Part shown: in pieces, positions 1 through 64,000 of the stretch | How the letters are laid out: each line of letters begins with the position of its first letter | How positions within the stretch are numbered: position 1 is the first letter of the stretch | Translations under genes and position numbers: made by a program | Origin: Lingula anatina | Lineage: Eukaryota > Animalia > Brachiopoda | Direction of reading: 5' to 3' | NCBI GenBank assembly: GCA_051362555.1 | Contig: CM120640.1 | Span: 69,976,788 to 70,040,787, forward strand | DNA: 64,000 nt | The notes under the pieces: model-generated | What the model was told of the DNA's origin: nothing | Databases searched by the model: none | What the model saw: only the letters and a program-made list of their open reading frames with translations

Positions 1-18
1 TACAATACCATTTCCGTT

Positions 19-21
<3 letters not shown>

Positions 22-52
<31 letters not shown>
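22..52. repeat. (CA)n microsatellite
   Basis: Direct reading. Confidence 0.9.
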
Positions 53-55
<3 letters not shown>

Positions 56-2914
56 CACGCATGCATGTGCCTGTCCACATATAGAAACATGCATTATGAT
101 ATATGCAGTGTACCCGTGACTTCGCATAACAATGCACCAAACTATAACTACATGCACACTTCCAATTTACTTTAAACACTACCACAAAAAAATTTTTTTT
201 GAATCACCTGTATATGATCTGGACACCAAATAGCAAACATATTTCTGTTAACAGGGACCATCTCAGTTGCTAAACCCCTTTTCTATAATATTTTATCTGG
301 TGAAATAAAAAATATACTCAAAATATGCCAGACTGCAGCAAAACAACTGTATTTCACACAGGAATTCTATCAGCCAGTACAACTGGTTCTTCTGATATCT
401 TTGAAAGGAAACCACACTGAAACTGTATACCACCAGCCTTCTAGAAAGCATTTTATGAACTTAATATCTATATCAACTTCAATCACCATTCCTCATTTTT
501 TTCTCATTATCAAAGCAATTTATAGAGCTTTTTGTCATTTTAAATTTAATTTTCATGTGAATAGTACCTTTTGTAAATTTGTAAATAAAGGGGTTTGTCA
601 CAAAGATCCTAAAATACATACCATGCACTCTATACTAATCTCTATCAGTTCAAGTAGTTGGATAAATGTATCCTGGCAGAAACTATTCATGTTTCATATT
701 GCAACATATGACAAGACAGTCAGATTTAATAAAGTAACCATACATCACAAAGAGAGACAGAGGCAAGTCCATATTTGAACTAAAATACCCTGTCTATGAT
801 GACAAAAGTTTCAGGCATGTAAAATAAAATGTCTGTCCATTTTAATAAAAACAGCTGTACCGGCTTGTAGGCACTAATTTATTAACCATCTGACCTCCAT
901 CATCACTGGTGTCAATTTAATTATAAATCAATTCATGGGCCACGACCTCTTAATTCAAAGAGATTACATAAATATTCCACACTGATATTTTTGGACAACT
1001 AAGGAGCGTGGTTTTAATCATGTAGCTAATATGAAGACACGGAATCTGCAGACCTGTTTTTACAGTAATACAGGAATATGTTTTGGAATATATCTGTCAT
1101 TCTTATGGGCCTAAACACTTGTTTTTATTTAGAAACTACATCAAATTTTAATTGTATGATAAAACTTGGTGTCTCCATATCTGGCAATACTAATAACAAA
1201 GTAGACAACAAAGAACTAGAACTCCATACACGTCACCTCCAGATGTTTACCATGGTAAGGTACTCTCCAACCACAGAGGCTGGGAGGTGGCCTGATTAAC
1301 AAAATGGCCACACCTGTCTCTGGCTCCATTATCCATATCCACACTATTCAGGTATTCAGCGAGCAGGAAACCACAAATATGATGACAGCACTACTGAATT
1401 TCCTAAGGCATTTTTTTTCCACAACTCATTAACAAACTGTTGCCTCTGGTTCTGCTCTAGCTCCCTGTGACTAGCACTAATGGTTTACCTCTCTACTCCT
1501 AGTCTTTGTTATACCTGGCTGCTTTCAAAATCCTATGTTATCACTTAAATCTGTAAAATTATCACACTATATGTCCTTCATCTTTTTATCTGAAATCCTT
1601 TTTATAACTGAATTCCTTCAAAACCTTCTACCTTATCTTCTTTACAAAACTGTTTTGATTTATGCAAGGAGTTATAATCTGTTATAACTCCTTGATTTAT
1701 GGATTTATTCATGCAGTAAAAAATACCCATATCACAAATCTATATTATTCAATTTATCTAGCACTCTAATTAATATGTGCCAGAATAAAATGGGACAAAT
1801 ATAAAAAAGAATGAGAGCAACAAAACTGTCAGCTTAATCCCACTGCATGAACTCAGAGGACATTCAGAGCATGTTGATCGGCAGACTAACAGATCTGCGG
1901 ACTTAATATGGCCTTGCTTTCCCAAGTCATGCAATCATTTTCAGGTAACACACAAAATATACCAGTTTTACAGAAAAACAACCAGATAATTTTTTTTCTT
2001 TTTTTTTTTTTTTTCTTGACCATTTTCTAGGCACTTGAAGAAAACATGTTAATGTTATGTATGTTTGCATTTTTCTCAATGTCTGAAGTCTCTTTTGTGC
2101 CGTTTACACACAGAATCATCAATGTTTTTTAGTATGAACTTTGATTGGATGGAGACAATGAAAATAATGGGCATGAAATCATCAACTTTTCTACTTTATA
2201 CTACCACAAATGCATGAAGACTTTTTTAATCTACTTCGAAATGAATGAACTTCAGTTAAATCCTTTGTTCCTTTCTGCGTTTTCTTTGTACCCACAAAAA
2301 CCACAGGATTTCCATAGGATAACAGATTAAATGCCATCTGCCTTGATAACAATATAATAAATTGGTAATGTGTTTCACAGCTAACACTGGAAGTCAACAA
2401 AGAACTACAAGTTATGTACAGGTCATCAGTTTCATGCAACATTCGCTTTCATGTCTTGATTTAAAATGGAGTGTTCTTTTACTCCACACAACTCTGCAAT
2501 ACTCAGCCACAACATCACAATACACCACAATTCTGCATAAAATAGAGATCAACAGTTTTTTTTTCTGTCATGAAATATCTAGTGTTTGCACTCAAGGCAA
2601 TGGTTTATTACATATATAATAATCAAGTGCCACTTTACACTTAGAGTTCAAATATGCCCTTGTTAATAAACTAAAACCTACACTAGCTTCATATATATAT
2701 TCCCCACATTTTTAAGTAATATTTCCACTTGTTACTGTAAATTACATATATATTATGTATATAATGTAACTATGAAACATGTAATTGCATTTACGCTTGT
2801 AAGCCTGATATCACATAAGTGTGATAATATGTCTAGATATATATTACATGTATGTATAACACAAGTAGTTTAGAGGGCCTGTAAAATGTACTGAAATATT
2901 TTAGTGCTCAATAA

Positions 2915-2915
<1 letters not shown>

Positions 2916-2964
<49 letters not shown>
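2916..2964. repeat. (ATT)n microsatellite
   Basis: Direct reading. Confidence 0.9.
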
Positions 2965-2965
<1 letters not shown>

Positions 2966-3658
2966 ACACAAGATTTTGACATATAATGGCATGCAAATAT
3001 CAAATAACAGAACTGTTCAGACCACTAATACACCCCCTTGGTACTGACACCCTCATATACACCATGCTATTATCTGAACACAGCTAGGAACACCCACATC
3101 ACAGCGTGTTACAAGAGTTCCCACTTTTGATACGCCCCCTAGCACTGTAACCCTAACCTCAACTCAGTCCAGACTCCATCCACTGGCAGTCTGCCAACCA
3201 GCCACCTGGCCAGACGTTGACCAACTGACCCCTACATTTGACCTCTCTACTCTCCAGTCTCTTCAGTACACAAACCATCTACATTAGTATCTACATAGAT
3301 GCTAATTCCCTGTGGTATTTACTCACCTGAGCTCCACAGTGGTATATATCAATACATATGTCAGGTTTCATTAAGTGATTCCACCCTACTCAGTGCAAGG
3401 ACCTGCGTATTAAGAAAAATCTAGGATCTCCTTCTTTAAGACCAAAAGTGGCAGGCTATTTTAATGGAGGATAAATCTGTACTACAGTAGCTGTATATAT
3501 GGCCTATATTAACCTAACTTGCCTACAGCTGGACAGGCCTGCCAAAGCCTTGTAAGTGACATACTACTGATTTTTCATGGGTGAAAGTAAACATCTCCTT
3601 CCAGCGTTTAAGTTGAGATGAACAATATAAGTTCTATGGTCAATTTGGGGAACTTGCA

Positions 3659-3868
3659 CCCCATTTCCATAGATTAGATCGACCTACTTTAGATCGACCT
3701 AACTCCCTGGGGGTTCACGCTAAATAGCTGTCAGCCGGGCGGACACGAAAGTTAATTACCCACTTACAGCTTGTAGTAGGCGGGACGGACATTTAAGTCG
3801 GATTATCTGAAAGTAATCTAGTGAGACTCCCTGCGGGGATAGATCGATCTAAAATCTATGGGAATAGA
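3659..3868 (+). mobile_element. MITE family A, copy 1 (about 200 bp)
   Basis: Terminal inverted repeats TTCCATAGATT...AATCTATGGGAA; internal sequence shared with copies at about 38950 and 47817. Confidence 0.8.
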
Positions 3869-4342
3869 GCCTTGGATCACAGTTCAAACCAACAGTTGAT
3901 CCATGTTGCAAAATCAGAGTGAACCAACATCTAGTTTTTAAAGAGACCCAAACTTTATTAGGCTTCCTATCTTGGCTAAAACTAAGAGAGCAATTTCTTC
4001 ATGACTGATTTCTCTACATGATAAAACACAATATCAGGTAGGGTCTCTTCTAAAGCTAAAAAGTGTCCCCAGTAAAGAAAAAGCTAACCTTTCTACTATT
4101 ACATAAAGAAATTTCATGCCTCATGTTGACCAAGATAGTCTGAACTGGTGTTCAACTGGACAGCCACTGTTTTTCTATTCACAGAGAAATAACATGACTT
4201 GTTTTATGCAGAAATATTACTGCACATGACACTTGCAATTTTCAACATTTTATCATCTTGTATCATGGTGTGTCTAGGACGTCATGCATGTAATGCTACT
4301 GATGGGATTTTAAGGCAGTGGCATTTGTTGTATCCTTGAAAT

Positions 4343-5272
4343 GACCCAGAATACCCTACCAGTTCATGGCCACTCAGGGCCCAGAAAACCCTACAAGTTC
4401 ATGGCCACTGGGGGCCCAGAAAACCCTACCAGTTCATGGACACTTAAGATCCAGAAAACCCTACTAGTTCATGGCCATTTAGGGTCTAGAAAACCCTTCC
4501 AGTTCATGGCCACCTAGGATCCAGAAAACCCTACTAGTTCATGGCCATTTAGGGTCTAGAAAACCCTTCCAGTTCATGGCCACTTAGGATCCAGAAAACC
4601 CTACTAGTTCATGGCCATTTAGGTTCTAGAAAACCCTTCCAGTCCAGTTCATGGCCATTTAGGGTCTAGAAAACCCTTCCAGTTCATGGCCACTTAGGAC
4701 CCAGAAAACCCTACCAGTTCATGGCCACTTAAGATCCAGAAAACCCTACTAGTTCATGGCCATTTAGGGTCTAGAAAACCCTTCCAGTTCATGGCCACCT
4801 AGGATACAGAAAACCCTACTAGTTCATGGCCATTTAGGGTCTAGAAAACCCTTCCAGTCCATGGCCAAAAAAAGTTTGTGGCCATTCTGAACCCAGAAAA
4901 TCCTACCAGTTCATAGCCACTCAGGGTTCAGAAAGCAATACCAATCCATGGCCACTCAGGGCCTAGAAAACCCTACCAGTTCATGGTCACTCAGGGCCTT
5001 TAAAACCACACCAGTCCATGGCCACTCGGGGCCTAGAAAACCTTACCAGTTCATGGCCACTCAGGGCCTAGAAAACCATACCAGTTCATGGCCACTAAGG
5101 GCCTAGAAAACCATACCAGTTCATGGCCACTAAGGGCCTTAAAAACTACACCAGTTCATGGCCACTCAGGGTTCAGAAAACTCTAGCAGTTCATGGCCAC
5201 TTAGGACCCATAAAACCTTACCAGTTCATGGCCACTCAGGGCCCAGAAATTCCTTACCAGTTTGTTGCCACT
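4343..5272. repeat. 35-bp minisatellite, about 26 copies, with an alternating dimer in the middle
   Basis: AGTTCATGG recurs at 4361, 4396, 4431 and onward; unit is approximately CCAGAAAACCCTACCAGTTCATGGCCACTCAGGGC. Confidence 0.95.
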
Positions 5273-7119
5273 GAAAATAATGTGCTAATAATAATGTTAC
5301 TCGTGTGACATCATGAAAAGAAGAAAACACGTAAGGCTGCCTTCTCTTTGTGTCAGTGTGTATATTACATCATTTTGATGGTCAATTTCCCCAGTTTTCA
5401 CACAGTACTCTATTGTAAGTTATGTGATTATAGACATATTTACTGTAAGCAAAAAAACACTGCCAGGGTGACCAAGTACAATTTATACTAGAGAAACAAT
5501 GCAGTGCAATACGGTATACCACAGAGAATTAAATTAATTTATTCTGAACAGAAGTAATATGAATTTTCTCACTGGTTTCACAGAATTTCTAATGCTAAGT
5601 TAACTGGCTTTTTGTTTCACACACACGGCCAATACCACACACTTACTTGGAAAGACATTCCACAATATGGGAAAGTAAAAAAAAGTCAAGTACAAAATGA
5701 TGTTCAGTTTCACCTGTGATATTAAAATAGTATATTTATAAACACCTTTAATAATATACCTTTCTGTATAGTAATATTCCAAGTTAGCATGTCATACATG
5801 TATACTGTTATGCTTAGCAAAATACACTATTCTATTAAAAATATTCTCAGAGTATTTTCATATATTTCTCCTTAACTACCCATTTATCCTATATTAAAAA
5901 AAGAGAAAAGTGCTTAAAATCATGACAGAGCTGAGGTATCCAGATAAAAGGTGAAAATATGGAAGGTGAGAAAATCAGACACAGAAAAAAGCAGTTGGTG
6001 ACCAGTAGAGATTTTCCCCCAGCGGTGGCTGCCGCCAGGTTGTGATATATGTCCACACACACAGACATACAAGGCGTCTGGACTCATCACTGCCTGCATA
6101 CAACTACTGGAGGACAGTGGATTGTTCACTAGGCTTGTTCACACAGTGACGACTTCAGATAGGAGTAAGAACTAACTGATGTTCAACCAGGCTTATTGGG
6201 GAGGCAGCATGATGCGGCAAATAAAAAAAAACACATTAGATACAAAGCACATGTGCAGTTTGGCTTCTTTTTGCAGTGACACAAACTTGCTCACTAAAAT
6301 TGGGCAATGACCCCACTGGCTTGGAGGTATGTGGTCCACAGTAGAAAGGCATTTTCATTAACTGGCATTAACAAGTTAGAAAAGTGCCACAGTGAATTGC
6401 CTGCATTACCTAGCAAGAAAATGTATGTTTGTCATTCACCTCTGTGCCCTCTGTGCACTCTGTTGACACCATGCTAGTGGTAGAGATGTGGTAAAGCAGG
6501 CCAATGTATCTTAATCTGCTGAGAGCTAGGCTAACCTCACAGAAGAAACTCTTAACAGAAATTAGTATGCCAGTGATTGATGAATGGCCAGGCACAGTGC
6601 CTTTTTTGTTCTCTTTCCTTAATTTTTGAAATGCCTGATGAAAGCATCTGTAGATCAATTCACTCACGCCATTAGTTTATGTCTTTATAATTACAGAGAA
6701 ATAGAAAGATGGATTAAAATAATGAGGACATCAAAATCCATTTAAACACACTCCCAGGTGGAGCAGTATTTGAAACTGGAAATTCTCTTTATATTCCATA
6801 AATGGCGTCTTTTATAACACAATGTATCTCCACCACAAAACTCACTGTGAAAATTCATTGAGAGCTGCCACTCTCCAATGTGGTTTATACTTCCCATATT
6901 TGTATATGATTAAAAAATGAATACAATGACAAAACCTTGGAAACCTCTGATCAAATATTCTGCCCAGCACAATATACATGTTAAGTAACAGTTTTGCCAG
7001 TACATACTGTGGTATTGACAGTACTGAAATAATGACAATATTTACATGAATGCTATATCATGTCTAGTGAATGAAATGTTTAGGTTATTACTACATTGTT
7101 TTAGTGATGATTTTTCTTA

Positions 7120-8147
7120 CAATACTGAAGAATGTTACAGTGTTGTAGCATTGTTGATGTACTTACATTGCTGTGGAATGTCACAGTGTTGTAGCATTGT
7201 TGTTGTAGCATTGTAAGTACATCAACAATGCTACAACACTGAAGCATTGTAAGTACATCAACAATGCTACAGTGTTGTAGCATTGTTGATGTACTTACAT
7301 TGCTGTGGAATGTCACAGTGTTGTAGCACTGTTGATGTACTTACAGTGCTGTGGAATGTTACAGTGTTGTAGCATTGTTGATGTACTTACATTGCTGTGG
7401 AATGTCACAGTGTTGTAGCACTATTGATGTACTTACATTGCTGTGGAATGTCACAGTGTTGTAGCATTGTTGATGTACTTACATTGCTGTGGAATGTCAC
7501 AGTGTTGTAGCATTGTTGATGTACTTACATTGCTGTGGAATGTCACAGTGTCGTAGCACTATTGATGTACTTACATTGCTGTGGAATGTCACAGTGTTGT
7601 AGCATTGTTGATGTACTTACAGTACTGAGGAATGTTACAGTGTTGGACCATTGTTGATGTACTTACAGTACTGAGGAATGTCACAGTGTTGTAGCATTGT
7701 TGATGTACTTACATTGCTGAGGAATGTCACAGTGTTGTAGCATTGTTGTTGTAGCATTGTAAGTACATCAACAATGCTACAACACTGAAGCATTGTAAGT
7801 ACATCAACAATGCTACAGTGTTGTAGCATTGTTGATGTACTTACAGTACTGTGGAATGTTACAGTATTGTGATATTATTGCTGTACTTACAGTACTGTGG
7901 AATGTTACAGTATTGTGATATTATTGCTGTACTTACAGTACTGTGGAATGTTACAGTATTGTGATATTATTGCTGTACTTACAGTACTGTGGAATGTTAC
8001 AGTATTGTGATATTATTGCTGTACTTACAGTACTGTGGAATGTTACAGTATTGTGATATTATTGCTGTACTTACAGTACTGTGGAATGTTACAGTATTGT
8101 GATATTATTGCTGTACTTACAGTACTGTGGAATGTTACAGTATTGCC
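7120..8147. repeat. 46-bp minisatellite derived from the AEBP2 exon end plus splice donor, with two short inverted segments
   Basis: Unit ACTTACAGTACTGTGGAATGTTACAGTATTGTGATATTATTGCTGT; the last unit overlaps the exon at 8121-8147. Confidence 0.95.
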
Positions 8148-11100
8148 AGCCCCCATTGTGTCCAGGTGGGTGTTCTGCTCCAGTTGATACAGTTGCTGCT
8201 TGATGCCAACCATGGAGCATGAATCAAAGAAATCTGCAGTTTTGACTGAAAAATAAATTCAAATAATTCACCGAACATTATCTTAACAAGTTGTACCGCA
8301 TGTGTAATTTCTGAAGTATTAAGCGTCTTGGTTATTTAAATGCCACTTTCTTTTCAGATCTTAAGCACAAGCGATAAAATTTAAATAAACACATCATTAG
8401 GTCGCAATTTTTAACCTACAAAACATAAAAAGACAAAATAATTTGCACCTCCTCTCCCCTTCAAAAAAAAAAAAAAAAAAGAAATTATTGTTTTAAAATT
8501 TAAAATACAACATGCTATGGAGTGCCGGATAAAAAATCCAAATTGTCAATCAAGTATCGGCTTTTTTCTAAGAATCTACCTGTACATTTCACCTGTATGC
8601 AGCGAGTTAAAGAGGCTTTATGAATATCAACCTTAATTGTCTGGACTCTAACTGATTAGTTTAGTTAGCATATCTGCTGGCTCAAATGGATTTTTGCAAT
8701 AATCATCCTACACTGATCAGGGTAAGGATTCCGACGTCCATATTGGGTTCTTGAAGCCTGAAGGTTATGAGGAGGGCAATGAGTGCAAACTGATGATTTT
8801 AGCTGTCGGTTCAGGTGATTTTTGCTGAGGATTCAGCTTCAGTGACCTCAGATGTTCCTATCTCGTATGGCTTTGTTCTTGATTGTCGTTAAGGACTGCT
8901 ATCCCCAACTGCCTGACTAGAATTTTCTCATATTTCACCCACAGGTGCTGGCCAGCAACCAGCACACGGAGCAGCCAGCTGCCTCTAAGGCAAATTTATT
9001 GAGAGAAAAAAATCTGTACTCATTCCCTCTTTCAGGGAATGGATGTCTGTCAGAAAATGTGTCTAAGGCCAAATGGTGAATATGTGTAAAATAGTTTCAA
9101 GTAGCTCTGTTTGAAATGAGGTTTATTTTTAAGATCGCATTCACGAGTTGAGCCATGGCTTTACAAATCCTGGAACTAAATATGGCGGACGTACATGAAA
9201 GAAAAACCGCCCAATCTTTTAATAGTCTCTTCACCTCTCACACGCCTCCCCATGCGTCATCCCTGCAGGGGTACAGTCATTAAATTTCGGCTCCATTGGG
9301 CCGACACATGGGGAGAAGAAACCGACAGGGCGCTTTAACATCTCAGTCAACAACCTCTGCTACATTTTCCACTTACTAACACTAACGATATCCCTGATCC
9401 AAATTCACTTTCTATGAATTGCATTTAGACCCCAACCAAGCAATAAATACTGCTTTAAATGTCAATATACATCTAAAATATATTGCTGTATACCAATTTT
9501 GCAATCACTTTATGCTTCACAAACTATTTCCTTTTATTCTAAGATGTTCACTAGGTATAAACACACATCATCTCTACCTGATGATTAACCCTGTCAATCC
9601 CTTGGTCTAAATACCCTGACCTTCAGATATGTTTTAATTAAATCCTAGGGGAAGGGCTATTCTCTTGCAGATGTCTGATAGTCGATCCCTATGTTGTTCT
9701 CAGAAAACTGTCTGCAGTTTCATAATAATGCAATCGGATTTTGTCTGGGAAATGATAAATTTACCTTTATATCAAATGCCTAGATTTATGACTTACTTCC
9801 AAAACGAGCACACAGAATCACACATACACGCAAACATGCATGCATGCATGCACTTATACACTGCCATGTGTACATGCACACAAACACAAGTGCACAATAA
9901 ATGGATGTTCCATTCATAACAGATAAATTTTGAATAAAGCAGCTGACACATAGCATATAGATCTTTCTTCACTGTTACCTGGTATTGTCTTTGCTGCAGC
10001 ACATTTATCAGAGTGGTCAAACAGCATGCATCTAGTGTCAGAGAGATATGAGGATTGGGTACTTACTAAACCACGGCCTTTTTCTCCGTGTCTTCTTCTT
10101 TTTCAACATTTTGGTAGGAGTGTTGTCGCTGGACCGAGGTGTTTTTGGCTGGCTAGGGGTTATGATGGTAAAATGACTATTTACATGGCGTTCTAGACCC
10201 GTCTGTGAAGTGAATCGCATTCCACATCCATCCACAATGCATTTGAAAGGCTTGTCTCCGCTGTGATGCAGTATATGCCTCTCCAGCCAATTGTATGAGC
10301 ATGAGGGCTTATTGAACACTTTGCACCCTTCCCACAGACAAACAAATCCGTCTTTATTTCTTTGGCTTTCTACGTGTTTTTCTCGTATATGCTCCATAAG
10401 GAATCGCCCCTCCAGAGTTTGACGACACTCCTTCCATTTACACAATGTTGTGGAGGTCTGTGATTTTGACGAGCCGGGAACCTCGGCGCTGGACTCTCCT
10501 CCGCCATTTGTTCCCTGGCTGGTTTCATCCTGAGAATTGTAGAAGGTATCCTGAGAGACCTCGTTGGACACAGACGCCTCGTTGGGCCCTGATATTGCAA
10601 CAGAGGTGGTGCTGGTTTTGAGACTGAGAGATGTGTTAGAATCATCCGTCATTGAAATCTCAGGCTGAAGTAACGGGTTACTACTGGTCCCACTTGGCGA
10701 TGGTATTGTGGATGGCGGTGACAATGGCGACGATGGAGAAGACCCTGCCAGGGCAGGGGTGCCACCACATTTACATACCATCATTTGTAGAGTATGGTTA
10801 TCGCTTGCTAACAGTTTGATTGGTACATCTATATCACAGCTGTCTGGGGTGGGGGGACCATTTATGACTTTCCTAAAAATGAAAATAACAAAATATTCAA
10901 TTCCCAAAAAATGAAATAATGATTTTCAAAGTAACAGATATATTTAACTGAACAATTTTCAGAATTGCTCTGTATTTCAATACACATGCGTGAATGTTAC
11001 TTATGATGAATATAGAACAATATTACTGTCGTATATAAAGAATTATTGAGGAACAGTGCTTATAATTATAGATCTATGGCAAATCCTACATGTAATTAGG

Positions 11101-14100
11101 CCAGCCATCGCCATCATTACAAGCCAAGGAGACATGCAGGCACCAAAGCATCAATCTACTTAGTACTCCTTAACTGAACAGCCATCTTCCCCACGTTGCC
11201 ACCATTCTTACTTATTTTACCTCAAATTATTTTATTTAAATGGCTAGTCAATAAAAAACTAAACCATATCATAACGAGCTGGTCATAACTAAATTGAGGT
11301 AACAGTTACACAACAGATCACATGTTATTAAACGTCAGCACCTCATCAATGTTAGGAGATTTGTGTTGGAATTACTACAATCTTAACTAAAGACAGAAAA
11401 GGCCGAAAATCAAATTATCATGGTTCATATCTCAAATCCTGGTAGAATATTTTATTCACAGAATTGCTTTTTTTTTTCTCTTAGATTCAACCTAAATCTG
11501 CCCTGGTTTTCCTCGAGGCACTTTTCCTGGTCGAGAGCACTGAGTCAACAACGTAACAAATAACTTCTCTGTCAGACAAATCGCAACAAGGGAAAACACG
11601 ACCTCAGTGACCCCTCCACATCCCCATTAATCTAGCTCCAACACATAAATAACACATAATTCTAGTTATTTTAAGGTAACTTCAGGACAAATGGCAGTGT
11701 TCTATGCAGTGTCCTCAGACTTAGGTACATATCTTCATGCATGTTCATGATTCACAGTCCTCAGCTCACCTCAGTATATACCAGCTTACCACTACAGATC
11801 ATAAATATATTTCTGCATCCTTTCACGTTAGAAAGGGCACCAGACATGCGGGCTTCTAGGAAAAAATGGCAGACCCCAAAAAAGATGAGGAAAAAAAGCC
11901 ACAAACAAAAATCAAAAGGAGAACACATTATCACCTTTCAAAAAATCTTCACATCAATGTTCTTCATAATGAATATATGGCAGATAAAAGAAACAGTACC
12001 AAGGGTGAAGGTTGGTGAAGTTTTACTCGATCCATTGTGTAAATATCTAATGCCAGGTATTGCTCAGGTCACGGCTAGTCTTCACTGTCTGGCATTGCGC
12101 CTAAATAAATGTAAACTGTATCAATAAGGAATCTCCACCTTGGCTTTCACCCTCCGGCTACGTCCGCGGACTACTGGGGTGAAGAAATTGATTTACCCCT
12201 GAATACAATCTATCCAGCACACAAAACGCCAAGAATAGCCTGTCTGGTTGCATTTCAGGCATATACTAAAAGTGATTTAAACTTGATTTTATGGCCTAGC
12301 ACTTACGATTTACGCTGTTCAGCACAATGAAGCCATCAAAACCACAAAATTAAAATGTAAGTTCGCCCTCTCACTGTTGCAGCGTGAATGTACAGCAGGT
12401 ACAAATGTTACACTAAGGCAATTCCTATTGAACAATAGGTATACTGTTTTTATACAATCTGGCCCTATTGATGAAGTAGAAATTCACAAACAAACAAACT
12501 GTGTGGTGTTTAGAAATCTTGATAAAAACAATAAATCAAATGAAGTGGGCAATGACCTTGCCTTCACATTATTTCAAAGTAAAGTTGGGGTACATAGTTT
12601 TTAACCATTACTCATGCAATTTCAATCAAATAATGTTCTGCTAAAACCAGAATAAATGTTTTAAATACAGCAAAAAAATAATTATTTTTCAATATTTCCA
12701 GGATAAGTAGTTTCCAGGTTTCTGTTCACATTTCACATATTCATTCATATGAAAGGTTTTTTAAAACTGAACAAATGGTTGACACACACATACATGCGCG
12801 CATGCATGCACACACACAAACAGATGTTTAGACACACACACACACACACACACACACACGAACCTGGCTGTAAGCCTGAACTGTTACAAAACATTCTGGA
12901 CATACTTGCTGGGGCCTCATTTATAAAATCAATGTTAATTTTTTTTAATCAATTCAAAAACTTATGTTCAATGAACTAAGCAATAATGTGATTTCTTTTA
13001 ATCGATTCAAAAACTTATGTTCAATGAACTAAGCAATAATGTGATTTCTTTTAATCGATTCAAAAACTTATGTTCAATAAACTAAGCAATAATGTGACTT
13101 TTTTAATCAATTCAAAAACTAATGATAAATATTTCCAAAGAAAATTATCTTATGTCTTCTGCTAGCGTGAGTGTTGTGTAAGTAGTGAAATGATAAGATT
13201 TCATTTCTATGATTTCCTACTCTTGATAAACAATTACTGCTATTCATGAGAGGACTTTCAATCACATCATACTTCAAATTATTATCTAATAGCTCTTTTG
13301 TCTTTAATTTTGCCAAGGAGAAAAAAAAACGAAAGCTATTTACAACATCAGACTCATAACTGAAATAGCTGGCAACACTGATATATACATCTTTCTGTTG
13401 TAAAAAAAAAAGTTAGAAAAATGGCTAGGTGACCTTACAACCAAGGGTCTGAGGTCTACATAAGGTTGGAAAAATGCCAACAAAAGATTGGATTTCCCCG
13501 ATTTAAATTTAAATAGTCCAATACTTATTACATCACTTGGCCTTCAGAAACATCTTAGTTTAAACATTTTCAAATCTACCCAGTGTTATCAGCAATTAAG
13601 CTTATTATGCTTTTAAAGAGTACAAAATTCAATTTGCCCCCCATTCCTTAGCTTTAAATTAAAATGCCCCACAGATCACAAGGGTCACCTCCTGCTTTGC
13701 CGTACACATACCCCATACACAATTATCCACCTCTACTGAAGAGATTTGACCATATTAAATATTTAGTGTACCTTATGAAACATTTATAGTATCTTATGAT
13801 ATTTTACATATGAAATATTTATTGCCGTTATAGTAAGTCCTTTTGAGCAAACTTTTTCAGGTTTGTTCAGTAGTTTTAAAAACATGTATTTACATACATA
13901 CCTCCACAGTATAACATAAACACTACTTGTACTTACATTAGATACACTTTAAAACCAGCCAGGAATTTTGAGCAGAACTATAAAACTACATTTATGTCAG
14001 AAAATATCACAAGGCATTTTGTACGTCTAACCAGTGAGGCACCTTTGAAGACTACATAGGTTCCTTTCCCAGCTAGCAGATTCTGTTTTTATTTTCCTTT

Positions 14101-17100
14101 TAGCCTAAGCGAAAACTGGCATACCTCGTCAGTCTTTCCCATTGTCAGGTGTATTTGCCCACACTTTATAGCATTGATGATTTAACATTGATCTAAGGTC
14201 ACCTAGGTACAGACTGGAAATACACTTTGGCTTATTATAACTATAGAAAAATCTCCATCTTTTTGTTCAGTCATTTCTGTAATAACAGTAATCTAGTACA
14301 GCTCAAATATCAACACAGTCAAAGAGTTGAGACAATGCATTTGATCAGGCTTCTTATTGATCAGTCACTGCCTTTGTCTATCAAAATAATTGAGACCTCA
14401 GGCCATAACAGGACCCAAAACATTTATTCCCTTTGTCTGCCAAAACTGGAAACCTAACTCAGGCCAAGCGGCATTCAAAAACTGTTCTCCCCTTACAAAC
14501 ACGTGCCTGTACATTACTAGCATCCCCGTGTGGCTGCCGAGTGTGGACGTGTACACACGCCCGGATTGTGCACAATTTGCTGCTTTGTTGACTTTGTATG
14601 CACGCTTTTCAGGTCAGACGGGGGCCCAGACGTACTGACATCACAGCTCACTGACCTGGTGATGATATATTCTAATTGCTCCAATGCCAATGCCCTGATC
14701 ACTTCAGCTGCTCTATCTATCCTACCACTTCACTTCCCATATATACCTATGCTCTGATTAGTATGATAAACTGTGCAGTCAGTATTTGTGTTGTACCAAC
14801 ATTGTCTGCATGTTCAGTTCTTTATTTTGTGTTCAGTAAATTCATATATGCTAAATACTATGCACACTGAAAAGAAGATAGACGTTCAATGAACTTAGCA
14901 ATATCATACATCTATTCACCCAGATATTGCATGAAAATAATGTACAGTTTTGATCAGCTTAGACTAATGACAGAGGCTCCTTGTAATCAGAAATTCCATT
15001 GTAGCTGTTGAAGTATTGACTGTAGAGCATTGGCTTTCATCAGATCCTTTTATGACTCCAAGGTGAAGCACATTTCTCTTCAAAAAGGAAACAAATGAAG
15101 AGCTATTAATGCCACTTAAGACAACTCATTGTTAAAATGCCAGACACTGAACAGTGTCAATTTCTAGTAAACTATTACCTTTATGTAAATGAATATTTAT
15201 GTCTGCTTTCTTTAATTTTTCAGTGCACAATCATACAGATAAATGTAAGTCACTACAACCGCAAACCTTACTGAAACCATCCACTTGTGTATCAAAGTAA
15301 TCAGGCAAGAAATGTCTTTTTCCCTCTAAATAGATCTTTTTCAATGTCTCAAAGACCTAGTTTAAATGTGAATTTTGTATAGGTAACTCAGAGGAACTTA
15401 AACAATTAACAGCATTTCACAGTAATATATATATATAATCTCAACATCATGAGGGTATCACATGTTTCATTAAGATGCTTTACTCTGTGGCCTTCTGCTA
15501 CAGAACATAACACAAAATATTGTTTTTGCTGTGAGCAGGCACTGAAGAGAAGGACCACAAAGAGTCTGGTCATCAGCATGGAGTCTATTGTACTAATTTG
15601 TACTAATTCAACAGCAATTTGGCTGTCTACCAACCTCTACGGTCCACCTCCCCTTACCAAAGCAGTGCAGGCCAATTCATAGAACTTCAAAAAAAGGGTT
15701 ATGGGTATATTTCAGATATAATAATCAATGGATTCAGTGACCTTAAACATACATACATTTAATAGTTACGTACACTGGCTTTGTCATTATGTTATTTCAG
15801 TAATGCATGTCACTAAGCTTGAAAGAGACCTTTAAATGTATAGGGTATATATGGATCAGCTTCACACTTTCTACCTCCCAGTTCTTTACATGATTTTGCA
15901 TACTGCACTTCTCTCTTCAGTGAGAGCCATTGATTCTTTTTACAGTAATCTTTTAATTAAAAAATTAGTAAAAATTCTCTTTGAAATGATGTAAAAATAA
16001 TTGTATGGGCATTCTGTTAAAATAAATAGTACATCCAAAAGCCTTGTCCCCTGACAAAAAGCACATTCATTCAGAAACATGAGAAAGATAAAATATGCAT
16101 TGTTGGTTGTTCCTACCTGCTCTGCTGTTCATCTGAGAAAAATGCACTTTTGTAAATTCTTGTACCTGAATAATTGTGGCATTAGTGTTGGTGATGCGTT
16201 GACAAGACGACGTCTCCGCACATACTTCAGCTTGCCACAGTCAGCAGACAGCATGCAGGGGCAGAGGCAAATCATGACGTTTTCTGTGAAATTATTGAAG
16301 CTAAAAGTGTTGTGTTACAAAAGTTGGTGCTGACATTAGATGTAACCCTATGAGTCTCTTCTTTCTCTAACTATACAAATATGAGAAACATTCAAAAATA
16401 ATAGTTCATGCATCATAAGATACACGGAAGGCTCCCATTTACTACTAAGGCTGTTCCATGAACAATAGGACATTATATTAAGATTTGACAAATTATTTTC
16501 ACAGAAACTTGCATTCTGTATCTCCATTAATAGTGACTGGAAATAGTCACAGTAAAGAAGGGGTACACAAGCAAATGAAAATTGCTTTGCATCAAACATG
16601 GGAGAGATCATATTCTAACCTAAGAAACCTTATTATAGCACCAAGGTGATCATTTAAGATATAAATTGCATTTTGGCAAGTACTCTGCAAGCAAGTATCA
16701 AATTACCTTGGAAGCTCATGGCTTCTATGCTAACTGATCAGCCACAAATAACTCCTGCATTAAAACACCAAACACAACATGTATACAATCATATTTCTTC
16801 CAACTAATTCCACTTTACACAGGAGAAACATCGACCTTACATGACAAATCCTCTCTATAGTCACTTCTAATAGAAAACAGTCTAAAAGTTTTTTGTTACG
16901 TTAATCTATGATCTGCTTTTTCCCCCCGTTTTCCTGTTTTATGATCTCCACCTGAAGAAGGCAATTTCAGGTTTCACACAATAATTAATAATCCTGGAAA
17001 CCTTCAGTGAGAAACATAATTTGGAATCTGTACTTTTTTTTGCTCGCTCCATACTTCAAGAGGATATGTTTTACAGCGACAGATAAAACCCTCACTTATG

Positions 17101-17331
17101 TAACTGCTGTTTTCATACATTGTATGCATACCCTTCTACTACCTACACACCGAGTTTTTCATTGTATGGGGTCCTACAACCACAAACATACTAGTATGTA
17201 AGACTACACACATGCACATGCACAAGCATGCGCACACACACACCAGCCCTTACACAAAGTTCAAACACAAATTTCTGGTTTAAGTACTTAAAGTGAATAA
17301 AATGAAAGTTCTTTTAATCAAGAATATGACT

Positions 17332-17369
<38 letters not shown>

Positions 17370-19871
17370 CTTGTTGACCTCTAAACTTGACCTGGTAAAT
17401 TCAAACGAATGTCTTCATCTTAAAATGGAAGTAGGAAAGTTGAAAAAAAAAATGTCTTTTTGATACTGATATCATCATAAAATACTGGCAACAAAAGAAA
17501 AGTTGCATTTGGCTGAGAAAAACAAGAGAGAACCCTCATAACTCGTGGAGTCCTGGCCAACAGATAAAAGTGGCACTTTTTAAATTTCATCTTGGAAAAA
17601 AAAGGCTAACAAAGAAGAGAAAGAAATGAGCCTGTACTCAAATCCTCAGCATGATGGTTTAACATATACTGGTGTAACTATCAGAACATGCCAACTGGGC
17701 AAAGCCACACATTAGGTCCTTTTAACTTGCACAGCAAAAAAATGAAACCTTTCCTGATCAAAGAAAAACCTCCCGTTATGTCCCATACCTTCTTTCGAGC
17801 CTTTCCAAGTAGAAGTGCTTAGTGCACATTATTATCAAAGTGCTTACATCTTGGTATTTCTGTGCATTTCAAGGTTTTGAAGAAGATTCCTTTTACATTG
17901 GCTTTTAATGGCTAACTCCCTTGTGAAAGGTTTAATCCTATTATAAAAGGTTAACCTATATGGTTTCAAAATGTGTAGAAAACAAGATTGTTGGGGCGCG
18001 GGAGGGGATATGATAATGTTGTCAACTGGAGAAAAAAATAATTAATCACATAAATCCTAAAAACCTACAACTTTGCAAATCAAATTTATGAAACTGGCTA
18101 AGAACTATAAGTGCCCAGCACTATACTGCACATTTGTAAGGAAGACAGGTTTTCCAGTTACCTAATTTTCACATTAAAAGTCCTACCCTGGAAGTGATAA
18201 AAACCTGACACTATAATCAGACATACCAGAAACCCAATTTCCTTCCTAAAAACCATGCTGCTGCAGGTGGAAGAGAACCTTTGAACTGCTTTGTTCCTAT
18301 GAAATGTCTCAGTCTTACTACACATGACATGATGTGCAGAGCTAGATTGACCTGCTTCTATCTGATAACATATATTTACCTGCTGTAGGGTCACTCGGGG
18401 TAAGTTTAAAACACTTGACCCGTTTCATTGTGAAACTTTATAGCAATCAATTAAAAACAAAAACACTGGTTTACCTTCCTGTTTGACAGGTCAGGGCGCT
18501 TTAAACCCATCCTAATTTTTTAGGCTAATGATCAAATTAAACTTCAATTAACCTCCAGTTAAAACTGTAAGAATTATTCTAACAGAACAGGAAACAAGTA
18601 TACTCTGTAGCTTATCGGCAATCAAAACGTTAAGTGACAAAATCCACCCACTATCTTATTATTCAACAAGACCAGTCTGATGTATTTCACTTACTGGCAG
18701 TAACGATCTTTTTCCAATATACAAAATGAATTTGAATAATGACTGTGTGAGAAGCAGAGACAATGCATAAAGTGCTGACTGTTGTTCAATATCTTCAATA
18801 ATTCATAGATAAAGTCTGGTACCTATGCTTAAAATACACTATTCATCTGTATTTTCGGCAAACCTAATATTTTAGCAGGAAGATAAATCTTATTTCTCTT
18901 TGTTATACACACTGCCCTTATTGGCCTTTCTTTACCAGGAATGACACCAGAGATGAATTAAAATGAAAAGAGTAGGAACGCTAACCACAAATGAACAGGT
19001 CCTTTTCACTTATATAAAAAATGCTTCAGGCTTTCTTATTCTAATGGGGAAGATGGTTATTAACACTTAAAAATGTGAATTGTTTTTGTTCACATTCTTC
19101 AATCTCAACAAAAATTAACTTAAAAAATTAATAAAAACTTCAAACTTAGCTGAACACATAACATAATGTATGAAATTAATGAAACAGAAAAATCACCCAG
19201 GTAATCACACATAACTGGCCCCTTTTTTTGTAAAAACTAATCTCAGCCAACTTATCTTGTCCTTGTTACAAGTTTAAAAAATAACCAACTAAAAAAAATG
19301 GTCGTTTTTGCCAGTAATGGTCAACAGCTTTGTATTTAAGTCGTCTCTACTGTAGCCAGCAATCCGTACAGTGTTAATCCTGCCAGGGGCACCACGCATT
19401 GCATGCAACCAGCTTTCTGCAGTTCAAATCTATTATTTACACACCACCTCGCACAGCATACCAACTGAAGAAAAAATTACCTAATAAATTTTAACGAAAT
19501 CTGCCAATCGAGAAAACTAAGCCCTTGTGTACTATGCTAGAAACTTACTCTATAGTTTCTTCTGTTTTATCAGCCTGAGATTGCCTCCTTTTTCTCTTCC
19601 CTTCAAGAGCTATACAATTTCTTCGTACGCGAGATCGAAGTGTTGGTATGGAAGGTTTTGTGAGTTTTGAGAGGCCCCCATTAACACGAACTAACTCCTC
19701 AGTTTTATCCAGGTTACATTCCACCGATTTCGTTGCCTTTTCGCCACGATGGTAACCAGTATGAAATCCATTCCTCTTGCACATTTGGGCGATGGCATGC
19801 ACATGGTTAGTGTAATCAGCATCGTTTTTCCTTCCCCTATTGTCCTCCACGCTCTCCTCCTGGCTCGCCAT
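8121..19871 (-). CDS. AEBP2: Zinc finger protein AEBP2/jing (PRC2 accessory subunit), partial. Exons 19871-19549, 10872-10067, 8245-8121; the last exons were not found and probably lie left of the window
   Basis: Three C2H2 fingers ([68 protein letters not shown]) are followed by a basic KKKKTRRKR patch. The next exon reads IKTADFFDS...GAGNTVTFHST, matching AEBP2 'HDFFD...GHSVVFHST'. GT-AG junctions keep the frame (phase 2, then phase 1). Confidence 0.9.
12943..13119. repeat. 53-bp tandem repeat, about 3.3 copies
   Basis: ATTCAAAAACTTATGTTCAATGAACTAAGCAATAATGTG repeated with period 53. Confidence 0.9.
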
Positions 19872-20037
19872 CTCGGCCTGCAGTCTACGTCACGAAATCC
19901 CGAGCACTTGCTCTGACGTCATCGCTAAGTGAGGGATTTCCCAGACGGGGTGATTCACAAATCTTGTCTTATTTTTTTGTGTTTTTGTTTAAGGATGACC
20001 TGTTCGCGACCGCAGAAGAAATAAGATAACATCGCAG
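19872..20037. promoter_or_regulatory. Bidirectional promoter of AEBP2 and the NEF1-like gene, including a probable non-coding first exon of the plus-strand gene (donor after 20037)
   Basis: CpG-containing island between divergent genes, with CRE TGACGTCA at 19914-19921, kB-like GGGATTTCCC at 19933-19942, YY1-like AGATGGCG over the AEBP2 ATG, and donor CAG|GTTTGT at 20037. Confidence 0.6.
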
Positions 20038-20608
20038 GTTTGTATAGTTCTGCTGTTAGTTGTGTCGTGTTTAAGGCGGTGCGTAAATGTTATGCGCGAA
20101 ATGAAACACGCTTCCGTGCTTTCAAATCCATCTAACTTCTAAGACGGAGGCGGCGTACGCTTGCACTCCAAGGAAAAGGGCAGACATAGCCAGCGGCTGT
20201 GTTAGGGGTGATTAGGGTTAGCGACTTCTAGAAGTGCTTCTTTAGCTAAAGAGGGCAGGGATAAGTGTGAACCATATGTTGGTGTTCACGGTTGGATGCT
20301 TAGGGTGCAGTTGGTGAACTGGATAACAAGGGATGCATTAGAACACGTTCTTGTAGTGCAAGTCGTTTTGAACAAGCTTTAAGACCTAGACCTGCGTGAA
20401 AACCTGCATCAAAAATAACATCAGTTTGCAAAATGTGAAAAGATCTTAAAATTGAGGAGAATATTACTTATTACCCATTACCTATAGACCTGCTTGGCTG
20501 CACCGCAGGTACATGTAAAATGACCTCTCCATAACCATCATTATAGTTATTTAGCCCCACCATTTTCAATAGCTGAAGGTGTGTATATATTATTTCTTTA
20601 TTGCAGAG

Positions 20609-22859
20609 ATGCATCAAAGGACTAGTGCCCCAGCTCAGGATGACCAGGACGCTGGTGACCAGGTACAGCACAGGAGACGACAACAGCCAGAGTGGTTTGA
20701 ACACAGGCAGTTCCAGTACAATGGACGGCTGGTGCTGCCCTTCCTACCTGGACTGGTCATCATGGTTTATCTGGGCGGTGAAGTGTAAGAGCTTTTTAAA
20801 CATATTTCTTTGCCTGTCTGGGTAAGGTCCATGAAGGTCAATCTGTGAAATGATGTGAATATTTACAAGATTTACCTGTATGAACTTCACCATATATGGA
20901 CTGTTGATTTTATTATCAAGCAATGTCTGTGACATCATAGACAACGCAATTAAAATGATTGTTTTTTGATTCCTCAAACCTCATTTGGTAATGTATATGT
21001 AAACAATTTTTTGTGACAAATGACAATTCAAAAAAGGATAAATATTATGGATTGTGAATAATGATAATTTAGTAGTGTACCTGCATAGTCTCGTTTATGG
21101 ATAACACATTTGTAAAATAGAGCTATATATCCATAGCCCTGCAAATAATTCCGTTCTTTATTGTTTATTTATTTATTTGTTTGTTTGTTTGATTGTTTTA
21201 GCTAGAGGCAATATCCCAAATTCTTGTCTTTATATGTTTTTTAATTTAATTTCAGATTGCTTGGTATAGCTTCTGTGGGTGCATGTCTAATTCACATTCT
21301 TGATAGTGTTGGACAGAAAAGAAAGTAAGTGACACATTGTGGAATTGATGAAAAGCTGCCAGGAACCAGCAGTATTTACCTGGCTGGATTCAGAGCCACC
21401 ATTGTTTAGCTGGCTGGACTGTTTCTTAAGTCACTTTAAAGAGAAAACTATATTTTTGACTGGATGGAGCAATAATAGAAAGGAATACAAGTTATATCAA
21501 TGTCTGATTTTTGCTAACATTTAAAAGGTTGACATCGGCTGCATTGGCAACCAGTTGATCCCTGGAATTACTAGTCCGCTGATCAGATATGCCCGCATTT
21601 GACAATGGATTCCCACCTCCCACATTCTGTCCCAGCAGGGACTGAGCAATTAAATCTCAATTAAATCTGAGCAATTAAATCTCAGTGGGTTGTGCCATAT
21701 TTTATACACAAACTAGTAAGTCCCTGGATCAACTGGTTTTGAATGTACCCATTATGAGTACTGAGAGCATTCAAGTTGTAAATGAATTACAATCTCTAAG
21801 GCTTCGTTCACATGCAATGTCTATTTTCTAAATTCTATTTTCTATTTGCGCTATCTTATGATCACGGTCAGTGCCCTGAATATCCCGCCGCGTAATTACT
21901 GGCAGCGCGAGCCAGTTACTTATAGTAACGTATAGTAACTGGCTCGCGCTGCCAGTAATTACGCCGCGGGATATTCAGTGCACAGACCGTGATCATAAGA
22001 CATACCGCAAATAGAAAATAGAATTTAGAAAATAGACATTGCATGTGAACGAAGCCTAATTATCTTCCCAAATATTCTATGGTTGTATGTTCTCATTTCT
22101 AGTGCCCTCATTGCCTATGTTCTGACATTTGTCTGCTGCCAGATGACCATCTTCTACTCTGCTGTTCCCCTGGTCTGGTAAAGTCTGCTGGGCAGAAATA
22201 ATTCATGTCAATTACTAGGGCTGTGCTGGAATATTTTATTATTTTTTGTACCCTCTGAACATTTTTGGCAAAATTAAAAGTATTGTCAGGGTAAATAAAA
22301 TTTTGCCAACTTCAAAGACACAAGGTATTTTGGCAGAAATGTGTAATTAGCATCAGCTCGAGAATTATAAATTGGAACGGGGGATGAAATAATTTATACA
22401 TTTCATTATGGACATGGGGCACTCTATTACAAAGTGATGAATATACTAATGTAATTTTTCATTAAAAGTGTATCATTCAAAAGAACTGTTGCTTTATATA
22501 AAAATTCACTGTATACTTGAATTGAGGTATTTATTCATTTAAAAGTCTTCCCTAAAACCATTTTATCCAAACCAACTGTCTTACATATAGCAAGAGTGGA
22601 TGTACTTTACTTTCATGTTTTTATTTTCAGGCATTCTTTTTTCAATGTGTGTATCATCTCAGCCCTGAACATGCATGCTGTCATGACTGGAGGCTGGATT
22701 CTGCTGCAGTTTGATATTTTAATAGCAGAAGAACCAGAGTTGGCTAAGGTGAATATGAGAAACACTGTTAAATGGGCAATACTTAAATATCACAATCAGT
22801 CACCAACACTCCTGAACAAACACATAGACATGTGTCTGCACACACGCACACATACACAT

Positions 22860-22893
<34 letters not shown>

Positions 22894-23042
22894 AAATTAA
22901 AAAAGAATGTGCCACACCTGAACTTTCCATTAAAAAATTGGTTATGATATGGTCAGTATTCTCTTTTACCTTAGCACTCTGATTTTATTACTAATGCAAA
23001 ATGATTATTAATCAGGAGGGAGGGATGCCTTGAGCAATACTC

Positions 23043-23094
<52 letters not shown>

Positions 23095-25782
23095 GTTTAC
23101 ATGTCATGATGTCAGTTGATATACATTACATTTTCAGATCATCGAAATATTCCTGTTTACTGTGTATCCTTTTGTGTCAACAGTTTTATTAACATGGATG
23201 ACAGCCACCATGATAGAGATAAGCATTGCACCAATTTGTTTCTGTATCATAGGGTAGGTTATACTTGATTATAAAGAATGAAAGTCAGTGGAGAATACAG
23301 CATGAAGAATAAATAGTATAAAATCATATCTTATATCATATTGCACAGTTATGAAATTGTAGTTATTCATATAAAGATTGATAACAACAACCAAAAAAAA
23401 AGATGCTTAGAGAAAGAACATTTGAAATTTGATCATAGGCTCTGTTTTCAGTTTCATATTACTGCAACCATTCATGGTACCAACACGGTCCTCTTTTACC
23501 AAGGATACCACTGCCAGAGACCCCAAGGGGCAGGTGCTAGAACCTGAGACAGTTGCTCTTGTCTTGCTTGCTTACTTGACTACGCCACCTATGGTGCAAG
23601 TGGCTATCACTGCCTGGGAAGATAGATGGAGCCTTCTTCACCTCCAAAATATTGTAAATATGATGGCTTAAAACAGTTATTTATGGAATATTTGTCAGGA
23701 TATATTGTTGATTTGAAGCAGTCATTTCTGTAATGAGACAAGAACCAAATCCAACTAGTTTGTTTTTTAATAAACAACAACAATTTATATTGATTTTTTT
23801 TCTAATTTTTCTTATATGAAGTGTTTCAGTGTCTTTTTTTCAGATTTGTCTCATATTCCTAGTTTTCCTGAGTTTATTTCTTGGAACATTTCTCAGTATC
23901 AAGCAGGTCTTAGATTATGCAGGTAATATACATCTACATGTGTATACATGTTCCGAACAGTTATGTGTAGAAAGACTGTAATTAAAAATTGATTTTAAAA
24001 AGTAAAAAGGAAGATAAAATTTTTATCAGATTTTCTTTGCACATTTGTGTGTGTAAACACTTTTGTAATTTCCCACGAATTTTGAGAAAATTATTTGCTG
24101 AATAATTGTGTTTTGTTGTGGCGTAAACGGGAGTCACCTTGAACAACTTGCCAAGCTATCAGGTTGAACTTTGGAGGATTAACTGACACCATTCCTATAT
24201 TAAGTGGTGTTGACCTGGCATGATTATTAAGTTTGGCAGAAATATATCACTTTTGGAAGATATTAGGGAAATGCATTGGCCACATCTTAGATCCATTATC
24301 CAAGGGAACACTAATAGTAATATATCTCTTAGATTTTATTTTTTTAATATATATATATATATGTATTTTAATAAGATTGATTTTTAGTAGTGTAAATTTT
24401 AAATGGTTTCCAATGAGAGTTTAAAATTAAAATATTGTCATTTTAATGATTTTAGTATATTAGCCATTATTGTAAGGCACCTTGAGATAGAATGTAAGGC
24501 GCCATATAAGAATCTTATTACTATTATTATTATTATTAATTGTAATATTGGCCATTTAAAATAACTAACAAACAATAAATCTTTTCTTTCTTAGGAATAC
24601 AAGAAGTTCAGTTAGGAAGATTGAGGTGGTTTTCACTGGGTGTGGTACTGACCTTGTTAAACAATGTCCTTGGCAGATATGAGATGTCGTCTTATCTGTT
24701 GCCATGGTTACCAGTTGGCATTGGGCTTCATGCTGTATTTGCAATAACTTTACAAAAGAGAAAACATCTGGTATGCAAAAGGCAAAAGTATCAGTTGAGC
24801 ATTCTGACAAACATAAGTATTTTCTTTTTAGTTTTTTTTTCTAACTTGAGTTTTTAAGGTCAAAAGAAACAAACTGAATGTAATATTTTATTGCCTGATA
24901 TAATTATTATTTTGTCATTGTAGCCTCTGTCATGGCTGGTGTTTGGGTGTCTCCTGTTCTACTATGCAGTCATATTTTATCTTATGCCATGGAGGCTTGT
25001 GTATCCTTTGTGTTTGTTTGTGTGTGTGTATTGATTTGTGCTTTAAATAAGTGTATTCTTGTTTGTGTGTCTTGATCATTTAATAAAGACAAAAATATTC
25101 CAGATTAATCTGTATGTCTCAATATATGGGTAATTTATGTCTTTTCCCACAAACCCTATAGGCTACAGGCTATTGGTGCTTATGTCTGAAGGACTTTTTT
25201 TTCAAGTAGTCCACTTTCATCTTTAAATGAACAAATAGCATACCAGTCCTTGACTGACCAACAGCTACTATCTGCCCCGGGTAGGTCTCCACATTGACCT
25301 GGCCCTCTTGCTGGTTCTGTTGTCCATCGCCTTTACTCTTCTGACCACTCTGGCTGCAGTTGGGGACATTTTCGGACTGGTCATCATTTTGTGTGCTTCA
25401 GGTAATGTAATCTCTGCTCTGTTTTAATTGAAAACATTTGTATGAGTCTGTTTTAAAATGTGTGGGGTGAGGGAGGGGAGTGGAGGTCTTATCTCTCCAC
25501 CTATTGAAAACACATCAAGAATCATCATAAATCAAGTTTTCTGGAATCTCAGCTGTTGATATTTTTGTATTGTTATTCCGTTGATGCAAATTCAGTTTTA
25601 TATAGTCCATAATATATATATATATATATATCCCTGTGTGTGGTTCCAGTGTTTGTGATGTGTGAAGTGGTGCTGCAGGCAGGACATCTCTACAGTGCAC
25701 CGTTGTTAGCTGTCTCGGGGTTTTTGGCTTCATATGCTGTGATCAAGTAAGTCGACTACGTTATTATGTTCTTTGCCATGTG

Positions 25783-25844
<62 letters not shown>

Positions 25845-28800
25845 CTTTACCAAAGCACATCTGTGATTATATATTGAGTCTGGATGAGGTATAGTTTCAG
25901 TTGAAAATTGGAGGGGAAAAAAGCCATGTTAAATATCATAATTCAGGAGCTGTTAACCCGTCCTACCATTCCAGGTTGTACCATGCAGGGAAGATAGCCT
26001 GGTTTGTGGCCTGGCTAGTGGTGTCCATTCAGTTTGTGAAGGTGCCCAGTGTCACCCACCTGTACAGAGTGACCAGTGAGTGGACCCTGATGATGTCTGT
26101 ACAGGAGAGGATAGGAGTTCTGCTGACTGCTTTAGTTGTCACCAAAATACACCTGTTTGAGAAAAGAAAGCAATTATCAATGAATGTGGTAGGTTTATGT
26201 GGAAAATGAAGAATAGGTGTGTTAGGATTGGTGTTTCAATTTAAGGATTTAAGGCTTGGTTCATTCAGTGTTTACAAAAAGAGGTTCTTAGTTCTCATTT
26301 TGAAAAGAAGTTATTTTCATTGCTCTCTCTTGCAGTCATGAGTGTAATCCCATTTTAAGCTTCTGTCAAAACAGTCCTAATACAGAGTAAGATCTTACTA
26401 AGTGTCTTCCAAACAGACACTTGTGTACAAATTGCATGCAATATTTTGTAATTATTTCCCAAAAAGCATTTAAGCTGAAATCAGAGCTTTCACTAGTGTT
26501 TTCATAGCTAACATATTTGTCCTCTGTTTTCAGGTGCTGGCATATTTTATCAGCACAGGATTGGCAGTAGCACTCAACGTGCAGCCTTTCCTGCAACCAC
26601 TGCTGCACTCTATAGTCCAGGAAGAGCCAGACATACTGGATGTACTGGGTAAGACACACTGACATGTTTTAAAATGTCTATGTTTTGACTCAGCCTGCTT
26701 TGGTAGCTATAAATTTCAACATTTTTTTGTTTGTGTGTGTGTGACAGTGCATGAATTTTACAATTAACCTCTAATACTGACTTTTCTAGGTACTGTCTTC
26801 CTGCTGTGGGGGTTACTGCTGCTGAAGCTGACCATGTTCCATACAGTCAGTGCTCCAGTGTTGAGACACCTGGCTCCTGCCCTCCTCCTCATGGGGATTG
26901 CTGTTCTGGACAGTCCTTGGTAAGTGTCTCCTGCCCTCCTCCTCATCCTCATGGGGATTGCTGTTCTGGACAGTCCTTGGTAAGTGTCTCCTGCCCTCCT
27001 CCTCATGGGGATTGCTGTACTGGATAGTCCTTGGTAAGTGTCTCCTGCCCTCCTCCTCATGGGGATTGCTGTACTGGACAGTCCTTGGTAGGTGTCTTCT
27101 GCCCTCCTCCTCCTCCTCCTCATGGGGATTGCTGTACTGGACAGCCCTTGGTAAATGTCTCCTGCCCTCCTCCTCCTCATGGGGATTGCTGTACTGGACA
27201 GCCCTTGGTAAATGTCTCCTGCCCTCCTCCTCCTCCTCATGGGGATTGCTGTACTGGACAGTCCTTGGTAAGTGTGGCGTGCCCTCCTCCTCCTCCTCCT
27301 CCTCCTCCTCATGGGGATTGCTGTACTGGACAGTCCTTGGTCAGTATTTTCTCCTCCTCCTCCTCCTCCTCATGGGGATCGCTGTACTTGACAGTCCTTG
27401 GTATGTGTCTCCTCTTTATTTAGTCTTTAACGAAGAACGCTCAGTGACGCTTTTACTAACGTACTCACTTATGACTTGTTTACAAACTCCTTGACCTTTT
27501 TTGGGATGCTACCTCTTGAACACAAACCCCCCAACTTTTTCATATGCTTTACTCATATGGTAAGCAGATTTTGTCTTACAATTTTTATCAAAATTACTAG
27601 GACAGAAATGGTGTTTCTGAACTGAGAGAGCCTCCTTAAGTTCTATCCTGTACACATGTTCAGATACTTAATTTCATTTATAGGATGCTTGGGTTGGTGG
27701 TTAGTCTGTATGTCACAGTGATTGCAGTGTCACAAAAATGGACGTCCAGATCTGCCCTCCTCAGGGCCATCTTAGCCATTTGTGTAGGCATACCCGTGGG
27801 GATGCTGGTGGTGCTGTATGTAAGTATTTGGAGGGGAAATTGTTGTATTACTGTTGGATCTTGTAACGACTTATTTATTTGTAAGATTGAAAAATACATG
27901 TATGCTTTTGTATAACTGAAAACTAATTGATTGAAAAACTGGGGAAAAACATCCTAGTCTATGGTACTGTATAGTATTGGCAGGAAATATCATCAAGAAA
28001 GATCACAACAGGCAATTTTAATTCTGTTTTTTAGTTCACTGAGGAGTCAGTTGTTGGTCCTGGCATCTGGCTGGCAACCTGCGCACTCTCCTTCCTGGTC
28101 ACATTTTCCTTCCTCACAGTGTACGAGAGCAACAAGAACTGTGACATGATCTTGACATATTGGTCAGTATTTAGTTGTGAGATTAAAGCATGTGTTCATG
28201 TATGTTTTCTATAGCTTTTTTGGTATCATCATATTTGCTTCATTTTTTTAAATCATGGGATTTTATTTTGAAAGTCCTCATCAAGGGATAAACCTCTCAA
28301 ATTGTTTTCCAGTTGGGTTTTGATAACTATATTGGATGTGGTACTCTTGGCTCTGGATGCCAGTGTCTGGGGTTTGAAGGGACTTGGTGAAGGTTCAGCA
28401 CTCCACATATCATCCTTCACTTGGACTGGAACAGCAGCAGTGTTTAAATTACATGCCACAAAGAACAAGGTCAGTTCTTACTTCATACAACATTCCTTAC
28501 GGTTTATTCCCAATGAAAGTATTGTTCTATGTAGATTGATCCAACTCTGCCAATGAGATTAATATACCACAGTCTGTCCACAGACCATCTAAAATGAATC
28601 AAAGATTTAACAAAAAAATTGCTATCTCTTTAAATATCAATTAGGTTCAAATAACTATTCAGATTGTACTGTTAAGCTTATAATATTATCTTTCAAGCTG
28701 TATCACAAATAGCTATTCATGGCCACTGGTTTAATAAAATGCAAGTAGTTTCTGCTATCACATGATTAAAGTTGTGCTGAATTCACATGCTGAAGTCGCA

Positions 28801-29507
28801 TATTTTCAGAGCCCAGATTTGTTATCGGGAGCAGTGTCAGGCCCTCCTTGGGTGCCACTGTTTGGAAACTTGGCAACATTGGCATCATTTATCAGCCTTT
28901 GTTTGGCTTCTGACCCAGAAAACATGGATGGATGGGTAAGATATTTAGCGTTTTGACACAAATGGCCACTTTCAGATTATATCAGTTTTTTGTTTAATAC
29001 TTCAGTAGCTACTACCACTAGTCAAAACCAGGCTTCATCACAGTTAAAAGCAAAATATTTAATTGCAATCAGCTATATAAAATTATTGCATAATTTCTCT
29101 CATTTCAGATACTGGGTTGCTCAGCAGTTTTTCTTCTTCTCCAAAATGATGGCATTTGTATCTCTTCTCTCCATCATTCTAACCAGAAAGTTCCAACAGT
29201 TTGCACAGCAGCAGTATATATCCTAGCTCAAACGGTCTGGGCCAGCAATATTTGGTTACCTAAAAAAACATTCCTCAGGACACTACAGGGGGCGCTAGAG
29301 TCAGCAATACTGCTCTTAACTTTACCAGTGCTTCTTGCCTATTGCACCACAGCTTGGTCGGGGAAGAAGCTATTTTCTAATAAACTCATTGCCTTTCTGC
29401 TACCACTGTTCTCTCTTTTGATACTGTTTGGGAGTAGCTTTTACAGTACTGTTTACTCAGGTATAGGCCTGCTTATGGGAGGATGGGTTTTAACAATTAA
29501 GACGTGA
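20609..29507 (+). CDS. Polytopic membrane protein, NO EXINE FORMATION 1 (NEF1)-like, about 908 aa. Exons 20609-20784, 21256-21324, 22103-22177, 22631-22748, 23138-23253, 23452-23653, 23844-23922, 24595-24770, 24924-25000, 25265-25401, 25650-25746, 25975-26188, 26534-26648, 26790-26919, 27684-27819, 28035-28162, 28313-28469, 28810-28935, 29109-29507
   Basis: Nineteen GT-AG-bounded exons join into one 2727-nt open frame with many hydrophobic helices. Motifs FQYNGR..LP..LGG, GGWILLQF..EEP, PTRSSF, LYHAGKI..AWL, WVPLFGNLATL, FLLLQND and AILLLTLP occur in the same order as motifs I recall from Arabidopsis NEF1. Confidence 0.8.
21800..22056. mobile_element. Near-perfect palindromic MITE (PIF/Harbinger-like) with TAA target-site duplication
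   Basis: TAA|GGCTTCGTTCACATGCAATGTC...GACATTGCATGTGAACGAAGCC|TAA; arms of about 120 bp pair almost fully. Confidence 0.9.
23045..23093. repeat. (TA)n microsatellite
   Basis: Direct reading. Confidence 0.9.
25001..25264 (+). other. U12-type (minor spliceosome) GT-AG intron in the NEF1-like gene
   Basis: 5' site |GTATCCTTT; branch site TCCTTGAC at 25247-25254, 10 nt upstream of the 3' splice junction; no polypyrimidine tract; splicing keeps the frame. Confidence 0.85.
25783..25844. repeat. (ATT)n microsatellite
   Basis: Direct reading. Confidence 0.9.
26875..27412 (+). repeat. About 54-72-bp minisatellite (9 units) made of the NEF1-like exon end plus splice donor, with variable (CCT)n
   Basis: CCTGCC(CTC)nATGGGGATTGCTGTWCTGGACAGTCCTTG|GTAAGTGTCT repeated; the first unit is the coding exon end at 26919. 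Confidence 0.95.
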
Positions 29508-31118
29508 TAAAAAAAATAAAGGAAAATTTCTGACAAATGCTGTTATTGTTTATCTGTTGCATAGTTACCAACATAAAAACACTATATATGTAGGCCTATT
29601 TTGCACAATCAAATAACAAATGAAAATAATGGGAACTGATGCTAGAAAAATCATAGAACTTCCACATATTTGCACAATTAACAGTCCTGCTGCTTTACTT
29701 TTTATTATCTTTCCCAAACCAATATCCAGATAATACTACTTAGTATAAATGCTTGTCTTTAAAGAAAGTGGTGCTGGGAAGAATGGAATAGCCTAATATT
29801 AATACTTTTACACTTTGATTTTAAAAACCTAGAAAGAGAGGCTAAGGAGAAAAGAGCACAAATAATGAAATGGTTGAACTAGGGTAATGAGTATCTTTAT
29901 ACAAAAAATTATTCATTCAGAATGCTTTGCAATTTTTTTTCCTTCAAGTGCGTTGGAAAGTTTTGTCTCTTTAGACTGTACAAATCTTCAGTTTCACTTG
30001 CTTTAGTGTTAGATTCTTTGTTACAAATTGTTAAAGGAAGTGTTCAAAAGACTTGAATAAGCCATCTAAATGACAAGCATTGAGATCATCCAGAATAAAA
30101 AAATTAACCAACATTCTTTGAACTTGAATATATTTATTATTTATAAAATAACCATGTACAACTTGTCTAGGCAACAACCTTTTACTGTACACTAAACCAG
30201 AGAAAAAAAGCAAGAGGATGTCTCATCAAACCAACGACCAAGGAATCAACACATGGCGACAGATGGCAAACAATAGCGCACCAATTAATAGGGATAACGT
30301 AATAACTTACTTGGTTACATAAATCTTTGCTGCACACAGTTTATATGACAAAATGCAGGCTATTGGCATCTGTGCAGCTGATCAAATGAATCTGCAGGCA
30401 GTTTCTAAACTACGCTATAATATTGGTAGTAAGAAACAGTAAAACATACTTAGCTGTAGCATCATATTACTTTGGACGTACAACCTTAATTTTTCTGTAC
30501 ATTTTATTTGATACTTTTAACACAGTATACAGCTGAGTTTCCTATCTTAACCTATACTTTCACTACAGTTTAACTTTCAGGTTAGTTAAATACGACATGT
30601 CTCAGATGTAGTGCATGCGAAAAGGCAATTTACTTCAGAGGGAAAGTATTTTTTAAAACTCCAACTGTTGTGTACAAAGCTGGTTTCATTTACATATTCC
30701 ATGTAAATGAGTTAACGGAAATCACAGCTTCAAGTGCAGTGTACTATTCAGTGTAGAGTTCTGACAACATTCCCACCAATTAACAGAAACGTGCCAGCTG
30801 TCACTGTTCATTTCAATTATTGTTTACAACAATCTAAAACATTTGATCTAGGAAAATAGTCCACCAAACAGTACTTTGTTACTGCTTCATAATTCAAGGC
30901 TAACAAAAAACCCTTGCTGGCCCTCATGATTTCAAAGAGAGGCCTTTCTTCGGATAAGTCATCACAATTTAGCAAACAGTTCAAAGGGCCCCAGACCTCT
31001 GTTATAATTTCCTGCCTGGTGGTGTGCAATTGAAAAACGCCAATCAAGACCTTACTACTGTATTTGCACAGTACAATCAGACAGGACAGAAATAATACAT
31101 GAAGCTTTTCTTTCCTCT

Positions 31119-37961
<6,843 letters not shown>

Positions 37962-38347
37962 GGTAGTTTATATTGTCCCTTTGAACTATTGAATATGTCC
38001 TGATTGTATTTGTGCTTATCACTGGACACTAGGGTTTATTATTTCACTTTATCTATAAAAAGTCGGTGGTTCCTGGTTCTGCAACATCTAACATGGCGAT
38101 TCCTGGTTTTGACGTCATCATCACATGAGCACCTGCATATCGCTTAAAACAATAAAAAAAGTCTCAATTGAAATCAATCATTTAGTTCGTTCAGAGACTT
38201 CTTTGCAGAGTTGATAAACTTTGGTGTTGTCTAATGTATAATATTTCTTAAACATAAAATTTATTTTTGGATACCTTTTAAAGAAATTGATTATGATTCG
38301 AACTATTTTTGAACATCTGAAGCGACAAAATATCACGTCATGTCAAC
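37962..38347. promoter_or_regulatory. Bidirectional promoter of RAB21 and TBC1D15
   Basis: 386 bp between divergent ATGs, containing YY1-like AACATGGCG at about 38090, CRE TGACGTCA at 38110-38117 and M-box/E-box TCACATGA at 38121-38128. Confidence 0.65.
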
Positions 38348-41300
38348 ATGGATGATCAAAAACAGGTTGGGTTATCTGTGGTATTTAATGAGGACGAATT
38401 GCGTCACATAGTGTTTGGCTAATTAAGTTGTTACATGTATTTAATTGCTTACACGCGAGAAGGTTAGTTGTCGAATGATGGGTTGTTTTATTTTTAATTC
38501 AAAAGCTTAAACATGTCTATAAACTACATGTAGCATGATATATATTACCATTAATTGGTTACATGTACACTCGTATTTAATTAATTTTTTACTTCTCAGT
38601 TTGCTTTACCATTTGCTTGCGTATGTGATGGTGATTCAGCTTAACGTGGAAAACACTCAGTTGTTTATATTGGTCTTACTTTGTCATCCACTTCAGGTGT
38701 AAATCTGATCAGTATTAAATACAGTTGTCAAGGTCGGATCACATACTTAAAGTTTCAAAATGGCAAGCGGTGGAAAGAAAGAAGCCGCAGTAAAGAAACG
38801 TGGATACATAGGAAATTCTGTGAACTGGATGACAAAGAAGATCCAAAATCGGGCCACCCACAATCTTTCCAGGGGAAATATGAAATCAGGACCCAGGGTA
38901 AAAAATATGTAGTTTCATCTATGCTGTCTTGCACTGTTCTGTTCCTAGAGGGCATTCCCAGAGATTTAGATCGACCTAACTCCCTGGGGTTCACGCTAAA
39001 AATTGCAGTCAGCCGACCACACATGGAAGTTAATTACCCCCTTACAGCTTGTAGTAGGTGGGACGAACATTTAAGCCCAATGATCTGACAGTAATCTAGT
39101 GAGACTCTCCATGGGGATAGATCGATCTAAAATCTATGGGAATGCACCCTTAATGTGATAGTTAGGGTTCTTAGGTACAGGAGTGGTAATGTGGAGAGAT
39201 TCTTCATATCATATGCTGGAATCAAAATGTTAAAAAAGTTTTGAAGGTCAATACACATGGCAATTATTGGCATTATAAACATTAACTGGAAGAATATATC
39301 CTTCACTATATATATATAGAGTATGATTTAAAAAAGAATATTTCTTTATGATTTGAGGTGTATTCCTGTACCATGTAGCTGTATTTAGTCTTTATAGTCC
39401 TTGATAGTGTAGTGTGTGCTTACCTGCAGAAGTTAACTTTTAAATGAATATCTTCCAATGGGACATTACTTGTCCTCCTGCTTGAAGAATGAATTACTTT
39501 GTGTCAGACTTCTCAAAAGGAAGGACATATTTTACAATGCAATTATTGTTTTTGTTGGAGAAAAATGTTTGATTTCTTATAATTATGTAGTCATGTGTTT
39601 AAATTATGGGAATGTGTCTGCGTAAAAAAGATTAATACCATTGATTGAACTATAAAGCTAAACAATATTTTTTCATGATACTTTTTATGATTGGTTTTAA
39701 TTCATTGACAATCCTAACACATACCTTATGCATATAGCTGTGTTTTTAGACATCATTTGCTTTTATACTATTTATAATCGCTTTCATTTTGGTCTTTTAT
39801 TAATATATTTAAAAAATTTTTCATGATTTTAATGGCACATGGAATGGACTTTTTAATCAGAATAGCTTAATTTACTACTGTTTTCTGTTTTCTGAGCATG
39901 CTAATGATGCTGGTGTGTGCTTTAATGCCACACGCACAGGTTTACATTATTTTCACTGAAGTGGGCTTAAATATGATTCTTTCAGGTGATTTACCAGAAA
40001 GATGGGGTATACATCCACACCATTGTCCACAATGAAGATGAAGATGCCCTGATTGAGGGACAAGTAGAGATCCTGGAAAAGGTGAGCTCAGATATCGCAT
40101 TTGGCAGTTCTGTGAATAATAAGTATTTGTTTTTCTATTCACTATTTCTGTGTCATTCAGATTAGATTTATTCAGAAATGATGTGTAAAATGTGAGGGTC
40201 ATGTGTAAGATAAGTGTGTGCACTTACCCTCTTTAAATAAAGATTTATTATTATTATTATTATTATTATTGTGTTGTGTCCCCTCAGCCCCAGGGTGTAT
40301 TCATTGAGTGGAGATCTGTAGCAGATATGGCAGCTGAGTATGCTGTGAACCCCAAACATGAGCAGGACTCCTGGGCCGTCATTGACGCCGTCGGATACAG
40401 GAATGAGAGCCAGGGATCTGAGACAGGTGATTTGAGTGGAGAAGATTGACAGTCTAAAATGGGCCTTTATTTATTTCATATAGTTATTTATTTTTTGTAA
40501 AATTTTGTTTCTATTAGATATATTGATATTTAATGTAATAATTATTTATTTTAAACTTTTATGAAGCAGGCCCTCTGTCTGTCCTTTTAGACATCATTCT
40601 AAATCATCAAATCTCGAAAATTATGTGTTGAAAGTAAACTTTCTCTACCCATTTTCTTTGTAGGGTCTGCAACTATTCAGACAAGAAGACCCAAGCAGAT
40701 TATCAGTTTTGATATTAAAGATTTAAAGAGCTTCAAGCGGTCAAAGCAGAGTTTGGGATGGTCATACATAATCTTTATCCAGAAAGATGGGACGACACAT
40801 CCAGCATTGCACTTCCACAAAGGTGGCAGCCGAGAAATGATAAATTCCATGGAGAGGTTTTTGTCAGTTCAGAGGTAACTCTCATACCTCAATGTTCAAA
40901 TTTGTAAAGCTTTTTGTGCCTCTCATGTATCTTAGACTTAAATGTATCTTAGACATTTTAGTAAAATTTTCAAGATCTGAGGGGAATTACTATTTGTTAA
41001 GACAAATTCTAGCATATATTGAATAAGGTAATGGGCATGGTTAGTTTATGATATAGGGCTGCCAGAATTGAATATATGTTCATGCTCAAATGCCTCTTCA
41101 TATAAATTTTAAAGTACAAAGTTGACTGCTCACACACTGATATCTTAAGGTGTGAGTCTCTTGGGAAATATATTAGATTTGAAACCCTTCAGATTTTTTC
41201 TTGATAATTTACTTGTTATATATCATATGTATCTTGTTAAATCAGAATTTTATTTTCCTTGTCAGGTCTCCAAACACGCCTGGTCTCTTTTTGGTACATG

Positions 41301-43532
41301 AGCATGACCCTGGAGCACTTTCAAGGTCATTTGATGAGCTACAGCTCTTCAAAGAAACTTCACAAGATTTGGTGTCTGTAAGTAATAAGTCATTTTCACT
41401 TAATCATATTTCATTAAGGAGAAGATATTTAGGTAAGGCAAGTGATGCATTTAAAATATATAATTAAATAGGAATTAATATTTTTGTATTTCAAACTTTT
41501 TCAGAAATTTGTCAAAGATCCCTATTCAACAACGCTGACAGGGTTTTCCAAAGTAACCAAGTTTTTAGGAGAGGTCCTGATGACCACAGATACTCCACCT
41601 GTACGGCCCTCAGAGGAGGTGGCGGACATTTTACATGAAGCCATCCCCGGTATCACCATCAATGCACAGGATGAGCCAGGATTTGATATTGTCAGCAAAG
41701 TAAGAGTTGTACTTATAATGATAATATTTTTGCATGTTTTATATTTTTTGTCACTGTTTGTTACACCTGATTGTGAAAGTTTTTCTAGGTATGAAAGAAT
41801 GTGGAATTAAAGTCGGCAAGGTTCAGTGAAAAGATTTTTCAAATCTAAAATAGATCTGGCAGTGGTTTCCACCAGGTGGTTTTATTTTCAGCTTTTGACC
41901 AGTTTGTAGACCAGAAGAAATAATGAAATCATCATGCAAATATTATTTCTCACCTGTTTCACTGCTTTTATCAATTCATGAACATCAGTTGGAAAAGATA
42001 TCTCTGTTTTTGATTTCAGTGTGAGCTTGCTGAGCGTCCTGATGTCGTGAGGTCATCCCCCTTGTCCAGACTGCAGTGGGAGAAGAACATGGATAGTGAG
42101 GGCAGGATACAGAATGTGGATGAACTACAGGAGATCATATTTAGAGGGGTAGGTTTGTGCTTAAACCACATCCAGCTGGGACTTGACAAATTATCCTTAC
42201 TGGCCATAGATGTTACTGTGTTAGGGATCATCCATTTTTGTCATCATTTTCACAAGTCTATAAACCATATGCTGGATGAGAGTTAAGGCCCACTGCACAC
42301 TTTTGCAAAAAAAAAAAAAAGATGATCCAAATTGCTGTCAAAGTTTATCATTTTGAGCTTTTCATTTTGTTCTCTGAAGGGGGGGGGTCTGGAGAAAGTC
42401 TACTCTTTGTTGTAGATCATTTGTGAAAATGATCATGATAAAAATGACCCCTTATTAAAATAATACAGCTTATTCTGCCTTGACCAGTTTTATCTAACAG
42501 ACACATAAGACTGTGAAATGCACTCTACACTGACCAATGCATAGTGTGTATTCTTAAGATATTCAACTTTATGCTGCATACAGTTTGTGTTCGTTAATAA
42601 GGTTCCAGGGCAGTATAAACAGCTAAAGTAAGATTTTCAGTACTTATACAACCTTGGTCCAACTGTTTAAATTTAGTTTCAAAGGTAGAAAGAGTAAAAT
42701 TTTATTTATTTTTATTTTATTTATTTATTTATTTTTATGTAGGGAATAGAGCCTAACCTGAGGAGAGAAGTGTGGAAATTTCAGCTCCAATACTATGACT
42801 GGAATTCAACATCAAAACAGAGAGAAGAGGTCAGGAAAAAGAAAGTGTAAGTTAAACCAAATAAAAGAAATAATTCCAACTAAAATGCTCTATTGTATTG
42901 GTATAGTTAGTATGTAAAATAATACATTTTCTATCTGTGTTCGGAGCCAATGAAATATTTTGCTTACTTCATACTTTAATTCATTGTTTTAATTGTATCT
43001 CTTATGTATCTTTTAGTGATGACTACTTTAGAATGAAACTTCAGTGGAAGTCAGTCACAGAGGATCAGAAGATGAGATTTTCAGTTTTAAGAGACCGTGA
43101 AAGTCTCATAGGTAAGTGTTGCCTAAAGCAGGCAGAACTTAACTCTATATGCAACCCTTTTTTCTTGCTCCATTAGTTATTATGAAGATCTGTATCATCA
43201 TGTATTACAGCCCTTTTACACACTATTACTAGAACTTGAGTAGAAATATTAAACAAGTAATATAAAATAGGATTGAGAAATTACACAAAACAGGTGTTCA
43301 GGTGTTATGCAGATGAAACCATCTATTACAGTTAACTTTCATCAAGAAAGTGCATGTTTATTTTCATTTTCACAGATAAAGATGTGACCAGAACAGACCG
43401 TACCCAGACGTACTTCATGGGGGACCCAAACCCCAAACTGGAACTGTTAAATGACATTCTGATGACATACTGCATGTACAACTTTGATTTGGGTAAGCAA
43501 AAGACATAGATTGCCTTTGACCCTCTGGTAAT

Positions 43533-43595
<63 letters not shown>

Positions 43596-45706
43596 TTGGA
43601 AGCAATGAATCATTTATCTTACAACACAGTTAACATAATACAATATTAAAATTACAAAAAAAACTTGACTAAATTACAAATATTTCACAAGGATATAAGA
43701 TGTACCATTTTTCTTTGAGTTAACAGCACCATCCTTGCTAAACTCACCAAGTACATATAATTCAAAGAAATAATTTGGGTATAGCCTAGTTTTGTGTTTG
43801 ATATACTTGTTCCTGCCCCAGGCTATGTGCAAGGTATGAGTGATCTTCTGGCCCCCATTCTCGTCATCATGGATAATGAAGTGGATGCATTCTGGTGCTT
43901 TGCTGGTTTTATGGAAATAGTGGTAAGTGAGGATTTATACTAAGTTAGTGTAGGTTTTCATGTGAATTGAGTTAATTAAGTTTTTGGCTAACAAGCCAGA
44001 CTCCTCGCCTTAATATATTGATTTTGTATTTGCATTCCTTTCTTTGATTTCATCTGCTGAGTTATTATTTCTTTCTCTCTAGGCACGCAACTTTGAAATG
44101 GACCAAAAAGGAATGAAAGACCAACTGCAGCAGCTGAACACATTAATGCAGTTACTGGATCCTCAACTTTACAATTACTTAGGTTAGTTTTTTATTTTTT
44201 TATTATTATTTATTTATTTAGTCTAAAATCCATATAAAATGTTCAGTAGACTTTACATGGGTAAAATGAACAGAATAAGATGAATAAAGTCAATAAATGA
44301 AAAGGTAGTTAAAATATTCAGATATTAAGATGTGAAATAAAATGTAAATGAATTGATGGACAGTTACGATTTTAAGATATTAAAAGAAATAATACAATGT
44401 AACAGATAACAGCCATTCAAATCAATTATAAAACTTTTTGAAGATATGAGTTTTTAATTCTTTAAATTGATACTTTGTTTATTTTTCAGAGAGCCATGAA
44501 TCCAGCAACATGTACTTCTGCTTCCGATGGCTGCTGATTTTGTTCAAGAGAGAGTTTACTTTCCCAGACATTATGAGATTATGGGAGGTTAGTAATCCAG
44601 GGGATATTTATAGTAAGACCTTTGATCATACTCTGAAACTTAATTTACAATGTTTAAATAAAAAAACTGCACAGCAGCTTGTGAATGAAAGTCTCTTTAA
44701 GCATGGAGGATTTGTTTTTCTAACTTTTCTGTTCTACTTCTTGTTATTTTTTCAGGTGCTATGGACAGGCCTTCCATGTAAGAACTTTCACCTGTTGTTG
44801 TGTGCATCCATCCTGGACACCGAAAAATCCATCATGTTTGACAATAATTTTGGTTTCACAGAAATTCTCAAAGTAAGTACTCTGTAGATTTGATTACAAT
44901 TCTGCTTCACTTCACTGTACAGAACAGACCGTACCCTGTTACGCTAGTTAATGGAGCACACTTTTGGGTTAAAAGAGAAAAAAAAAATTCTAAAAATGGA
45001 ACTGGTTCCTAAAATAGAACTGGAAACTGATTTATGTGGTTCTGTTTTCTAAAACGGAATTGAGAACAAGTGGATTTGGCAAAAGAAATATGGTTGTTGC
45101 CAAAATTTGCTCACTGTTCAGTGCCAACAACAGATTTTAACAATCAAATCACCGCAGATTCAAAACTGAATGTGGAAATGGTGGAATCAAATGCATTCTC
45201 CCACTCACAAATCTGTTTGATATTGAATGTAAAGTGATACCAGAAAAAGTGTAAAATTTTACTTTGTTAAATTTAGCATCTTGTCAGCCAGATAACATAT
45301 TGTTGACATCAAAAGTGATATATTATACCTTTCTGTTTTTCAGCATATTAATGACATATCTTACACAATTGAGCTAGAACCAATGTTAACCAAAGCAGAG
45401 GGCATCTACCTCCAGTTAGCCAACACCACAAAGCTTCCTGGGCCTATCAAAGAAATCTTAGGTTTTGACTTCGACCGGAAGGGGAGTGGGGATTCCTCCA
45501 AAACCAGCACCCCAGTGGAAGGCTACAGCACCCCTGCTTCTACACCTGAACACTCCACGCCAGTGATGAGTTTACCGTTAAAAGACAGTAGAGTGGGCAA
45601 TGGTGGTCATATGGGCAGTAGTAGTGCATCCCAGGAGACAGGACCTACAACCCCTGATGACAGTAGCATAGAGATCTTACCTGACCCTCACAATGTGTTT
45701 GAGTAG
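38348..45706 (+). CDS. TBC1D15: TBC1 domain family member 15/17 (Rab7 GAP), about 664 aa. Exons 38348-38365, 39986-40081, 40288-40426, 40664-40874, 41266-41377, 41505-41699, 42020-42148, 42743-42846, 43017-43111, 43376-43492, 43822-43922, 44083-44182, 44490-44587, 44756-44872, 45344-45706
   Basis: N-terminal VIYQKDGVYIH, HPALHFHKGG and KDPYSTTLTGFSKVT. TBC domain with IFRGG..LRREVWKF, arginine finger IDKDVTRTDR, glutamine finger GYVQGMSD, and YFCFRWLLILFKREF. Exons total 1995 nt in frame. Confidence 0.95.
38948..39150 (+). mobile_element. MITE family A, copy 2, in TBC1D15 intron 1 (possibly PIF/Harbinger-like)
   Basis: GGGCATTCCCAGAGATTTAGATCGA...TCGATCTAAAATCTATGGGAATGCACCCT followed by TAA; homologous to copy 1. 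Confidence 0.8.
43531..43597. repeat. (ATTT)n microsatellite
   Basis: Direct reading. Confidence 0.9.
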
Positions 45707-47816
45707 TCTCTGCTGCATTGCATATTAACCAAGGAAAGCTTTAGATGAGGATATTTTGTTTATTAGAATTGGAGTTCTCTAGCATAATCATTGTGCACAA
45801 CCAAAAGTGGATGTTGATTCAAAACTGATAATTCCAAATATTTATTAAAATTAAGTATGATATAAAAATATTTGAATTAAGAAATTATGAAAAAATATTG
45901 TTTGTCTTACAAGTTTATAATGTTTTTGTTAGTTGACTGTTTAATATATATATTCACAAAATATTTAACTTGTTTTATTTATAAAGAGCTGGTTAAAGTA
46001 GTGTAGGATCTGGCCTGTCTTGGGCTATCAAAACTTTGACATGAAAATGTGTAGACAAATCCTTTTTCTTTCCAAATTTAAATAAACCTTATTAACATGA
46101 AATTGAGGGTCACTGCTCAAGGTAAAGTGTAAGCAATTCTTTTCTCTCTCATCAAAATCCGTCACTTTCACCTTCAGATGATGGACTATGGTTATTCTTC
46201 ATAATTGATGTATAGCCTTTTTGGGTTGGATCTAATTTCAGCAAGACTAGAATTATCCCTATAATCGTGCTGTGGTGTTGCCTACATTTTCAAGTTTTTT
46301 TTTTCAAAATAAGTGCCATTTTTGTCCTGAAATTGTAACTGCCAGGTCAGTGAAGATAATGTATATGATGCTAATGTAAAGGATTGGATTTATGATCTTG
46401 CCGATTAAAACCAACATATGCTATTCTCATTTGTAAATATATTTCCAGCACGATAATAGTCTCTGTATCTATTTGGAGGCAAGTGCATTAACAATTAGCA
46501 TACATACATCAGGTTTTTAGAAAAGCTGCATACGTATTTTAATTGTTATCAGCCATGTTTAAATATTAAAGATTGATTTGATCAGAATATGTAGTTGCAT
46601 TTTTACAAAGAAAGTTTCCGCTTGCATACATTTGAGCTCCTGTGTATCGCATAGTGCGGTTTTTTATATTGTATTTTTGTCCGTCTTCCTGTTTAAGGAG
46701 ATACAGGTTGTTTGAACACGTGTCAGTTTTTGTTAAAACAGTAGACAACCTTTCTCAATTGTTGATTTCAATTTTGATTTAAATAGTAGACGACCTTTCC
46801 TAGTATCAACTGTCAGATAACACCCTTTGTTACCCGTTGCTAACAAACGGCAGAACTTTTATCAATAACTTGCTTTACTTCCTTAAGTTATGAACACCGT
46901 GATCAGATCGTTGAGAAAGTGACGTTATGCTGCACGATATAAATTTCAAAATCCCAAAGTGTCTTCTTATTTTTATGTATTTTTCGTTCAGAGAACAAAA
47001 ACGATGGGATAATTGGAAATGTTTCTTTTTAAGTGTAACTTTTAGTTTTGGTTCTACTTTTAGTTACAGTGTAGCACAGTCATCCATGTCACCAACGACC
47101 CGATGTTCTGTCCCCTTATAATAACTTGAGCACGTGACTGCTGCTTTTTTTTTTCAACACACGGATGTGTTTCGATATTGTAATGAAAAAAGTATGAACA
47201 AGCAACATTACAGTTCAGTTTTTTTTTTAATTGACATCAGCCACTTGAGGTCAATGTTAATTAATTTTCAACGTGTCCTGTGGACTGGGAGCTAGTCCTT
47301 TGGGTTTCTACATCCATCGTCTGCACGAAAAAAAGGAGTTTGATTGATTGCACTCAGGTTATAATCGTATCTTTTCTCATAAAACTTCCCCTTATTTCAT
47401 AAGAATACAGATATCTCTCCTGATGACAACTAACCTTTTCAGATGAGCACCATTACCAGTATTTTATGCACAGGGCTATTCCTAGTGGACCTGTAGACAT
47501 CGCAATTAGTTCCTTGCGATCAAGTTTCCAGTCCTGAGCACTCGTTATTACGTACGGCATCAATTTTCTTCTCTGGGTGCTATTTCACACTCGCTAATCT
47601 TGCTAATGGAGCTCAGGAAAGGAGATGTTGAGCATTATTGGTTGTAATATATATGTTCTTGTCTTTCATATGCATACTAAATTGGTTTCTTAATTTTCAT
47701 CGACAGGCGTATAATTTTTGTGTACCCTGTGGTTTTCCTTCTAATCTGACGTACTCGCATACGGCGTCTGTAGTGATGTGTAAAAAGTGGTGCCTTCATA
47801 CAGCGTTATATTAACA

Positions 47817-48036
47817 CCCCATTTCCATAGATTTTTAGATCGATCTATCCCTGTGGGGAGTCTCACTAGATTACTGTCAGCTTGGCCGGCTTAAGCGTCT
47901 GTCCCGCTTACTAAAAGCTGTAAGGGGGTAATTAACTATGGTGCCCGCTCGGCTGACTGCAATTTAGCGTGAACCCCCAGGGAGTTAGGTCGATCTAAAA
48001 CTTAATCTTTAGATCGATCTAAATCTCTGGGAAAGC
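47817..48036 (-). mobile_element. MITE family A, copy 3 (inverted)
   Basis: Reverse complement of copies 1 and 2 (GAGTCTCACTAGATTACTGTCAG...GCGTGAACCCCCAGGGAGTTAGGTCGATCT). Confidence 0.8.
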
Positions 48037-48052
48037 AGAGTCACATCATTAA

Positions 48053-48260
48053 AGCGTAGATTACATTTACACGGGCGCCGTGTGATGAAATTGTCCGTAC
48101 GTTTTTTTTTTTTTTTAATTGTAAGGAGATACGGGCTACGCCGAGTGTGTCTACATTACATGGCCTTAAATCTACCAACGCTCAGACGCCGTACGAAAAG
48201 GGTATTACGGGCAGTATACGTGCACCGTACGGGCATCGCATTTCAAATGTAATCTAGGCT
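48053..48260. mobile_element. MITE with about 17-bp terminal inverted repeats and TAA target-site duplication
   Basis: TAA|AGCGTAGATTACATTT...AAATGTAATCTAGGCT|TAA. Confidence 0.7.
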
Positions 48261-51200
48261 TAAATATTCTACAGATGGCATTTGTGTATTTCCAGTTAGT
48301 ATGAATTTATTCAATGATCCCAAATGAATCATTTGACCACATTTGTCCTATCTGTTATGTACATCAAGACAACCTGTACATCAAGACAACCCATTTACCA
48401 CTGCGTTTTTCGCCAAGTCCGTAAAATGTGCCTAGTGTATCTCATTTACTCCCATTATCCACTGAGCTGATCAAGTATTTCTGTGCCGCTATGAACACCG
48501 TGTAAGGAGCATGGACAAAGTACCTGATACATATACAGTTAGACAAAGATTTGAACAATACAAACATAAAGATTTGAACAGCAGAGCTCCCTTTGAATAC
48601 AAACAGAAACTGGGGTGTGAATACCCCCCTCTCTTCCATTGAAAATCAACTAGCTCAGAGTTGCAAAATTTGCCTGGAAACATTGGGTATTGGTAAAAAA
48701 TCCATGTTTATTGTTGGTGTTGCAATTAATATCATTATTTCGATATTATCTAGTTAGACGCTTACTATTCTTACTATTGCTGTTTTCACTCTCGTCTCTG
48801 AAGATGATGACAATGATAATTTTTTTCTAAAAAGGTCGCACTACGCATGGAAATATTGGGAAATGGACCATTTAATTCCAGATTTTGGTTTTTAACGTGG
48901 TCTTTTTCCAACCACTTTCTTTGATTTTCGTTTATTTTAATTGTTAAGGTGGTAAATATGTTATCATCGGAATTGCTACTGAACTCCATATGTAAGCCTG
49001 ATTGGGGAGATAAGTAAGCAACTAAATGAGATGCAAAAATGATATTTGATTATAAATGTGCGGTTTAGAAATCCACACTTCATTGTCACATTGGCATTGC
49101 TCCACTTCAAATATGTCAGAAAAGCAATTCTGTGGAATTTTCACTTGGGACTGATAAAAAGAAACTTGACTTGGCTCTGATAAACCTTTATTTTCAAAAT
49201 TTCACACTAAACAATAGTTAACTTAAAAGAAATAGCAACGTATAAACAGTATGTTGTATGTACATGTGCTTGAATATGTAAATTCCATTGCATGACTTTT
49301 TAACAAGTAGGCCTACGCAAATGCTTATTTTACCTTGGAACAACGCTAGACCAAAATGGCATATAGAAATATGTTTTTTTTCCACAAATCAACTCCAACA
49401 GTTTTAATATTCAAAATTCCACGTAGCTAATAGTCTCTAACTCTGCTCCTGAGTAGGTAGGGCTCCTTCAAATATAGGTCCACTTCCGGATTAAGTTTGT
49501 GGATTACAAATTCCAAATCACATGGCATATATCTACAAATTGAACTTACTTGTGTCGTCAAGTATGGTAATCTCAAACTACGACAACTTAACTCTACAGA
49601 GCGTTCTATCTTTTGAATTTTCTAATTTCTACAAACTACTGAAATGCGTTAAAATTTTATAAGAGTCGTACCTTAGAAAAAGATTATTTCCAGCGTTTAA
49701 ATGTTAGATGTTAAATGCTACAGCAAAGTGCAAAACAGTTCTCTTACCCTACATCCGTTCTGTTCCGCAACCATCTTTACTTGCAGTTACAATATCACAA
49801 AAGACTACTGAATATTAACTATAAATAACAACAAAATAAGTCTCGTCTTCTTGGGGTGCTGTGTTTTAATTTCGTAGAGTTTAACATGCACCGCGGACTC
49901 TGTGGTTACAATATTAAATAGAAAAGTCTTTAACGACTGTCAAAAATATCAGTGGATATTATATCACACCTAACAAGTTTGGTACATACCACAACTTAAA
50001 AACCGTGAATCAAATGACAGGCTATAGAGCTAAACGAATGTGTGTGCGTGTGTGTGTGTGCGCGTGTGTGTGTGTGTGTGTGCGTGGCTGTTGGAGGGGA
50101 GGGGGAGGGCAGATCTTTTTTCTTATTGAGAGGTACCAAAACACGCCGTCCCACATGAGATGATGGTGGCAGAACGCCGTACTTTTAATGTCATTACCCG
50201 AGGCATGTCATATGTTCGCAGTATGATTGCCCAGGAGTCACTTCAATCTACACACAATCAGAAAGAATTATACTTTCTTCCATGCGCTTCAAGCCAAGGT
50301 GTCACTTTTGACCGGCGCTCATTTCCAAATAGCTGAAGGGATTTTTTAAATTATAAAATCAATACATTTGATCAATGTAAATGATGTTCATGTTTCGGTT
50401 GGATTAGCGTTGGTTACCATCGGTATTATTAACCACAGATAATAATAATCATGTTATAGGCAGATAATGGAGTGGAAATCTACGTGAGTGGAAAAGAGAA
50501 AACAACAAAATTTAGTTGTCTATGAAAACAACCACTTGTTGCGCCAGTGCAGTAAGTTGAAGGTACCGTTAACATGAATCTTCAAAGAAGATATCAGTGT
50601 GAAGTACGTATTTCAGAAGGAAATCCCCCGCCCCCTTAAAACAAATTGTTTTTGTAATAAACTAACATGCATTTTTCATAAACACAACATCTTAATACTG
50701 CTTATAATTGGCAAGAAAGCTTCACTGAAAGAAGCCGACTAATAGATATCGTTTCCAACACCTTAAGTAATTAACACAGATATACGGGTTTCCGTTCTCA
50801 TTCAATTAATACATAGCCTTACTAATTAAGTATTAGTTGAAAATGATTTCATATGAAAAGAAGTGAAAGCCGAAAAAAAGTCTTTCGACATCGCATATAA
50901 GATAAGGTTATAAGTGTTTACACGAAAACATGAATTTAGATATAAAGAATACGGATAGCCCCACAGGTGGGATTTGTTGATGTGTAATTTGCAATGCACG
51001 GTTTTTGATATTTCTGCTAATAAAATGCTACGTTTGTCCTATATGTACAAACAGAGTGGGTAAATATACAAAATATCAAATTGAATGGCCTTACATTAAG
51101 TATCGCGCAGCCCACTAAGTGCTGTGTGCTCAGGCATGCTCTGAGTGATTTTTCTGCCTTTTTGAAAGCCTAATTTATCAAAAGAATTACGGAAGCCGTG

Positions 51201-51989
51201 GTTTCCGGAGCTTTTCCCGAGCAAAACAGTTCAAACATTGGTAAGTTTGCTCTATATTATGCTAAGATCAATGAACAACGGACTGTTGGTTGATTTTAAA
51301 CCTAAGCTTGATTTTTTTTCAATTTATAGCAGCTGTCGATTCTCCTTGAGCAATCTTACTTCTCATAACAAACCAGAGAAGAGTCATGCGTTCATTTAAT
51401 GCTGCAATTATTACCTAATAGCTCCCTAACGGTGATGCAACGCCATGAGAACATTTTAAGCCGCCCATCTCCTCAACGAAACAAGCTGCAGTTAAAGGTT
51501 GCATTATTTTGAAACTGTCGTCATTTGGTTTGAATCGCATTCACATATTTCATCATTTGAGCAATTTGTCCAAGAGGCGATTATTCCCACTAGGACTACG
51601 TTAAGGGCCATGGTACCTGCACCAACCGACCCCTAGAGATATTGATGTATCACGATATTTGAGTCCATACTTTGACGCCTGCGAAAAGATGATTAACCAC
51701 ATTTTCTCTATATATAATTCAATCAAGATGCATACAAATACTATAGTTTGCGGTTATATTCAATCTAGTCTTACGTCTCACAGGGCTGTGGTAATCATTT
51801 TATCACGAAGCCCCTAACGCCATGCATGCTTCTAACGGTTTGCTCATGAGCAAAATTAGGACAACAAATAGTGAAGTTGGAAAATGTTGGTCCCAGCGAC
51901 TGGTATCAAGCTAAAACCCGCCAAACAACATCCCTTTAATTGATGGGTCCTAGTTTCAAGACGCTTGATTTTGACGTCGCTTTTTATGA

Positions 51990-52779
51990 TCATGTAATTT
52001 CCACGTGGATATCTGTTCCCCTCAACACGTGACCACGGCTTCCTTGACGACTGTTCTGTCGAAGCTCGCGTAAGCTGGTGTTACTATTTTGTCGCACTGT
52101 CCCTGGTCGAGAATTACTGGTGTTATAGTTTGACTTTATCACAGGCGCGTCGATCATGTGAGTGCTATTTTGGCGCGCAACTTTCTGCAGGGAATTCCCA
52201 CTACTTTTCCTGTTGATCCCTTGTTGACCACTTTTGGAATTTTCTTGTTTTCGCTCCACCAAACCCTGCAACGCCTCTCTCTCGTAATTATGTAAGGACA
52301 TGATGAGCCGGTGGCTACAGGTGCTCATGGTCACCTTGCGGAGCTGTAAAGAAAGAAAAAAACTTCGCTGAACTTTTATTAGGGACAAATACACGAAGAT
52401 CACATTTACAACATCATTCGATACGTTCAGTTTCGAGCGGTCTTGTTTGGCTGTAATTAAAATGTCTTCTACAAATATCTGTCTCAGAATGTAAATAGTC
52501 AATTGTAGGCTTATTCCCGTCAAGTTTGGTTTAAATTCTGTGTATATAATGGTACAATTTCATTTCAAAAATGTTAGTTAGAAAAACAATTGTGATTTGT
52601 TCTGCATGTTATGGTTATAAGATCTTCAATTCGTAAATTCATCACTATTTTCTACATTTAACCGCCAAGTTTCGTAGTTCTTATTACCTAACTCACAGGA
52701 CGCCTGAATATCCATATTTTTCAGGTGTGCGACCAATTTGTAGTCAAGAAAAAGTAACAAACACACCAGTTTACAAAAT

Positions 52780-52816
<37 letters not shown>

Positions 52817-53951
52817 TAAATCATTGTTATCAGTTCTTTCCGATCGTGTGTTACAATTGTAATGATTGCATGAAATACTACGTCAAGTGAAGTGACTTGA
52901 CTACGTCAAGTATTTTAGTAGACCAGATTCGGTTCCTAAAGTCATAGGCATGACTTTTTATCTAACTTGCTTTTTTATCTACACCGAAAACGGAAGCAAA
53001 ACTTTTTGCAAGTACTTGCTAACCGCATGTCCATGTCAATATTCCCTTTGTTAGACCACCTTCTGTATTCCACGAATAGCAACAAGTGCATTTAACTAAT
53101 AAAAGAACGGATGTCGCCGGAGGTTTTCAAAGATCCTCATTATTATACGCACAAAAACCTTTCTCACCCCATTGTATCGAGTCACTTTTTAAAATATTGA
53201 ACTAAATATAGTTCAACCAATTGTTTTCACTGTGATTTAAACAAAATGTATCAGCAGTTCAATATGCCCAGTAACACGCAGGAGTATCCAGGATTATTTG
53301 AAGGGGGGTACGCGGAAGCAAAGTCGACGCCCCCCCCCTACCCCTTGGCGTGTGGTTCGGGGCGCGCTGAAGGGCCCAGAAAAAATTTGGTATTTTAGAG
53401 GGCGAACGGTGCCATTTATAACTGTTTATAACTGTGATTCAAGTACTCACAATTCTGATTTCAAGAGGGGACTATTGGTGTGATTTTTTTCAGAAATCGA
53501 AGGGGGGGTCAGAACCCCCCTGACAACCCCCCGAAATCCGCCACTGTCTCGTGTAGCTTTGAAAATGTTGATCAAAGGATGAAATATACGACTGCGTTTG
53601 ACTGTGTGTGGTAGGTGGAGGATGCACCCAAGCAAACAATCATGGCGTGGCGGAGGGTGACTGTGGAAAACGCCGAACTGATCGGACGCCATATCGATCA
53701 TGGATATAATAGATTTCCAACGGATATAAGATGACAGATGTCGCTATTTTCTGGTGTAGGACAAGGGACAAATAAGAGAGGAAGAAAGAAAGAGAGACAG
53801 AGAGATAAGAGGGTGGGTGACAGACAGTCGGACATACAGGCATACCTTTCTTTCCTGCCTAATCTTGAGCATCTTAATGGTATAGCCAATAACGACCATC
53901 AGGATTAGGCTGACTCCAACACCAAGAATCACACCGCCGGCAATAACAGCT
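51990..53951 (-). CDS. 3' part of an unidentified membrane protein: transmembrane exon 53951-53846 spliced to terminal exon 52343-51990 or to 53750-53640; upstream exons not located
   Basis: Exon AVIAGGVILGVGVSLILMVVIGYTIKMLKIRQERK (transmembrane helix plus basic stop-transfer) is bounded by TTTTGCAG and AAG|GTATGC. Both downstream candidates have pyrimidine-rich acceptors in phase 0. Confidence 0.6.
52842..53121 (+). repeat. 280-bp segment duplicated at 58051-58330 (putative donor copy)
   Basis: GATCGTGTGTTACAATTG...GGATGTCGCCGGA appears identical by eye in both places. Confidence 0.9.
53279..53546. mobile_element. GC-rich MITE-like element (hAT-like CAG termini)
   Basis: Ends CAGGAGTATCCAGG...AATCCGCCACTG form an imperfect inverted repeat, with G/C runs inside; no clear target-site duplication. 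Confidence 0.55.
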
Positions 53952-54071
53952 CTGCAAAAACAACAGCATCAAGTCATCTTAAGATCTGACCGTAGAATCG
54001 GTTTTGATCATTTGAAGGGAAGCCTGCTTTACAATATTCATTTAGATGTTTTGTGTAAAATTAAAGACCAA

Positions 54072-54339
54072 GGGGCCATTAACAAAAGATGATCCGAGTA
54101 CTGACTGATTCGCCGACTAAATATGGCCGACCCCTCTCCACGATGGTCTCCGCGCCTCCACACGCGCCGTCGATGCTGGGGCCTAGCAATTAATCCTCGG
54201 GACCGAGATTTAATCCGTTTAATGGCGCTTTGAAGGCGGGGTGACCATCGGGAATCAGCGGCATCGCTTTTGAAGAGGGATCGGCCATATTTAGTCGTAG
54301 GATCAGTTAGTACTCGGATCATCTACTCTGAACGGCCCC
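54072..54339. mobile_element. MITE with about 65-bp imperfect terminal inverted repeats and CAA flanks
   Basis: GGGGCC...AGATGATCCGAGTACTGACTGAT..CGACTAAATATGGCCGA pairs with TCGGCCATATTTAGTCG..ATCAGTTAGTACTCGGATCATCT...GGCCCC; CAA on both sides. Confidence 0.75.
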
Positions 54340-54866
54340 CAAAACAACTATATATTGGCAGCCTTGTCACTTGATGACAATGGAACCTAAAGATATTATT
54401 TAAGATAAAATAAGGGTTTATTCAGCCATTAATTTACATATTTAAAATTCACATACAACGGACATTAGTTACGACATGGTTGCTAAAAATCTATTTTTGT
54501 CGTTAAAATGGGAAACAACAGATGGCTAAAAACTTAAAAACCTTTTGGATCCTTTACAAGTTAAAAGTCTACAGTTTCTCAGAAAGAAATTAAAAAGATC
54601 ATGTGCAGGGTGGGTACAGTCAACTATTTTTTTCTGTTTTTGCTTCTAATCCATCTGCGAGGTGGCACTTATAGAGGGGAGATTAAGACCAATGATTTGA
54701 CTACACGTATTAGACGGTGCTTATCACCGTAAGCATAGCTCGATAGTCGAATGTCTTTATTTTTTCTATGTTGGCTTTATATAAACAGAAAAAACATATC
54801 TAAGGATGTCAACTTGATAAGTCTCTCGTGTATCTGTCACGTTGGTATGAATTTAGATTTTGATGC

Positions 54867-54907
<41 letters not shown>

Positions 54908-55436
54908 CAACCGGATTTGCGTGTTTTAAAGGGCTATTACAGTAAATCGGATTTTTATTAACTGCGATTTGTATTTTATACAAGTGAATATCTTTGGAGA
55001 GCTTAGGTTGCAACTATACTTCAAATGACTATCACTTTATCTTGGCAGACTTTGTAATATTATGTAATAAATGATATTGTCAAAACGATAAAGTAGTGCC
55101 CAAGGTAACAAGTGTATAAACACTGTTGTACTTATACTTTAACCTGTACAATATCGTCACGTAATGAATAATCAGATTTGTCAGCCATCTTTGTTAAAAC
55201 ATGGTTGTCATGACATTTCATCCGGTCTTACTCATTCAAAATGTAAAGAAATTAACCGTCGACTCTTATCATGTTGGCATTGAATGTTATTATCACCAAA
55301 CCTTTGTTATTATTGTTATTCCTTGTTAGCACTTCAGGCCATAATGGGACACACTGTACAGTACTTTTTCTTCATAACAATGCTTCAGGAAGATTCATCA
55401 CGAGATGTGACGGATGGCAATTATGTTCGAGAACAC

Positions 55437-55472
<36 letters not shown>

Positions 55473-58050
55473 GTATTGCCTCCATGCTTTCCGCGAAAAT
55501 TCATCAACATGACAGACGCTATTAACGTTGGCGCACCTCAGGGAATTCCATTCTTAGAAACCCTGTGAGTTGGCATTATTTCCCATCTCAGCTGGGTGAA
55601 TGTAAAGTTATCAAGTTGCAATGGCTGTATAGTGAGGAATTTGGTTATCTGGGCCGCCATTAGAGCCATGGTAATGCTATTACACTGTGCTGTAACGTTT
55701 TCCCACATTAAAAACCGAAGAGCTCCGTTGATGACATGTCTGGATCTTAAGTGTCTTTAGAGCGTTTTTTTCGTCACATTAGGAAGTCATTTATTTAATG
55801 GCGTATTTCTCCCAAAATGGTCGATTTCTCTCATTAGACTTAGTCGATCCAGAGGTAATGGTGCGGTGGGTGGTGATTCAGCTGACATAAAATATAGTGA
55901 TTCTTTCTTTGTGCCTCGTGTACAAAGTCAGTTTAATGTCGCCATGTCTACAGTCAAACAATCTTTGTTGTGAGCGTTACTTGTTGGATGTATCCACCGT
56001 TTTTATGCCAATACCCCCCCCCCTGCCCATCTGCAGTTTTAGTCTCCAAGAACATAGCGAATTATTGAAGGCAAAGACAAACTGATTTATTTACGAAGAA
56101 TAAACGTAGCTCCTTTTACCCAAATAAAGTGGCTGCCAGAAAAAAAGTTGGAAATGCACATTACATTATTACAGGTTTAGGTTTAAACGATTGAGCATTC
56201 TTCTACTGATAAGAACCCTTTGGCACTTCGGCATTTGGGCCCTTTTCAGATATCGACCATTGTTTCAGTGATTATGTTTTCAAAAAGAAATTATTTTTGT
56301 AGAAAAGATACTGCAATACACCGATTTCAGAATGTCCGAAAATATACTATAGACAGATTAGTATTATCGGCAGCTCACAGAAATGTGTCAATATTTTGAG
56401 AAGACTTCCACTGCATTGAAGTCCCGTACACCCCAAAAAGAACTCACATGCCACGGGAGAAAATGTTCGAAAAAAACTGGTAAACCATAAATCTGAAAGT
56501 TCTTATCTAGTCTCGGCACGGCGAGAGACGCTATCGCGGTTATAATGACTACTTGGCAGAACTGTAGAGACTGGGTTTATCATCTTGAAAGGATATTTTA
56601 TCCCGTAATCACCCCATGCCTGATGGCAATCTAAATCAAGTGCTGAAAAAAAGAAAAAAAAAAAAAAACAACGTGGGCTGATTTTATACGGTTTTGATTC
56701 TGGTTTTATCTGGTGAAAGATGAATATATTTTGACTCTAGTTTGGTAGGATTCACGCAGTCTTAAATTCGATCAATACATTTTCGAATAAACCAAAAAAG
56801 GAAATATATAAGCAAACACACACACCCCCTCAAAATATACACGTTTATCATTTATCATTACATACTAAACATACATGTATAGATACTGTAGTCTAACAAT
56901 GAAAACGACTAAAAGGCGATACAGTAACTGCCACTATTCATATGTAGACGATAACTGTAACCCACCCTTTGATGAAAGTTATATACTAAGCCAACGTGGA
57001 AATTGAAAGAAGCATGTAATAGTTCAGTGCATAGTCGCTTATTATTTCACCACCTGTTGCACTGATATACGTTGCCATGAACAAATAGAACCGTTTTGGT
57101 GCTTAAATTCTAGATCCTAACATTATGTCGCCTAAGCGCGTTTCACAAAAGTTTTTAAAGACAGCCTACCTCACTTTCCTTTCTCGTAATAAAACTAAGC
57201 CCAAACACCAAAATTTTAGCCTGCTGTAAGCCAATCTAAAATTTATCAGCCCATTGAATCAAAAGCACCCAGGAGACGATACAATATTAAATCAAACAGA
57301 AACACCTTGTATAAGTTGTTCGGTGTCAGAGGGATTCATGGATCATGTTCGTTTTAAGTCTTTTCCTAGAATTTTATCTCAATATAGGGTTTTGTACTTG
57401 TCACACAACATTCTAGAGCGCACTGATATAACATTTGGCGCTTCAGTGATACAGCGTGTCCAGGTGCAGTGAGTCACGATAAAGTAGCCGACTTAAACGC
57501 CTTCATCTGGAACCAAGCCTACGGCAAACCTTAGCTGACGTCGTGATTTTGATTGCCGATGGCTGTTCTGGATTCCCAGATGCTTACACTCTATACAGTT
57601 GTTATCAACATTGTAATTGCACGCACGCTTGTTATTATTCTCTAGGTCAATACCACAAATGGAATTCATAAGTAACAGTTGTCAAAAATCAAATAACACA
57701 TCACTTAAGGAAATTCATCATTGTTGAAACTGGGTTAACAGCATATGAAAACTATGAGTAGGCCTATTTCAAGGATATGCAAATAACACTTTTCGAACAG
57801 ACATAATCTTTCACAATCTTGCCCCCTTCACACGCAGACAGAGAAGGACATTTAGATATGTAACCGAAGTTCGAAATCAATTGGTCATTCAACATTGCTG
57901 TTGATGTGTTTAAATGAAATATGGATGAATGTAAATTATTTGTATTTTTTCTGTCTTGATAACTAAATGAAGATAACAGTAGATATAAGAAAGGTTACCG
58001 TAAGTAACAACTAGGTAATAACTAAATGTGGTTAACATTAGATAACATTA

Positions 58051-58330
58051 GATCGTGTGTTACAATTGTAATGATTGCATGAAATACTACGTCAAGTGAA
58101 GTGACTTGACTACGTCAAGTATTTTAGTAGACCAGATTCGGTTCCTAAAGTCATAGGCATGACTTTTTATCTAACTTGCTTTTTTATCTACACCGAAAAC
58201 GGAAGCAAAACTTTTTGCAAGTACTTGCTAACCGCATGTCCATGTCAATATTCCCTTTGTTAGACCACCTTCTGTATTCCACGAATAGCAACAAGTGCAT
58301 TTAACTAATAAAAGAACGGATGTCGCCGGA
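58051..58330 (+). repeat. Second copy of the 280-bp segment, between about 65-bp imperfect direct repeats
   Basis: Both flanks read ATAAGAAAGGTWACCGTAAGTAACAACTAGGTAAWAACTAAAT...CATTAGATAAC. Confidence 0.9.
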
Positions 58331-61300
58331 TAAGAAAGGTAACCGTAAGTAACAACTAGGTAAAAACTAAATATAGGTAGCATTAGATAACGTAGGGTAG
58401 CGTAGGTAACGACAAAAATTCATGACACATCCATAGGTTATAACTAGCAGGACACAAACTGTGTCTCATTTCCAGTTAACCCCCAGCTTCTGCATCGTGC
58501 TGGTAACGAAACGTCAGTGAACACAACTTCTATAAATGGCGGCTAATGTGATGTAACTTAAGTATAACTTTTGGCCCAGAAGTGGGTCTCGGGCATTCAG
58601 GCATTCAGTGCATTACATCAGACGTTTCTAAGGTAACGTTTCGGTAATGCGTTTATGTCTTGCCTGTCATGGCTGGCTGATAAGCCGACAGCAGAATTGA
58701 CAACTGACTTACTGACTTACATTAATAAGTGAAACAACGCCCAGCATCATTCACGCTCGGCGCACAGTTAATGAGCGCCTGGGGCATATCTACTTTCTTT
58801 TAATCGATATACCATTATCTAATAACATGTATCCTCGATTTCCTATTCATTTTGACAAACCCTAAGCAATTATGTCGTGAAATTTTAATTTTTGCGTGGA
58901 ACATGTTCTATATGCTCTTCACGTCGTTATTGCATTTAAGGGTGCCATAATTACTTAACCTGGATAAATTAAGCAACCTTTTTATCTTTATAAATACGAA
59001 TTAAAAAGAGCTCCCATGTGATCGCCAATACAGGTACGTTTTTCGGTCGTCCACACTTGCTTTTGACCCTGGGTCCGTAACACAAGTATATTAAATCCTG
59101 TAAACACGTGGGAAAAACTATCATTAAATTTTCACGCGCAAGGTCATTTAAACCAGAACAGGTACATGTATCATTATATAGCTATTAAGAATTTTACTTA
59201 AATGGGTTGAATGGCTTCCTAAACCTTGTTTATAAGGTGAGCATGTATGTTGTGTCGCTGCGTCATCAAATTTATCCACAAGTCTACTATTCACAAACTG
59301 AATCAGCACGTGTCATTGGCCTCTTGAAACAATCCTAGCCAAAGGAAACACCTAGTTATTTTTGAACATAAAAGAAAAATTCAGTTTCAGAGACCACAAT
59401 TAGCTTCAATAAAAGAGGTAACGGAGCTAATGATTTCCACCGGGGAAAGCTAGGATTCGAGTTCGGTTTGGTAACCAAGGCAATGATATCAATCATAGAG
59501 AATGGCTCCCTCCAGGCGGAATGGACCTGCTTTCAACCGCACACGTTCTGAGCACCGTCAATGAGATACGCGCTAATGACCACAAAACAGAACTTTGTGC
59601 AGAGCAGAACTACAGTACACTTACTGCACCCATAAGCATAGTAGTCCTGGCGACGGTTTTGGCAAAAGTAGGGCTTATACAAAAACCAATGGATTAAAAA
59701 TGCATCACCCCCGTATCTGTTGGAATAATATATTTTAAGGCAGTTCGCCAATCTCGAGGGAAAACAGTGCTTGTCATAAAGAGACAAGTCACAACGTTCA
59801 CTCCGTCCAAATGTTATTTAACACTTCTCTGTCGTTTTCATGCACATTTATACATATTCTTTATAATTTATATACCGATCAGTCACTTTCTGTTATGGTG
59901 GAAATTAAGCATCATAAGTCTTTTCATAATTATTGTTAAACAGCAGAAACTCCACTCTTGCTCAGTTTATTTAATACAAAAATTGTCCAAAAATACTGAT
60001 TCGGAAAAGCGCAAAACGTTTTATTTGGACTATTTTTCATGATCCAATTGTCAAAGAAAATTTAACACTAGTGACGCAAGAACGTTGACATCTCCAGTAG
60101 TAGCAATGGTTATAGAATATAAAATAGAATTATTATTTTCAGTGTGGACAGGTAGTTACAGATGTGATTCAGCCGTCAGTTCGAGAAAAATTGTAAAAAA
60201 GTTGTATTTGACTCGTTGAGAATCTGCCTATATGTTGGATTTCGAATGCAGTTTGTTTAGTCCATGAATTGTGAGCATGGATGTGTGCGTGTGGCAATAA
60301 CTATACTGTATAGTATATGTACAGTTTTGAATAGTTACCTGTACAAATTTGTATTAATCACTTTTCTATAGTCCCTCATGTATAATTTTGTATTTTGGGA
60401 ATAAAACAGTTGTTTAAAAACGTTGATATTACTTAACTGTAAATCAAAATAACAGCAACAGTCTCAGCCAGCAATATAACTGTGGTCTCGGGTGCTTTCA
60501 GTTAGCTCAGACATATTTGTCTAAGATGTCTCACAGCGCTCTTAGACATCAACAAACTCCATTAGCACGACAATGTAGGAGTCTTGACATAATTAACAGC
60601 AGAAACTGCATACTATAGACTATGGTTTGTGTTTCACCAAACCAAATCTTGCTGCATTTGTAACAGGAAAGATTCTATTTAAGAAACGACCAACAGCAGG
60701 GCAATAAAAAAGAAAACGAATACAATGCAACATATCATGTCAGAGAGTCTATATCATCAACAACAAACTCAGAGCCCAAAAGTCCACCATCAGCACATCA
60801 TCGTGTGTCATACACTATAAGAAAAAGCTCACGCTCACCAATGACAGCCTACTTTTAATCCATGCCATACGTTCTGACGTCTTTAAAATTCCCAAAATAA
60901 TATGAAAAACCCGGAAGCAACTAAATCGAAGAAATTACTACCACAAATTGCAGTCCCAAAAGGCTGACATGCAACAGCCAAGAAAGAGGTCGTAAGAGCT
61001 CTCTAACCACATGGCATTAATTATATCTTACCGACATTGATGTATTAATGCATGGTCAATTATTTTTCAGACACGGCCAGAGGTATATGTTGATAGGAAT
61101 AATCGGATATGAAACGAAAACTTCATGAGTAATGGTAAACTGTGGGAGTGTGGTATTAAATTTTTAACTAAATACGCCTGTGGCATTTGCCTTTGTCTGT
61201 TAAGGGTAATGATGTCAGGGGTTTCAACTCATTAATTGCATTAATTGCTTAAATTCAAGGGAGGTCAGACACGAGGTTCCAACGGATACTCTCGGTTATT

Positions 61301-64000
61301 TTTCGGATGCCACCGGATAATTTCCGATGCTGTTGGAAAATGGCCTAGCCATGCTTCAATTTTTTCTTTCAAACTCCAAACTATCAGACGGGCGATAGAT
61401 AAACAATTCTGACAAATTAGGGCCACGACTTCGCTTAGCAACACCGTTTTTGAAGACCCTCCCCTGATGGGACCCTAGGGATAGCAGGTACATTATCAAT
61501 GACCAAATGAAAATGAACCATCGACTTTTTATGATCTCTTTCTTGATAAATGCCCTTGGCTATGCCACAGGGGGCAAAATGCCGAAAGAAATATCACGGG
61601 TTTTAAAGAGAGACCAACAATTTTTCACGGGTCGATATATTAATCTGCCCTATTCAACCACTGTGTTATCTATGTACCTGCTCACAGTGACCTCTATCGA
61701 CCTGTTAAGACTCTCATGGTATCAGCGAGGGTATCTGTCGTTAAAGCTGAATATCAATTCTAACATGATGGTGAGGTGTACATATCGTAAATATTGAAAC
61801 AAAATTAACGAAAAGCAGGCAAATTATTGGTGGAAGGCTTTCCATATCACAACGCAATTTTATCGCATTTCCGACACCTGCCAATGTCAGAGATATCAGT
61901 GTTTGATTAATTTGCCTTGAAATCCTATACGGTGTATTGTTTTTCAGACTCCTCCTGTAAATAACACGTAAAATATAATTTGTCTATATGATCACCGTTT
62001 ACCAACTTTAATGCCGTCATCATTGATGTCTTTGGTTCCAAGCACCCGTATCATTTACACAGTGACACAGTCAATAACAAATTTTCCTAATTATTTTGTT
62101 GCAGTGAAATAAATTAAGGGCCGGTTTCATAAGTTACTTCAGCAGGAAATTGATGATTAAATATAATTCGATATATTGGATACAGAATTCCATACGTAGG
62201 CTATATATGTCAGCTTCATCCACGTCTGAAGTAAACAACTGGAGAGTGACGTCAAAAAAACAACACTTTCTTTCATTCTTCTGATGTAACATTTTCTTAT
62301 GAAGGTTCCATACGTTAGAGGGTCCCATTAGGTACTTTCGTTACTATACCCATAAAAGCCCTTTTGCAGATATGCGTAAAACGTTTATTTTATTAAGCGT
62401 GGTTCGCTAAGCAGCCCATTCCCGTGACTCGTGACTTTTTATTCTTCGCCCTTATTTACTGGGATTTGAGATTTGATGACATTTATTTCCCGTGAACTGT
62501 GCTCACAACGCCCCTGGTACCCTTACTTTATATCTTATCCAGATGCCATTAAATGGTACTTATATTTATCTGGTCTAACAAAAGCACTCCTAAACAAAAT
62601 TAAACCTGACTGGCCTGATTTTAACCCTACCTAATTCTGTGTGAGTATTTAAACCAGATTCATCGAACTCACACGGCATAAATTACCCCTTTTTTAATTT
62701 CACTTTCACGTTTTTCCGGATCTACTATTAAAAGAGCCACATTCACATGTCATAATATGTTTTCAAAGGATTTGAAGCATTTAGCTAATTATGTTTGTGC
62801 ACATAAAACGCAGAGAAATCAGTTCATTTCGGACTAGTTGTAGGCCAATTCAAAAACAAAAGCAAAAAAAAATATAATAAAACTATTGTACCGGGTTAAC
62901 TTATTAACACAGCTGCATTTGTATCTATGAGAATCTACAATTGTGTCAATTGAACAGCAGATCTATCAAAGTCAGCATAGCCGATATTGTTAGCTATAAA
63001 TCATGAGGCATCTTTCAGTGTAAAAACAAATACAGCAGATGGTTCTGTTGCCACTTGTTATTTGTAATATGTGTTATGATGGCATCTGGTATAACTGGGT
63101 CATCTCCACCTTAAAAAAATCAATACAAGTGAAATTTGTCATTACACTGAATCATCCCAGTTCAGTGTTCATCACAATTCAGTCAAAATAGCGGTAAGAA
63201 TGAGCCACCGAAATTACATTTACTATGATTTAGAGACTGCAAGCTGTATTATCAGAACAGTTTTTGAAATTATTTCGTACACAGCATAAAATGCCGTATG
63301 TATAAATGTAGGCCTACATGTAAACGCGTACATCCAATTTAGAAAATGTGTACACAACCACCAGGAGTGCGCATGCACCAATAAATCAACAACTATACAA
63401 ACGCAGAAAGTATAAAAAGAGTTTAATCAAATATCCCGTATGGAATCGTTGCGAATGTTGTCCTCATAAATCGTATTTGTTGTTGTCAAGCATTAACAGA
63501 ACATTGACCCTTGGATGTTCCCCTTCGGCCGCCGCTTGTTTTCTTCTACCCTCTAAAACAAATCAATCCCCTTTACGCAGGTCAGCCGACTTAAAGAGTG
63601 AATCACAGAACAGTACTCAGGCGAGAATCAATGGTTCATTTATGCCACTCACTGACTGAGAATTTTCGCCGCAGTCTTGCGCACGGCCTCTTACGTCGGT
63701 TAGTTTTCTAATAGTTAATGGTTGTCGAGCGTTCATAAGCCATAGCGAAAACAATTGAATAAATTGAATAAAAATTGGCAACTGAGTAGAAATTGAATTA
63801 CTATAAGTTAGAAATGTGTTGAATTAGATAACAGAATTGAACCATGGCATGTTTATGTGGTTAATTCGGAGTTGTCAGGTCATCGAGAGCGTGTTCGGGG
63901 ACCCTAGATACGAGAGAACAGTTCAGCCAACAATTGAAGTTGAAGATCAGCAGATAACAAAACCCACTTGCTTCATTGGTGAAGCGTGAACAGCACATTA

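What the first reader, a model, noticed from the sequence alone, without database searches (positions are those of the whole stretch)
20609..29507. Animal homolog of plant NO EXINE FORMATION 1 (NEF1): an intact, intron-rich polytopic membrane protein of unknown function
Seen: 19 exons splice into an approximately 908-aa, highly hydrophobic ORF that the ORF track misses. Recalled knowledge: Arabidopsis NEF1 is a membrane protein needed for tapetal lipid accumulation and pollen exine formation. Collinear matches (this protein vs NEF1 from memory): FQYNGRLVLPFLP..LGG vs FAYNGRIAIALVP..LGG; GGWILLQFDILIAEEP vs GCWTSLQFKWLQLENP; VPTRSSF vs IPRVSSF; KLYHAGKIAWFVAWL vs RLFADHRIGQKAVWI; WVPLFGNLATL vs WMPSFGNVATI; FLLLQND vs LLLLNQD; AILLLTLP vs ALLILTAP. 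I know of no characterised counterpart in human, fly or worm. Inference: an ancient eukaryotic membrane lipid-handling or transport family retained in this animal lineage and lost from model animals. The many introns and the U12 intron argue against contamination or recent horizontal transfer.
Basis: partly seen in the sequence, partly recalled or inferred. Interest (0 to 1): 0.85.

Follow-up and report, generated by a model that had tools for sequence, protein, structure and literature searches.

The report
Plant pollen-wall protein family in animals
This expressed 19-exon brachiopod gene encodes a full-length relative of the plant pollen-wall protein NEF1, with further relatives in corals, molluscs, annelids and sea urchins; it is predicted to cross the membrane about 30 times and likely moves or binds lipids in internal membranes, which would make a supposedly plant-plastid protein a general eukaryotic one.

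Summary
The gene is real. Nineteen exons give a 908-aa frame; RNA reads show 17 of 18 coding junctions in the listed rows, including the U12 intron. It matches NCBI's uncharacterised Lingula anatina LOC106174833 at 907 of 908 residues. Homology to NEF1 is full length: animal versus plant/protist profiles give probability 100, E 1e-62; each third matches, reversed controls do not. It is not a lineage oddity: named relatives span 18 animal genera in six phyla, and their tree follows animal phylogeny; others occur in stramenopiles and an amoeba. None of 21 named look-ups was vertebrate, arthropod, nematode or fungal; that loss is not proven. The model gives about 30 membrane helices, no soluble domain, no Pfam family and no conserved His or Cys. 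The best fold match (adenylyl cyclase membrane anchor, Z 9.3) is weak. Most likely an ER/endomembrane lipid-moving protein (inferred, about 0.35). Vertical descent from early eukaryotes is favoured; ancient transfer into the animal stem is not excluded (0 of 3 plant introns shared; AU p 0.036 and 0.091). No paper found linking NEF1 to animals.

The parts
19960..20037 (+). 5' untranslated exon (3' end fixed; extends at least to about 19960, start not mapped)
   Evidence: Junction 20037 to 20607 in 4 of 4 runs, up to 74 letters on the shorter side; an in-frame stop precedes the ATG at 20609 (sequence)
20609..20784 (+). Coding exon 1 (aa 1-58): Arg-containing N-terminal tail, conserved F35/N38/R40, helix 1
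21256..21324 (+). Coding exon 2 (aa 59-81)
22103..22177 (+). Coding exon 3 (aa 82-106)
22631..22748 (+). Coding exon 4 (aa 107-146): conserved W129, Q133, F134
23138..23253 (+). Coding exon 5 (aa 147-184): invariant E149
23452..23653 (+). Coding exon 6 (aa 185-252): conserved P195, S198, S199, F200
23844..23922 (+). Coding exon 7
24595..24770 (+). Coding exon 8
24924..25000 (+). Coding exon 9
25001..25264 (+). U12-type GT-AG intron
   Evidence: 5' site and branch box; junction read in 8 of 8 runs
25265..25401 (+). Coding exon 10
   Evidence: 5' junction; 3' junction not among listed rows
25650..25746 (+). Coding exon 11 (aa 409-440): conserved E414, Y423
25975..26188 (+). Coding exon 12 (aa 441-512): conserved K463
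26534..26648 (+). Coding exon 13
26790..26919 (+). Coding exon 14
26881..27413 (+). Tandem array, about 9 copies of the last ~40 nt of exon 14 plus its donor site; listed junctions use the first donor only
27684..27819 (+). Coding exon 15
28035..28162 (+). Coding exon 16
28313..28469 (+). Coding exon 17
28810..28935 (+). Coding exon 18 (aa 735-776): conserved P750, N754
29109..29507 (+). Coding exon 19 (aa 777-908) with stop

Best explanation
The gene is an intact, spliced, expressed animal member of the NEF1 family; its product is predicted to be an all-membrane protein of about 30 helices that likely sits in the ER or secretory membranes and likely binds lipids and moves them across or within the bilayer without using ATP. 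Shown: gene, transcript, full-length homology, range across six animal phyla and several protist groups. Predicted: 30 helices, both ends in the cytosol, a conserved polar cluster on the cytosolic face of the first six helices (F35, N38, R40, W129, Q133, E149, S198, S199, F200) and a second one in the outer part of helices 13-15 (E414, Y423, T/S431, K463). Inferred: ER location, lipid substrate, passive mechanism, and inheritance from early eukaryotes with losses in vertebrates, ecdysozoans and fungi. On this reading the plant defect in tapetal lipids and exine is the tissue-specific result of losing a general membrane-lipid function. Family membership is near certain (about 0.97); the confidence given is for the mechanism.
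For: Homology: single-sequence hits to plant proteins at E 3e-7 to 2e-5 in 5.8 billion sequences, one labelled 'No exine formation 1' by its source; top ESM Atlas cluster has that name, score 0.88, a lead only; profile-profile probability 100, E 1e-62, 870 columns; residues 30-300, 301-600, 601-908 match separately at E 2e-31, 5e-20, 6e-16, reversed controls at E 0.3-0.7. Architecture: AlphaFold model pLDDT 80.5, almost all helix, no globular domain; N-terminal module pLDDT 95.5; with 30 helices chosen by me from that model, family-mean Lys+Arg sums to 27.7 in the 16 inside loops and 6.7 in the 15 outside loops (summed). Location: named relatives in an animal host, the stramenopile Cantina and the amoeba Luapelamoeba (that these lack plastids is recalled), so a plastid-only role cannot hold for the family; RR or RxR within the first 14 residues in 7 of 21 animal and 9 of 28 other full N-termini against shuffle means 1.8 and 3.8, the kind of motif that gives ER residence (PMC2799409, passages). 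Substrate: nef1 plants lose tapetal lipid accumulation and sterol esters (PMC12346373, passage). No His or Cys conserved at 70% over 58 rows, which argues against common membrane enzymes.
Against: No call tests lipid binding or movement. The plant phenotype may be indirect, and one paper proposes polysaccharide transport instead (PMC9681927, passage). Reviews call NEF1 a plastid membrane protein (PMC3220415, PMC6136457, passages); the primary paper could not be read. The Arg motif is weak: related sequences are not independent, most members lack it, and this protein has its RRR at 22-24, outside the window counted. Conserved E414 and K463 inside the membrane suit an ion-coupled transporter equally well. 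For origin: no fungal or unicellular holozoan member was named among 21 named look-ups, 0 of 3 plant intron positions are shared, and an animal-plus-amoeba clade was rejected at p-AU 0.036 with Cantina in the set, though not without it, 0.091.
Confidence: 0.35

Rival explanations
1. It is an ion- or proton-coupled secondary transporter of a small solute (sugar, nucleotide sugar, lipid head group), with E414 and K463 as the coupling pair.
For: E414 (93% of 55 rows) and K463 (94% of 54) lie within predicted helices 13 and 15, with conserved Y423 and T431 close in sequence; helix 15 is weakly hydrophobic (family mean 0.7). Polysaccharide-precursor transport has been proposed for plant NEF1 (PMC9681927, passage).
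Against: No internal repeat was detected among six segments (the one high score is the overlap of two segments), whereas most secondary transporters have one (established knowledge). Thirty helices is far more than usual.
Confidence: 0.2
2. It is a membrane scaffold or lipid sensor rather than a carrier: the N-terminal helical module binds a lipid, as the adenylyl cyclase membrane anchor is reported to, and signals to a cytosolic partner through the conserved cytosolic-face residues.
For: The N-terminal model's best match among 48,161 chains is human adenylyl cyclase 5 (8sl3_A, Z 9.3, rmsd 5.4, 200 aligned, the only chain at Z 8 or more; next 7.2), with a second cyclase (6r3q_A, Z 6.7) at rank 9; the full model gave the same region Z 9.6. 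Those anchors are reported as fatty-acid receptors (PMC11606603, abstract). The best-conserved residues are predicted to face the cytosol.
Against: The tool warns that Z under about 13 for helical bundles may be a common arrangement; identity is 7%, rmsd is high; designed repeat proteins score as high on the full model. The function of the cyclase anchor is itself called an open question (PMC12414865, abstract and section 5). The protein has no effector domain.
Confidence: 0.2
3. It is a membrane-embedded enzyme of lipid or glycan metabolism (acyl or glycosyl transfer), with invariant E149 as a catalytic acid.
For: E149 is present in 56 of 56 rows with a residue there; sterol esters fall in nef1; a short stretch (397-500) aligns with the C-mannosyltransferase DPY19 at Z 8.1 over 101 residues.
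Against: No conserved His or Cys; no large luminal loop of the kind GT-C enzymes carry (longest outside loop 22 residues); E149 is predicted on the cytosolic side; the DPY19 match is short, 3% identical and within background.
Confidence: 0.1
4. On origin: the animal genes descend from one ancient horizontal transfer from a stramenopile or other protist into the animal stem, before cnidarians and bilaterians split, rather than by vertical descent from early eukaryotes.
For: No fungal or unicellular holozoan member among the 21 named look-ups; 0 of 3 land-plant intron positions match any of the 18 here; the free trees do not join animals with the amoeba, and that clade is rejected at p-AU 0.036 in a 14-row set.
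Against: Not rejected once the long Cantina branch is removed (p-AU 0.091, 12 rows); animal branches are long and composition is uneven; animals do not nest inside any sampled group; three introns is a weak sample; 83 of 113 hits were not looked up and several deep unnamed ones could be opisthokonts.
Confidence: 0.25

Closest known systems
NEF1, NO EXINE FORMATION 1 (Arabidopsis AT5G13390) and its plant and algal orthologues
   Same: Collinear homology over the whole length; shared motifs at F35/N38/R40, W129-F134, E149, P195-F200, E414, Y423, K463, N754, D790; no Pfam family on either side.
   Different: About 200 residues shorter; lacks a plant insertion of about 60 residues after residue 302 and most of a loop near residue 592; 18 coding introns against 3 in land plants, none at the same place; host has no plastid, tapetum or exine.
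Membrane anchor of mammalian adenylyl cyclases (AC5 8sl3, AC9 6r3q)
   Same: Best, but weak, structural match to the first 284-residue module (Z 9.3, rmsd 5.4, 200 aligned).
   Different: No cyclase domains, 7% identity, no sequence-profile hit in the PDB search; about 20 further helices.
ATP-independent lipid scramblases and all-membrane lipid-handling proteins of the ER (for example TMEM41B/VMP1, TMEM16; recalled, not from a call)
   Same: Proposed working principle only: polytopic, no nucleotide-binding domain.
   Different: No sequence or fold match to them was found; much larger.

Membership tests
NEF1 family | Significant sequence homology over the full length | tested here: met
   Profile-profile probability 100, E 1e-62; each third significant, reversed controls not; a source labels one hit No exine formation 1. 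Arabidopsis NEF1 itself was not fetched.
NEF1 family | Very large all-membrane helical architecture without soluble domain | tested here: met
   AlphaFold model; 21 segments by a strict hydropathy cut, about 30 by model plus positive-inside alternation.
NEF1 family | Conserved family motifs | tested here: met
   58 positions share the top residue at 60% or more in both 28 animal-clade and 30 other rows; motif blocks.
NEF1 family | One-to-one orthology (single copy) | not testable with these tools
   No whole genome is held for this window; the animal rows form one clade that follows the species tree.
NEF1 family | Plastid location and role in tapetal lipid accumulation and primexine (plant literature) | not testable with these tools
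   Cannot apply literally to an animal; stated in reviews; primary paper not held.
Membrane adenylyl cyclases | Two cytosolic class III cyclase domains | tested here: not met
   No loop longer than about 30 residues in the model; no Pfam hit.
Membrane adenylyl cyclases | Six-plus-six helix membrane anchor fold | tested here: inconclusive
   Z 9.3, rmsd 5.4, 200 aligned, 7% identity; below the tool's bar for helical bundles.
ABC exporters | Nucleotide-binding domain in the chain | tested here: not met
   No soluble domain in the model; only short bundle matches to BmrCD and ABCD1.
His- or Cys-dependent membrane lipid enzymes (MBOAT, desaturase/hydroxylase, CREST, DHHC) | Conserved catalytic His or Cys motifs | tested here: not met
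   No His or Cys column at 70% or more among 58 aligned rows.
GT-C glycosyltransferases | GT-C membrane fold with a large luminal catalytic loop | tested here: inconclusive
   101-residue match to DPY19 at Z 8.1; no large outside loop predicted.
Lipid scramblases or transfer proteins | Lipid movement in reconstituted membranes | not testable with these tools
   Needs an assay.

The most novel reading that the evidence does not exclude
NEF1 proteins are an unrecognised lipid scramblase or lipid-transfer machine of the ER, as old as the last common ancestor of eukaryotes, with a 30-helix fold not yet in the Protein Data Bank whose first module is a distant relative of the adenylyl cyclase membrane anchor; vertebrates, arthropods, nematodes and fungi lost it, which is why it has been filed as a plant plastid protein.
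Probability: 0.15. Interest if true: 0.8.

Novelty: new member of a known kind. Interest (0 to 1): 0.5.

Why it matters
NEF1 was described as a novel plant protein and is cited as a plastid membrane protein needed for pollen walls; its molecular job is still unknown. Intact, conserved copies in corals, molluscs, annelids, ribbon worms, brachiopods and echinoderms, and in heterotrophic protists, mean that the job cannot be specific to plastids or exine. That redirects the question (general endomembrane lipid or solute handling), supplies invariant residues to mutate (E149, E414, K463, N754), a compact 908-residue version for structure work, and animal systems with knockdown tools (Lytechinus, Capitella, Biomphalaria). 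The limit: the gene is already annotated as an uncharacterised protein, and automatic family databases not searched here may already group it with NEF1.

Tried and rejected
Pfam: nothing significant for 17 exon pieces, the whole protein, 21 plant/protist members (an RWP-RK domain in 2 of them is outside the homologous part as far as seen, not followed up) or 31 animal/protist members. PDB by sequence profile: one weak partial hit at E 0.014, none. Foldseek on both models: no match at E 0.001; this does not show the fold is new. ESM Atlas on residues 28-300, named clusters: no usable hit; its own structure of the protein is poor (pTM 0.27), so its structure rows were ignored. A word-index search with a 31-row profile returned only 2 proteins, fewer than the single-sequence HMMER search, so it says nothing on range. 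Prokaryote genomes and viral contigs: 30 and 20 pattern matches, none confirmed; patterns were narrow, so weak evidence of absence. Internal repeats: none. The AU test on the 35-row tree did not finish; smaller sets of 14 and 12 rows were used. No RNA holder was listed by index; the nine runs were added by species label, and tissues are not given, so tissue expression could not be assessed. Alternative exons considered and rejected: an acceptor at 25161 and one at 27602 (stops in frame; reads skip them), and use of downstream repeat donors in intron 14 (no listed junction). Contamination or a plant/algal contig: rejected, neighbours are a C2H2 zinc-finger gene, a Ras-family GTPase and a TBC-domain gene and reads of the same species label are spliced. 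Literature: no paper held NEF1 + exine + metazoa, NEF1 + exine + Dictyostelium or a PANTHER family number that I recalled; 18 papers with NEF1 + no exine formation, 8 with AT5G13390 and 6 with NEF1 + primexine are plant or algal by their listings; none of the 15 listed of 1,480 held the gene name. The library lacks most subscription journals, and supplements were not searched. No complex prediction was run, as no binding is claimed.
Full report
The observation. Reading 19500-30500 and its three frames gave 19 plus-strand exons. Snapped to AG and GT they join into 2727 nt, 908 residues and one terminal stop, GRAVY 0.87. Eight RNA runs from three studies, added by species label, were laid: 12 coding junctions are listed and five more, 17 of 18 in all, each at the predicted base. 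Intron 10 is not among the listed rows, but both tables were truncated. Reads also show a 5' untranslated intron (20038-20606), and an in-frame stop upstream makes 20609 the first usable ATG. Depth is low to moderate in all eight runs; tissues are not given. Intron 9 is U12-type by 5' site and branch box, alone among the 18, and its junction is read in all eight runs. A search with the last exon returned a 908-residue NCBI/UniRef protein named uncharacterised LOC106174833 of Lingula anatina, identical to my splice at 907 of 908 residues. That record probably derives from the same genome, so it is not independent; the reads are.

Is it NEF1? The single sequence finds four plant-type proteins at E 3e-7 to 2e-5 among 5.8 billion, one labelled No exine formation 1 by its source, and the top ESM Atlas cluster bears that name (0.88, a lead). 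These hits cover only about a fifth of the protein. A profile of 29 animal-clade rows against one of 21 plant, algal and protist rows gives probability 100, E 1e-62 over 870 columns. Hydrophobic proteins can match by composition, so I split the animal profile: residues 30-300, 301-600, 601-908 and 740-908 match collinearly at E 2e-31, 5e-20, 6e-16 and 7e-14, while the reversed plant profile gives E 0.26-0.68. Fifty-eight positions share their top residue at 60% or more in both 28 animal-clade and 30 other rows. Homology is therefore full length. Plants carry an extra stretch of about 60 residues after position 302. Arabidopsis NEF1 itself was not fetched; membership rests on labelled orthologues.

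Range. HMMER over 1.84 billion representatives gave 113 hits. I looked up 30; 21 carried an organism. Seventeen are animals: Owenia and Capitella (annelids); Haliotis, Patella, Biomphalaria, Plakobranchus, Babylonia, Nucella, Mactra and a cuttlefish (molluscs); Tubulanus (nemertean); Anneissia, Acanthaster, Lytechinus, Diadema (echinoderms); Oculina and Xenia (cnidarians). Four are protists: Cantina, Phaeothamnion, Chrysoparadoxa (Cantina and Chrysoparadoxa confirmed as stramenopiles) and Luapelamoeba (an amoebozoan, recalled; not in the taxonomy copy). None is a vertebrate, arthropod, nematode or fungus, and unnamed long animal-clade proteins nest beside named molluscs, echinoderms, annelids or cnidarians. 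That is consistent with loss from those groups but does not prove it: 83 hits were not looked up and the search used one sequence.

Origin. In an IQ-TREE mixture-model tree of 35 of the 58 long rows, 14 animal-clade rows form one side of a branch (SH-aLRT 99), cnidarians apart from bilaterians (98), with echinoderms (98) and molluscs (100) as groups and this protein next to Owenia and Tubulanus. So the gene dates at least to the cnidarian-bilaterian ancestor, and the neighbours in the window are ordinary animal genes. Deeper history is open. Plant genomic loci show three introns, after residues 408, 598 and 672 of the Nelumbo protein, mapping to about 320, 502 and 573 here; none matches any of the 18. 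An animal-plus-amoeba clade is rejected at p-AU 0.036 with the long Cantina branch present (14 rows) and not rejected without it (0.091, 12 rows); the 35-row test did not finish. Presence in plants, stramenopiles, an amoeba and animals favours an early eukaryotic gene with many losses (about 0.75); one ancient transfer into the animal stem remains possible (about 0.25).

Anatomy. AlphaFold on the animal alignment gives mean pLDDT 80.5, pTM 0.61, nearly all helix and no globular domain. A strict hydropathy cut finds 21 segments; the model suggests about 30. Taking 30 with the N-terminus inside, family-mean Lys+Arg totals 27.7 in inside loops and 6.7 in outside loops (summed), which supports that count and both ends in the cytosol. 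Conserved polar residues fall in two groups: N38, R40, Q133, E149 (56 of 56 rows), S198 and S199 on the predicted cytosolic face of helices 1-6, and E414, Y423, T431 and K463 in or near the outer part of helices 13-15; N754, D790 and K727 lie in the C-terminal third. No His or Cys is conserved at 70%. No internal repeat was found. Di-arginine motifs near the N-terminus are enriched over shuffles (7 of 21 and 9 of 28; a looser pattern in the same call was chosen after seeing the data and is not relied on), a weak hint of ER residence (PMC2799409, passages).

Fold. The N-terminal 284 residues, folded with 85 rows, reach pLDDT 95.5. Their best match among 48,161 chains is the membrane part of human adenylyl cyclase 5 (Z 9.3, rmsd 5.4, 200 aligned, 7% identity), alone above Z 8, with a second cyclase at 6.7; the full model gave 9.6 for the same region but ranked designed helical repeats higher. 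The tool cautions that such Z values in helical bundles can reflect a common arrangement, so this is a lead. It is an intriguing one, since cyclase anchors have been reported as fatty-acid receptors (PMC11606603, abstract), although their function is still described as open (PMC12414865, abstract and section 5).

Mechanism. What is in print on NEF1 is a phenotype: defective primexine, loss of tapetal lipid accumulation and lower sterol esters, with a plastid membrane label (passages in PMC3220415, PMC12346373, PMC6136457), a proposal of polysaccharide transport (PMC9681927, passages), and a Chlorella homologue (PMC4928020, passages). The primary paper was not held. Given an all-membrane protein with no ATPase, no catalytic His or Cys, presence in plastid-free hosts and a lipid phenotype, I commit to an ER or secretory-membrane protein that binds lipids and moves them passively (0.35). 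Rivals are an ion-coupled solute carrier using E414 and K463 (0.2), a lipid sensor or scaffold (0.2) and a membrane enzyme (0.1). All of these are inferred; none was tested.

Novelty. The family is named and the gene is annotated as uncharacterised, so this is a new member of a known kind. Seven searches of the held library found no paper placing NEF1 in animals; subscription journals, supplements and family databases such as PANTHER or InterPro were not covered and may already list such members. The value lies in removing the plant-and-plastid frame from an unexplained family and in offering residues, a shorter protein and animal models for testing.

Noticed in passing
window 26881-27413: About nine tandem copies of the end of exon 14 with its splice donor. 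Listed junctions use only the first donor. At this same junction the protein lacks 10-12 residues that five other animal proteins have; whether the two facts are linked is unknown.
   Followed up: partly
window 21799-22057: A near-perfect palindromic element of about 260 bp in intron 2, with many reads that run on into unrelated flanks: likely a high-copy miniature inverted-repeat transposon.
   Followed up: partly
window 24437-24500: A short intronic stretch with reads on both strands and loose ends, likely another dispersed repeat.
   Followed up: no
window 19545-19890 (minus) and 10038-10925 (minus): An open frame with a Met near 19870 and opposite-strand reads lies head to head with the 5' exon of this gene; further on is a C2H2 zinc-finger exon that resembles AEBP2/Jing (recalled). 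They may be one gene sharing a bidirectional promoter.
   Followed up: no
window about 31100-37970 (minus) and about 38700-45700 (plus): A Ras-family GTPase gene (looks like Rab21, recalled) ends tail to tail with this gene and lies head to head with a TBC-domain Rab GAP gene (looks like TBC1D15/17, recalled): a Rab beside a Rab GAP.
   Followed up: partly
window 31787-32706: Two near-identical copies of a stretch of at least 330 bp, 584 bp apart (seen as twin frames), inside the GTPase gene.
   Followed up: no
runs X7-X9 against X1-X5: Reads of study P3 differ from the window at many more fixed places than those of P1 and P2, so the species label covers clearly diverged populations; the listed junctions are the same.
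   Followed up: no
proteins P0041, P0046, P0053 and about 14 more: Short hits that match only from residues 777-794 to the end, the extent of the last exon here; their best named matches are molluscan, which suggests that the last intron position is shared across animals.
   Followed up: partly
alignment A2, rows 8 and 10 (P0094, P0089): Two plant/algal-type NEF1 proteins also carry an RWP-RK domain; fusion or merged gene models.
   Followed up: no
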